Source: Marsupella aquatica (lineage: Eukaryota; Plantae; Marchantiophyta). From it: a stretch of DNA of 64,000 bases. Where the stretch lies: NCBI GenBank assembly GCA_973895155.1, contig OZ316896.1, positions 15,376,576 through 15,440,575 of the forward strand. The letters run 5' to 3'. The translations under genes and the position numbers were made by a program. The first letter of the stretch is position 1, and every line of letters starts with the position of its first letter. Shown piece after piece: positions 1-64,000 of the stretch. The notes under the pieces were generated by a model. The model saw only the letters and a program-made list of their open reading frames with translations, did not search any database and had not been told where the DNA came from.

Positions 1-2055
1 CCTCTCCAAAGATGCCGAGCGCAAGTTCCCCACACATCTCACCATACTCCAAGGCTCTATTCTTAGCGTAGGTGGAGTAAGTAGAAGTGATCGGCATCGC
101 CCATCGTGGCCTCTGCTCCCAAGCCGTCCTGCGGATCTCTTCAATCATGGCTAGAGGTTTGCTTCCTTTTTCGGCTAGCCGCCTGATGTCCTCCGGCCAA
201 TCTCCTCCTGGTAAATCCTTTTCCTTAGCCAGGGCGGCCTCTTCCTCCTGCTTGATTCGCTCCTGAAATTCCTGCACCGTCTGTTTTATGTCGTCGAAGC
301 TCGGGGGAGCAACATCTGGTGGGGGAGACTCAGGGCTACTCTGCTGGTTGGGGTCCCCTCGCACTACCCTTGGAAGTGTGGGGACAAACCGGCCACAGGT
401 CCTTACTCCTGGAACGTGATGGTCCGACCCATAGCCGGAATTATCATGGCTGCAGTCCTCCACTGCCTCCTCTACCTCTTGGACTTTTTTTTTTCCGGCT
501 TCTCCCTCTCCTCTTCGTCGGTAGGAGCTTCAGGCAATTCTGCCTCAGATTCGGAGCTTGAGGTTCCCACGTACATTCGAACACCTGGCTTGGATTCCGG
601 CCTGATTCTCTCCTTGTCTCCAGCAAAGGGGTTTTCTCTTGTGAGCCGGTGTAGGCCTACCTCTGTAGTAGTGTCCTGCATTGTTGCCGTTGCCGTTGTT
701 GTTGCCGATGCCGATTTCTTTTCTTTCTCCAGTAGTTTCAGCAGACTCTGCATGCCTGGTTGCTGCATCGGCAAGTCTTCCTTCCTGGGCCTAAACACCT
801 GCTCGATCGTAGGACTAACAGGTGGTTGAGGCTTCTCAGCCAACGGCCTCGGCGTTGGAGCTTCCTCGGGTGCCCTTACCTGCAGGGGAAGTACCGGGGC
901 AAAAGTCTGACCTCTGGCATACCGGCACAACAGCGGCATGTGATAGCCAAGCCGCGACACGCTCCCCATGCCGATTACCTGCTGCTCCTCCTTTAAGATC
1001 TTCTTCAATTGGTTGAGGAGGTACCCGTTGTAGTCCCGGCTTGGGTCTGGCCTTTCTGCCAGATAGACCTGTGCCTTGCCGATCTCTGCCCTCGGCAAGT
1101 TACAATGCATGGTCACCCGCAAGAAGTCGATCATCTCTCCTATGTGCGGGTTGGTGCAGGTGTTCCGGAAGAAGCCATTCTTTGTTGATGGCCCGAGGAA
1201 CGACCGGAACTCCTTGTCAGGCAAGGTCTTCCTGGTATCAACTTTGGTCTTATTGCCCATCGGCAAGCCAAACACTTCGGCAATCACCTTGGGAGTAAGA
1301 TAGAAATCCTTCCCATATATCCTCGTGCAATTGGTCTCGGGTTCCCATGACCCCACGAATTCTAATAGGTCTGACTCCGGTACCTCCGGCTTCAGCCATG
1401 GTAATCTTACAAAGGCCTCCAAGCCGGATCCGGCCATGAAGCCTTGGTACTTCTTGGTCTGCATGGCCGTAAAGCATGCATCCTCCTCCCGTGCAAAATG
1501 TAGTTGCACCTCCACCTGTAGGGTCGCCGCCCAGCCCTTCCAGGTGTCATCCCTGGTTGGAATGGCCTTGATGGGATCGACCTCCTCCTCTTCGGCTTCT
1601 CCCTGCCTCCTGCTCTGCTGCTCGGCTGGCTTCTTTGGTGCCGCCGACCTTGTTCTTTTTGCCGGGGTGGCTTCATCGTTGACGGCTCCCTTCCTCTTCA
1701 TCTCTGCTGCCGTGGAGGTCTCTCCTAGCACCGTTGCCCGGGTCCACCTTTCCGTGCTACCCTTTAATTCCCAGTGTATGTCATTGCAGTTCTTGATGGC
1801 CTCTCGGATGCCGACGACGCTGTCTTTGCAAAACAGAAGATCGTCGAGTTGATTGGAAGTAGGCGTCCACAGGAACTCGTCCTTGATGAGTTCGCCTCCT
1901 AAGAAAGCCGTCTTCTGCAGCTCCCACAATCGAGCGAGCTCCTGCCGTTCTCGAGCTGCCCTTTCTGACTCCTCGTCCTCGTAAGTCTTGATGTACTCAG
2001 TTGCCCGTTCGAACAGGCATCCCCAGAAATGTGCCGCTTGATTGACGTTGCTCAT
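1..2055 (-). pseudogene. 3'-LTR copy of the LTR-borne accessory ORF (frameshifted near 484-494)
   Basis: ORF 472..2055 is nearly identical to 12928-11360. An expanded T run (ggactttttttttttcc vs ggatttcc) shifts the frame. Confidence 0.85.
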
Positions 2056-2429
2056 ACCCTCCTTAGGTTGATCGTCGGTATCTACTCTCTCCCCGAGTGC
2101 TTGCCTAAGCAGCTGACAGTAGTTGGCCTCCCGTAGTCGTCTGCCTAGTTCGTGCTCGCAAATGAGCCACCATCTCCTGCAAGCGCTCCTTACCCCTCTC
2201 CTCTGCCGGTCCTTCTTCCCGTTGATCCTTCCTAGCCGCCGACGCTTAACGCGCCCTAACCCTAATCGGGTTTTTCACCCTCAGCCTTACCTCCGGCCTC
2301 TGCCCGGGTTCCATGGTTGCCCCTAATTGTTTATATTTTCCTTGTTTTGTCACTATACTAAGGTGTTCCTAGGGTGCCTTCCTGCTTTACCCACTTAACC
2401 GGCCGAGTGATTCCTGTCTAGGCATCACA
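1..2429 (-). repeat. 3' LTR (partial)
   Basis: Matches 10882-13301 with about 19 differences counted by eye (~99% identity). Identity stops exactly at ...ggcatcaca, which is the TG start on the minus strand. Confidence 0.95.
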
Positions 2430-5400
2430 TAGCTCCCCACTTAATTGTGAAGCGTCCTCGCGAACAACTTCATCTTCGTCCATATAGTATTTCTTGAGGC
2501 GGTCATAATGGATGCGAACTGGATATACCTCTCTCGTAATGTTGGCCAATTGCACGGAGCCATTGGGGAACATCATGGTTACTCTAAAGGGTCCTAACCA
2601 GCGAGTGTAAAGCTTTCCTGGAAACCTACTATACCTACTGTCATAAAGTAGCACAAGATCACCGGTATGAATACTAACTACTTTTAACCTTTTATCATAC
2701 TGCTGCTTCATGATATTCTGTCTATATTCTACTCTCTCGGCTGAAATCATTCTCGCTTCCTCTAAAGCTTCTAACCTATATTCTCGCTCCTTTAGGCTCT
2801 CCTCCGCTGAGGCTCTTTCCTCAATTGTAACTTGAAATGTCGGTATCTCAAGTTGCATGGGTACCAGGGCTTCTTGTCCAAAGGTTAAGAAGAAGGGTGT
2901 ATGACCGGTAGTGGATTTATAGGCCAGATTGTAAGCAAAAACAGCAGCAAACAATTTATCATCCCAATCGAGTTTGTTCTGAGCTACTGTCTTGTTCAAT
3001 ATCTTTCCTATGATTCTGTTTGCTCGTTCTGTCAACCCGTTTGCCTTTGGATGGTAGGGAGTAGTAGGCCTATGTTTAACTAAATACTGCTCATTTAAAC
3101 GACTAATTATATCATTCAAAAAATGGGTTCCTCTATCACTAACTAATTCTAGGGGTGCTCCATACCTGGTGAAGATCTGCTCATACATGAATCTAGCCGT
3201 AGTAATTGCATCATCCTTCGTTGTTGGTCTGGCCTCTACCCATTTAGTTGCATAATCCGTAGCCAGGATTATGTACTTGTTCCGTCGAGGGTGGGTCAGT
3301 GGTTTCAGAGGTCCAATGTAATCAATACCCCACTTCTCGAATGGTGCCAGAGATAGAATAGGGTGCAGTGGATGCCTGGTGGACGCCCTTGGTCCTCCCG
3401 CTCGTTGACAAGGATCGCATTGTTTGATAAACTGATAGACATCTTTGTGCAAGGTGGGCCACCAGTAACCGGCATTTAATATCTTCTTAGACGTGGTTAC
3501 TGGGGCAAAATGTCCTCCGGCCTCCTCTCCATGCATGGCCCGTAGGACTCGTTTTACCTCTCTCTTCTCCAAACACCTTTGAATCGTGCCGTTGATTCCA
3601 TGCTTGTGCAGTATGCCTTTAATGCACTGATACTGTCTGACCTTCCGCACAAAGACTGCGGCTTGCTCTCGGCTTAATCCTGGCTGTAATCTGGAAGTGC
3701 TGAGAAATTGTAAAATCTCAGGGTACCATGTACCAGCTATTTCCACAACGAATAGCTCCTCGTCGGGGAATCGATCATCGATGCAATCCGTGGCAGGTTT
3801 ACCTGTGATCCTTGAAAAGAAGTCGGCATTGGCATGTAACTTTCCTGGCTTGATCCTCAGCTCATAGTCAAACTCCTGTAATAGCAAAATCCATCTTGCT
3901 ACTCTGCCTGTAAGGTCCGGCTTATTGACTAGGTACTTCAAACTTTCATGATCAGTATGAAAGATTACCTTGTACCCTAGTAAATAATGCCTAAACTTTT
4001 TACAAGAATAAATGACTCCTAATGCTTCTCTTTCCGTGGTAGAGTAGTTCCGTTCGGCATCGGCAAGCTGACGGCTTGCGAAGTATATGGGATGGTCCCT
4101 TCCTTTCTCATCCAACTGACTTAGTACTGAGCCAATACAGAAGCCTGAGACATCTACAAAAACATGAAAATCTTTGTTCCAGTCCGGTGCTATCATGACT
4201 GGGGCCTCTACTAACATCTGCTTCAATTCTACCACCGCTGTGACTCGTTCGGGTGTGGGTTCGAAGTCTGCTCCTGCCTTGAGCATATTGGTTAATGGTA
4301 AAGCTAGCTTGGCAAAATCCTTGATGAACCGGCGATAGTAACCAATGCATCCCAAGAAGGATCTTACATCCTTTATGTTCTTAGGTTGCATGATATCTAG
4401 CCATACTGCTAGCTTACCTTTGTCAATCTCAATGCCCTTCCTTGATACCTTGTGACCTAGTAGCACCCCCTCGGTTACTGCAAAAAAACATTTATCTGGG
4501 TGTAACTTGAGACCCACCTCCCTACATCTCATGAAGGTTTTCCTGAGGTATTTAGCATGTTTGGATGCCTTCCCGAATACTGCAAAGTCATCAATGAAGA
4601 TTTCCATGAACTTTCTCAAGTAATCATGAAAAATGTTCACCATTAATCGTTGGAATATAGCTGGTGCGTTGCAGAGTCCAAACGGCATACGATTGAAGAC
4701 ATAGATCCCCCATTCCGTGATGAAGGCCGTCTTGATTTGGTCTTCCTGCCGAATCCTGATTTGGTTATAACCAGAGTATCCATCCATGAATGAATATAGT
4801 TCATGACTGGCTACCATGTCTAGTACCATATCAGTAAACGGTAAAGGAAAATGGTCTTTTAATGTTGCTTCATTCAGCTTCCTGTAATCCTGACAAACCC
4901 GGATCTTGGGTTTACCATCGGGTCCAGCTTTCTTGGGAACTATCACAATTGGAGACACCCAGTCTGAATGCAGGACTGGAGTGATGAATCCAGCTTCCAC
5001 TAGTTTGTCGATTTCTGTTTTGACCAGCAGGGAATACTTCGGGTTCATCCTTCGAATTGGTTGTCGAAATGATTTGGCTCCTAACATGAGATCAATTCGA
5101 TGTTCCCCTAGTGTTGGATCTACGCCCTTTAGATCTTGGTGACTCCATGCAAACACATCCTGAAATTCAATCAATAAGTCACTGATCTCTTTCTCGAGCT
5201 CAGGTGCTAGGTTTCTCCCTAAGTTCAGTTCTCTTCCCTCTCCTAAGTCGAGCTTCCGATATTGCCGTGCTTGGATCATATTAATCTGCTTCTTCAAATT
5301 CGGGTCCAGTTCGGCTTCCAGTCTCTCTAATCTCATACCTCCATAAACTGGGATCTCGGCTGGACTAGCCGAGTCGGTCCCTTCCTTGGTGTCCATAGAT

Positions 5401-5684
5401 TGTCCCCTTACCGGTCTATTCGGTTTTGAATTAGTGGTCGGCTCCCCTTCCTGCCTTGGCTCTGGATCGTGTCTGTCCATCTCATCCACCTCTTGCTCCT
5501 GAGAGTTAGGCCGCTGTGCTTTCTCGGCTTCTAATAGGGCCTCAATTTGTTCTGCCCTCGTAATCGGCTTGTATGCCGATCCCTTGGTATTTAATTCCTT
5601 GCCGATGATCGATGGCGTTGTGGACCCCGTCAGCTCTGCCACAACGCCTGCAGAAAATCCACTGTCCCTGCTACTGCTCCCCAC
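2418..5684 (-). CDS. pol: pol: reverse transcriptase, RNase H, integrase (probably expressed by -1 frameshift from gag-pro)
   Basis: Intact 1088-aa ORF. RT FIDD; RNase H DVS...YFASRQL...TDH; integrase H..H..C..C zinc finger, WGIDY, SDRG, E motifs and WLGPF. The stop codon lies just inside the 3' LTR. Confidence 0.95.
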   Translation of the reverse strand: MGSSSRDSGFSAGVVAELTGSTTPSIIGKELNTKGSAYKPITRAEQIEALLEAEKAQRPNSQEQEVDEMDRHDPEPRQEGEPTTNSKPNRPVRGQSMDTKEGTDSASPAEIPVYGGMRLERLEAELDPNLKKQINMIQARQYRKLDLGEGRELNLGRNLAPELEKEISDLLIEFQDVFAWSHQDLKGVDPTLGEHRIDLMLGAKSFRQPIRRMNPKYSLLVKTEIDKLVEAGFITPVLHSDWVSPIVIVPKKAGPDGKPKIRVCQDYRKLNEATLKDHFPLPFTDMVLDMVASHELYSFMDGYSGYNQIRIRQEDQIKTAFITEWGIYVFNRMPFGLCNAPAIFQRLMVNIFHDYLRKFMEIFIDDFAVFGKASKHAKYLRKTFMRCREVGLKLHPDKCFFAVTEGVLLGHKVSRKGIEIDKGKLAVWLDIMQPKNIKDVRSFLGCIGYYRRFIKDFAKLALPLTNMLKAGADFEPTPERVTAVVELKQMLVEAPVMIAPDWNKDFHVFVDVSGFCIGSVLSQLDEKGRDHPIYFASRQLADAERNYSTTEREALGVIYSCKKFRHYLLGYKVIFHTDHESLKYLVNKPDLTGRVARWILLLQEFDYELRIKPGKLHANADFFSRITGKPATDCIDDRFPDEELFVVEIAGTWYPEILQFLSTSRLQPGLSREQAAVFVRKVRQYQCIKGILHKHGINGTIQRCLEKREVKRVLRAMHGEEAGGHFAPVTTSKKILNAGYWWPTLHKDVYQFIKQCDPCQRAGGPRASTRHPLHPILSLAPFEKWGIDYIGPLKPLTHPRRNKYIILATDYATKWVEARPTTKDDAITTARFMYEQIFTRYGAPLELVSDRGTHFLNDIISRLNEQYLVKHRPTTPYHPKANGLTERANRIIGKILNKTVAQNKLDWDDKLFAAVFAYNLAYKSTTGHTPFFLTFGQEALVPMQLEIPTFQVTIEERASAEESLKEREYRLEALEEARMISAERVEYRQNIMKQQYDKRLKVVSIHTGDLVLLYDSRYSRFPGKLYTRWLGPFRVTMMFPNGSVQLANITREVYPVRIHYDRLKKYYMDEDEVVREDASQLSGELCDA
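2430..2444 (-). other. polypurine tract
   Basis: Minus strand AAGTGGGGAGCTA lies immediately before the TGTGATG LTR start. Confidence 0.75.
5614..5660 (-). promoter_or_regulatory. putative -1 programmed ribosomal frameshift signal
   Basis: G_GAT_TTT in gag phase (5660-5654), a 5-nt spacer, then a perfect 10-bp stem GGCGTTGTGG/CCACAACGCC with a 15-nt loop. The -1 frame is the pol ORF. Confidence 0.75.
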
Positions 5685-8584
5685 TTAGCCGTCTCATCCA
5701 ATTGGTCTACATCCTTAACTTCCTCCGGAATTGCAGCTAAAAAGGTGGATTCTATTGTAAAGCAGTCCTCGACCTCTTCGTCTTCTTCTTCCAAGTCACC
5801 TTCCATTGGTTCTTGCCATAATCCGCTGGGGGGTACCTCTGGTCCAAAGACACCTTCTTCGGTTAGGTTAGTGAAGCATTCTAACCAACGTACTTCATCG
5901 GCTGACTCCAGTCCACTATCGTACCCATCTACTTCCCTTATGCTTTTCCTACGGTCATCCTTAGTGTCCCAGGATACCGTGATAGAGGGGGTCCCGAAAG
6001 TGAACTGCTTTTTACCCCAATCTTCTATTACCTCGGCTAGGTACAGCCATGGCCTACCAATCAATAGCCGGAATGACGTAGGATTTACCGGCTTCATTAC
6101 TACATAGTTAATGCTAAAGAAGATACCTCCTATCTCTGTCTTGATGCCGGTTAACACTCCCGTCGGAATGACCTGATATCCATTGGCCATGTTCAACACT
6201 CTTCCAGTCATCTCCGGTGTTAGACCCCACCCTTTTGCTGTTGAATCAATCATAATACATACCCCTGATCCTCCATCGATGGGTACCCGTAGTAATAATT
6301 CTCCTTGAATCATTAATGGTAATGCTGGGGCTCCTTGATCTTCTTCTATCATTAGTACGTCGGATCTGGTTGCTACCTTGGGTAATCTCGGCTTGCCGAG
6401 AATAGCCTTCCTTAATTGCTTCCGGAAGTACGGGCTATTTTTCAATAGTTGACCTACTGTTGCCGAGACTCTAGATTCTAGTACATCTTTAGCCAGGTCA
6501 TAGGGAACAATCGGCTTCTCTTCTGGTGGTGTTTCCGTCTTGGATTCGGCCAGTTTTGCCACGCTAGTCTCCACAGCTGTTGGGTCTTCCGAAGCAAACA
6601 ATGCTTTTGCTCGTTTTACATCCTTGGCAATGGCTTCGGTATTCTCCAGGGTTTCTAATTCTCTTAGTTGTTCCTTAACACTAGCCGTAACAGAGGGGTA
6701 GAACAACTTAGGATGATCTCGATTGAAGTCGCTATCTTGTGAAGGATTGGTTTCACTGGTGGGCTCATGGCTTACCTGTATTGCCGGAGCCCTCCCTTCT
6801 CCTTCTGTTGATGTTGACGAAGAGTCGATCCTTTCCTCCGTAACCTTCCCTTTATTTTTGGCCAGCCCATCCCACCTTTCCTTCCTTCTGGTAGATCGAG
6901 TAGAGATCCGGTAGCAATCATGATCTAAATCCTCCTCTGAGAAGGTTGATAGGGCTTCGGCCTCATCATCAGATGGTACGAACTCTGCCTTGGCATCCTC
7001 TTGCCATCCTAGTTCGATGTGGTTGATTTGAACTCCTCCGGGGGTAGTACCTGGCGGTAAGATCTTGATCGGCAAAAGCTTATGATTTGCGGCCAGGCCT
7101 GCCAACCAAGTAGGACATTGCCCTAGCATATGACCTTCCTGTCGGCATCCCATACATAGCTGAGCTGGTTGTCCATCACCCTGTTTGCGTGCATTCGGGC
7201 ATTCTCTAGCAAAATGGCCAGGTTGACCACAATTATAGCACGCCGCAAATCTTTGCACATTCGGCCTAGGAGGTACTGACGGGTTCTGAATAATCCTAGG
7301 ATACATCTCTCCTGGATTGTTCCTTAACCCTGACCACAGAGATGCAGGTCTGTTGGATAGGTCTCGTGCTCCAGTCTCACTGATGCCGAAAACACTATCA
7401 GCGGCATCTCCCAAAAAGTACTCTACTTCTCCCTGACATGGTCTGATCTCGGCCACATGCCGAACATGATTAGTATTAAGCTTAGGACAAGCATCTTTAT
7501 GGTGTCCGGTTTTATAACATAAGGCACACCATACAGAGCTATCCTCCTGTACTACCTTCTTCTTTGGTTTTACCTCTGCAATGATAGCCTTAAGTTGCTC
7601 GGTAAGGGCTACGATGTTATCTGGTGGCTTAGCCTCCATCTTGACTTTCGTCTTCCCTCTCCTTCTGCCCTTCCTTTTCCTAGTTTTTTCTTCTTCAGAA
7701 CTAGAAGATGACTCACTCTTGCTACTCCCACTATCCGAGCTTGACTTATCACTTCTAGACTTCTTGGAATGTTTCTTCTTCTTATCTTTTTTCTTATGGG
7801 GTGATCCCTCCTCTGATGAGGAACTCTCAGACTTAAGTTGTTTCTTCCGGCTTGTGATATCTGCATTAATGTATAATTGAATATCCTTAATTGCTTCGGC
7901 TAAGGTCTCCGGGTTCTCCTTCCTAATTGCAAAACTCATCTTCTGTGGCAAAGCATTCACCAACCATTGAAGTTGCATACCTTCAGATGCATTGGTCTTT
8001 GTACGTCTTACCAGTTTCTGAAAGCGTTGCAAGAACTTCCTGAAGGATTTGTTCTCCTTGAACCGAAGTTGTCCCAACTTCAGCACTGCTAGTTCTAAAG
8101 TTCCAATGGGTCGAAACTCCTTAACAAAGAGTGTTTTGAAGATATCCCAGATGGCTTGATCTTCCACATCTAATGCTCTGTACCAAGGCCTAGCCTCACC
8201 CTTGAACAGGCCGGGAAGAATCTGCATCTTGATGGCCGATTCTCCATTTGCTGCAGCGGTTCCCTCGAAATCATCCAACCATTCGTCCGGATCCTCATCT
8301 CCTCTCCCATGAAATGCCTTGTAATGTATGCGTGACCGTTGGCTCAATCTGGTCCCTGGCCTCTCGTCTGGCCGTGCCTCTGGTTCCCCCATGTCAGTTG
8401 GAGACTCACTTCTCCTTACCGACTCTTCTTCTGGTATGTCTTCTTCGACGCCACTTCCAGTTTCGGAGCTACCAGCTCTTTCTGCCCCTCTCAGTCGCTG
8501 TGTATCATGCCACCCGGCGAGCTGCTGCAGTCGAGCTCTCTCCCGTTGAATCACTCTTTCTTCCCTCGGCGTAAGGTCAGTCAT
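5630..8584 (-). CDS. gag: gag-aspartic protease polyprotein
   Basis: 984 aa. Retrotransposon capsid-like region (FHGRGDEDPDEWL...ARPWY), three CCHC knuckles (CALC..H..C, CYNC..H..C, CMGC..H..C), protease IDGGSG and LLIGRPWL. Confidence 0.92.
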   Translation of the reverse strand: MTDLTPREERVIQRERARLQQLAGWHDTQRLRGAERAGSSETGSGVEEDIPEEESVRRSESPTDMGEPEARPDERPGTRLSQRSRIHYKAFHGRGDEDPDEWLDDFEGTAAANGESAIKMQILPGLFKGEARPWYRALDVEDQAIWDIFKTLFVKEFRPIGTLELAVLKLGQLRFKENKSFRKFLQRFQKLVRRTKTNASEGMQLQWLVNALPQKMSFAIRKENPETLAEAIKDIQLYINADITSRKKQLKSESSSSEEGSPHKKKDKKKKHSKKSRSDKSSSDSGSSKSESSSSSEEEKTRKRKGRRRGKTKVKMEAKPPDNIVALTEQLKAIIAEVKPKKKVVQEDSSVWCALCYKTGHHKDACPKLNTNHVRHVAEIRPCQGEVEYFLGDAADSVFGISETGARDLSNRPASLWSGLRNNPGEMYPRIIQNPSVPPRPNVQRFAACYNCGQPGHFARECPNARKQGDGQPAQLCMGCRQEGHMLGQCPTWLAGLAANHKLLPIKILPPGTTPGGVQINHIELGWQEDAKAEFVPSDDEAEALSTFSEEDLDHDCYRISTRSTRRKERWDGLAKNKGKVTEERIDSSSTSTEGEGRAPAIQVSHEPTSETNPSQDSDFNRDHPKLFYPSVTASVKEQLRELETLENTEAIAKDVKRAKALFASEDPTAVETSVAKLAESKTETPPEEKPIVPYDLAKDVLESRVSATVGQLLKNSPYFRKQLRKAILGKPRLPKVATRSDVLMIEEDQGAPALPLMIQGELLLRVPIDGGSGVCIMIDSTAKGWGLTPEMTGRVLNMANGYQVIPTGVLTGIKTEIGGIFFSINYVVMKPVNPTSFRLLIGRPWLYLAEVIEDWGKKQFTFGTPSITVSWDTKDDRRKSIREVDGYDSGLESADEVRWLECFTNLTEEGVFGPEVPPSGLWQEPMEGDLEEEDEEVEDCFTIESTFLAAIPEEVKDVDQLDETAKWGAVAGTVDFLQALWQS

Positions 8585-8631
8585 TACCTACGCTTCCGTT
8601 CTAACTTCATATCTCACGGCTTAAGAAATGC

Positions 8632-8649
8632 CCCCTCCATCTAGCGCCA
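8632..8649 (-). other. primer binding site
   Basis: TGGCGCTAGATGGAGGG lies 4 nt after the LTR-terminal CA. The cognate tRNA was not determined. Confidence 0.8.
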
Positions 8650-8653
8650 AAAA

Positions 8654-11600
8654 TGTGGTGCGTCCCATGGCTCCCTAAACCCAAGAAACCCCCCAGCTCA
8701 AGCCGATTCCCGCAGGTTTCGTGCTTGGCGAGGCCGTTTCCGCGGCTTAGCGGCATGGGACGCTGCTAACCTTCTACTACTACTATTAACATTTTACACA
8801 CATATACTGGACAGATCCTTCATCGGGTCATGAGATACGTAGTCGGCCTAATATAGGCCTTCCCCTGTCTTCCCCTGTCTTCCCCTCCGTCTTGTTAGGT
8901 ATGTTTGGATTCCGCCGCCGGAATGATCCCCAATAGGCTTGGTTAAGCCGCTAAGACCTCTCTCAGCTCGACACATCCAACTCTCACTCCCCTGCTTACT
9001 TTCCTTCCTTCTGTTGATGTGGGCACTCTTCACACAAGTTAATGCGACACACAAATAGCAAAATGACTCATTCTGACTGAGTCATACCATGCACTTGCCA
9101 TACAAACAGTACATCTCATACACAAGTTCTGCGAACTAAGCCGTGAGGCCAACTCTATTCAGCTCTTAGGCATGAGGAAACATGAATATACACAAGGGTC
9201 ACTGTATGACTAACCGAGAGCTTCTCGTACTACTTGATCCCAGCCCGGCTGGTGCAAACTAAAAACTTGCTAAAGAAGAGGCCCTGAGCTCCCCGCTGCC
9301 CAGGTACTTATCCTGGTAGTGGATCCGCCATTCTTTGCATCGTAAGCCTAATCTACTTAACAGTAATCTACTTGCCCGAATCTACCTATGTACAGCAAGG
9401 CAGGAGCACAAGTGTTGCTCCTACCAGTGGGACCGCAATCCCACTAAGCTAAGTGTCAGGGCCGCTCCTGGTTCTGATCCTAATCCTAAACGTGGAGATC
9501 CGTGCCCGCCCTGCCCACTCACGCCTCCTCCCTCCACGTCCGCCCTCCCTAAAAGGAACGGCGCCCTTGCACCGTCACGACACCGGTGGTGGATCCTCAA
9601 TGGACGCCCCCAACACTTCCTCCTCAGCCACTGCCGTTGGCCCGCCTACTGACAGATTACCTGCCCTTGACCGAGTCAACTCTCCATCGGCCTGACTGGG
9701 TCCACCTTCGGCTTCAGCCTCGACAACTCCCACGGCTTCGGCTTCAGCCACCCCCACGGCTTCGGCCTCAGCCAACCCCACGGCTTCGGCTTCCCCTTCC
9801 CCTAGGGTAGTTGGATCCTTAGCCGTGACCCTGTCTGGGGTCGGTGCTGGGTCTACCTCCTTGATCACCACGGCCTGTGAAGTCGTATTACTCCTTGACC
9901 CTGCAGGTTTCCGCTTCTTCTTCGTTGGTGGCTCGGCAGCTGGTCCCTTCCCCTTCCCACTTACCTCCGGCACTGGTGCAGGTGGGGCGGCTTGTCCTTC
10001 GGCAATTACCACCCCTGGTAACTGGTTTGTCCCAACAGGAGATGGACCTGCTGCAGCTAAGCATTTAAATACTGCGGCTTGTTTCTTCAGCCGCTCTGTT
10101 TGGTTGTCGGCCCGCCGCTGTAGGTTCTCCATCTTCCTCGTGATTTCCTCCAACTCCTCTTGGGTTTCATCCAGGTCCTTACGTGCCCCCTCCAGCTCGT
10201 TTTTGGCCTCCTCCTGCTCCCTGTGGGCTTCCTCCAATTCCTTCTTCAAGGTAGCCTTCTCCTCCTAGGTTGCTCTTAGCTCCTTGTCGAGCTCTGCAAT
10301 GATGACAGACTCCATCTGGTTCATCTTGGCGTAAGTCTGTTCGAGCATCTCGTCCTTCTCCCTTAGGTCGGCCTTGAAGCTGGCCGTCAGGGACGCAAGC
10401 TCCTGCTGCAGCGCCATAATCCCTTGATAGGATTTCCCTAACTCGACTTCCTTCTGCTCAAGGGCTCCGCGGATTTTCTCGAGCTCCCCTTTCAACGCCC
10501 ATTCCTTTCTTTGGGTCTCCGCCATGGCCCGGCTGTTGGCTGTTATGTGGGCCTCCTCTGTATTCTTCAGCTCTTGCTTCCACTTTTCCCTTTCTTTGAT
10601 CGTGTCGGCCAACTCTTCCTGCGTCTGAGTCAGTTTATCCTTGATATTCTGATTATCAGCCTACGCGGCGTCCAACTGCCCCTGCATGATGTTGAGCTCA
10701 TGTCGTTTAATCCGTAGTTCATCTTGGGCTTTCTTGGCCGCCCTTAGATCTTCAATCTCGGCTCCCATCCTCCTAAGCCGCCGAATGACCTCGTCCTTCT
10801 TGCTTCTCTCTAAAGCCACCGCTTCTTCTAATTGGTGCTTCTCCAACTGCTCCCTATGGAAAAAGGGTCCTACCTCCAACTCCTCTCCAAAGATGCCGAG
10901 CGCAAGTTCCCCACACATCTCACCATACTCCATGGCTCTATTCTTAGCGTAGGTGGAGTAAGTAGAAGTGATCGGCATCGCCCATCGTGGCCTCTGCTTC
11001 CAAGCCGTCCTGCGGATCTCTTCAATCGTGGCTAGAGGTTTGCTTCCTTTTTCGGCTAGCCGCCTGATGTCCTCCGGCCAATCTCCTCCTAGTAAATCCT
11101 TTTCCTTAGCCAGGGCGGCCTCTTCCTCCTGCTTGATTCGCTCCTGAAATTCCTGCACCGTCTGTTTTATGCCGTCGAAGCTCGGGGGAGCAACATCTGG
11201 TGGGGGAGACTCAGGGCTACTCTGCTGGTTGGGGTCCCCTCGCACTACCCTTGGAAGTGTGGGGACAAACCGGCCACAGGTCCTTACTCCTGGAACGTGA
11301 TGGTCCGACCCATAGCCGGAATTATCATGGCTGCAGTCCTCCACTGCCTCCTCTACCTCTTGGATTTCCGGCTTCTCCCTCTCCTCTTCCTCGGTAGGAG
11401 CTTCAGGCAATTCTGCCTCAGATTCGGAGCTTGAGGTTCCCACGTACATTCGAACACCTGGCTTGGATTCCGGCCTGATTCTCTCCTTGTCTCCAGCAAA
11501 GGGGTTTTCTCTTGTGAGCCGGTGTAGGCCTACCTCTGTAGTAGTGTCCTGCATTGTTGCCGTTGCCGTTGTCGTTGCCGATGCCGATTTCTTTTCTTTC

Positions 11601-13301
11601 TCCAGTAGTTTCAGCAGACTCTGCATGCCTGGTTGCTGCATCGGCAAGTCTTCCTTCCTGGGCCTAAACACCTGCTCGATCGTAGGACTAACAGGTGGTT
11701 GAGGCTTCTCAGCCAACGGCCTCGGCGTTGGAGCTTCCTCGGGTGCCCTTACCTGCAGGGGAAGTACCGGGGCAAAAGTCTGACCTCTGGCATACCGGCA
11801 CAACAGCGGCATGTGATAGCCAAGCCGCGACACGCTCCCCATGCCGATTACCTGCTGCTCCTCCTTTAAGATCTTCTTCAATTGGTTGAGGAGGTACCCG
11901 TTGTAGTCCCGGCTTGGGTCTGGCCTTTCTGCCAGATAGACCTGTGCCTTGCCGATCTCTGCCCTCGGCAAGTTACAATGCATGGTCACCCGCAAGAAGT
12001 CGATCATCTCTCCTATGTGCGGGTTGGTGCAGGTGTTCCGGAAGAAGCCATTCTTCGTTGATGGCCCGGGGAACGACCGGAACTCCTTGTCAGGCAAGGT
12101 CTTCCTGGTATCAACTTTGGTCTTATTGCCCATCGGCAAGCCAAACACTTCGGCAATCACCTTGGGAGTAAGATAGAAATCCTTCCCATATATCCTCGTG
12201 CAATTGGTCTCGGGTTCCCATGACCCCACGAATTCTAATAGGTCTGACTCCGGTACCTCCGGCTTCAGCCATGGTAATCTTACAAAGGCCTCCAAGCCGG
12301 ATCCGGCCATGAAGCCTTGGTACTTCTTGGTCTGCATGGCCGTAAAGCATGCATCCTCCTCCCGTGCAAAATGTAGTTGCACCTCCACCGGTAGGGTTGC
12401 CGCCCAGCCCTTCCAGGTGTCATCCCTGGTTGGAATGGCCTTGATGGGATCGACCTCCTCCTCTTCGGCTTCTCCCTGCCTCCTGCTCTGCTGCTCGGCT
12501 GGCTTCTTTGGTGCCGCCAACCTCGTTCTTTTTGCCGGGGTGGCTTCATCGTTGACGGCTCCCTTCCTCTTCATCTCTGCTGCCGTGGAGGTTTCTCCTA
12601 GCACCGTTGCCTGGGTCCACCTTTCCGTGCTACCCTTTAATTCCCAGTGTATGTCGTTGCAGTTCTTGATGGCCTCTCGGATGCCGACGACGCTGTCTTT
12701 GCAAAACAGAAGATCGTCGAGTTGATTGGAAGTAGGCGTCCACAGGAACTCGTCCTTGATGAGTTCGCCTCCTAAGAAAGCCGTCTTCTGCAGCTCCCAC
12801 AATCGAGCGAGCTCCTGCCGTTCTCGAGCTGCCCTTTCTGACTCCTCGTCCTCGTAAGTCTTGATGTACTCAGTTGCCCGTTCGAACAGGCATCCCCAGA
12901 AATGTGTCGCTTGATTGACGTTGCTCATACCCTCCTTAGGTTGATCGTCGGTATCTACTCTCTCCCCGAGTGCTTGCCTAAGCAGCTGACAGTAGTTGGC
13001 CTCCCGTAGTCGTCTGCCTAGTTCGTGCTCGCAAATGAGCCACCATCTCCTGCAAGCGCTCCTTACCCCTCTCCTCTGCCGGTCCTTCTTCCCGTTGATC
13101 CTTCCTAGCCGCCGACGCTTAACGCGCCCTAACCCTAATCGGGTTTTCACCCTCAGCCTTACCTCCGGCCTCTGCCCGGGTTCCATGGTTGCCCCTAATT
13201 GTTTATATTTTCCTTGTTTTGTCACTATACTAAGGTGTTCCTAGGGTGCCTTCCTGCTTTACCCACTTAACCGGCCGAGTGATTCCTGTCTAGGCATCAC
13301 A
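8654..13301 (-). repeat. 5' LTR, 4648 bp
   Basis: TG...CA termini on the minus strand, adjacent PBS, near identity with 1-2429, and LINE sequence resuming at 13302. Confidence 0.9.
9575..12928 (-). pseudogene. LTR-encoded accessory ORF, ~1117 codons with two in-frame TAG stops (plant transposon-protein-like domain, low-complexity linker, coiled coil)
   Basis: ORFs 10661..13225, 10265..10612 and 9575..10249 share one frame, separated by TAG at 10661-3 and 10265-7. Motif LLEFVGSW...IYGKDFYLTPKVIAEVFGLP. E/K/L-rich heptads in the C-terminal half and AEAEAVGV repeats near 9710-9795. Confidence 0.8.
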
Positions 13302-14528
13302 CCCCTCTTTTGACATTAAAAATGAGACATTCACTAAGCTGCCGGTATGGATAGAGCTTCCTTTTCGGGATCTTGCATTGGAAGGATGCAGGAGGCAGAT
13401 TGCTTGCTCATTGGGCCCTCTGCTTTACTACATCCAGGGAGATCAGTTTAGCTCCTTCCCCCATGATAGAGCGTGCATTCTCTAGGACACGGATCGGGAG
13501 GTCCCTGCTAGTGTTAGAATTCGAATTAGGGATGATATCGTGATATGGCAACCAGTGACATTTCGCAACATTCCATATCACTGTTATAAATGTAATAAGA
13601 AGGGTCACCTGGCGCATAATTGCGGAGAATCAGGGGCATATGAGCCGCCTGTGGTGGTTGAAGCAGAGATTCCAGATGAGAAGGATGATGAACGCCATTC
13701 AGAAGCAGATGCGGAAGAGGCTCAACGGGCTTTGGATAACGCCAAGGCCAGGGCGGAATTCAGTGCGGCCAGGGCATTGCAGGTGGAAAACCAGCAGAGG
13801 AAGGCTGTGGAGGTAGATATGGAGCAGATCGAGAGGATGGTCTCTGAGAGTAGCAGGCACAAAAACCGGGCTGAGGGTTCAGGCTTAATGACAGGTGAGC
13901 CTGTTCATCTGAATGCGGGGATGCCCTTGGCAGTGGTGGCTAGAAATGAGTTGGCTCCGGTGGAGGTGATTCTCCCATTGGCGTGCAGGAGCGAGTATGG
14001 AAGGAAGGAGACTGTGCTAGATGCCAAGGCTTTGATTTTTGAGCCGCCCCCTTTTCCTGCGGAGCAAGGGAACTCTGGACTGCTACAGGCCTCTGACTTT
14101 AATCGGGGGACTCTGGCAAAGAAGCTTTCTCGTATCATGGTGATTCGGACGCTGAGATGTCTGAATATGAGACTTACATTTCAAACAGTAAACTCAAGGC
14201 CAGAGCACGGAAGCAGGAGCTGAGAACTCCTCCCACTGTTACCAAAGACAAACTGAAAGGTGATTCCAAGAAACAACGTTCCCTAAGCTTCTCACGAGGA
14301 TGCTTGTCTGATGCAGGTGGCGGTGACAGGTCCTCACGGGGACACAAAGGGCTGGCAGGTACCGAGCGATCCGATGGAGAGGAGATAGGTAAGGTTGTGG
14401 GAGAGGGGTCCTCTGGTGTAAACAGGGGTGGTAACCGGCTTAAGTTGATACCTTTTGCTGCGGTCTCAGGCAACCTGAGAATTAGCTCGGATGTGGAGAT
14501 GTCTCCGGGGGGACGCGCTCGAATTTAA
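13302..14528 (+). pseudogene. LINE ORF1 remnant (zf-CCHC)
   Basis: PVWIELP and HCYKCNKKGHLAHNC are typical of plant L1 ORF1; contains a stop and a frameshift. Confidence 0.75.
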
Positions 14529-14599
14529 CTCAACTCGGAGGCAGAGATGGAGGCCGCTGCTATGGTGATTCAAATTTAGGCTAGATGGGCGAATTGCTG

Positions 14600-17500
14600 T
14601 TGTTGGCGTCGTGGAATGTGTGTGGTTTATGTGTGGTTTATGTGAGACAAATCGTAAGCATGTAGTAAAGAATTGGGTGCAGTCATTACGGGCCCCTGTC
14701 AGCATCCTGACTCTACAAGAAGTTAAAGCTGAACAATTTTGCCTGGATTTGGCTTTGAGGGCTATCCTCCCTACATATCAATTCTTCTCGTCGGCTCCTG
14801 ATGAGGGAAGAGGAGGCACAACTCTGCTAGTTCACCCGGAGTTGAAGGTAGTACGTGGCATCGGGACTGTTAAAACTGGGGCGGGCGGTGTGGATTATCC
14901 TGGAGATTGATGGAGAAAGGATGGGAGTAGTATCAATTTACGCACCTAATTCAGCATGACAAAGGGCCGTGCTGTGGTATGACCTCAAGGTGGGGCTACC
15001 AACGGAGAATTGGATTCTCTGTGGGGACTTCAACATGACTAAGTTGCAACATGACTCAACTGGTGGCTCATCTCTTATCGGTGGCCGGGAGGCGGAGTTA
15101 TGGAGATTTCTTAAAGTTTGGTTTGACATGGAAGATGTGTACACACTAAGAGGTGGTGCTATGGGAGCTAAGTTCACATGGAGAAGGAACCGGAATGGAG
15201 TTTGGTCACAGTCCAGACTGGACCGTTTTTATATTAGCGGCAAAGGCTGGTGGCTAGGCGAAATTATGGAGTTGCGACATGAGGGGGGTTCTGCATTATC
15301 GGATCATGACCCGATTATGCCGTGGGTTCGGCTGCAAGGAAATTGTACTGATGGGGAGAGAGGTAAAGCAAAGTTTTTCAAGGCAAATCCGGCTTTACTT
15401 AGGAGGCAGGCCGACATGGAGCTGCTCGAGTTGGCCTGGAAGGAGGGGAGGAGAGGATTCATGGATCCTCACCTTCGGTTTGCCAAGGCAAGTATACAAC
15501 TAAGAAGTACTTATAAGGCGCTGCAGGCACGACCAAAGGAGGCAGAGGAAGAACTGGAGTTCTTAAGGGCAAAATTGCGCGCTCTTAAAAATGCCATTTT
15601 GGACTCACAGACTGAGACAGACATTCTGGATTACGTGTTAATGGAGGATACTTTGCATTCGACAGAATTTGAAGTGGCAAACAGAGGCCGTAGACTTGCA
15701 AGAGTTAAATGGCTGGGAGAAGGAGAGGAATCTTCTAAATTCTTTTTTGCCACTACCAGAGCGAAGCAAGCTCGGGAAGCAATGAAGTTGCTGATAAGAG
15801 ATGATGGAACGGAGATTACAGAACCACGGATTATACTGAAGGAAGTACAGCGGATGTGCTCGGCTCTTTACTCTCCTCCTGAAATGACCTGGGACGAGGG
15901 AGTGGTGCAAAGGAGGGAATGATCAAGGCTTCTGCAGAACATGAGGTTTGCACTTTCGAATGGGGCAATGAGGAGAATGGATGCTTTGCCCACAACTAAG
16001 GAAGTGAAAGTTGTATTATGGATGCTCCCTTGCGACAAATCACCCGGGCCGGACGGGATGACTGCAGAGGTGTACCGTGCTTGTTGGGACTTTATTGGAG
16101 AAGATCTGGTAGAGATGATTCAAGCATTCTGGCTTACTGGGGAGCTGGACAGGGGGATCAAGGAGGGGATCGTCAAGCTTATTCCAAAAAAACCTGACAA
16201 ACGACTCCTTAAAGACTGGCGACCGCTCACGATGCTCAACACGGTATACAAGATCATTGCCAAGATCTTGGCTTTGCGGCTGAAGCCTCTACTGAACCAG
16301 ATGATCAGCCCGCAGCAGACTGGTTTTATCCCAGGTCGTCGTATCCTGGAGAACATTTCACTGGCATGGTTGGCGTGCGATTGGGTGCAGAAGCAGAAGG
16401 CTGAATCACTTTTTCTAAAGCTGGACTTTGAAAAGGCGTTTGATCGAGTTAACCATGAGTATATATGGGAGACTATGCACGTATTGGGCATAAGCAGTCA
16501 TTTCATTAAGCTTGTACAAGCTCTTCTTTTGCAAGCTTCATCGAGGGTTCTGGTGAATGGTTATTGCTCTGGGCCGATTGAATTGCTAAGGGGTGTGCAT
16601 CAAGGCTGTCCTCTATCGCCACTGCTTTTTGTCATTTCAACCCAACCATTAATGGACTTCCTAGATGCGGAGTTGGCTGCGGGTATTGCAATTTCAGAAA
16701 CATTGACTATCTGTTATCGTCTGTTTGCGGATGATGTGGGTATGTTTATTCCTGCCTCAGAGCAGGCTTTCAAGGAGGCCACGGTGGCGTTGGCGTGCTA
16801 TGAGACGGCCTCTGGAGCCCGGTTGAACCTGCGTAAATCTGTGGTGATCCCGCTGGCTCTTAATGTCATCCCACGGTGGCTGCTGGAAGTTGGATGTCAC
16901 GTTTGCCAGAGAGGGGAGATACAAAAGTACCTTGGGGCCCCCATTGGTGTGGGTTTGAGGACTGAGCAACTTCACAAATTCTGTCTGGATAAAGTGAGTG
17001 GTCGGCTAGCATCTTGGACTAACAAGCTGCTCTCATTTACAAGGAGGACCTTATTAGTAAAACATGTGTTGCAGGCAATCCCAATTTATCACGTCATGCA
17101 TTTCAAAGCTTCAGCCGAGTTGGCAATGAAACTGAGTGCTCTTAGTCGCGACTTCTTGTGGGGTTATAATCCTGCTGGAGGGAGGAAAATTCCGTTGGTT
17201 GCTTGGGCAAAGATGTCTCTGCCAAAGGTTGAAGGTGGCCTGGGCTTCAAAGACTTTAAGAGCCACTCAGATGCTCTTTTGTCACAGTGGTTTATTAAAG
17301 CTCTGAATTCCCCTGATCTGGAATGGGCTAGAATGCTTGCTGCAAACCTCTCCTTAATGGGCTGGTTGAATTACAAAGTCATACGCAGGAATCAGTATTC
17401 GCTCAAGGATAAGCTTTTGTTGTGTTCTCCCCGCACCGGAGGTGGTCTTTCATATACCACTGGTCTGTGGAAGGCCTGGGAGCAGGTGAGAGCACATCTC

Positions 17501-18514
17501 TCGTTCGAACCTGGGATGTGGGGTATTCCAGGGCGCTGGAGCATTCAGGATACCCTAAGATGCATTACAGAGTTTAACTCGCTGCCAAACGAGGATATAT
17601 TAGGGATCACTGCCATTTGTGGCAGGTTGGGCTTGAGAAGTATTAAGGATGGATGGTGTACGGAGAGTGCTGGTTGGAAGGAGATGCCCTTGCGGTGGCA
17701 TCAAATGAGGGGTTTCTCTGAGGAGCAACGCGGTTTGACTAAGGCATTTTTGGCGAAGATCTGGGCGTCTGGCTCCTGTACCCTGAACCTGGACCCTGGG
17801 GCTCGGAGGTGGAGATGGGCTGATAAGGTTGGGCCCCTGAAGAACTTTGATATTGCCAATTGCAGGGTGTATGAGTTTCTTAGACCATCTGTGTCATTCT
17901 ATGAGTGTCTGAACTGTATCTGGTCATCGAATGGGACTGAGATGGAGTGGAATAAGAGATGGAGTCTGCTGTGGAGGTCCGATCTTTCTTGCAGGGCCAA
18001 GACCTTCATTTGGAGGGTGATTGTTGGGGGTTTGTTCATGGGTGAGAGGGCTCTTAGAATTAAAGCTAGTAACGGCGAATGCAAGTATTGCAGGGGGCTG
18101 CTGGAGTTGATGCCACATCTGTTTGTTCAATGCAGGTTTGCTATCAGGTGCTGGCAGATGTATAGGGATGTGCTTGGGACTCTGCGGGTGCCTTTCGGAG
18201 TTGGTCTGCTGCCCCTGTTGGATGATTCCCTGGGGAAGGAAGTTACTCATTCTGTGAAGCTGTTTATGCTTTACCAAATGTTGTGGATGATCTGGAGGGC
18301 CCGTAATGATCATATGTTCCAGGCCGGTGCTGGTAGGAAATTCAATTTTGGTTTGGTGCTCACTGAGACGGCAGATCACTTGTTTGCTGTGGGCTGCCGT
18401 TTTCCGCTTGGCAGGCGTCATGCCCGGGTGAGCCGGGCCGGCGTATGGCTTGCTTTTCATCGTCAGGATTGGTTTCGGGCTGGTCGGCTTCGCTTTGGTG
18501 GTGGCGTGGTGTGA
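14600..18514 (+). pseudogene. LINE ORF2 (endonuclease-RT-zinc finger), disrupted; RT part open at 15941..18514
   Basis: SWNV, LQEVK, GDFN, SRLDRFY and SDHDP (APE); KSPGPDG, WRPLTMLN, LDFEKAFD, QGCPLSP and LFADD (RT); CKYC...HLFVQC. An 11-bp tandem duplication near 14618-14640 and several frameshifts or stops disrupt it. Confidence 0.9.
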
Positions 18515-19989
18515 TGTCTTTTGGCGTGGTAGTGTCATTGTTAGTTGCTCATTAGTTTTCTTGGGCTCCCAGGGGCCCTATTGGGGGTGTGGGGCTGCTG
18601 GGGTGTGTTGGCCCCGGACTGTTGCCCCTGCTGTGTTGTTAGGTTCTGGCTGCATTGGCCTTTGTTGTCCCCCCCTATCCGTGGGGTTTCACGGTATTAA
18701 AATTTATAAAAAATCCATTCCAAGGAATAGACCACTACCACAAAAGGAACACCGAGAAAGGTGAACACAAAGGAAAAAACATCTCAAGGTGCATCTAAAG
18801 ATCACAGAGGACGATAATCCACCAACCATACCAATTTGCATATATAGTCTTTTCCAAATTAAAAAATATGTGCAAAATGTCTCCGCAACTCAATATGTTG
18901 TATACAATTCCAACCAGCATACCATAGTGCTATCTGACTATGAGCAAAGTGACAAAACTTATGTGTTGGCTCAGCGCCCATTTGGGTTTTGTTATTATTC
19001 CAGTCTTCACTCATCATGAATTCATTTTTTGAGAGTTTGTGGGCAAATTGTTTTTTGATTCTAGGAGGGAGTGTAGTTGCCTTCTCATTTGTCATATGTG
19101 TAGATTGAGTGTAAAGTTAAGAATCAAACTAGAGCCCTTTGATTATTCTTTTCTCTATCTTTTGTCATGAAATGTAGGTTTACATTCATTGCCCTTTTAT
19201 TCTATACTACTCACTTTCTATAGGTTCTTTTCTTTATTTCAAGTTAAACTGTCATTTAGTGAGGTTTTTCACTCGTTGCCCTCTCATTGGTTAACTACTC
19301 ACTCTTTATTGAAATAAGATTTTTCTACTTTTCAGCTACAAAAGTACTGTAGATGTTTTCATGCTTTCACTCTAAGTCCATTCATTTTTTTTCTCTCTTT
19401 GGCTCATTTAAAATCACATTCCCTTTTTGGGGGAATTTTATTTCAATTGCGCCATGTCAGACAGCACTACTGTAAATGGTATATACAGTAGACTGCCATC
19501 TCAACTGTCCGTGACAATACTTTCTGGGTCATATTAAGGCCTCCATCCCTTCAACCTTAAGCCCAGCCAATAAACCATAAACAGAAGTATATTATCATCC
19601 ACTAGATTCTTCCATGAAAAGAGCATTTACTTATGTTTCTTCCCAGTTTTCTTTCCTTCAAAGGAGCACCTTTATTACAGATGTTCTTCCCAATGAACCA
19701 AATATAGAATCTATTATCATCCCGTACAAGCCTAATGCCCGTGCATTGCACGATGCAAGGAGGGCCGGCCCATAGGGAGTCGGGACAGGGCATTTATGGG
19801 ACCATGTGGGGCAGCACATATGTGCCATGGGTGCCCATTTCCTCCATCAATGGTCAGGGAAAACAGCCAAACGAATCCAATGGCTGTGGATCTTTCCCGC
19901 CCATGAACTTTTTTTATTGGGACAAAGGACAAAAATATGCTGGGTCCCTTATTATAGTTGTAGATATTCTTCCCCACAATACAATATGG

Positions 19990-20670
19990 GGCCCTTTTTT
20001 GGACCTCCATCTCTTCAGTTGAAATAAAGTTCAGCCAATGAAGCTTTTCAGCAAGTGAGATTTGGGGAGGGCAACTACCCTAGGTCCCACTAACACATTC
20101 ATATCTCACCCTGGATGGGTTTAGGGTACCCTGGCACATGTCCCAGGCACCACTAACTACAGTAACCCAACACTATGAGAAACAGTAAGTGAGAAGTTGG
20201 TTTCGTTGTATCCTTATCACTTCGATTGAACTACAGTTCAGCCAATAAACCTTGACGAGGGTTTTTCAGGGTAAGAGATAGATTTGGTGAGGGGACCAGG
20301 TTCCTACCTGCAAGGGTTTAGGGTTTCGGGTACTCTGGGAGGTGTTCCAGGCACCACTCACTAATAACCCCCAACAGTATTTGACATCGTGAGTGACCTG
20401 CTCGTTGCGCTGTATCCTTATTGACGGTCACTGTTATGTTGGAGGAGAGTTTGGGCAGAGCTGGGTTGAGAATTGGGTTCTTTGGGCTGTGGAAGGGGAA
20501 GCGAAGCTGCAGAAGGAGGTAATAGGTTTCATAGTAGGCAGTTGCATCGATAGCTTGAGAGTCGGGGTGAAGAGCGCAAAGCTGTAGGCAGAGGTAATGT
20601 TTCCCTACGACAGTGCTTATTGGCTGAACTTTAGTTCAGTAAATCTGATGGGGGCACAAAAATGGCCCCA
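19990..20670. repeat. degenerate inverted repeats plus internal direct repeats (possible non-autonomous DNA transposon remnant)
   Basis: 19990-20045 is an imperfect reverse complement of 20615-20669. The block gggtttaggg...ccaggcaccact is repeated at ~20117 and ~20314, and cagccaat recurs. Confidence 0.4.
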
Positions 20671-20780
20671 AAATACTTTGGTTCTACTACTTTGGTCCCA
20701 ATACATTGGTTTGCTATACTTTGTCTTTTGTAACTAGCTTATTGTCATGATGAGTTACATTGAGGAGAGTAAAGTATTTT

Positions 20781-21192
20781 TGTGACGCCAATGACATGGT
20801 CCTTATTATGTAATCTGATTAAGTAGGTTGCTGTATGCAAGGAGTAGCTATTGATATTGCATAACAATTAGCAAGATGGCAAGAATAAGGGCAATCATGG
20901 CATTAAGAGTAGGGAAATAAAAGCTATGTCGCGGGTGGTCGGCGACCATATCTCTTTCAATATGTCACCAAATCCGGATCTGTAAAGAGCATTGGAAAGA
21001 TCTGGTCAAGGCGAGTAAAATCGATATAAAACACTCGGGAAATGGAGGTGTATTAAGGAAGATACGGCCTGATTAGTGTGTCAGGTTAACTTGTGACCGG
21101 AATTAGCGGATTCGGCTTCAGTTTCGGGTTAACCCAAGCTCGGCCACGGCTTAGCTTAGGTAAGCACGGCTTCAGCTTAGCTCAGGTCAGCA
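20781..21192 (+). repeat. 3'-truncated LTR fragment (first ~410 bp), same family as 30239-36690
   Basis: Starts TGTGACGCCAATGAC, is highly similar to 30239-30650, and breaks off within the 26-bp repeat array. Confidence 0.9.
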
Positions 21193-21213
21193 TACAGTAT
21201 TGCTGCAGATTGT

Positions 21214-22090
21214 GTGACTAGAGCTACACTGGACTCTGGTCATGCTGCTCCATCTTTCCTGACTATGCTGTTGAGTGGAAAGACCTTGGACACTAACTCC
21301 ATTCACAAGGTACCTCATCATTTGCCAAAAGTGGTACCTAGCGACAGGACTTCAGTTTCCACCACCATTGCCATTGTTGACAGCAGGAATTCAGCGGTCA
21401 AATTGGAGGGTCACACTCCTCAGGTGGTCATGCTAGACACAGGCGCTCAACCAGTGATATTGGGCATTCAGTTTGCCAAGAAGATGGGACTGCTGACTGA
21501 TCATTTACAACAATCCAGGTGGCACATTCGGACTGCTAGTGGCACTGTGGAGGATGTGTTGGGTGAGAGTTCTACTTTACTCACTCTCACTTTTAATGGA
21601 GGTACAGATCAAGAATTGCATTTCCCAGTCAGATGTTTGGTTACCAATGCCACTATGTATGATGTGCTCATTGGCCAGGAGGCTTTGTTCCCACCAGGTT
21701 TTACCATTGACAACTGGCATGAGCATGCATACTACAGAGTTGATTGGCATACTGATGGCTCACACTTGGGCTACATTCCACTTGAGTTGCATGGTGCCCA
21801 TACACCTATGGCTCACCACTGTGTGTTGAAAGCAGTGCACACAACTACCTATGTCAACCACCCATTGCAGGATTGGATTGAGGAGGATGATGATGAGGTG
21901 GCTGCTGCACATGCTGCTGCACGTATAGCAGCACTTTCTAGCAACATGGATCATCAACCAGAGGTGGTACAACAACTCCAAGCAGCCCATGGACCTTTGG
22001 TGGCTGCATTGCACAAATTTGAGGACCTTGGGCAGCACAATGGACAACCAATAGCCCCAATCTTGAGCGCACCAGTTACATGGACTCCTG
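21214..22090 (+). pseudogene. aspartic protease and linker of the DNMT-carrying element
   Basis: VMLDTGAQPVILG and YDVLIGQE retropepsin motifs. Confidence 0.85.
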
Positions 22091-23045
22091 CTCCAGATGG
22101 CCTTACATTGCTTGAGCTTTTTGATGGCATTTCTACAGGCCTGGAAGCTCTCCTATAGTCCGGCATGGTGGTGAAGCAATACATCTACGTGGACATTGAT
22201 CCAGGTGCAAGGCAAGTGGCTGAATCCCGTCTGCTGGAATTTTCAGAATGATTTCCCCAGCAGTTTCCACACAATGCATGGAAGTCTGCATTTTCTTTCT
22301 TCCCTCCAGATATCCAGCTTGTCCAGCACCGACACTTAACCCTTCTTGGTTCCCTTGATTTGATCATAGCTGGTTGGGAATGCCAAGGGTTTTCAGCTGC
22401 TGGTCATGGTGCTGGATTGCATGACTCTCGTTCTGGCCTTTTCACAGCATTGGTTCAGATTCTCACCTGGGCTCAATCCCTTGATCCTGCTGTTGGTTAT
22501 ATCATTGAGAATACTCCATCTCAGTTTGACCAGCGTCCACAAGTCAAAGAGGATTTCAGTGTGGTCTAGCACTACTTGGGACCACCTCTTCTCATTGATG
22601 CAGTGCACTGTGGTTCTTATGCACGTCGTCTTCGTAACTTTTAGACTAACCTTGCACCACCTTCCTTGTTGGAGTTGGCTCTTCACCACACATCCAGGGA
22701 CACTAACCTCACAGTGGACCAGATTTTGGATCCTGACAGTTCTTGCCAACCAGTTACACGGCAAGAGCCAGCACCTTGGTATCCAGCCAATACCATTGGA
22801 CAGCCCCATGCTGCTTGGCCTACATTTGTATCCTTTCCAGGTGCACATGCTTTTCAGGGTGATGATCCTGGCCTGGTTTATCGACATTCTACCGGTACAT
22901 GGGATGAACCTAGTCTTGAGGAGAGAGAACGGGCTATGGGCTTCCAACCCGGTACTACAGGTCACACCAAAATCACCAGGTTGGCCAGGAATGCTTTACT
23001 TGGCAGGGTAATGGATCTCAATGCTCTCACTTGGCTTCTGGTCAC
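22091..23045 (+). pseudogene. DNMT3-like C5 cytosine DNA methyltransferase domain within pol
   Basis: Same frame as the protease across four stops (22156, 22249, 22567, 22642). Motif I LLELFDGISTG, II YVDID, IV LIIAGWECQGFS, VI YIIENT, VIII RRLRNF*TNL, IX ERERAMGF, X RNALLGRVMD. Confidence 0.88.
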
Positions 23046-23189
23046 TTGCATCCTTTTTCAGATGTACATTCATTCAGCATCCGGAGTTCCAGCCCTACCA
23101 CTCCATGGTGCTGTTACATGGCATCCAGACCAGGTGCACTTACCTCTATTCAACACTCACCGCTTCAGTCCAAGTGTTGGGGGGAGGAG

Positions 23190-26100
23190 GTCCCTTGTAA
23201 TGTGGCTGACATTATTTCTGAGTTTCATGGTGTGGACCAAACCAGATCAGCAGGTACAACAGGCCTTGGAGAGGCCTCATCACCTTATCAGCAGCATGCT
23301 AGCAGCTTGGACAGTGGAGAGGCTAGCACTTTTGGTTCTTCAAGCACGAGTACATCAGGTCCTATTCCTAGTGTTGCCAACTACACATTCATCATGGGCA
23401 ACCACCTGAGTAAAAGACAGAAGGACCAGCTGCTGAATTTGCTCCTCAAGCATGAGAATGTGTTTGCTTTCTCTATGAAGGACTTGGGTAAGTGCAAGAC
23501 TATGCAGTTCTCCATTGAGTTGGCTCATGAAACACCTATCTTCAGGCGGAGACACCGTTTGACCGGCCGTTTGAGTAAGCATGAGTGGCAGCTGGTGGAT
23601 GAGAGGTGCCAAGAGCTCTATGAAGCAAGTCTTATTCAACCATCTACATCAGATTTTGTAGCAGCTACAGTGATGCCAGCAAAGAAGGATTCCAGTGGAT
23701 TGTGGACAGAGAAGCGCATGTGTGGGGACTACAGGCCATTGAACCTGGTCACACCCCAGGATAGGTACCCCATGCCGCGGCCAGAGGAGCTATTTGACAG
23801 CATTGGAGACTCAGACATCTTCACTCTTGTGGATCTAAGGCAAGGCTTCAACCAGATTTTGCTGCTTGCAAAGGATCGCAAGAAAACAGCTTTCCATGGT
23901 AGTAACCAACTATGGGAGTGGTTGGTGATGCCATTTGGCTTGAAGAATGCGCCCATATTCTTTCAAAGAGTCATGGACCAGGTTCTTCAAGGTGCTGAGT
24001 TTCTGAAATGCTACATTGATGATGTGTTGGTCCACAGCAAAGAATTTGACCAGCATCTACTTGACCTTGAGGAGCTATTCATGAGGCTTAAGAAGGTGAA
24101 CCTGAAGATACACCCCAAGAAGTATGAATTTTCTGTCAAATCAGTAGTATACCTTGGGCACCACATTCTTCCAAATGGAACCATGGCTCACTGGGCCAAA
24201 GTGGTATCCATCCTGGAAATGCCCACTCCTACTGATGTTCACACTCTTAGGAGCTCTATTGGGTTGTGCAATTACTACCGGATCTACATCAAAGATTTCA
24301 GTACCATTGCACATCCATTGTACTCTTATTGAAAAAGAATGTGACTTGGACATGGAGTACAGATGCTGAGGCAACATTTGCCACTTTGAAGGAGAAGCTC
24401 TCAGAATACCCGGTGCTTAGAAGACCTGATTTCAGCAAGGTCTTTGTGCTACACACAGATTGGAGTGCCCTTGGGATTGGTGCCATTCTGGGCCAGCATG
24501 ATGAGGAAGGTAAAGAGTACGTCATTGCCTATGCATCCAGGAGCAACAATCAGGCAGAGAGTCATTATTCTTCTTATGAGGGTGAATGCCTTGTTGTTGT
24601 GTGGGCTATCATACATTATAGGCCCTACCTCTATGGGACCAGGTTTGTTCTCTACACCGACCACCAGCCCTTGAAGTGGTTGATGACCAACGACAAGCTT
24701 ACTGGCAAGCTTGCTCATTGGGCACTCATACTCCAGGAGTATGATTTTGAGGTAATTCATAGGCCTGGTGTGACACATCAAAATGCTAACACTATGTCCC
24801 GCAGCCCTTTGATTGCCTCTGATGATTCCTTAGATGCACGACAGGATTTCGACCAGGTTTCCATCCTGCCTACATTTCATGCATCTACCTATCTTGCTTT
24901 GCTGCCATGCTACGTTGTTGACCAACCTGTGGTGGACATATGGGAGGACAACAACACTCTAAGATTTTTGCAGCATGGGGAGTACCCCATACATGTTACT
25001 GCTGCCCAGAGAGACCAAATTCAGCAAAGGTCCAAGCGTTACTTGTGGAAGGGAGATCATCTCGTGCGCTGCTTGCCAGACAGGGAAGTAGTGGTTCCAC
25101 CCATTCATGAGAGGGTTGGCCTTATCCGTAAGGTACATTTTAAGCTTGGTCATTTTGGCGTTAAGAGGACTTACAGCCTCTTGGTCCCTCATTATCATTG
25201 GAGAGGCATGCATGGCCAGGTTCGAGATGTTATTGCCCGGTGCGAACAGTGTGATAGGGTGAGGACTTCTTTCACATCCTGGCAACCCACACTTCATCCA
25301 CTCCCTATTCAGGGCATGTTTTATTGCTGGTCATGTGATTTGGCTGGAGAATTACCTCTCACGTCTTGGGGTAATCTCTACATCATGATCATGATAGAGC
25401 ATTTCTCCAAGTGGATAGAACTTGTGGCATTGCCAGATAAGACCTCCCGTAGCACCAGCTTGGCATTCCTGCAACAAGTTCTCAGCCGCTTTGGAGCTTG
25501 TGCAGAATGTCTCACTGACCAGGGCTCAGAGTTTAGAGGAGAGTTCTAGGAGCTGCTTGATCAGGCCCTCATTGATCATCGTCGGACATCACGAGATCAC
25601 CCACAGGCAGATGGCTTAGCAGAGCGCATGGTTTAGACATGCAAGAAGGGCCTCCGGAAGATCTACCTCACCAAAAACAAGGAGGATTGGGACCTGGCCT
25701 TACCCTACATTGCCATGGGGTATAGGATGTCCAGACATGCATCACTGTCTAACTTTTCTCCCTACTTCTTGTTGTTTGGTCGTCACCCAGTTCCACCTTC
25801 TGCTATTGTTGCTCACATGCTTCAGGTGGTGGACTTGGATTCAGCTGTGACTTGGTCTGATGTGATCTCTGTGAGGGCTACCCTATTCAAGAGAGTTATG
25901 CCCATGGCCATGGAGAATTTGGCCATTGCACAGCATAGGGACACACTGGGTTATGCACACACACAAGGGGGCACTTTTCAGCCCAAGGTCAGGAAGTTTG
26001 ATGTGGGAGATTTTGTGTACTTGCAGCGGCAAGCTAACGACACCCTGGACACCTCTACCAGTCGTACGATTCTCAGGGTTAAAGCTATTTGACCGTCTGG

Positions 26101-26383
26101 AGTGTTAGAGTTACAAGGGGCAGATGGGCGCACAATTGCTGACAATGCCAAGAATTGCGCCCCTTGTCATCTGCCTAACCTGGATCTCACCATTGTGACT
26201 TCTACTTGGATTCCACCTGTGGACTACCCTTGCAAAGTGTGTTTACGAATTGATGATGCTGACCAGATGCTGCTGTGTGACAATTGCAATGGAGGGTACC
26301 ATCTTTTTTGCCTTCGGCCTGAACTTACCCGGGTGCCAGGAGGGTTATGGTTTTGCCCTTCCTGTGCTCCACGTGCTACCTGA
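23190..26383 (+). pseudogene. pol: RT-RNase H-integrase with C-terminal PHD finger (26231-26366)
   Basis: RMCGDYRPLN, MPFGLKNAP, YIDD; HTDWS, YASRS, TDH; GHFG...CEQC, DLAG, TDQG; CKVC..CDNC..H..C..WFCPSC (C4HC3). Frameshifts near 23180 and 24320, plus several stops. Confidence 0.92.
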
Positions 26384-26415
26384 ATTTTCTTCAACCCTCC
26401 TTTTGGCTGTGGTCT

Positions 26416-26423
26416 GGGGGGGA
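26416..26423 (+). other. polypurine tract of the DNMT/PHD element
   Basis: GGGGGGGA lies ~30 nt after the pol stop, directly before the repeated LTR-like segment. Confidence 0.6.
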
Positions 26424-27135
26424 TACAGAGGTTTACACCTCCACTACGTACATACCACTTCATTTGCTTTTTCTTGGCACTTGTGAATGTGATTGGACTT
26501 TTTCTATGCATGTTGGTTGCTAGCAGCTTGCACATATGCCTTGCCGGCGACTTGTATGTTTTTGATACACTATGGCTACGATACTATATGTCACGACAGC
26601 TGTCATGCCGAGGGACAGTGCCTCTTATGCACATCGGCATGTCCCTCGCATGCCCGCTAGGTATGTAGTTAGGGCTAGTGTACTACTTGAGTTAGCAACA
26701 TGTTCTTATAGCAAATGCCAGGCGTTCTTGAAGCAAACACGCTTGTTAGTGTGACGCCAGGACTTTTTTTACTTAGGGCATGTCTTTCTTTGTGAGTTTT
26801 CAGTTCTTCTTGAATCGCTGTTGACAGAGCTCAGACAGTGCTCGTCGGTTCCGTACACGGGATTCACACAGTGATTCGTTAGATGCTCCCGGCCGATCTT
26901 GGCATCCCGCCGATTTTCGATTCAATTTCAGTACGATTGTTTCTCTTACGCCTTTTAATATACAGAGGTTTACACCTCCACTATGTACATACCACTTCAT
27001 TTGCTTTTTCTTGGCACTTGTGAATGTGATTGGACTTTTTCTATGCATGTTGGTTGCTAGCAGCTTGCACATATGCCTTGTCGGCGACTTGTATGTTTTT
27101 GATACACTATGGCTACGATACTATATGTCACGACA
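26423..27135 (+). repeat. candidate 3' LTR (537 bp) followed by a tandem partial copy of its first 176 bp
   Basis: 26423-26598 is nearly identical to 26960-27135. Confidence 0.65.
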
Positions 27136-27136
27136 A

Positions 27137-27548
27137 GGGGAGGCAGGCACAGGGAGGGAGGCAAGGCAAGGTGTGACTAAACAGACTGCCAAACGGTCAC
27201 GGGACAACATTGGCTCTCGGGCCGGATGTGTGACGACCAGGGTTTTGGACGCCTGCACCCTTTTGGAAGATGTTCTTTTTGGGCCTTAACCGGGCAGCCC
27301 GTATGGGCACTGGGAGAGTTCTCACATGACGGCAGGGGTTATTAGGGGGTCTCACTTATTTGCCCGTGTGCCCATAAGGGCTGCCCAATTAAGGCCCAAA
27401 ACGGACGTCCGCCAAAAGGGTGCGGGCATCCAAAACCCTGGTCATCACACATCCAGCCCGGGAGCCAACGTTATCCCGTGACCGTTTGGCACCCAGTTTA
27501 GTCGCAATTTGCCTTGCCTCCCTCGCTGCTCCTCCCTCTCCTCTCCCG
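27137..27548. mobile_element. MITE-like foldback element
   Basis: ~175-bp imperfect inverted arms (27137-27314 and 27363-27548) flank a ~50-bp spacer, e.g. tgccaaacggtcacggga / tcccgtgaccgtttggca. No TSD recognised. Confidence 0.7.
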
Positions 27549-28296
27549 AGCTTGATTTATAGGTATCATATGTGTTTAGCCGCCGGAATGCACCTCAAGT
27601 CGAAAGCTGGATCGACCCCGGCTAAGGACTTCTAAGCCTTTGTACTGTCCACCTCCGATCCAGATCTGATAATACGGGAAGGTAACCTGGGCCTAAAACC
27701 ACTATCCACAGCCTACACCCCGTGCACGGCTCGTATAGCGTGTCCGGCCCAACATTCTCTATCCACATACAAGATGTACAATTGTCTCAACATTCACAAC
27801 ATACACGCTTGATTTACACAAAGGAAATGGTGGGGAATAGACTTTTCTTCAGGAGCCGTTATACACATATACACGGTTGACTCGACTTCTTCTGAATACT
27901 CAGGCCAAAGACAAAGAGGTGTACACTACAACGGAGCCTGGCTCCGCACTCGCCCAATGAGCTTAGTCATACCTTCATTCCTTGGGACTTCTATTCAAGA
28001 AGGCCGGGACTCCCAGCACATCCTACGGGCACCCGGTTTTGAACCTAAAATCCCCCCCGCTGCCTCTACCGGGGGTGCACTAAATACTAACTAAGAGCCA
28101 TGGCCAGGAATGGTCACGCACTCAAATTCTAACCTATGCTAATCCTAGCTAAACGTCAGGCTGCTAAAACGGCTTGTCGTTACCCTAAGATACTACACTA
28201 AAAGGTGGTCGACGCCGCTCTAACTACTTTTGGCGCTTGTTGGTAGTGTCCTACTTCTACTGCTAAACCTAAGCTACTCCAAACTATCGGTGCCAC

Positions 28297-28716
28297 TTAA
28301 TGTCTGGCTTGTTTATTAGATCCGCCCGAGTGAGACTTGGATTGGCCGTCCCACTGCCTCCTCAGCCGGTCGACGTCCTGCTTGAGGATTTGGACCTGGT
28401 CCAAGAGAGACTCATTCTCCCTCTTTGTCGTGTCCGTCTCCTCTGTGGCCTCCTGACATGCCTCTTCCAACTGCTGACCGTCGCTCGTCAACTTGGCCAC
28501 CAGTTGGTTCTGGTCAATGGCCTCGTGCTGAAGACTTGCCACCTCCATCTTCAGTGCATCAACCTCGACGGCATCCCTTTGAGCTTGAACCTCGGCCTCC
28601 TCCACATCCTTCTGCCAGATTACAACTTGTTCCTTCAGGCTATCAATCTGGCCCCGGAGCTGTGCAATTTCAGCATCTTTCCCGGCTTCGGCCTGCTCGA
28701 CAATCGCGGAATTCAA
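28297..28716 (-). pseudogene. C-terminal coiled coil of the same decayed LTR-borne ORF
   Basis: QIDSLKEQVVIWQKD...QQLEEACQEA...ENESLLDQVQ...SHSGGSNKQARH matches the end of the 882-aa ORF. Confidence 0.9.
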
Positions 28717-30599
28717 CTACCTTAACACTTAGCTCCAGCGTCGCTGACTCCAACGCCGAGCTTCCTTATGGTCCAGGCCCGGATAGGCCATCTGGGAAGG
28801 ACTTAGCATGGGGAGACTTGTGAGCGACGAGACGTGTCGCTAGTGAAGGCAAGGAGCCAAATTGGTGACACACACTGAGGACTTGGGCTAGCTAAGAGCT
28901 GGTCGGGTCAAGGGGAAATGGGCCGGGCTCAAGGACGACCGTCCGGACCTCCGGATGGACTTTGAGTTCTGAGAGCTTGAGGGTGAGCTCCTCTTGGGCC
29001 CAAGGCCCATGGAGTTGATGCCATGGGCAACGGACGCTTGGGGCGCAAGTTATGGTCCAATCCAAGTTGGGCCGATCGGGGGCCCCAAGCGGCAATGAGA
29101 CCTGAGGGCCTAGGCATGAGCACTGGGTTGGCCTGATCGCGATAGGCTAAGGCACTCCGCTTGCGGATGCCTAACGAGAAAGTTATGAGCGTTGCCAGTT
29201 GATGGCGCGCCCATTATGCGCGATAGGATCCGGGTTGGGGGCCAAATGTTTAGGGACCAAAGCTGGTCCAAGGGTGGCAGGTCTCCAGAAACATATATGA
29301 GGGGAGTGGTGTCTCCGGGGGCTAAGGGCGAACCAAAGTCGTGAGCCGCGGTGGTCGTGACACTAAGGGAAACCGCCAAACAAAAATGACTATATCTTCC
29401 CAACGGGAAGTCTGTTGGAGGACTTCTTGGGTGCGTTGGAAAGCTCTTGAGGAGGGCCCTCCTAAGCTCAGCTGGGTCTGGGGCACCATGGGTTCTCGGG
29501 GTTTGCGGGTGTTAACTCGCCCGCTTGCCAAATCCTGCCGAATAGCAGCCAAGCCGTGTTCAGTCTCCCAAGGGAGCTCGCGTTGGGGAGGCAAGGCCAA
29601 GTAGGTGTGGAGGTGGAGTTCCAAGAGTGCTCGGTCCCTAGACCGTCAATGAGGCGAATCAGGAGTTGCTTGCTAGAGTCGGGGTCATTCTGGTCCCGGC
29701 GTGTTGGGACAAGCTTGGGACAAGCTTTAGGACAAGCTACGCTATTGGGCCATGAGCATGTCCTGGGGTTAGGGTGGTCAGTTGGTGATGGATAGGTACG
29801 AGGGACAACCCAGGCCGCGCCCAAGGAAGGAGTTGTTCTGGACGAACAATGGGCTTGGGTTCAATCTGGTTCTGACTTATGGCATCGGGAGGACCTATCG
29901 CTGACCTATTTAGCAACGTTTGTTGAGCTTGAGTTAGGATGCTAGACTTGGTGAGTTCTAGATCCTAAAGGGTTACTTACCAAGGTGCTTGGTTGCTTGT
30001 GCAGAAAGTGAGGACCGTTGAGTAGCGGTTGTGTAGGAGAGCAAGTGCGGCTTCGTATGGGAGGGGCCGCTGGTGGTGCAAGGGGCACCAGGGTGCTTGC
30101 TCGAGGTATTTCGTGGAGGCGTTTGGGCACCAGGGGCACTTAGGCATGAGTGCTGGGATTGGTGAGGGCGCTGGGTGGCAAGGTCCACCACTTCGGCCAA
30201 GGCTAGCCTGGCCTCAGTGTCGGTGACCTGGGCGAGAGTGTGACGCCAATGACATGGTCCTTATTTTGTAATCTGATTAAGTAGGTTGCTGTATGCAAGG
30301 AGTAGCTATTGATATTGGATAACAATTAGCAAGATGGCAAGAATAAGGGCAATCATGGCGTTAAGAGTTGGGAAATAAAAGCTATGTCGCGGGTGGTCGA
30401 CGATCATATCTCTTTCAATATGTCACCAAATCCGGATCTGTAAAGAGCATTGGAAAGATCTGGTCAAGGCGAGTAAAATCGATATAAAAAACTCGAGAAA
30501 CGGAGGTGTATTAAGAAAGATACGGCCTGATTAGTGTGACGGGTTAACTTGTGGCCGGAATTAGCGGATTCGGCTTCAGTTTCGGGTTAACCCAAGCTC

Positions 30600-30780
30600 G
30601 ACCACGGCTTAGCTTATGTGAGCACGGCTTCAGCTTAGCTCAGGTCAGCACGACTTCAGCTTAGCTTAGGTAAGAACGGCTTCAGCTTAGCTCAGGTCAG
30701 CACGGCTTCAACTTAGCTCAGGTCAACACGGCTTCAGCTTAGCTCAGGTCAGCGCGGCCTCAGGTTAGCATAGGTAAGCT
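30600..30780 (+). repeat. 26-bp tandem repeat, about 6-7 copies, in LTR U3
   Basis: Units of gcacggcttcagcttagctcaggtca. Confidence 0.85.
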
Positions 30781-32739
30781 CGGATTCGGGCTCAACTTAG
30801 GCTAGGTTAGCGGATAGCGGATAGCGGGTAGCGGCCTAACCCGAGACCACGGGTTAGCTCTACTCGGGTTAGATAGGATAGCTAGGTTAACCAAACTCGG
30901 GTTAGCTATGTAACTCGGGTTAGCGCAGCAGTGAGTACCCCCTCTCGGTTGCGGGGGCATAACTCTCTGTGTATTTGACCAAATCGGCTATAATTGACCT
31001 CGTTGGAAAGAGGAGCTCAAGCCGCTTCCAACGCTGCTATACACGCAGAAAATGGTTAAATAGAGAAATCGGGAGAGGAGGCGCAAGCTCGCGAAAACCA
31101 TGGAGGAGGGCCGAATCCGAAGTACATAGCCAATTCGAGATAAAAATAAAGTTACGAGTTAGGGTTCAGTAGTTAGAGATAGTGGCGGCTCTGTTAGGGC
31201 TGGGATGGGGCTCCAACAACGTAGTATCCACCCATTTGGGCTCAGTATGAGAGTATATAGAGCAGCCCCCGGTAGAGGCAAGGGGGGGGGGACTTCAGTT
31301 GTGTGATCTCACTTAGACTGAGCAGCGGGGAGGAGCTCTGTGCAAGCAAGGCTGGACTTGGACGCTGCGTGTTGGGGAGAGCTTGGTTGTGCTATTACTC
31401 AAGGAGTAATCAGCCAAGCTTCACAGCAACGGGTTGCTAGGTTTGCGAGCTGGATTTTGGCTCTTTCTAGTGGGCAGCACAACTAGGTTCTTTTCCCCCG
31501 ATACAGAGCCTTGGTGATAGGTGATGTATTGGTGATTGTAAACTGTGGGGAGGATTTCAATTCGATTTGCGGTGGGCACATTAGGGAGGCTGAGGTACTA
31601 ATTAAGGGGCAGCAGGAGGAGCATTTACAGTTCAGTCTGGCAAGGCTACGTGATCCATGGGGAGTCCCGGCCTTTGTCTGGTGGAGAGCACTAAGGGATC
31701 TATGGCCAGAGCTGAGCTTGCAGGGCAAGCGTGAGGCCGGGCCTCATTGCAGTCTGGGGTAGATCGCCGTTAGGCCTGGTACCAACTTTGAAGTCGAGTC
31801 AACTATGCATGCGTAACTTGACGTTCTGAATTTGGAGGTGTGAGATCTGTATGTGCCCCCAAGAATGAAGTGTAGTGAAGGAGGTTGAGTTCAGGATTGA
31901 GTTTGCAAGGCAAGTACGGGATTGGTTCGAGTCCAATCTGCCGTCGCAATCTGGAGTGAGCCGGGCTCAGGTTCAGGATTGAGCTTACATGGCAAGCACG
32001 GGGCTTGCAGGGCAAGCACATCACAATCTGGAGGAGACAGCCTTCGGCCCTAGTGTTCGGATCAAGTGTTCTCAGTGAACTATTGTGCACATCTTTGAAT
32101 CTAATTGAGTTTTCCTCTCAGGCCTCATTTCTCTCATGGATGTGTGTGTGTGTGAGGCAATCTGAGTGTATGATGGAACTAGCAGCGCCACTGAGAGGTG
32201 TACCGGGTGCATTGAAGCGGGCTGGGTGAGGACTGTCATAGCTCTGATTGTTGAGAGTGGAATGGCAGAGTGGTGGGGCAATGGCTTAGAAGTCCCTAAG
32301 TCGGGAATCAGTCAGGAGTCACTGGTTTATGGGTACATTCCGGCGGCGGAATAGAAACATACCTATGACAGTAAGCATATGTGTGACGCCGCCGGTACGG
32401 CGGTTAATGAGTGATTCAGTCTAACTGCGCTCGGCACGCGCGTTAGGTGGGTCTTAGGCCGCTATTATTAGCATAACGACAGTATTTAGGTAATCATTAG
32501 GGGTAGGACATCATTAGGCAATAAGGGGGACTTCAGGTTCGGGCTGGCGGCGGGTCGCTATTCGCACACCCGGGTTACGAGCGTGGAGGGGCCCCTCCCT
32601 CGGGTCCGTATAACGAACTTAAGGAAGCGGCCACTGACGCACGCTGACTCAGACCGGCGGAGTGGCCGGTACACCACAAGCGTGAGCGGTTCAACCTATG
32701 GGCGTCGAGGAGACGTCGGGGATCGACAAGCCCTCAAAG

Positions 32740-32746
32740 TATAAAA
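32740..32746 (+). promoter_or_regulatory. putative TATA box for the LTR-borne ORF
   Basis: TATAAAAGG lies ~100 bp upstream of the ATG and is conserved in the minus-strand relative (39006-39012). Confidence 0.55.
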
Positions 32747-32847
32747 GGGGAGCCAACCCTTTGTAGTACACCAATCCATCAGTCCGCGCGCCAGCTTCGA
32801 CCCCAGCTCTCTCGTTCTCTCTAGGTTGCCACTACTATCTCCTCTGA

Positions 32848-35496
32848 ATGTCGCACACGATCCTCTCCAGCTCGGCCATTCGATTCTGGACGCAGTTCCT
32901 ATCTACCGGAAGGCATTTGGCCGATTCATTGAAACACGCCAACCCGCGCCGATACGAGATCGAACACGAATACGAGAGAGCCATCCGCCTAGCAGGACGA
33001 CACCACTACGTCCTTAACTTTGACTACCCGTCTCAGAGCGAGCTTTACCGACCAGCTGAGGTATCTGGGTACTTCTTCAACGGAGACAAATATATCGGGT
33101 TCTGGGAAGCATTGCTTCGGCTTCCGGACGAGGTCTTCAATATCCCGGGTACAATCGACCTACAGCGACATCACTTCGACCACATCCCTGCCCAGGTTCG
33201 GGCTGTCATTAACGGCGAGTCCAGTACCAACCGTTCGACAACGGCGTCCGCACTCGCTTCGGAGAACTTCTACCAGCACCTGCAGAGCTTCATGGGAACT
33301 CGGCCATCAACCAACATGACCAACTCAGCCGGACCTGTACCCGTACCCGTGCCCATGCAACCCCAGCCTCAACTTCAGCTTCAGCCTCAGCCGCAGCCTA
33401 GCCAAACCCCACCACCTATCACCCAGCCAGCACAGGTACGCTCCGTCATCAACGCTGTGGATCTTAGCGATGACGACGAGGCTACCCCACCCTTGACCAG
33501 GCGGCCCAGAGGAACAAGCGCGCGGGGGGCCGACACTATATCGTCCCCACCCCCTGCTCTGACCCCAGGAGCGGCCCCAGCAGACAACATGGTGACCGTG
33601 GCCGCCCCGGGCCCGTTACCAACCGCAGTGGCACTCCCCAGGCCCGATCGGGAGGATGGGGAAGTATCACCTTCCCCGAGTCAGTCACGGGGAAAGAAGA
33701 GGAAGGAATCCGCCACTGCATCCGGGTTACCGTTGGCCACGGTAGCCGTAGCCAAGGTGACGATGCATCGCATGGGGGAAAACGTTCACAGCAACATCCT
33801 CCATCCCAAGCATGCGGTGTACCTGAAGACTCAGGGATTTGAGCACCTCGCCTCTCTCCCCTGGAACACTTGCAGGTACTATGGGGAGGACATGACAGAA
33901 TTCGTCAAGAATTATGACGACGTACGTCAACAGACTCGGCTGCGGGGAAGGAATATGTCCCTCACAGAAGAACGGCTCAAGATGATCTTCGGGTTACCCG
34001 AAGGTGATCATCGAGTCGAATCACGGGCTCCCGGGGGCAAGGGGGCCAAGTACCAATCTTCAAGTTTTCCCTCAGAGGGATCAGTAGACAACGGGTTCGT
34101 GATGAGGACCTGCCTCATGCCCGAGATAGCTGAGCGGCTGGAGTTCCAGAGGTACGCTCTCCACATGATGGAACCCCGGGGGGAGATCTCCGCCGCCCAG
34201 GTTATCCAGGTCGAGAACTATCGACCTAGGAAATTAAATGGGCGTCGTACTTCGCTAAGAAATTCCATGAAGAGATGGAGCAGCGAAGGAAGACGCTGTA
34301 CATTGGCGGGAAGGCGTATTTCGCTAGCCACATCGAAATCATTCTTGAGTGGTACGCCCGGTTTGATCGACGAACCCTTCCCCCGCATCAACGTTACAAA
34401 GCTGGTCCCAGCTAGGTGGGTTTTTCTGGCATTTGAGAGACGGCCCCAACCCGAGGCCCGAAGTCCAGTGGACACGCTAGCTTCACCCACCCCACCTCCA
34501 CAAATAGCTGTAATCATAACCGAGGAGGCGCCGAAGGGGTCGGTCGTCGCAACCGTTGATGCGACCCAACTAGCCGGGCTAAGTACAGAAGTTGGTACGG
34601 CAGAGGTCTTACCCGAACCCGGGTCTCCCAAGGACCCGCCGGTGGCAATTCCGGAGAACCGGACATCGCTGCAGGAGGACACTCCAGCCCCTTCCAACGT
34701 TATGTCCCCAGGGCTGGACGTCACTGCCCCGGCCCCTGCGCGTGTTGATGTCTGCCCGTGCCCAAATCCGGACAGGCACAACTTGGACCACCCGGAACTC
34801 TTCGTACAGGGTACGTTTCTGAACGGGCTTCTGGGAGATTTCTCTCATCAAATTGCCCGGGATACCGGGGAGTTCATGGCCCGGAAGGTAGCCTGTTTCT
34901 TCAATCAGGAGTTGGTTGCCGCCGTAAAGGCAGGTCGGGCCCAGTCGGAGGCCCTTCAGAGGATAGAGCGGTACCGGGTGGAGTCCGTGTACCTAAAGAA
35001 TGAAGTGGCGGCTCAAGAGGCTGAGCTTCTGCAACTACGACCCAAGGTTGCAGCCGCCGATGAGTTGTTAGCAAAGGCGTACGCTCTTACCGCCCTAGCC
35101 GAACAGGCCAAAGCTAGGAACGAGGCCGACATTACACGACTCCGGAACCAGATTGATAGTTTGAAGAAACAAGCTGTCACCTGGCAGAAAGACCTGGAGG
35201 AGGCCGAGGAGCGAGCCCAGCGGGACGCGACGGAGATAGCCACGCTGCAGGCCGAGATGGCGCGGCTCCAAACCGAGGCCGAGAAGCAGGACCAGCTGGC
35301 GAGTAAACTGACGAGCGATGCCCAGCAGCTGGAGGAGGCATGTCAGGAGGCAGCAGGGGAGACGGACGCGGCGAGGCGAGAGAACGAATCTCTGCTAGAC
35401 CAGGTCCAGCTCCTCAAAGCGGACAATGACAGGCTTCGAAGGCAGCGGGATGGCCGTTCCCATTCGGGCGGCTCTGGCAAGCGTGCCAGGCATTAG
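32848..35496 (+). CDS. LTR-encoded protein, 882 aa (N-terminal domain, Pro-rich linker, plant transposon-protein-like domain, coiled coil)
   Basis: Open ORF. Its core GFEHLASLPW..MTEFVKNY..LRGRNMSLTEERLKMIFGLP..DNGFVMRTC..RGEISAAQV aligns with GLEAFVRLPW..LLEFVGSW..IYGKDFYLTPKVIAEVFGLP..KNGFFRNTC..RAEIGKAQV of the 4.65-kb LTR. Confidence 0.8.
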   Translation: MSHTILSSSAIRFWTQFLSTGRHLADSLKHANPRRYEIEHEYERAIRLAGRHHYVLNFDYPSQSELYRPAEVSGYFFNGDKYIGFWEALLRLPDEVFNIPGTIDLQRHHFDHIPAQVRAVINGESSTNRSTTASALASENFYQHLQSFMGTRPSTNMTNSAGPVPVPVPMQPQPQLQLQPQPQPSQTPPPITQPAQVRSVINAVDLSDDDEATPPLTRRPRGTSARGADTISSPPPALTPGAAPADNMVTVAAPGPLPTAVALPRPDREDGEVSPSPSQSRGKKRKESATASGLPLATVAVAKVTMHRMGENVHSNILHPKHAVYLKTQGFEHLASLPWNTCRYYGEDMTEFVKNYDDVRQQTRLRGRNMSLTEERLKMIFGLPEGDHRVESRAPGGKGAKYQSSSFPSEGSVDNGFVMRTCLMPEIAERLEFQRYALHMMEPRGEISAAQVIQVENYRPRKLNGRRTSLRNSMKRWSSEGRRCTLAGRRISLATSKSFLSGTPGLIDEPFPRINVTKLVPARWVFLAFERRPQPEARSPVDTLASPTPPPQIAVIITEEAPKGSVVATVDATQLAGLSTEVGTAEVLPEPGSPKDPPVAIPENRTSLQEDTPAPSNVMSPGLDVTAPAPARVDVCPCPNPDRHNLDHPELFVQGTFLNGLLGDFSHQIARDTGEFMARKVACFFNQELVAAVKAGRAQSEALQRIERYRVESVYLKNEVAAQEAELLQLRPKVAAADELLAKAYALTALAEQAKARNEADITRLRNQIDSLKKQAVTWQKDLEEAEERAQRDATEIATLQAEMARLQTEAEKQDQLASKLTSDAQQLEEACQEAAGETDAARRENESLLDQVQLLKADNDRLRRQRDGRSHSGGSGKRARH

Positions 35497-35711
35497 CGGC
35501 GGAGTAGGAATAGATTAGGATTAGGATTGGCTTAGTCAGGCTCTTGGGACAGGCACCTGCCTTAGGTACAGCAGCGCTGCCCTGCTGTCCAGCCTGCGTA
35601 GATTAGGATCTTCTAATAAGACACAGCCGTTTTCCGGCCTGACTGTCAGCTTAGTTAGGACCTTAGTCAGCGAATCTTCGGTGAGAGGACACCTCGTTCC
35701 TCGGCTCTTAG

Positions 35712-35750
35712 TATTTAGTGCACCCCTCGGTAGAGGCAAGGGGGGGGGTT
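35712..35750 (+). promoter_or_regulatory. putative LTR core promoter (TATA-like plus GGTAGAGGCA-G run)
   Basis: The same arrangement occurs at 31254-31292 (+) and 28052-28086 (-). Confidence 0.45.
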
Positions 35751-36712
35751 TTTAGTTTCAGAGTCGGACATCCGCGGGACATGCGGGGAGTCCCGACCTC
35801 TGGGAATGACAGAGTACCAAGGGGAGGGGGTAGGACTAAGCTCGCCGGGCGAGTGCGGAGCCGGGCTCCATTGTAGTGTGCACCCTCGGCCTTGAACCTG
35901 TGCATTCCAGGGCTATCGTGTCAACTAAGTGTACGCATATGTTCCCTTTGTAGTAAAATCCTTTCCCATCATTTTCCTTCGTGTAAATCGAGATTGTATG
36001 CATGTGTGCGCATATGTGTGTGGGTTTCTCGTATATGGGTGGCAGCGCCAGGCCGAACGCACTACCCGAGACGTGCACAGGGTGCAGCCTGCGGGTAAGT
36101 GGTTGCGAGCACGGGTTGAGGACCTGTATCATCGAATCCGGATCGAAGGCGGACAGCACGAAGGCTTAGAAGCCCTTAAGCCGGGGTCGATCCTGCTATC
36201 GACTAAGGTACGTTCCGGCGGCGGAACACAAACCATACCTAGGAGGTGTTCGTATTTAGCAGTATGCGCACTTAGCGCTAGTTTACGAGAATAAGGTGCA
36301 TTACGTGCTTCCCTTCCTGCCCGAACCCTCAGATTTACGAGGGATGTGCCCGTCTAAGCTGAAGTCTGAGTTAAGGCCGAAGCCTACGACGTGACAATAT
36401 GTATAGACCTATGCGCACCATAGCGCTAGGCCCTGTGTGTACGGGCCCGATATGAAGACCCCTTCTCACCAGAACTATCATGAGCGCAGATCTGATCCCC
36501 AACCTTGGTTCCTTGGGATTGAGCTTGGGTGATGTGTGATAGAGTCTTGCTATGATAGTCTGGTGTTAAGGGCATAAACTGGTGTTTACCGGCATTCACA
36601 ACATCCCTTCGTGATCCTCAGGTACAAGGAGATGGTTTTGGCACCCATAGTGACGTTTTTGGTGTTAAGACCCATGTCAATCGCGTGACAGAGAGTGGTT
36701 GTAAGTTGAGGA

Positions 36713-38900
36713 CGAGGTGCTGTAACTCGGTATCCCGGTCCGAGGCTTCATTCAAGAGTTTGGTTACCTCGACCCGATACCGCTCAATCTTTGTTGTGGC
36801 TTCAGCCTGGGCCCGTCCGGCGTTCACCGCTGCCACCAGCTCTGTGCTGAAGAAATAGGCCACCTTGCGGGCCATGAACTCCCCCATTTCCCGACTAATT
36901 TGCTAGGAGAAGTCCCCCAACAGCCCGTTCAAATATGTACCCGGTGCGAAGAGTTCCGGGTTTACTAAGTTGTGCCCACTCAGGTTTGGGCACGGGCAGA
37001 CCTCTACTCGGGAAGAGGCCGGGATGGTCACGTCTAGCTCGGAGGCAGGGTGGCTAGCAAGGCTGAGGCGTCCAGCCAGAGGCGGGGCCAGAGTGTCTAT
37101 TGGCGTTGGTGCCAGGGTTGGTGCGGATGGCATCGCGGTTCCCTCTGCACTGATGGCCGCAGCCATGGGGCCGACTTCCTCTTGCTCAATGGTTGCTGCG
37201 CGGGCTTGGTTTAGGGTCTCTAGGGTTGCAATCACCGCTGAGTCTGGCACCAGCAAAGGTGCCTCAATGGCCTGTGGTGGGGCCAGGGTGGGCGCTACTG
37301 GTGTTGGGGCCCGAGATTCGGGTTGCGGCCGTCGCTCCAGCGCTGGGAAGACCCATCGAGACGGTATGAGCTTGGGCTTATTGAGCCGTGGAAGGGTTCG
37401 GCGATCAAAGCGGGCATACCACTTGATGATAATCTTGATGTGGCTTGCAAGGTACACCTTCCCTCCGAGGTACAGGGTCTTCCTTTTGTGCTCCATCTCC
37501 TCGTGGAACTTCTTGACAAAGAAGGAGGCCCACTTTCTAGGCCGATAGTTCTCGACTTGGATGACCTGGGCGGCGGATATCTTGCCCCGTGGCTCCATCA
37601 TGTGGAGGGCGTACTGCTGGAATTCCAGCCGCTCTGCAATCTTTGGTATGAGTCACGTCCTCATCAGGAAGCCATTGTCCACCGAACCCTTGGGTGGGAA
37701 GCTCAAGGATCGGTACTTTGCTCCCTTGCCTCCTGGGGCCCTTGGTTCCACCCGGTTCTGCCCCTTGGGTAGGCGAAAAATGAGTGTAAGCCGCTCCTCA
37801 TTCAAAGACATTACTCGTCCGTACGCACGGGTCTGTTGTCGGGCCTCGTCAAAGTTCTGGATGAACTCTGTCATATCTTCCCCGTAGTACCTGCAAGTAT
37901 TCCAAGGGAGGGCGGCAAGATGTTTGAACCCTTGGGTCTTCAGATATGCTGCATGCTTCTGATGGAGGATGTTCTTGTGAACATTCTCCCCCATGCAATG
38001 CATGGTCAATTTGACCATGGCTACGGCAACCACGGGTAGACCGGATACTGCAGCCGGTTCCTTCCTCTTTTGTCCCCGAGAGTTGTTCCCCGGGATGGCT
38101 CGTAGAAGGGGACATCTCCCCATCCTCCCTATCCGGTAGGGATAGCATGACCACAGTCGAAACAGGTGTCGAGGCCGCCATGGTCACCGTGTTGTCTATC
38201 GGGGCCATTTCTTGGGTCCGGGTTTGTGTGGGTGGTGATGTATTACCCGACCCATGTTGGTGTGCCCCCGGTGGCCTCCGGACAAGAGGAGGATGAGTTT
38301 CCTCATCCTTGGAACTGATGTTCACTGCGTTCACCATGGATCGTACCCGGAGGGGTGGTGCGGCTGGTGGTGGAGATCGGCTTGGCCGAGACCAAGGTGG
38401 TGTCTGTGAAGGTGCCGATGAGTCGACAATGGTTGTAGCTCGGGGAGGCGCCATTGGATTCAGCAAGTCTGAGGGGAAGTTGAGTGATGTCAGGACAAGC
38501 GACTCGCCCGTATTCGTACTACCAAATTGATAGTTTTTATGAAAGCCTGAACCTTGGCGGGGATATGGTTGAAGTGGTGCCGTTGCAAGTCTATCATGCC
38601 CGGAATTGTGAAGACCTCGCCTGGAAGCCGAAAGAGCGCTTCTCTGAAGCCGAGGTACTTTGTATCGTCAAAGAAGAATTTGACGATCTCGTCATCTCGA
38701 CAGAACTTGCTTTGGAAAGGGAGGCTGAAGTCGCCGTTGTAGTGAGAGCGCCCGACTAGGCGGATGAGTCGTTCATACTGTCTTTCGGTTTTGTACCGAT
38801 GCGGGTTGAATTCGGCAAGCGACTTCGCTAGATGATTTCCAATGGATAGAAATTGAAGCCAAAAGCGAAGGGCCAAACTGGACATAATCATGACAGACAT
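36713..38900 (-). pseudogene. N-terminal and central part of a decayed LTR-borne ORF
   Basis: Fragments 38490..38900, 37849..38466, 37653..38123, 36903..37601 and 36618..36887 align in order to the 882-aa ORF (RFWxQFLS, HPKHAxYLKTQGF, DNGFxMRT). Confidence 0.85.
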
Positions 38901-39373
38901 ACAGGTACCGGCAATGGATGACTAAGGAGAAACTGGGCAAGCTGGGGTCAAAGTTGGTGCAAGGAGTGAATTGCCGATGCAACACAAGAGAATATATGGC
39001 GTGCCTTTTATACCCTAAGGGCTCGTCGGCTGGTCGGCCCCTCCTCTTTTCTGACAGGCCGATTCTTTCACGCTTGCAATGTACGGACCACTCCGCAGGT
39101 CTGGATCAGGGCGTGTCAGAGAGCCGCCCCCTCGATCTGTTATACGGACCCAAGGGAGACGTTCATACCACGCTCGTAACTCGGCGGTACGGGTGGCGCT
39201 CCGCTGTCAACCTGAGCGTAAATGCTTCTTATTGACTAATGATGTCCTAGTCATGATTACTACCTACTTTAGTGTCGTTATGCTAATAACTACGGACTAC
39301 TAAGTCCGTAGCGCGCGTGCTAAGCACGGATGAGGTCGGATTACTCATTACCCGCCGTGCTGGCGGCGTCACA

Positions 39374-40032
39374 GGTAGTAATCACCAAAAAGCTTGCAGC
39401 ATGAAGCATCAAATGCATTCAGGCACAGATCTGTGTATTCTGTAACTCTGGCAATCTCATTATTACCAGTCATGATGTGGGTTGGAGAAGCCGGTTGAAT
39501 GATTTCGCAATCACTGTCTTCAATGTCTGCATTGTCGTCTGAGGCATCTATGCTGATTGTAATTCCAAAATTGTGAAAACCTGACGTGACTCTAGCGGGT
39601 GGAGCCACGTTGGCTCGTTCACCAAGAATGCTATGCATCCGATCAAAATGTGGACACATCTTGTCCAATTTCCCCTCAATCGTCATTCCAATCACGATTT
39701 CCTCCTCAGTCAATCCACCCCCGCTCTGATTCTTCACTAACAATGCCTTCCGATACATCTCCTGATATCTACCATATCACTTGCCCAGATTTGCTCCATC
39801 CATAGCTGGAAATCCATGTTGAGCTAAGATGACGGCCATAGATGCAAAAAGCCGTCTTGTTGTTGTGATACTTGGCCCCTATCCGAGTTTTCCTGCCTGA
39901 TCCATGGATTGCATCGGAGTGCTCGGGAACCTCAATATTATCAAGAATCTTTGAATAATCATCATACTTCAATTTCATGCAGCTGCTCCCAGGAACTCTA
40001 GACATTGAGCTTCTCAATGTCGTTTGTGACAT
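39374..40032 (-). pseudogene. Myb/SANT-like ORF remnant, possibly from a PIF/Harbinger transposon
   Basis: SGGGLTEEE...TIEGKLDKMCPHFDRMHSILGERANVAPP resembles the C-terminal motif of Harbinger Myb/SANT-like proteins. Frameshifted and cut by the LTR at 39373. Confidence 0.5.
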
Positions 40033-41317
40033 TTCGCCTTCAATTAGAGTTGCTGGTTGAACAGGACGTGGAGAAATAAAAGCCCTAGTTGGAGCTCTAT
40101 GATACTAAGAATTTGTGGGAGACTGAGGTGACTTCTGAGGGTTTGCATTCAGGTCATGCATTTCCATAGAGCATTGAGGAGAAAGAGGAGAGTAGGAATT
40201 GATGTGCTCCATGTTTGAGTCTTGAGATGGAGTGCAATAATAGAAGAGGGAAGAGTGCGACTTCGTTTTTCCCTGGCTTGCAAGTGCCTACTGTTTTAGT
40301 GGTTCTTCAGGTTGTAGCCCATCCCTTGAGGTTCATTTAAAAACAATCGGGGCCCTATACATATTACCATTTTAGTGGTTCTTCAGGTTGTTGCCCATCC
40401 CTTGAGGTTCGTTCCAAAACGGACCCTATACCCTGTTCATTCCATTAATAGTGCAGTATGGACAATGATGGCAGACCCTCTCAAAATTCTCCCGCCCCCC
40501 TTGCGTAGAGTCCATACGCTAAGTGGACTGCAGTCGTTGGAATGGTCTTGTGTTTTGGAATTTTTCTCTGGTTCCTATGTTTTGGCTGTGTCGAAAATTC
40601 ACGAAATGCCCACGATTGTTGTCCGGCAGTGGACTTCACGGGTTCACATATTTTCCACACGTTGAATCTCTGTAGTAGACTTTCCATTTCAGCTTGTGAC
40701 AATGTCGCCGATGTGGGATTGTCGCTGAGTATTCGTGAAGTCTCAAAGGGTGACTTTCGACGGAGTGATTGTCATGATCCTGAAATCAATATGCTCTGCA
40801 AGCGATTCTCTTCAGTTACTTTTGCTCGTGAAGCTGGCAAACCCACATGCAGCAATTTCTAATATACGAGGGGTTTGGCCACATACTTAGCCTAAGTCGT
40901 ACGAGTAGCTTAGAAGAGCCCTTTGAATTTCTAGGGGCAAACTGGCATGTTTGGAAATTGTGTTCTTATTGGAAGGGTTGGTCGTCATTGGTATAATTAT
41001 TAAGTCCACTTCCCGGACAATCCTTTATTTTTTCTAGTGTGTGTCGGTGTGCATCCTGCCTTTGATTCAGGTGCAGAAATAGCTCGACAGCTTTCCACGT
41101 TGTCACCGATCCCAAGTGTATACTCGTTTCATTGGACCTAGGGCCTCTTCCCGTGTGACTGACCTAGCTTAGATTGGACGTATTGCCAATTGGAGCAAGA
41201 GTGTTAGTCCCGTCCGACTTTTGTTGTCGAGGTCATTAACAAGCTTCGGGCTCTAGTATGCTTCGGGCTCTAGTGGGCGTCATCCCGGCCCCGTTTGGGC
41301 GGACCGTCATCCGTCAA

Positions 41318-41786
41318 TCTGGATTCGTATGCTTTGTTGATGATTTTGCCGAACCCTCCTCCACCTTTACACCAGCTGATCCACTCTGCCCTCCACTGCG
41401 GGGTGCTCCTTCTGGTCCATTCCTACTCGAACTCGTTGCAGCTGCTTTAGTTGCTGTCTGGACAGTACTTTGGGGAGGATGCGCCACTGCTGGTTTCAAG
41501 TCTACTCCGGCATTGTGAGAAGAGGGCTTTGGTGTTGATGATACCGCACGGGGTTGTTCTACTTTTACTTGATTGGATGCGACCTTTTCAGTGCGAGCAG
41601 GGACCGGATCTGAGACGGGAACACTTGGGGGCAACGGCACTGATGTGGATTTCTCGGAAGTGCTAGTCACTATCTCTACCGGCGGCCCTACACCTGTTGC
41701 AGGGCCTGGTAAAGAAGACAGCTCAGTGACGATAGAGGAATTCTGAGGTCCGGAAGAGTTCACAAGAGGGACAGGTTTGGCTGGTG
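41318..41786 (-). repeat. 469-bp duplicate of a THO2 exon interior (source 47934-48402)
   Basis: About 10 substitutions and no indel seen. It forms most of the chimeric ORF 41314..41856. Confidence 0.92.
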
Positions 41787-41892
41787 TTCCTCGTAGGGCT
41801 AGTTCAATAAAATTTCGCAACATTGGTTCGAACATTGGTTCGGGGATACTGATCACACGAGTCGAGAGTGAGCATCATCTACGGTGTGCAAA

Positions 41893-44298
41893 ATGACTTT
41901 ACCAATGGTCACTCGCGCCAGTGAGTGTTATCAACGAGTAGAAGCACATGACAATGAGCGACTTCTTCCAAGGATCCCCGACGAGGTCACCTTGGACCTG
42001 ATTGCTCCCAAGCTGTCGTGGGGAGACTGTCAACGCCTGGCATCAGTAAGCCGTCGTTGGCGGCATGGTATACGAAGTCGACAGGTGCACGATGCGAGAA
42101 TTCGCCGTCACTCCACCGAGACACTGGTTTTTCTTACTTACAAGCCTTCTGAATTTTGCAAAGAGATATGTCTCTATTCAGTGAGAGAAAACCGTTGTTA
42201 TAAGCTTCCTCCGTTCCCATACCTTGATGGAAGAATCCCACCCACGTCCCAATGCATAGCGGTAGGCTCGAAAATTTATGTAGTGGGAGGAGAGTTCTTG
42301 CCTGCTGCTCCTGGTCGAGTACCTGGTAGCAGTGGAGTGTACGTGCTGGACGTCGCTGGAGGAAGGCAGTGGAAACGATGTGCTCGAATGATAGAACCGA
42401 GAGTGGACTTTGGATGTGGTGTCTTCAGTGGTAAAATTTTTGTATTTGGTGGTTTGGGTAATAGGAGGGCTCTTTGCGGATCAGAGGTGTACAACCCTAA
42501 GGAAGGTACTTGGTCTCCCATCAAGGCGATGACATCCTTGCGATTTGATCATCAAGTAACCACTGTGGGACTCGACTTAATAGTGCACGGCGGGAAAGTT
42601 GTTGAACGAACAAGTTACGCATGGACACACTGGATCGATTATCATTCCTGGAAGGGTGAATGGGCATTCCAAACGCAGGACGTCGGGTCCTGTGTATACG
42701 GTTTGGCATGTTCCGGTTTGACGGCATTTCAGGATGTGTGTGCTGAGGCTGAAAGGGCAGATTTCTTGGAGATTTATAATGTGCTCAACGATGAGTGGAA
42801 TCTGGTAGCCATCCCGAGGCACGAGACCCCGGTTTGGACTTGTCCGACAAATAGAGGCCTTTGGACTCGACAACCGACAAGTTGTCACCCGGTCCACCCC
42901 GGTCCCCGGTCCCCGGTCCCCGGTCCACCCCAGTCCCCGGACCGAACTCCCCGCCCCGGTCCCGGCCCGGTCTGTACTCCTCCCATTCCCGGCCTCTTCC
43001 CTTCCCGGCCCAGCCCCTCCCATTCCCAGCCCGGCCCCTTCCCTTCCCGGCCCGGCCTCTCCCATTCCCGGCCCGGCCCCTTCCCTTCCCGGCCTCTTCC
43101 CTTCCCGGCCCGGCCCCTTCCCTTCCCAGCCTCTTCCCTTCCCGGCCCAGCCCCTCCCATTCCCGGCCCTGCCCCTTCCCGGCCCAGCCTCTCCCATTCC
43201 CTTCCCGGCCTCTTCCCTTCCCGGCCCGGCCTCTTCCCTTCCCGGCCTCTTCCCTTCCCGGCCCAGCCCCTCCCATTCCCGGCCCGGCCCCTTCCTTTCC
43301 CAGCCCTGCCCCTTCCCTTCCCGGCCTCTTCCCTTCCCGGCCCAGCCCCTCCCATTCCCGGCCCGGCCCATTCCCTTCCCGGCCTCTTCCCTTCCCAGCC
43401 CGGCCTCTCCCATTCCCGGCCCGGCCCCTTCCCTTCCCAGCCTCTTCCCTTCCCGGCCCAGCCCCTCCCATTCCCGGCCCTGCCCCTTCCCGGCCCAGCT
43501 TCTCCCATTCCCTTCCCGGCCTCTTCCCTTCCCGGCCCGGCCCCTTCCTTTCCCAGCCCTGCCCCTTCCCTTCCCGGCCTCTTCCCTTCCCAGCCCAGCC
43601 CCTCCCATTCCCGGCCCGGCCCCTTCCCTTCCCGGCCTCTTCCCTTCCCGGCCCGGCCTCTCCCATTCCCGGCCCGGCCCCTTCCCTTCCCAGCCTCTTC
43701 CCTTCCCGGCCCAGCCCCTCCCATTCCCGGCCCTGCCCCTTCCCGGCCCAGCTTCTCCCATTCCCTTCCCGGCCTCTTCCCTTCCCGGCCCAACCCTCCC
43801 ATTCCCGGCCCGGCCCCTTCCCTTCCCGGCCTCTTCCCTTCCCGGCCCGGCCTCTCCCATTCCCGGCCTCTTCCCTTCCCGGCCCGGCCTCTCCCATTCC
43901 CGGCCCGGCCCCTTCCCTTCCCGGCCTCTTCCCTTCCCGGCCCAGCCCCTCCCATTCCCGGCCCGGCCCCTTCCATTCCCGGCCCTGCCCCGCCCCTTCC
44001 CGGCCCAGCCCCTCCCATTCCCGGCCCGGCCCCTTCCATTCCCGGCCCTGCCCCTGCCCCTTCCCGGCCCTGCCCCTCCCATTCCCGGCCGGGGCCCTTC
44101 CATTCCCGGCCCTGCCCCTTCCCGGCCGGGTCCCGCATCCCGCCCGGCCCCGCACCCGGCCCGGCCTTTCTACTTCGAAAATATGCACGCCCTATCTACC
44201 TCGGTGCTGGCTCTCGTTCGTTCAGATTCTCCATTCTATTTACTAGAGCCTGGTTGTCTTTTCTTTCTCCTTTGTCCAGGCCAGTGCTTCTTTTCTGA
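41893..44298 (+). CDS. F-box/Kelch-repeat protein; C-terminus replaced by a repeat-derived Pro-rich tail (may be a pseudogene)
   Basis: F-box LLPRIPDEVTLDLIAPKL...LASVSRRW; Kelch repeats KIYVVGG, KIFVFGG..SEVYNPKEGTW and LIVHGG. Homology ends near 42820. Confidence 0.75.
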   Translation: MTLPMVTRASECYQRVEAHDNERLLPRIPDEVTLDLIAPKLSWGDCQRLASVSRRWRHGIRSRQVHDARIRRHSTETLVFLTYKPSEFCKEICLYSVRENRCYKLPPFPYLDGRIPPTSQCIAVGSKIYVVGGEFLPAAPGRVPGSSGVYVLDVAGGRQWKRCARMIEPRVDFGCGVFSGKIFVFGGLGNRRALCGSEVYNPKEGTWSPIKAMTSLRFDHQVTTVGLDLIVHGGKVVERTSYAWTHWIDYHSWKGEWAFQTQDVGSCVYGLACSGLTAFQDVCAEAERADFLEIYNVLNDEWNLVAIPRHETPVWTCPTNRGLWTRQPTSCHPVHPGPRSPVPGPPQSPDRTPRPGPGPVCTPPIPGLFPSRPSPSHSQPGPFPSRPGLSHSRPGPFPSRPLPFPARPLPFPASSLPGPAPPIPGPAPSRPSLSHSLPGLFPSRPGLFPSRPLPFPAQPLPFPARPLPFPALPLPFPASSLPGPAPPIPGPAHSLPGLFPSQPGLSHSRPGPFPSQPLPFPAQPLPFPALPLPGPASPIPFPASSLPGPAPSFPSPAPSLPGLFPSQPSPSHSRPGPFPSRPLPFPARPLPFPARPLPFPASSLPGPAPPIPGPAPSRPSFSHSLPGLFPSRPNPPIPGPAPSLPGLFPSRPGLSHSRPLPFPARPLPFPARPLPFPASSLPGPAPPIPGPAPSIPGPAPPLPGPAPPIPGPAPSIPGPAPAPSRPCPSHSRPGPFHSRPCPFPAGSRIPPGPAPGPAFLLRKYARPIYLGAGSRSFRFSILFTRAWLSFLSPLSRPVLLF
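42886..44166. repeat. C-rich pyrimidine minisatellite built from variant 15-22-bp modules around cccttcccggcc
   Basis: Modules ctcttcccttcccggcc, cagcccctcccattcccggcc and cggccccttcccttcccggcc are repeated dozens of times. Confidence 0.95.
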
Positions 44299-45170
44299 GC
44301 TAAAATGCAGGCCGTTACTATACAAACATTAGTTATTCAAACGTTCGAACTATATCTTGAAATTATTTTCACCTTGATATCTGGTTGAAGAGTACATGAG
44401 AATGAAATAATAGAATCATTAAGCTGGGACCTGTATCAGAGCTCCTCAGCTTCACTGTCAGAAGGGATTTTTAGTGAATTAACATGAAATCAGAACCTGA
44501 TACTTCGCAAGTTCCACATGTCTATCAACAATATTGCAGTGAATAATTGTGCCCAACTGAATCCCAACTATGAGCTTTCAGAATACAATACAAAAATTGA
44601 GATCTTCCAACTCCCAGGAGCATCACACATTGATTTGGAGGGAAATCCGTCCAACCCTTTCACTAACGACCAAAACCCATTATGTTACATACCTTGAAAA
44701 ATTACAACACTTCAAATTGGTTACTGGCACACAACTGTGCAAAATCGGATCCTACAGCTATATATGGGATGACGAATCGCTCAAGTACATGTATGCAAGT
44801 ACATGTATGCAAGTCCACGTGGCCAGGTGATCTGCAACCCTCGTGCTTCAACCTCCATAATTTGAGTTTGTACAACGTACTTGCCTCTATGGCAATTCTC
44901 CAACCACATCAGGCCACAATTGCGGGAAAAGTGCTGAGGAAAGTCTGTCACATACTGACCAAAAGGTTCGAACCATTGAAATGAACCTCCACAAGAATGT
45001 ATGCTTTGAGCTTAAGCGCATCATGCCAGAGCAATTGTTTTTTTTGGAAAAAAAATTAAATATGTCAACATCTTCGTGTCTGCCTGCGCTAGGACAACAT
45101 ATAAGTCATAAGCTTCACCTGCACTTGCACCCCAACTTTGGTCATCTTTTCTGCCCTGGTTGAAAGCACT

Positions 45171-48100
45171 TTACTTCCGACGATGATGTCGCTTCATGTC
45201 TCCTCTTTGCCGTTTTTCATCCTCCCATTCACGGTCATATAGTCTAGAAAGGCCAAGAAGTTAAGGAAGCTTCTATTTATATAAAAGATTCTTGGAGATT
45301 TAGGATGCTAGATTCATCTGATTGACTCGCAAGAAACAATAGACAGTAGCGAGTAAACTTTAATATCACCTTCCAATGCCATCATCATGATATGAAGGGA
45401 CAGTAGTTCATTTCAAAGCTATCGTCCTCTGCTGCGTTTTCTAAAAACGGATTAATTAGTACGATACCAAACGCTTGAAGCAAACTAAACTTAGTTTGGA
45501 CTTAGCATGCACAAGACAAACCTTGCAAAAATCAACACACGAAATAATCGAGGATACTGATCATGTTCCCTGCGGGTCAGTTTGTTTGCCTCCTTTGTAT
45601 GCGCTCTCCCGCTTGGACCTTTGTTGTCATACGGGGCTTCCTCACTGTACACATTCCGAGTCATGGTTCCTTTGCGATCTCTGTCCCGTCCTTCGTACAC
45701 TGGAGCTACTCCTACTGGGGGAGGTGGAGCTGGAGCTGGACCAAAATTGGAAGGCATCTCTGGCTGCATATCACCACGCTTCAGTCTCCGCCGCTTTGAG
45801 ATTGCTGCACTGCCTTCGGCCTCTTCTTTGGCAAGAAGAGCTTTCTCCTTTTCACGCTCCCTATCCTTCTCTGCCAGCTGGAAGGCAACCAATAGTAATA
45901 ATATTTATAAGCAACTCCTAAAGCCGTCAAACCAAAGAAACTACCCAATGTCAGTCACAACTCTGCAATAGTCGTGATCAACTCACAGGAAACCCATTTG
46001 CAGATACTAAATCCTGAGGCTCCAGACGAGCAGCAGGAGATGTGCTCAGCGCCATATACAGTTTGTTAACTTTCAGTTCGACAGGGTGAAGTAATATAAT
46101 CACAACCTCTGATACCAACTACATCTTTTGTAACTGACGACGTCGGGCATGATGGGATCAAACACAGAAATCACCCGAAGGATAGGACATTGAGGAAGTC
46201 TACCACTAAAGAAAAAGTAGAAAACCGAGTCAACAAAGGAAGTTTGCCAACCTTTGCGAGTACCTCCCGTTCCTCCCTCTTTCTTTCCCTGACTTCCTCA
46301 TCCCTTCTCCTCTTGGAATCATCCACAGGCAGCGAATTACCATCATCAGCTCTTCTTTTCTCAATTTTCTCCTCGCGTCGAGGCGACATCCGTGGAAGAC
46401 TTCTAACTCTACGATCTACATCTTCATCCCTTCGTGAGACGGACAGAGGGACCAAATTTGGAGGAAGAGGCGGTGGGGGAGGTAAGTTTTGCATAGGGAA
46501 TCGATCGTCTGGATCAACCGGGGCATCCAAGTACCTTGGTTGTCTACCCCGATCATCTTTACCTCGATCATCCCTGCTCCTATCTGGGCCTCTGTCAAAA
46601 TTTCTATCCCCACCCCTATCAGATCCTCTATCCACAGATCTCTCTCTAGCAAACTTTTCCATTGAACGGTCCTTAAACTTATCACCTGCATGGTCCTCCC
46701 CGCGATCCTTTTCACCTCTCTCCATCACTCGCTCCGGGACTCTATGTTCTCGATCAACTCTTTCCCCACTTCTTTCCTTCCCTTTATCAGATCTGTCCAC
46801 AGGCCTCTCAAAGGGTCGATCATCGTGAGCAACTCTGTTCTCATTCTCTACTGATCTAGGTCGTTCAGCTGGCCGTTGTTCTATGACTCTCTCACTACGA
46901 TCAGATTGCCTCACCTCGCCAAGTTCAGTGTTCTTTTCTGTTCCATCAGCCTTCCTCCTCTTGTTCAGCCTATCTACATCATCTGATGTTACTGCCCTCT
47001 TTCCTTGCCTCTCCTTCATCAGAGCATCCTCCACAGGCTTCGTAAACGACACCGTGTCTTCTCTACGGGGGGATTTGGAAGGAGGTCGATTTTGTTGACT
47101 AACACTACCGCCATCACGCACCTCCTGTCGTTCCCTCTCCCTATCTGTCGTACCTTTCCCATCAGATAGCTTGCTTGTACTGAGTTCCACCTTCAAGCCA
47201 GTTTCGCTTCGTCCACTCACATCTCCTGCAGGACGGGCTCTGGATGTAGACTCTTGCGGAAGCCTTTCTGCAGGTCTTGCTGATGTTGACTTTGAGGGAG
47301 TAGGCACAGCAGCGCTTCCATTAGTTGTAGTAGATGGTATGGCCATGGAAGCCGGGCGCTGCCTTGAGCCTGAATTGTCACCTCCACGACCATTGTCCCC
47401 TGCTTGGATTGAGTTGGGAGCAGTGCGTGTGGATTCTTCTCTGGCATTGTCAGACTTAGCAGATCTGCCAGACGCACTTGGGTTTATTGTGGGTCCTGTC
47501 TGACTTGGACGCCGTGATTGGGATCTCACCGCCTGCCACCAAATCATTATCAGCTCCAGGGGATACCAAAATACTAATGCTCATATCGATGTTTGGAATC
47601 AACTGAATAAGTCTAAGAACTCAGAATAACGTGGAATATCTACATAACCAATCAAGTAATGTTAATCTATAGAGCCCCGAGCCATTGTAACCTTTAATGA
47701 CCTTTAAAGATGAGAGAACCAGGCTATCAAACTTTAAAAGCAGCAATTAAAGGACTTCTCAAGCCCAATACATATCCTTCTTTGAACTGATGCGCCGAGC
47801 CTTTGTATCAGGCCATCCTACCCACGAAGACACTAGGTTTGAAGTAACGGTACTTTAGAGACAAACGTCAGCTTGATCTGATAATTTCCTTTCCTCACAT
47901 ACAAGATTTGGAGAGTCTCATAATACCTCTGCCTCTGGATTCGTAGGCTTTGTTGATGGTTTTGCCGAACCCTCCTCCACCTTTACACCAGCTGATCCAC
48001 TCTGCCCTCCACTGCGGGGTGCTCCTTCTGGTCCATTCCTACTCGAACTCGTTGCAGCTGCTTTAGTTGCTGTCTGGACAGTACTTTGGGGAGGATGCGC

Positions 48101-51100
48101 CACTGCTGGTTTCAAGTCTACTCCGGCATTGTGAGAAGAGGGCTTTGGTGTTGATGAAACTGCACGGGGTTGTTCTACTTTTACTTGATTGGATGCGACC
48201 TTTTCAGTGCGAGCAGGGACCGGATCTGAGACGGGACCACTTGGGGGCAACGGCACTGATGAGGATTTCTCGGAAGTGCTAGTCACTATTTCTACCGGCG
48301 GCCCTACACCTGTTGCAGGGCCTGGTAAAGAAGGCAGCTCAGGGACGACAGAGGAATTCTGAGGTCCGGAAGAGTTCACAAGAGGGACAGGTTTGGCTGG
48401 TGATGCAGGAGGTTTAAGGTCGATGTAGCCCATAGCAAAATCTTCATCACTTACCCATGAATTCTGCAATGCAACAAGACAGGCTTAGAGTGATCTAACC
48501 ATAGGAAATTTTGTAGGTGTGAAACTCCTCACAAAATCTGCTTATATGAACAGCATATTACATTAATCCTTAACAAAGTGGATGATAATAACCTTGCGTG
48601 TGGCTAAAGCAGCAGCAACACCGATTGCGAGAACTCTCAGATCTTCCCGCTCATCCGCCCTTATTTTGTTCACCTGCAGTGCACACACACAAAGTCCATT
48701 TGAGAAAGAGCTCAATTACACAGCATTGCAGGAATGATCAACAAATCCTGTACTTGCTGGAATTAATAGAAGAGGGGCTAGGCTCCAAACAGCTATTTGC
48801 ACATGAAGCTTCGAACAAGTTTACTACTGGAAGTCAGCAAACATCTTCAAAATTTAAACCCAACGCATCTAAAAACTTTTCTACCGTAAACACAATGTGA
48901 ATATACTCTATTAATAATTACCCGTCTTTCCAGATTTGCACCACTTTTCTTCATGACAGGAAACACGCTTGAAAGCTTTGTAAGCACAGTAAGTGCGTTT
49001 CGAATCTCCATATAATCAGTAGATTCCAAGCATTGCACGAGCAACTTAGTCAAGCGTGAGCTCCACTTCCAGTGTACCTGAAAATCACAAAGTGAGCTTA
49101 TTTCTAGAGAAGAACGATATATGGTTGAAAGAACCAGTGAAGTCTAGGAAACGTAGTCTGCAACTCAGATTATAAATGTTGAGATCATCGCACAACGGAG
49201 ACTGCGGGCATTGGGATCTACTTCATGAAGACTCTCTACAAACGAATCAGACAAAACCAGGATAAACATACAGAACCGAGCATAACAAGACCTTCAGCTC
49301 TACCTTTCTATCGTATGAAAGAAATGCTATGCAAATGCGGCAAAGAAACAGTTCAGGTCCAGTAGCACATTCAACAGAACAAGAACGAACAGGATCGCCA
49401 ATTTGGGCAAGGGCCCTAAGAGCGAAAAGAGCCAGAGGTCGGAAGGACAATACTAAAGCATATTTCCAGATATGCTTTAAATTATAGGGAGGAAATGTCC
49501 ACAAACCCGGGCTAGGTAAGAGAGTGGAATAAGCTGAGAAAGTAAGCCTCACCCGAACGTATTGGGGAAAGGTAACCCTTGGACTGTTGGGATCTCGGTA
49601 CAAAACAGCAAAGCCTGGCATGTTCCCGCACTCTCGTTCATAAATGGCCTCCTCACTCTACACAAGACAAATCACATAGCTTAAAGAGGGAGATTAAAGC
49701 AATGTGCAACATTTCATTAACTTATCTTTCACATCACAAGTAGAGGCGACAGAAAGTACCTTCCAGTGATAGGCCATCTTCAGAGTTTCGCACAAAAACC
49801 TTCCAAGTCGGCCTGCTTCGTATTCAGTGCAGCAGGAGATCATGGGCTGTAAGGTTTTGCATATCAGAACATCAACATGATTCACTGTGTTGAAAAACGG
49901 AGTCCCCAGAGAGTGCAGCGTGTGCACAAAACGAGCGCAGTAAACAGCATCCATCATACTGAATACACACCGAGGAAAAATGCATCTCTGTAAAAACTCC
50001 ATATTTATCTTCAGGGAATCTGGGCAGGAGGTAAGCCATGAGTCCTTTTCTCTAACCAGCCGCTGATGTACATTTGTTACATTTTGCTCCTGTTTCTGAA
50101 GCTCTGTCGACAATCGATCCAAAGTCTCTTGGATTTTTTCTTTGTCCTTCTTCCGCTTAGCTACAGCTGCATGTGAGGTGTCTGAGTTTTCTTCGAGGAG
50201 CTTGAGCGCGGCACGCTGTTTCGTCATTTCTGTTTCATACCGTTTCCGAGGAACATATAGGTCGTGCAAAGTTAGCCCCCAAAATGTGGCGTAGAGTTCT
50301 GGAGATAAACTGTTCCAAGCTCTGGCTGGTAGCATCGAACGCACAGCCTGTAAGAGGTCCGCCCACCTGCAGTCAAATCTCGAAGTGTGATATCCATCAA
50401 AAACAACATACCAGACAAACGCTTGTCAGCCAAACACAGAAACCAGGCAATTTGAGCAGGAGACATCTCATTGCTTTCTCGCCAGAGCGCACAACAAACG
50501 ATTGAGTTAATGCACAGAAACATTCACAATATCACCGCGCCTCCTCCTTCTTTGCTGCACGACAAAAAGAAGGGTGGTTGGGTGCTTCAACTTCTCAGAA
50601 GAGGTGATAGTATCAAGCAAACGGTCTGGGTTTTTATGATAAAACTTACGAAAATGGCTTCCGATTCGGTACAACATCCAGTACCAGATCACTACCGGCT
50701 TTTGTGGTGTCTGCAGGCCACGACGTCGAAGACCCTTTACTGGGTTTGAATAATCGCATAACAGGTCTGTAGATCAAAAAAGCAACCTGCCATTTGAGGA
50801 CTGATGTTAGAATGAACCACTTGATTTGAAGACTCCAGAGCCACAATGATTTTTAACAGCCTCCGGACGGTAACAACACAGCGTGCTAACATGCTCTTAG
50901 CTTCACGTCTCACTTTGCAAAGAGGTGACCAGATATTCGGCCAGTTTGTAAACAGACTTATGCTCCCAAGAACGTTAATCTCCAATAAAAGTCCAGTGTG
51001 TTTCTTCATAACGGTCGAGGTTTAAGTCCCAGAGCCGGTGAATAGAGACTAGACCAGCTCTAAATTATGACCAGGTTGACACCGTATCAGTTGGTTTACT

Positions 51101-54100
51101 CACCTCTGGCTCAATGTGATACTTGTGTACCAGATCCTCCAGGGAAGGAATCAACTGCGCATACGCTGAAACTGGTGACACTGAACTGTTCAAAAACTCC
51201 ACATACTGAAGCAAAGTCCCATGGCACCTATCAAACTGCTCGCTCACCATCTTTATGTACGGAGCATCCGCATTCACTATCACACTGCACGGAAACAAAA
51301 CAGATCAGAGAAAGAACCTCTAATAGCTACATTCACCAAACAAACACCAAACCAGGATCACCACTTTGCGACTTCTTGCTCTCTCCTAGACTAGATAAAC
51401 TTAGTCTAAACAATGTACAGTAGTATCGGCTGACGACCCATTTATTTAACATATATTAGGCCCGGCAGATCTGTTATGAATAAGACAAACACTTTGGACT
51501 GGACCAAGCCCCTTCATCTTTCTCGATTGACGAAAGTTTGCTCTCAAACAAAGTCATCTCAAAATCTATGATTAAGCGAATCCCCTATGTTTCCGGTGAG
51601 GAATCCCAGAAGCACATACTTAGTTCTCTGCTGAGCGATAAGCAGCAACAAAGGTACTGCAAGCTTTGGTTCGTCTTTTGAAAACAAAGAATCCCGCAAT
51701 CGGTTGGTCGACTTCATCAACGCCTGCGAGCAGAAGGATTATACAATCATGGCGTGCCCTCCTCATGTCCTTCATCCAAAAGCAGGAATGTGCGGCTCAT
51801 TGCGTGAAAAACCTGAAACTTCATTCTGGACAGTTGAAGCCTAAAGATTATTTTGTACAACAATCTTCTCAACGACATATCGGTACGCCGGGTATTACTG
51901 AGCTACAATATTGTGGTACTGAACACATGATTTCCACAGAATCGCCTATTGTCTTTGGCAACAATAAAATCTGAGTGTCAGGTCAAACTGATTTGGAGCG
52001 AAAACGTCTTACTGGGTGGATCTACCCTATTGCCTTCTGTCACTCAGACATGCGAATAGAGATCCATTCTCGGTGACATATTGAGGGTGACTTCAACAGA
52101 GAGAAACTCACTTTGTTGTTCCTCGTGACCCCAAAAGCTGTGGCTTGGAAGCGCATGGTTTCTCCTCCAGCCATTGCCTCTAACTGATCCTCTGTTACAT
52201 TCTCGGTGTACTCCACACTTGCCATTTGTTGAATTAACTCCTGCAAGTCCACTCTACTTCTTACAAAAGCACTGATGCCTCCACTTTTTTTCAGAACATA
52301 TTGATGGTCACAGCTACCTGATGATGCGCTAGTCCTTGAAAGCCGAGGAGTCCTCCAAACCAGAAACTTGATCAATACAGGGGTAATATGTCAAAACATT
52401 TCTCTGCCAGATATTCTGGATATTTTCTAGAGGAACTTCTCTGGGCACCGGACTCGTGCATTAGAGGCCTTCCTCCCCCAGTACACACGAATAGCACATT
52501 TTACCAGATCCAAATTCTTCGCAGCTTTACCTGGAGAAGGACAAGCTCAATCCCCTCGCCTTTCTTGAGCTGATTCACCAGGTATTGGAAAAGACCTCGC
52601 AATTCCATTGAAGGATACTTCTTACATCTGTCATGAAAGGACGAGCGAACAGTGCAAGAATATCACATCACACCGCGAAATAAAATCATACACGGAACGC
52701 AATAAGGGCAAACCAGATCGATAAAGATAATACTGACAGCACAAATGAGCTCTTTTGTCGACGTTATTCCAATATATTGTGCAGACTGACGAAGGGCGTA
52801 CTATACGATTCCGACGACATCCAAAATGTACTCTACAAAAGTATCCTGTTTTGACACTATTCGACAACAAGCAGTGCCTCATGCTAAGAGGTCTGTACTT
52901 AAAGTCTCATAAGTAGAAAAAAAAATTGAAAAGAAGAAAGAACTACCTTGAACAATTTCAAACTGGGCACTACCGCTAGTTTCATTCTTGAGTCATGAGC
53001 CCTATGCATGGCTCGCAATGTGATAATCGCCTTAGTTTGAGCTGAAGACATTTCAACGAGAGCTTCAAATTTTTTTGTACTACGCTAGGAAAGAATCTTA
53101 GACCTCCACGAGAATGCTGGCTGTGGAGAAAAGTTTACATACAAGTGGCCCCAAAACGAAGCAAGCGACTGTAACCAATCTGAAACGTTGAGACCATCTT
53201 CCTTCAACTTGTCTCGACCTGCCTGTGCGAGCCGCTCTATGACAACATACTCGAGGACATCATACTCCAACTGCAACAAAAACAAAGTTTCAAAAGATTT
53301 ATGCATCAGCTCCCAACAACTTACTAGCTTTTAGGGAAGTAGCCGATTTCGTAGAGTACAACAATCTCCCTCTAATCCTGCCTACATATGCTATCAACGA
53401 ATGCTACAAAAAATATGCGGTGCCACGGATCTGCCCGACTTCAAACAGCTCAGTGATTGGATTACTGTTAGTGCTGATGACTCAAGAAATAAATTTGTAA
53501 TGTGTTATACGAGACGTCATCACCACCATGAATACGTATCACGACTGGCAACTTCAGACCAAAGACCATCACTTACTTGAGTGAGATACTTGAATGCGTC
53601 TACCACTGGTGCGATCATGTCCTTGTAAGCCTCAATCTGAACAAACGCAGCTCAAATTGAAGTCAGGGTACATGACGTAACGCTCTCGAGCAAGGACTAG
53701 GAACTGCGGGAAAATCGAAAATCAGCACATGACAGAATCACTTCACGGTGGTTTCAACCAAATGGGAAGATATAGTCTCCAATATGATAAAACGACGAGA
53801 AGGCCACATTATATTTGTACCTGATGTACAATGGTGCGAAGTACAGTCATAGGATTCGCGTGCGCAATTTTGGCTACCATCCTCCCCAACTGCTTCAAAT
53901 TCTCCTTCGCTAATCTTTTGAGAATGCGCCTGGTGTCTAACTGAGAAAATTCCATCCATTTAGCGTAAGGGACTATTCTAGGTTTGGAAAACAACAGAAA
54001 GCTTTACGGAATCATTACATTCCACACAAATTTCAGAGCTCCACCTAAAGAGAACAAACTACACAAGGAATTCTCCAGTCTAGGTGACGCAGACAACGCC

Positions 54101-57100
54101 AGTAATGTCTTTCCTAGTTGGCACCAAAAAAGCTCAAATGAGGCGTCCTACATACCTTGGCAGTTTGTCGAGCGGCCAAGACCATGGGTATGCGTTCATC
54201 CTCTTTCTCCCACTCTCCATAAAGACGATATCTCGCCTGTTATAGATAAGCACAGAAGGATGACAATTTCCAAGAAGAAATTCAAAAATAAACCTACTAT
54301 ACTGAATGTGAAACATATATCCCCATCAGTTACGTCCGGCAAAGTATTCTAATCTAGTAAGACAAACTTGACACCTTCGAGCAAAGTCTTCCATCTAAGG
54401 TCACTAATCAGTCAAGTGGAAGAAGATCTGACGTGCACATAAATTAAGTACTCTTTGATGATAATACCTACAATCACCATCCACATCTTCCGGGATGCAA
54501 AGGCTTCTTCTCCTCACTCATCTGCAAGTTCGACTTCAGCAGGGCTCCCAGCAAACGAAGCAATGAGCTTCAGTTCACAAAGCAATGTGGTAATATGAAG
54601 AGATTATGAGCATTACCTCATAAGGAAGAAGACTCATCACATCCCATATTTCAATCCCCACAGCTGGATTGGCTGGCAGAAGCTGCAACGAAGGAAGTAG
54701 GGACGAACCCAACGCCTCTTCTACTCTTTGTCGAGCTTCTTTTAAGGCACCGCGAGAATCTCGTCGGTCATTTTCAATTCCATCCACTGCATTGGCGACG
54801 GGACTTGAATTTGAAGACAAGGCTGCTGAAAAGTAGCTTTTGAGAACCCGGCAGACCTGTATGCAACAATGATAGTTGGACTACAAAAGCAATAACGAAA
54901 ACACAACATAAATGTTGAACATCATGTTCATCTACAGACCTAGCCCATTAGAAGTACGAAGTTCCTATTTAAGTGTACACTGACTAATCGTCATCTTCAC
55001 GGACAGGCATTCCCCCACCGTTCCCCCATAAACCTAAGAAATTAACACACATGGCACCGTACTTCCAAACCTCAACTCAAAACCCTCAGACTAAATCATC
55101 CGTGAAAGACATCTGGGACTCACCTTTTGTAGCAGAAGCACATCACGATGAAGATAAGGACCGATGCAAGAAAGCATTTGGAAAAAATCTTTGGGGAGCT
55201 CAGAGCTCATAGGACTTTGCCCTGGATGTCGTTTTAGAACGTCTCCACCTCCACCAAAACTTCCTTGAGGACCAAGTTTTGATAAATATGGAGGCCTGAC
55301 GGTGGCATAGTATGGCCCAATAGCTTTCTCAATGGATCTGCAGGACAGAGAAGAAACCTGACACTTAAAAACGATGCTCCAGTACATTCTACCCGCAGTA
55401 GCTACAGTTCTATCAGCAGTAATACACCACTCCACGTCAGCCTCCGGTACAACAGTCTGAAGCACAGCTTTCAGCGTCTAAGACAGATCTCCAAGCTAAC
55501 ATGAAGGATCGGAAGTGTTAAAGCACTCAATCACCTGGATAGCCCTTCACATATCTGTGGATGGGCAGCTGGGTTCAGAGCAGAGAGGCGCTCAAAGAGA
55601 ATGTAAGCATGGGGCCTGTCAATTACCATAATTGATCAACAACAGATCCTGATCCCACTGACATCTATAAATTTAGGAACCTCAATTTGATGAAAGAACT
55701 CTTTCCATAGCTTAAGGAGGAAAGCTTATAGTCCAAAACATTTTCTGGAGATCGTACACTAGAATCAAATTTTAAACTTGCGAAAGGAAGAAATTTCAAA
55801 AGGATTTACTGAACCACTATAGGTTTCGGTAACGAGACTGACTAAACTATAATTCCCAGTAATGAACAACTTACCAGTCATCAACTGCAAGAAACCCAGT
55901 GAGGAGTCCCAATTTTTGATTGGTGACCATTTCTTTAGAGCGTTCTATTACAGCTTCATTTTCCATATCTAAAGCAGCATATAAGTAGACTGTGATGTCA
56001 CCAGGTTTCTCCTCCTCCATAAGATCTTTCCCTGTAGCAGCAAGATTTATTTTGCCTATTCTATTTGCCTGCACCAAGAGACAACCAACAAGAACTGAGC
56101 CAGTCATCAAAATATGAATATACACGAAAGCTGGTTCCATAACACTATTCAGAGGAGCTAATCCCAATTAAAGCCATCTCAATTTTGTGAGAGTTTGCTT
56201 ACCTCATCTATTCGTCGCTTAGAAATTTCTTCATATTGCTCTAAAGCATCTTCGTCCTTTGGAAGCAAATGCGCATAACTACATGAGCAAATCACCTAAT
56301 TAGAACAAGGATTGCATAAAATATAATACGCAATAAAACGATGCATCCTGCAATTGTAACATTCCCATTAACTTCCAACAGAGAAAAGATCGGTTCAGAT
56401 ACATACATGCTATCGAGATCAATAAAATCTTCCTTTATCAGAGTTGCTGCTAATCTGTAAAGTCCAGTTGGTACTGGGTCTTCAACTTCAGGCCGCTGAT
56501 AATATTGGAATTTAAATCCAAGAATGTGTGACATGTGAGACTGTTAAAAGCCAAGCACCAATGGATCAGAGAATTTACAAAACCAAGTAACGTAATCCCA
56601 CTTGATAAAATTATCATGTTTACATAGCCAAAATCTCACGACGTTCCACCAGCAGTGTCCAAGGACAGTCTAACTTCTGTCCGTGCCAAACAAGGTAAGG
56701 ATCTTCATCACATGCAAAGTGTTAAGAGCTGGCATAGGCAACAACGTGATGTATCAAGCTCACAGCAAGTCGCCAACCATCGTCCTCGAGGAATTTGCGA
56801 TGAGAGGTTTTGATAAAAATCAGAACGGATGCCTTCTAGTCCAGATAATAGATGCACATTCATCCAATACATGGTGTCGTCGTGCACTCAAGGGAAAGCA
56901 TGTCCTACCAAGCCCAGTTCAAAAATATTCTATCACCTCTTATAAGCAAATGAAAGAACAGGTAGGTGAAAACAAACCATACGCTTAGACTCTTGTCAAA
57001 TGAGATGCAAATTTCCATATTATAAGAATTTAATGGATATTCTACCCACAAACGGCAGTTAGGTGTCTGCTTGGAATCCGCGGCCCCTTGGCATACAATT

Positions 57101-60100
57101 CAATTTGACATGGAGGCACAGTCTCACCTTATAACAAGGGAAAGGAGTTCGGACAAGTGTACAACATTTTCACCAGCATCCAGACGAATTCATACCTTAG
57201 GAAAGAGTGGTATAAGCTCCAGGAAGGCAGAATTTTCAGGTTGCAACTCGTAACACTCCAATACCTGTTCCAGAAATTAGAAAGAGCCAGACAAAGTTAT
57301 AGTCAAAGTTATAGTCATAGTTATATTATGGCAAGAACAAAAAAACCAGGGACACGAACACATCAAAGTAAAGTGTAATAAATGGCTAAGGAGAGTGTCG
57401 ACAGCATGTCCATTGGATTAAAGAGACAATGAATTATGCAGTTACATTTGGATCTGATTGTAATCCAAACAAAGTATGCGAATTGCAATGAGATACGTAG
57501 GACAAGAAACTCACAATGTCAAAAACACGATTGGGATCTAGGTCAAAATGTCCAATAAGTGACTGCACAAGACGAGTCCAAAGACGACAACAAATAAGTA
57601 CAACTTTGGAACAGATGTGAGTTAGGACCCCGAAAGAAGTATCACGCATGTTCATGGGTATTCAGTGCATCACATCCAGGTCAATGATAACAGAGAGAGG
57701 AAGCGTCTGAGTTTTTCGGTAAATCGAAACGACTTGAACAGAGTCTTGCACCTGATCACAATCACAGAGCTTTGATAACTCCTAAACTTTAGAAGGAATT
57801 CATGTAGACACGTCCATGAAGTTGACCTCAGACAACAATTAAACGAAAGGGAGACTAATATGTAACCTTGATTGTGCTGATCACAGCTTGGGATGTTTGT
57901 TCTGTTAATCCGTCAGGTCCTTGTTGACATAAAAGCGTCAACTGGTAACAGCCAACACATTGTGAGAACTAAGGCACTTATCCAATCGATTGTAACAGTA
58001 TTATGGTTATCAAACTCAGATCAGTCACATGCTGCGTAATGGCTACAACAAACCAGTAAAAATCCTTCTGCTACAAGGACTCAAAGCGAAAATATCCTCC
58101 TGACTTCAGGACAAGCAACATGCATTGCCATGAAGCCGGAAAAACAAACATAAGATTGCATCACATCCGTTAAGAGACCAGAACAAACGTTCAATGCTGG
58201 TAAAGGAGATTTCCTATTTTCGTATAATGCATAATTTGCAATCTATCAAATTTATCAAATATAAGTTTGGCACCATATCGTTGTAAATTTTGACTCAAAG
58301 ACGAGGCTGAGCGGTAAGGATTGTGCCAAAATGAGCAGCTGCGGCAGATATTTTATATTTGAAATTGAAGACTCCAAGTAACGATATGACAGTTTTGCCA
58401 AACAGACAGTAGGAAAGCTATTCTCATATACAGTTAAACAAGGACTTCTCACCAAAACAATACTTGTCCACAACCTATGAAAAGCACATTTGAACGAGGT
58501 ATCGCCTTTAATCCTTCGACGTGCAACAACAATCTAAGAGTAAAGTTTCAGATACATACCAGCTTGGCATATCCTTCACTCTCTTCTCGCAGCAAATTGA
58601 ACTTAGTTTGCTGGTACAATAATCTTGTATTCACCCTCACCTGTAAACACGGTAACAAAAGGGCTTGGTATTCAATTCCTTTTAGGAAATTTCAGCAAAC
58701 TTTGGAATCCTGCCTAACAAAATCTCTGACACCAGTTCCAATTTTTAGAGGTGCACTGCATAATATAGCGGAAGTACCTCTTTTGATTTTAGCTCATTCG
58801 CTTTAATTCTAATCATTTCAGCTTCCCACAGAAATTCTGCCTGCAAAATCAACATTAAAAATCAAATTTTGTACTGTGACTTGCTCAAGGTAGGACATAA
58901 TAATAAGGAACATATAGAGAGAACTAAGTCTTCACAGATAGATAATGCAACCAGGGATATAATAGGCTGATGTTTCATAAAACAAGCACATTAAAAGTAT
59001 GCGGACAAATTCGTCAATCGTCCAACACCGCACCAATTGACAGTCTACACGTGGCCTGTCAGTAACGTCGGCTCACTTCACCTCCTTATTGGGCTCACTT
59101 TCAATTTCTCAAATGCAACACGCGACATTTATGATCTTATTTCACTCAGCGCACTTTCTGCTTATACTCTGTCTCCCTAGCCCTTTAGTAAGGTTCTATG
59201 CGCCTTCAATAATTTCAAATCAATTACCTCAACTCACCCTCCATTAAGATAACCAACGAAAATTTCAGTGCTTGTGCTTCAGAAAATTGCACCAAACATA
59301 GCAATTATGTGAAATGAAGACAGCCTAGAACCTGTCTACTTCAGCATAGACTTCGCATTACCTCGCATCGTTCCTGAAGCAACCTCACATGCAAGAGCTC
59401 CGAGTGCACCAGCCATTTTGCCTAAAACAACATTCCCGGGCGATCGTTATATGAGCAACGGAAGGAACAGTATTGCGAGAGAACGGAAAGAAATACTGCC
59501 ACACAACAACTCGATGAAAAAAATCGTCTCTATCTTCGTAGGATATCATTCACAGTTGCTAAGAGAGGCTATTGCGCAAGCAAGTCAAGCCATATCTTGA
59601 ATCCTTTTTCTTAAAATCTATCTTGCCCGGTATAACCTTTAGATTACCCACTAACACAAACTTGCAATAGTAGAGTCTCTACCAACAACAAATGGTATTC
59701 ACCAACTCGGCTTCATTATAACTGAAATCGTACTCATTAACAAGACTGCCCTATTCTGTCCAGGTTGGCAAACTTACAAGTTCTATCAGGCGAGTTCGCA
59801 ATTCTCCGGGGAGGGTAAGCTGAAATAAACCCATACGCGTATATTAGCAATCTAGTCACCTAAGCCATCAACCCTACGACACATATCTCTGAACTGAAAT
59901 GGAACCGAAGAAGTAGAATACAATCTCAAACACTGTAATCGCGACTTCTGAGGGCAAGTAAAGATAAAGCAAAAACAAGGGATATTTCATCCACCTCAAA
60001 TTGCAGGTACACACCTCCTGGCCCATATGGGCGACGGTATCCGCAAGCAACGAAGAAGTATTCTCTTTTGATGAGGGATCCACTAGACCAACAGCATCCA

Positions 60101-61286
60101 AAGCAACTCGGCATTTGGTGAGAGGTAAGTCGCCTCTTACCTGCAGACCGTATCAAATTGGGATTCCTAGGTTCATTAGAACTAACAAGAGAAACAGAAC
60201 TTTGACAAATCCATGTTAACATAGCCCTAATTGCTTCGAGCACATAAAAGACAAAGGTAGCCCAGTCCACCAAATGCATTGGAAAAATCAGCTTTGATGC
60301 TACTTGTCCAGGCTTCTTTCGAGAATTCTTTGTAAGGTGCACTTCACGTCACAAGATCGTGATGTGAAATGATAATTATTACGATACTGTCGGATGTCAA
60401 ATTTCTTCTCCAAATTTACCGCGAACATATGACAGCCGCTTCAAAGCAGCCGCGAATCACGCCGGAAGTAAGGTCCAATGCGGGAATAATAAGTAGCTAC
60501 CAAACTTGACTCGAACAGGTTGTCTGGGAGCTGGACGAGATCAGCTGAAATTTCCGAGAGCTGTCATCGACTACTGCTAATTGAGTCCCCCTCGAAGGGT
60601 ACAACTCCTCTTTCCAAGATGAATCATATTTTGAAAACACAAGCGACGAAGACCTAACCACAAACGCCAGAAAATACTAAAAAATGTGCTATGCGTATAA
60701 CAGTCATAACGCGTTCTTCGTCAAGTCCTGGCTAAACGCGGATGGTAAAATGCTTCGGGAACTCAAAGAGATCGGGGAACACGAGCTTTTAAAAGATCCG
60801 ACCAAGACGAATTCTCGAGAAAGTATACTATTCAAAAATGTCCCAATTCGCCTCCATATCCATTTTCACCTCGCAAATTGTAATCGTGGATTTTAAAAAT
60901 TGACGAACAATGCCATTCACCGTGCCCAGTGTTTCATCTAGATTCAACGGTGGCTGTCCAGAAGATTTCGAGCAAATCACGCACTAATGCTACATCATAT
61001 TTGCATTCAACCTGAGTACAACAAACGGGACGAAAGGGACTGCCACCGAAAAATGACATAATCAGCGATCTCATTCGAATAATAGATCCAGGACTGACTT
61101 AAAACCAGAGGTTATAGATCACACGTATTCATCAATCAGACTGTTTCTTACCACAGTCCAGCATAACTCGTAAACGAATCGAGCAGGGGACACTTTTTCT
61201 TGCAACTTGCGGGCGCTGTTGGTGCTCTTCCATTCCCGCATACACTCCTCGGTCACGTATTTGCATTCCAGCGCCACGATAGCCAT
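45171..61286 (-). CDS. THO2: THO complex subunit 2 (THO2/THOC2), multi-exon gene (envelope of CDS)
   Basis: Exon 1 61286-61152 encodes [20 protein letters not shown]...YELCWTV. Internal exons encode [75 protein letters not shown] and [11 protein letters not shown]. The last exon reads [22 protein letters not shown] (TAA 45173-71). The introns checked are GT-AG. Confidence 0.97.
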
Positions 61287-61860
61287 CCTGCCTCTCCTAC
61301 TCCGCTGGCCTCTGCTTCGCCTACTTCTCTGTACTCTAAAATCGGGCTACCATTTTCCCACTCCCAGCAGGAACACACATTTGACAGGCCACCCTAATCG
61401 TCCAACATAGCTATATCTAGTGACTCTTTTTCACTAAACCCTCCATTCTTCCCTCGCACCTCAAGAAAACCAATTGAGATCACACTAACAATTCATTCCG
61501 ATTGCTCTAAAAGCCACAACCCACGCAATCGAATTCCGTTCCCTGGCCATCCAAATGTTGCCAATCCGGCCACCCAGTTCTCCATTCCGCAATACACGAC
61601 ATCGACAGTCGCGATCCTCCTCAGCTCCTCCTTGGGAGAGTGTGCAATCAAGGTTCCCCTTGTGTGACCTAGACGAGCCTGCCACTCTGGACCTTCCCCA
61701 TTCCCTCCCTCATCTCTTTCCCAACATTAATTAATACTCTCTTTCCCTTCTGCCCTCGCTTGTGGGGTTGTGCTTCATCGCATTTCTGACCTTTCTTACG
61801 TTGTATGTATATGTCTGCATATGCTACTACAGTCTTGTTTATAGAGGACCTTTGTTACCT

Positions 61861-61893
<33 letters not shown>

Positions 61894-61897
61894 GTAT
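61861..61897. repeat. (TGTGTA)n microsatellite
   Basis: tgtgtgtatgtgtatgtgtatgtgtatgtgtatgta. Confidence 0.85.
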
Positions 61898-62505
61898 ATT
61901 CTACTAAAGTCTTGTTTACAAGGGTCTTTGTGTGCCAGAATGCTCCTTAAACTGAGAGCCTCAGCTGGAGTTTTGAGGGACATTATTGTGGGGTTGTGTT
62001 CATCCCATTCAGAACTTTTTTACCTTAAAATGTAAATGTATGTACATACTACAAAAGTGTTTTTACAAGGGTAATTGGCTGCCAGAATGCTCCCTCAAAA
62101 TGAGAGCCCCAGCTGGAGTTTGGAGGCGCTATTATTGCACACCATGAGTTGATACACTTATTTTACTACTTCGGTCAAAAATAATAGAGAACTTTCATAG
62201 GGAGTTTATAAATGCCCTGAATTAGAGAGGGAACAATCATGGAGAGCATTGAGTACATAGTAAAGTCCTGTTAGGTTATTGTGGCCCATAACTAGAAAAA
62301 TCAAGAAGGCCAGAAAATGCATGGTAAAGTCCTGTTTGTTTCCAGGGTGTTGTGGGCCAGAATGCCCCCCCAATGAATGTCTTTGTTCAAGTTTTGAGGG
62401 GCTATTAGCACGTAGTAATGTTCTGGTAAGAGGGTATTGTGGGCCAGATTGCCCTGAACTACAAGTGATTCAGCTCAAGTTTTGAGCCCATAATGCCCTT
62501 GTAAG

Positions 62506-62629
62506 AGGGAGTTAGTACACTTAAAGGCTGAAGAGATTTTTAAATTTACTATTTTAAGGAAAAGTACAAGGGAGTTAGTACACTTGAAGGCTGAAGAGAT
62601 TTTTTAATTTACTATTTTAAGGAAAAGTA
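62506..62629. repeat. 63-bp tandem duplication within a degenerate repeat region upstream of THO2
   Basis: agggagttagtacactt...ggaaaagta occurs twice. Other diverged duplicated blocks lie at 61760-62130. Confidence 0.8.
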
Positions 62630-64000
62630 GACTGAGGAGAAGTCCATTATTCCCCAAACCAAATCTGGACTCTGTATTCTTCTCCATAAAAGCATGAAAA
62701 CTACAAGGAGAAAATCATGAAGGGCAGTAAGTATATAATAACTGTACCTACACTAGTTGGAGTGCCTGTTCTTTGATAAACAGATGTGAGAAAATTCAAG
62801 CCAATTGCACCATTTTCAAAAATTTACTCTGCCCCTACCCCCCATCCCCATTTCCCACTCCCAACTTAAGTTTCATCCCTAGAGTCATAGTCTAGAGACT
62901 TCAATGTAGACCAAGCTGTAAGAGTAGCTTTTAATTGTGATTATATACTTAGATAGTACCTGGCAAGAGGCATTGCTATTGTTACACAAGTTTTGGGGGG
63001 CTACTATTGCCCATTATGCCCTTATAAGGAGGCCTTAATACCTAAGAGGTTTTCTTATTTTACTAGTTTTAGCAAAAACTAGAGAAAACATTTCATAATA
63101 CCTTGCTCCAAATCTGGAATGTACATTCTTCTCCATATCTTACTAATAAATTGGGAACATACACTTGAGTTAGGGTCTAGGCTTCTAGAGTGAAGCCTCT
63201 AGACCATGACTCTCTTAAGGATTGCTCTTAGTTTTGTGACTCAAAGTTTACGGCACTTAGGCTAACCACAGTTAGGATCTTAGCTAAAGTTAGGTTAGTC
63301 GTGTGTGAACTTGTACATACCAAGGCCAGTGTAAGCCGATGGCATATGGTGCTTACTCATTGTAACGGAGCAACTTGAGGACAAGGGAGAGCATGTGTGT
63401 TCGTCTACTCTTGAAGTAAAGCTTGAGTGTTCGTGTGGACGTAGCCTTAGAGAAGAGGTGAACCACGTAGAGATTGTGTCGACTACATGTGCATGGAATG
63501 AGTCATGGTTGTATGGTCGTTGCGAATGACGTCTTAGTTCAAGAGACTCTAGGGCTCCACCAACATTTGCACATGACAATGGGAAATATAGATGTCAAAA
63601 TGAATCATTATGATTTTTGTCATCAGTCCTATTAATATTCAAAGAATGGACATTCAAGATTGTACTAAAAGAAGGCAAACTCATTTGGCTACTCTTAGAG
63701 CCTACGATGCTTTACGGGGGCTTGCTTTATGGATGCTTTCACTCTTCTTTTAGTATATGTACTCTATGTATGTAGCAAGCATGGCATGCCAAAATGGAAG
63801 TCCAATGGCTATTGGGTTTTTGCCTACCTCCTCAAATTAGCACCGAGTGATCATCAGATCTTTGTCGTGCATATACACATTGCTACACAAAATACATTGT
63901 TTGTCACACACATTCATATACATGTACAGACAAACATAAGAGAATGTGATACAAGTAATACTTTGAGTTATGCCACTATTTGTGGATGAGGTTATTGTGA

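Follow-up and report, generated by a model that had tools for sequence, protein, structure and literature searches.

Can the long terminal repeat (LTR) of a plant retrotransposon carry a gene of its own, and if so, what does the gene do? The question is raised by a retrotransposon, termed element A, in the 64,000-nucleotide stretch of DNA analysed here (the window). A first-pass annotation had described a 4.65-kb LTR with a long sense open reading frame (ORF) wholly inside its TG...CA termini. This is borne out by the termini, by a primer-binding site (PBS) and by a 98.9% match to the copy adjacent to the polypurine tract (PPT). Element A and its flank consist of the following:

8654..13301, minus strand: 5′ LTR, 4,648 bp, TG...CA; start TGTGATG at 13301, end CACCACA at 8654
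8649-8632, minus strand: PBS-like 18-mer, separated from the LTR CA end by a 4-nt gap
5630..8587, minus strand: gag-protease ORF (Pfam Retrotrans_gag, zf-CCHC)
2418..5684, minus strand: pol ORF (Pfam RT, RNase H, integrase)
2430..2464, minus strand: conserved PPT module, directly preceding the 3′ LTR
1..2429, minus strand: 3′ LTR, ending at the window edge, with only 2,429 bp inside
13302..13306, plus strand: CCCCT, expected half of the target site duplication (TSD) in the flank of the 5′ LTR; the other half is beyond the window, as the left end is ~2.2 kb outside
13307-18514, plus strand: L1 LINE with zinc knuckle, endonuclease, RT and zf-RVT; its ORF1 is the insertion site of element A

The gene order gag-PR-RT-RH-INT is bracketed by the PBS, which we take to be of the tRNA-Asn type, and the PPT. 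The internal region spans 6,224 bp, for a total element length of ~15.5 kb; the gag-protease and pol ORFs, in different frames, overlap by 55 nt (5630-5684, minus strand). Self-BLAST reveals a single long direct repeat between 1-2429 and 10882-13301. The two copies differ by 17 substitutions and two indels (an 8-bp insertion in the 3′ copy and a 1-bp indel, close to where that copy begins), and the divergence of 0.7% corresponds to 0.3-1.2 million years at assumed rates. The TGTGATG start is present twice: at 13301 it adjoins unrelated sequence from the L1 ORF1, and at 2429 it directly follows the polypurine tract.

It had also been claimed that the ORF is duplicated in the other LTR. This holds for the first two thirds, within 1-2429; the remaining 3′ third would lie beyond the window. 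The unseen part of the 3′ LTR is indirectly supported by contig depth and by junctions: the LTR part that is single in the window has 3.4 (run X1) and 3.7 (run X2) times the internal depth, summed depth not being equal to copy number, and three contigs of run X2 fuse other sequence precisely at 8654. Contig depth within element A is ~300 times (X1) and ~80 times (X2) that of the flank, which likewise does not equal copy number. These depth ratios suggest a high-copy family with two LTRs per element plus solo LTRs. The LTR is partly present in 15 sequencing runs, in six of them at half of its words or more, and none of the runs is recorded as RNA.

Tandem or nested elements, or mis-assembly, might instead have produced the LTR as an artefact, or the ORF might be neutral cargo. 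The 3′ LTR end and TSD are beyond the window, and none of the fetched contigs spans a complete ORF-bearing LTR, but no shorter repeat was found by self-BLAST inside 8654-13301, a related solo LTR in the window has its own TSD, the gene order is conserved in eight other loci, and purifying selection argues against neutral cargo. This explanation is thus largely refuted and very improbable, and the LTR-borne architecture of element A is held with high confidence.

The LTR has the following layout:

9575..13186, minus strand: LTR-borne sense ORF, ATG 13186 to TGA 9575, 1,203 codons, with two in-frame TAGs
12449..12916, minus strand: N-terminal conserved region, aa ~91-246, covered by 3 of 23 phmmer hits
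11768..12439, minus strand: core globular domain, aa 250-473, unbroken, 224 residues, predicted VANC21-like fold
10067..10819, minus strand: predicted coiled coil, aa ~790-1040, 67% E/K/Q/R/L/A and no proline, with sub-threshold Pfam coiled-coil matches
10661..10663, minus strand: TAG 1, codon 842; a sense codon in 99.7% (X1), 97.6% (X2), 74% (X3) and 100% (X6) of depth
10265..10267, minus strand: TAG 2, codon 974; a sense codon in 98.6% (X1), 98.6% (X2) and 100% (X3) of depth, X6 having no such row
8654..9574, minus strand: non-coding LTR tail, 920 nt, with a hairpin-rich motif at ~8896-8990

The ORF had been read as a gene of ~1,100 codons made of three ORFs in one frame across two TAGs. This agrees with the length found, 1,117 codons from the second Met (ATG 12928) and 1,203 from the first. 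The start is uncertain, since the 1-bp indel of the 3′ copy falls in codons 1-15 and the homologues start close to the second Met. A linker rich in proline and acidic residues connects the core domain and the coiled coil, and the C-terminal tail is of low complexity. The CpG observed/expected ratio is 0.68 for the ORF, compared with 0.60-0.63 for gag-pol and 0.56 for the L1; the difference is too slight, and lacks a control, for conclusions to be drawn. The LTR tail has a PPT-like 8-mer at 9294, possibly a relic; the identical 8-mer is found within the ORF too.

Homologous ORFs were found in the window by tblastn at 32.8-35.5 kb and 36.7-38.9 kb. These belong to LTRs that, with a third, form a nest (B within D within C):

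32382..36396, plus strand: solo LTR B, 4,015 bp, TSD ATATG on both sides, TATA box at 32740
32848-35496, plus strand: LTR B ORF, 882 codons, 33% identical to that of A over 158 aa (E 6e-18)
27126..39373, minus strand: LTR C, related to B, with a tentative lower end and a TATA box at 39012; ORF broken by frameshifts and a nested insertion of ~8 kb
30239-36690, plus strand: solo LTR D, TSD GAGAG, ~2.4 kb without the nested B
8896-8990 (minus), 36150-36245 (plus), 27555-27650 (minus) and 32275-32372 (plus): conserved multi-hairpin motif close to the 3′ end of the four diverged LTRs A, B, C and D

No ORF homology was shown in solo LTR D, though the 3′ motif is present. A search of Rfam with 1-41000 gave a single chance-level match, and thus the hairpin motif has no Rfam family; it is a candidate packaging, dimerisation or 3′-end signal.

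Is the LTR ORF a functional gene? The two TAGs are private to the 8654..13301 copy, and represent decay of one copy and not gene design. Programmed read-through was ruled out because most of the family depth has sense codons at the TAG sites. A dN/dS near 1 would have spoken against a gene, as the first-pass annotation recognized. Between B and C, dN/dS is 0.18, 0.09, 0.39 and 0.15 over 445, 121, 141 and 135 codons, with dS near saturation and blocks that span frameshifts, and the family variants are mostly synonymous. Among the 40 variants listed of 70 at 10180-10880, two are the stop sites, 22 are synonymous, 16 nonsynonymous and none nonsense; by chance, 20% synonymous would be expected if all changes are considered (p 4e-7) and 35% if transitions are (p 0.003). 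Thirteen of 20 further distinct variant sites in the ORF are also synonymous (p 0.004). The 17 differences between the 5′ and 3′ LTRs of element A (11 nonsynonymous, six synonymous) display the pattern expected for post-insertion change. Judged by these sequence comparisons, the LTR ORF is a real accessory gene under purifying selection. There is direct support for the LTR bounds, the ORF inside them, its purifying selection and a TSD-flanked solo LTR with a homologous ORF.

A scan based on an integrase alignment gave 80 loci, nine of which have a PPT module like that of element A. In eight (L003-L008, L012 and L015) pol is followed by the PPT module, the TG and, 0.5-0.85 kb on, the core of a homologous sense ORF; four of the eight ORFs belonged to the profile and the other four matched it at E 7e-51 to 6e-4. 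In L004 and L007 the LTR starts with TGTGGGAG, whose inverse forms the end that precedes the PBS. In the ninth locus, L002, which has an LTR of ~1 kb, the same ORF comes after pol and before the PPT module. The LTR start of element A matches that of L002. In L001 and L017, too short to be placed, the ORF follows pol. The two ORF sets match each other by profile (probability 97.6, E 3e-12). In a FastTree analysis of 25 integrase rows (L014-L018 were too short or left out), the seven module loci that were tested joined element A at 0.897, and L001, L002, L010 and the Riccia proteins fell outside. Both the pol-PPT-TG-ORF order in related elements and the internal position of the ORF in a sister element are thus directly supported. 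The simplest reading of these sequences is that a 3′ extra ORF moved into the LTR once; either a switch of PPT or an insertion after the start of the LTR may have brought this about. Distant relatives at L009:2211-2780 and L011:2204-5098 have a long sense coiled-coil ORF after pol and a PPT-like tract; these ORFs are below the profile threshold.

The nearest named pol relatives are from the liverwort Calypogeia fissa, 69-71% identical over RT-RH, and this species groups with element A at 100 in a quick RT-RH tree of 31 rows. Of ten LTR-protein homologues looked up, the four that carry a species name are all from Calypogeia fissa. No chromodomain or extra RNase H was found in pol by Pfam. Element A is, on sequence grounds, likely a liverwort Ty3/gypsy non-chromovirus retrotransposon. 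Trees of RT, RH and INT, built without REXdb references, place it with bryophyte sequences and apart from unlabelled angiosperm matches. The additional RNase H of the Tat/Ogre clade is absent from element A, whose pol has a single RNase H. Athila (OTA in REXdb) shares the absence of a chromodomain and of an extra RNase H; it has an Asn/Asp-type PBS and a 5-bp TSD, the former being our assumption for element A and the latter seen only in B and D.

Where in the LTR does the gene lie? It is fairly probable that it resides in U3, likely with a promoter of its own near the LTR left end, although TATA-like boxes upstream of the ORF keep this placement from being more than inferred. The alternative, compatible with any function, is that the ORF is in R or U5 downstream of a single promoter and opens the genomic RNA as its first cistron, in the manner of Ogre ORF1 or Retrosat2 ORF0. 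The TATA boxes of LTRs B and C, ~360 nt from the LTR start, and a TATAAA 95 nt into A, all upstream of the ORF, would accord with such a position, as would the absence of a TATA box from the 3′ tail of A's LTR and the placement of the gene downstream of the ancestral start, given that the LTR starts of A and L002 match. However, an upstream TATA match is found in only three of the eight module loci, sister element L002 has the gene 3′ of pol, and an R/U5 position would presumably need a strong-stop DNA of ~4 kb or an R of more than 3 kb. The R/U5 position is considered the less likely of the two.

What the protein does can be approached through its predicted fold. The structure model of the core domain (aa 250-473) matches VANC21 (PDB 9LNK/9LNJ) at 9% identity; this one solved structure is of an anti-silencing factor in DNA-bound form. 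Searches of the ESM Atlas gave no usable match for the N-terminal region, and for the protein gave Transposase_32 and ATHILA as leads, with a similarity of 0.88-0.89 only. Of the families that had been suggested for comparison, these two therefore appear as Atlas leads; at the Pfam threshold neither they nor PMD are matched by the LTR ORF, the 23 phmmer hits or nine locus ORFs. PDB sequence searches and word-index protein searches gave no match, though one of the latter covered only proteins of 1,303-3,720 aa and is uninformative. A metagenome scan with the core domain gave 72 pattern matches, none confirmed. A single-sequence model of the corresponding domain of LTR B was unusable (pLDDT 29). 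A count of 7-mers in the element's non-coding DNA, made with no control, gave no more than three copies of any.

The first-pass annotation had offered an accessory gene that was possibly anti-silencing, or a particle or movement factor. Among these options anti-silencing gained most, from the VANC21 model match and the Atlas leads. An env-like particle or cell-to-cell movement factor is suggested by the long predicted coiled coil and by the position of the gene 3′ of pol in the sister element, a slot termed "env-like", where roles in movement or as a chaperone have been proposed (PMC7264820). Against it are the absence of any hydrophobic or transmembrane segment from the LTR protein (best 19-residue Kyte-Doolittle mean 1.07), as needed for an env-type role, the basic NLS-like motifs, the lack of a viral fold library match at E 0.001 and the VANC21 model match, and it is improbable. 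A protein of the same architecture and fold may have a different nuclear task, such as tethering the integration complex to particular chromatin or damping transcription of its own or competing elements. A shared fold proves no function, MAIN/MAIL1 have been found as silencing factors (PMC5418596), accessory proteins of transposable elements are predicted as host-contact hubs (PMC13547354), and several copies lie inside other LTRs (the X2 joints; B in D in C). Such a task is the less likely reading: the only solved match is a DNA-bound anti-silencing factor, and the strong selection within a high-copy family is in keeping with a protein that serves the element itself. From the models, the LTR protein is likely an oligomeric, sequence-specific DNA-binding factor, with DNA binding itself predicted; for an anti-silencing or chromatin-opening function, the predicted case is evenly balanced.

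The combined proposal of a gypsy non-chromovirus with a selected LTR gene, whose protein of VANC21-like fold and coiled coil keeps the element's own chromatin open, is favoured by a narrow measure. The gene would have begun as an Athila-type sense extra ORF in the pol-PPT interval, and a single move, in the clade's ancestor, would have brought it into the LTR. Reverse transcription would then place a copy at both ends of the element, and LTR-LTR recombination would leave the gene in solo LTRs, which could keep supplying the protein in trans. The protein would bind the element's DNA as an oligomer and keep its chromatin open, both DNA binding and anti-silencing being predicted.

Protein-coding sequence within or overlapping U3 is familiar from retroviruses, in MMTV sag and HIV nef. 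These genes are unrelated, far shorter and from animal retroviruses, and the U3 position in element A is presumptive. Extra ORFs of OTA non-chromoviruses (Athila PF03078, Transposase_32 PF20167, Tat/Ogre PMD-coiled-coil) share with the LTR gene a domain plus coiled coil, the sense orientation and a position 3′ of pol (PMC4408406, PMC6317226, PMC7264820). The position described for those ORFs is internal (PMC7264820), whereas the gene of element A is inside the LTR, persists in solo LTRs and has no Pfam match at threshold. In Retrosat2, RIRE3 and RIRE8 the LTRs exceed 3 kb and gag is preceded by an extra ORF; this ORF0, likened to that of A by description only, lies apart from the LTR and upstream of gag-pol (PMC3485330). 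Phygy and Selgy are likewise non-seed-plant non-chromoviruses in which gag-pol fills the internal region, but by description (PMC6317226) they have a 4-bp TSD, a tRNA-Trp or -Ala PBS, a length of 4.4-10 kb and no extra ORF listed; element A is ~15.5 kb and its related TSDs are 5 bp. VANC21 is a protein of Arabidopsis VANDAL21, a Mutator-like DNA transposon (PMC5735166), and VANC is described as dicot-specific (PMC13547354). The core domain of element A is predicted to have the VANC fold, at 9% identity, in a gypsy LTR of a non-seed plant and not in a VANDAL Mutator-like element; no target-motif array was found in A, whose protein function is predicted. Plant LTRs of up to ~5 kb are known (PMC6317226). 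The literature consulted, with key papers covered incompletely, yielded no account of a plant gypsy element whose LTR encloses a long ORF, or of a retrotransposon protein with a VANC fold. Neither the protein class nor LTRs of such length are new; the LTR-internal placement in plants appears to be the new element, as far as the literature was covered.

Other elements are present in the window. A decayed gypsy at 20781-26380 (plus strand) encodes a protease, a C5 DNA methyltransferase domain (PF00145, E 4.8e-7), RT, RNase H, integrase and, at the C terminus, a PHD finger (E 6e-13). Gypsy elements that carry Dnmt3 have been reported from the alga Klebsormidium (PMC5890265), and this would be a land-plant case. 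Its RT is 35% identical to that of A. It is preceded by 412 bp of D-type LTR start, and the B, C and D LTRs may therefore belong to its lineage; if so, an LTR-borne gene would be present in two lineages. Additional features are a 407-bp palindromic MITE-like insert with 79% arms (27136-27542), a 176-bp direct repeat (26423-26598 and 26960-27135), each copy ending at an LTR-like terminus, and a C/T-rich 1.2-kb tandem array (42950-44170). A 469-bp duplication, 98% identical (41318-41786 and 47934-48402), is of an exon-like piece of a host gene, putatively THO2, in the 45000-64000 region.

The usual view is that plant LTRs code for nothing and that an element's coding life is over once it is reduced to a solo LTR; here a long gene under selection is placed in the LTR throughout a clade. 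The VANC21 match provides a testable hypothesis for the long-open function of gypsy extra ORFs, and is of relevance to the origin of VANC and PMD proteins, until now discussed for angiosperms. Surveys report no extra ORFs in moss Tat-like elements (PMC4408406), which would be explained if these are hidden in LTRs. Tentatively, a bryophyte gypsy clade may have put a VANC-fold anti-silencing gene in its LTR, with two copies per insertion and solo LTRs that are self-contained and act in trans. If this is true, the VANC/PMD fold would be an old retrotransposon counter-defence, older than the dicot VANC system, and many "env-like" ORFs of Athila and Ogre would also be anti-silencing factors. Leftover repeats, too, would then probably bring along the element's self-defence against silencing by the host.

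What the first reader, a model, noticed from the sequence alone, without database searches (positions are those of the whole stretch)
32382..36396. Solo LTR that is a self-contained gene cassette (TSD, TATA, 882-aa ORF)
Seen: TG...CA termini, TSD ATATG, TATAAAA ~100 bp before the ATG, an open 882-aa ORF, then a second promoter-like motif at 35712 downstream of the stop. The protein is a distant homologue of the 4.65-kb LTR protein, and a third decayed relative lies at 27559-39373. Inference: a diversified family of ORF-bearing LTRs exists here. LTR-LTR recombination, which normally removes all coding capacity, would leave this gene intact and possibly active in trans.
Basis: partly seen in the sequence, partly recalled or inferred. 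Interest (0 to 1): 0.8.

Follow-up and report, generated by a model that had tools for sequence, protein, structure and literature searches.

The report
LTR carrying VANC-fold anti-silencing gene
A 4-kb solo long terminal repeat of a retrotransposon, likely from a liverwort, carries its own gene, whose family's core domain is predicted to fold like the plant transposon anti-silencing protein VANC21, so the gene would survive when the rest of the element is lost, although this particular copy has a frameshifted stretch in that core and is likely damaged.

Summary
32382-36396 has TG...CA ends, a 5-bp target duplication (ATATG) and an empty site in 3 of 4 sequencing runs. Its gene is homologous to the gene inside both 4,648-bp LTRs of a full Ty3/gypsy element in the same window, so the ORF is truly LTR-internal at family level. 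Against the decayed neighbour the gene shows purifying selection (dN/dS about 0.12) and a conserved upstream TATA box.

(1) The 882-aa frame is open only because two indels cancel. About 49 codons of the conserved core are read out of frame, so this copy is probably not an intact gene.
(2) The core has no Pfam match, but its predicted fold matches only VANC21, the DNA-binding anti-silencing factor of VANDAL transposons (Z 8.4, next 2.1). The model was made from the paired element's copy.

Best reading: a likely liverwort Ty3/gypsy lineage keeps a PMD/DUF1985/VANC-type chromatin accessory gene in the U3 part of the LTR, where solo-LTR formation retains it. Not shown: a paired copy of this exact LTR, expression, DNA binding, trans activity.

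The parts
32382..36396 (+). Element B: 4,015-bp solo LTR, TG...CA
   Evidence: empty site; many different flanks behind 36396
32377..32381 (+). Target-site duplication ATATG, left copy
36397..36401 (+). Target-site duplication ATATG, right copy
32740..32746 (+). TATAAAA, likely promoter of the ORF; conserved in relative C at 39012
   Evidence: function inferred
32848..35496 (+). 882-codon ORF: N-terminal helical domain, Pro-rich linker, basic patch GKKRKE, core domain, linker, coiled coil
32848..33222 (+). Conserved N-terminal domain of about 125 aa with no clear fold match
33700..34390 (+). Core domain; the family model matches VANC21 (DUF1985/PMD type)
   Evidence: model made from element A's copy
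34236..34379 (+). End of the core, read out of frame in the 882-aa ORF between two cancelling indels
35095..35493 (+). Coiled-coil C-terminus
   Evidence: weak coiled-coil Pfam hits below cut-off; selection
35710..35748 (+). TATA-like plus G-rich motif shared with LTRs C and D; likely the main LTR promoter, which would place the ORF in U3
   Evidence: function inferred
36213..36241 (+). Conserved motif near the LTR 3' end, shared by A, B and D (variant in C)
   Evidence: 3 matches, 0 in 100 shuffles
30239..36690 (+). Element D: ORF-less LTR-like element of about 2.4 kb (TSD GAGAG) that hosts B; 26-bp x 7 tandem array at 30607-30787
27560..39373 (-). Element C: decayed relative of B, split by D and B, 3' end missing
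8654..13301 (-). Element A 5' LTR, 4,648 bp, holding a homologous reading frame of about 1,117 codons with 2 in-frame stops
2418..8650 (-). Element A internal region: PBS-like sequence, gag ORF, RT-RNaseH-integrase ORF, PPT
1..2429 (-). Element A 3' LTR, cut by the window edge, 98.9% identical to the 5' LTR and holding the same gene

Best explanation
This is a solo LTR of a likely liverwort Ty3/gypsy retrotransposon lineage whose LTR holds an accessory gene that is predicted to have a VANC/DUF1985/PMD-type core and likely acts on chromatin to keep the element's own LTRs transcribable, and this copy's core is partly out of frame and likely non-functional. Shown: insertion with a 5-bp duplication; the gene lies inside both LTRs of a related paired element; purifying selection; conserved upstream TATA; the frameshifted stretch. 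Predicted: the VANC21-like fold. Inferred steps: the gene lies in U3 upstream of the main LTR promoter and is transcribed from its own TATA; the protein enters the nucleus (basic patch), oligomerises through its coiled coil and binds motifs in cognate LTRs; it then opposes DNA-methylation or Polycomb silencing; LTR-LTR recombination leaves one gene copy that could still serve other family members, perhaps including ORF-less LTRs such as D.
For: Ends, TSD and empty site. Element A has two LTRs 98.9% alike that both include the homologous gene, with PBS-like sequence, gag, pol and PPT between them. B and A share the core (E 8e-18), the N-terminal domain, non-coding 3' sequence (z 6.0 against 30 shuffles) and a 3' motif. 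dN/dS 0.12, bootstrap 0.08-0.17, over 587 codons. 18 of 32 listed differences in the ORF among other copies are synonymous against 25% synonymous sites. Model pLDDT 88, pTM 0.85. The best match among 48,161 PDB chains is VANC21: Z 8.4, rmsd 3.9, 201 of 220 aligned, next Z 2.1; also Z 8.0 and TM 0.55. ESM Atlas leads DUF1985 (0.89) and PMD (0.88). Papers tie VANC, DUF1985 and PMD structurally and show VANC21 binding motifs in tandem repeats.
Against: No paired copy with B's own LTR was seen; none of 9 junction rows behind 36396-36399 begins with a PBS-like run. The fold match is moderate: Foldseek E 0.43, 7-8% identity, Z near the level the tool calls middling. The model is of A's copy, not B's. 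No Pfam DUF1985, PMD or Transposase_32 hit in B, A or 32 relatives. The same fold serves gene silencing and anti-Polycomb roles in host MAIN/MAIL1, so the direction of effect is not given by the fold. B's non-coding parts show no VANC-style tandem array. All LTR gene copies in the window are damaged.
Confidence: 0.55

Rival explanations
1. Same solo LTR and same fold family, but the protein is an Athila/Ogre-type accessory factor with another job (transcriptional activator of the LTR, nuclear import, integration targeting) rather than anti-silencing.
For: Gypsy-encoded PMD-A and Athila ORF proteins are known without a shown function. A shared fold shows no function (note). B lacks repeat arrays.
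Against: The only solved structural neighbour is a DNA-bound anti-silencing factor. Host PMD proteins also oppose Polycomb silencing.
Confidence: 0.27
2. The B family moves as a stand-alone unit: it is descended from an LTR but is amplified without an internal region, or is mobilised by the enzymes of relatives such as A.
For: B, C and D in the window are all unpaired. 0 of 9 junction rows show a PBS-like continuation. The family is abundant (8,747 and 13,539 contigs laid in two runs).
Against: The junction sample is tiny (18 contigs; 4 rows are mixed consensus) and short contigs under-sample junctions. The related A element is a normal paired element. Reverse transcription needs PBS and PPT (established knowledge, recalled).
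Confidence: 0.1
3. The two cancelling indels define a functional variant of the protein with a new 49-residue segment, or they are assembly errors and this copy is intact.
For: Two indels 150 bp apart restore the frame with no stop between them. The 1-base indel sits in a C run.
Against: In the 882-aa frame 22 of 32 differences to C fall at codon position 2 (dN/dS 1.8); in the other frame they fall at position 3. The family-conserved last helices are encoded in that other frame. Contigs of 4 of 4 runs lack the extra bases.
Confidence: 0.08

Closest known systems
VANC21 (DUF1985) of Arabidopsis VANDAL21 Mutator-like transposons, PDB 9lnj/9lnk
   Same: Predicted core fold (Z 8.4, 201 residues); transposon-borne accessory gene; coiled-coil region (VANC coiled-coil oligomers modelled in PMC13547354, passages read).
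   Different: Here it is in an LTR retrotransposon, inside the LTR, as one long ORF, likely in a liverwort. No DUF1985 or DUF287 Pfam hit. VANC is described as dicot-specific. Binding and demethylation are untested.
PMD-A of Gypsy retrotransposons and host MAIN/MAIL1 (PF10536)
   Same: Gypsy-encoded accessory ORF; PMD-C is reported as structurally similar to DUF1985; ESM lead 0.88.
   Different: No PF10536 hit. PMD-A is described from angiosperms (PMC5418596, passages read). The reviews read place extra ORFs in the internal region.
Extra ORFs of Athila, Ogre and Retand (PF03078, PF20167, PF04195; Grande gene23)
   Same: Non-chromovirus Ty3/gypsy with very large LTRs (up to about 5 kb, PMC6317226); domain plus coiled coil; own promoter as for Grande gene23 (PMC7264820).
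   Different: Those lie between LTR and gag or between pol and the 3' LTR and are lost in solo LTRs. This one is inside the repeat, in sense orientation, with no transmembrane helix.
MMTV superantigen ORF and HIV nef in U3 (recalled, no call)
   Same: Protein-coding ORF within the U3 part of an LTR.
   Different: Animal retroviruses, unrelated proteins, much shorter ORFs.

Membership tests
Solo LTR | TG...CA ends and 4-6 bp target-site duplication | tested here: met
Solo LTR | Empty site exists in other copies of the target | tested here: met
   joint 32376>36397 in 3 of 4 runs
Solo LTR | No PBS or PPT next to this copy | tested here: met
   flanks printed continue element D
Solo LTR | Homologous to the LTR of a paired element (lineage level) | tested here: met
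   element A:
Solo LTR | A paired element with this same LTR exists | tested here: inconclusive
   no genome held; 0 of 9 junction rows PBS-like; no metagenome match
VANC / DUF1985 | VANC21-like fold | tested here: met
   Z 8.4, rmsd 3.9, 201 aligned, next 2.1; model of A's core
VANC / DUF1985 | Pfam DUF1985 or DUF287 sequence match | tested here: not met
   none in B, A or 32 relatives
VANC / DUF1985 | Encoded by a VANDAL Mutator-like DNA transposon | tested here: not met
   encoded in LTRs; no transposase ORF in the element
VANC / DUF1985 | Target motifs in tandem repeats of the element's non-coding DNA | tested here: inconclusive
   26-bp x 7 array in D, none in B's non-coding parts
VANC / DUF1985 | Sequence-specific DNA binding and loss of methylation | not testable with these tools
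   needs experiment
PMD-A (Gypsy-encoded plant mobile domain) | PF10536 match or PMD fold | tested here: inconclusive
   no Pfam hit; ESM lead 0.88, family on 14% of members; no PMD structure appeared in the PDB searches
Athila ORF1 / Transposase_32 | Profile similarity to PF20167 | tested here: inconclusive
   hhalign against one PF20167-bearing stretch: probability 0.6%, E 0.09, 35 columns
env-like ORF | Transmembrane helix | tested here: not met
   highest 19-residue hydropathy 1.13 in B, 1.26 in P0154
Ty3/gypsy non-chromovirus (element A) | RT-RNaseH-integrase order, no chromodomain, no extra archaeal RNase H | tested here: met
   Pfam domains
Athila clade (element A) | RT groups with reference Athila elements | tested here: inconclusive
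   tree without a reference set: A groups with liverwort RTs

The most novel reading that the evidence does not exclude
Liverwort Ty3/gypsy elements carry a VANC-like sequence-specific anti-silencing gene inside the LTR itself. Every recombination to a solo LTR then leaves a self-promoted counter-defence cassette that works in trans on the family and on ORF-less LTRs with tandem arrays. The VANC/PMD fold would then be a retrotransposon anti-silencing module far older than flowering plants.
Probability: 0.3. Interest if true: 0.85.

Novelty: new variant of a known kind. Interest (0 to 1): 0.62.

Why it matters
Solo-LTR formation is the usual way plants strip retrotransposons of coding capacity (established knowledge). 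A gene inside the LTR escapes that route and is present twice per element.

Sequence-specific anti-silencing is shown for VANDAL DNA transposons, and whether LTR elements have an equivalent is called open in a 2026 paper (PMC12844716, passage read). The origin of the PMD, transposon or host, is called fully open (PMC5418596), and VANC is read as a dicot capture of MAIN (PMC13547354). A VANC-fold protein under purifying selection in LTRs of a likely liverwort makes both questions testable.

The value lies in the family. This copy is probably a damaged member.

Tried and rejected
- Whole genome: not held, so solo versus paired copies could not be counted.
- Expression: no RNA holder listed among 11 runs; this says nothing either way.
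- Word-indexed protein searches: nothing for B's core (0 of 321 candidates) and nothing among longer proteins with the alignment (0 of 3,210).
- Metagenome scans: no locus by protein (166 pattern matches, none confirmed) or by the LTR 3' motif (0). The alignment was too variable for the locus search.
- PDB by sequence: nothing meaningful. Viral fold library: no match at E<=0.001; best E 6e-3, TM 0.29, unnamed.
- N-terminal domain: model pLDDT 78 from 5 sequences; no ESM hit, no Foldseek match, best Z 5.5 among helical bundles.
- First dN/dS run read the shifted segment in the wrong frame in its pooled figure (0.165); one search corrects it.
- env-like reading rejected: no transmembrane helix.
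- Earlier scan findings: three look-ups, nothing.
- The VANC21 structure paper and Sasaki 2022 were not held.
- Ten paper searches listed no paper whose title or abstract start describes a plant LTR-internal ORF or a VANC-like retrotransposon protein in liverworts. The library lacks most subscription journals, Steinbauerova 2011 was not seen, and no supplements were read (those of PMC6317226 list extra ORFs and may bear on novelty).

Full report
Observation. The element runs from TGTGACG at 32382 to CGTGACA at 36396 with ATATG on each side; a 5-base match at two given ends has a chance near 1 in 1,000. Contigs from 3 of 4 public runs join 32376 to 36397, which is the empty site. Contigs run into many different flanks behind 36396-36399, so the 3' end is a real element boundary. 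The family is abundant: 8,747, 13,539, 392 and 49 contigs were laid in the four runs. In run X4 one contig identical to B over 66 bases has depth 4,999 against about 30 for three longer contigs, roughly a hundred or more copies (rough). Whether these runs are DNA or RNA is not on record.

Setting. The window is plant DNA: a THO2 gene lies to the right, and the closest named relatives of the neighbouring pol are Calypogeia fissa proteins at 69-70% identity, so a liverwort is likely but not shown. B is inserted in D, an LTR-like element of about 2.4 kb with TSD GAGAG and no stop-free stretch above 104 codons in its larger part. D interrupts C, a decayed minus-strand relative of B. Element A, at 1-13301 on the minus strand, is a full Ty3/gypsy: 4,648-bp 5' LTR, PBS-like sequence four bases after it (that it fits tRNA-Asn is recalled), gag, RT-RNaseH-integrase, PPT, and a 3' LTR 98.9% identical over the 2,429 bp in the window. 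The duplicated part includes the extra gene, so in A the ORF is inside the LTR. B and A share the core (33% over 158 aa, E 8e-18), an N-terminal domain, 3' non-coding sequence (z 6.0 against 30 shuffles; a control stretch gave -0.8) and a 3' motif found 3 times in the window and never in 100 shuffles. B is therefore best read as a solo LTR of a related lineage. A paired copy of B's own LTR was not seen: none of the 9 junction rows shown (18 contigs; 2 rows of the table not shown; 4 rows mixed) starts with a PBS-like run. That sample is too small to decide.

Promoters. TATAAAA at 32740 has a counterpart in C at 39012, at nearly the same distance from the ATG (108 and 112 bp). The motif at 35710-35748 is shared by B, C and ORF-less D, where it reads TATATAG. 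I infer that it is the main LTR promoter and that the ORF sits in U3 with its own promoter. Neither was tested.

Selection and damage. Over 587 aligned codons of B and C, pS is 0.65 and pN 0.17, dN/dS 0.12 (bootstrap 0.08-0.17; dS is near saturation). Of the 40 best-supported differences listed among other copies (512 more not shown), 32 lie in the ORF and 18 of these are synonymous, against 25% synonymous sites. This is selection on the lineage, not on this solo copy. B itself has 5 extra bases near 34231 and 1 near 34380 relative to C, and contigs in 4 of 4 runs lack them. Between them, 22 of 32 differences to C fall at codon position 2 of the 882-aa frame and at position 3 of another frame. 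That other frame encodes the helices conserved across the family and present in P0154, an unnamed 906-aa protein collinear with B over its length (28% identity, E 1e-72). So the ORF is open, but its core is scrambled at the end. Assembly error could not be excluded. A's copies are damaged too: two stops in the 5' LTR frame and two indel differences between the LTRs.

The protein. A search of 1.84 billion representatives with B's core gave 33 proteins at E<=0.001. 32 of them were scanned against Pfam and none reached a curated cut-off. Of 10 looked up, 4 clusters carry a name, all Calypogeia fissa, and 6 are unnamed. An alignment of 27 of the 33 plus three window pieces, with A's unbroken core first, gave a confident model (pLDDT 88, pTM 0.85). 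Foldseek found no match at E<=0.001, but VANC21 stood out by TM-score (0.55, E 0.43; all other listed rows 0.17 or less). VIA-align gave Z 8.0 as the only hit among 314 and, independently of Foldseek, Z 8.4, rmsd 3.9, 201 of 220 residues among 48,161 chains with the next at 2.1. The ESM Atlas gave unnamed clusters first (0.90-0.91; Streptophyta where recorded), then DUF1985 (0.89) and PMD (0.88) as leads. The N-terminal domain has no clear match, the C-terminus is coiled coil, and there is no transmembrane helix.

Mechanism. VANC21 binds a 9-base motif amplified in tandem repeats of its own transposon and removes silencing (PMC5735166, passages). PMD-C of MAIL1 is reported as structurally similar to VANC's DUF1985 and opposes Polycomb at DNA motifs (10.1101/2024.09.27.615353, passages). 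VANC and MAIN are structural homologues, and VANC and the Athila domain are modelled as coiled-coil oligomers (PMC13547354, passages). I infer that the LTR protein is a nuclear, oligomeric, DNA-binding factor that keeps cognate LTRs active (0.55). A different accessory role is the main rival (0.27). D's 26-bp x 7 array would suit a target, but B's non-coding parts have no such array, and nothing here tests binding.

Comparison and novelty. Extra ORFs are common in non-chromovirus Ty3/gypsy elements, and LTRs up to about 5 kb are known (PMC6317226, passages). The review PMC7264820 (parts 1-2 of 3 read), PMC11963269 (passages) and PMC11728184 (passages) place such ORFs in the internal region or next to gag-pol. 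Gypsy-encoded PMD-A is described from angiosperms with its ancestry open (PMC5418596, passages). PMC12844716 (passage) calls anti-silencing ORFs in LTR elements uninvestigated for Athila. Passages of PMC12885004 and PMC11257541 added nothing. This is not a VANC by membership (no Pfam match, not a Mutator-like element), but it is predicted to be built like one. The distinctive features are the position inside the LTR and the host lineage.

Verdict. Real feature; new variant of a known kind; interest 0.62. The family is the finding; this copy is likely a damaged member.

Noticed in passing
window 21265-26385 (+): Decayed Ty3/gypsy protease-RT-integrase ending in a Cys/His-rich segment that looks like a PHD finger (label recalled, no call), followed by a G run and a 713-bp region bounded by 176-bp direct repeats (26423-26598, 26960-27135).
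   Followed up: partly
window 20781-21192 (+): The first 412 bp of the D-type LTR (96% identical to 30239-30650) abut the decayed gypsy above, as if joined by a deletion.
   Followed up: partly
window 27136-27542: 407-bp element with 175-bp inverted arms, 85% complementary, just beyond the truncated end of C; MITE-like.
   Followed up: no
window 28711-30233: 1.5 kb inside C's coiled-coil region with no counterpart in B and no long ORF; either a longer ancestral ORF or another insertion.
   Followed up: partly
window 36396, run X2: Four contigs continue behind B's 3' end into nearly the same sequence (agreement 0.92), which is not PBS-like; unexplained. Runs X1 and X2 also share one identical flank behind 36398.
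   Followed up: no
window 5480-5630 (-): Element A's gag ORF and its RT-RNaseH-integrase ORF are separate, about 150 bp apart; how pol is expressed was not examined.
   Followed up: no
window 15035-18514 (+): LINE-type reverse transcriptase ORF with zf-RVT domain.
   Followed up: no
window 41314-50335: THO2 exons on the minus strand; 469 bp duplicated (41318-41786 and 47934-48402, 98%), with a Kelch-repeat ORF running into a GC-rich 21/16-bp repeat array (about 42800-44100) between the copies.
   Followed up: no
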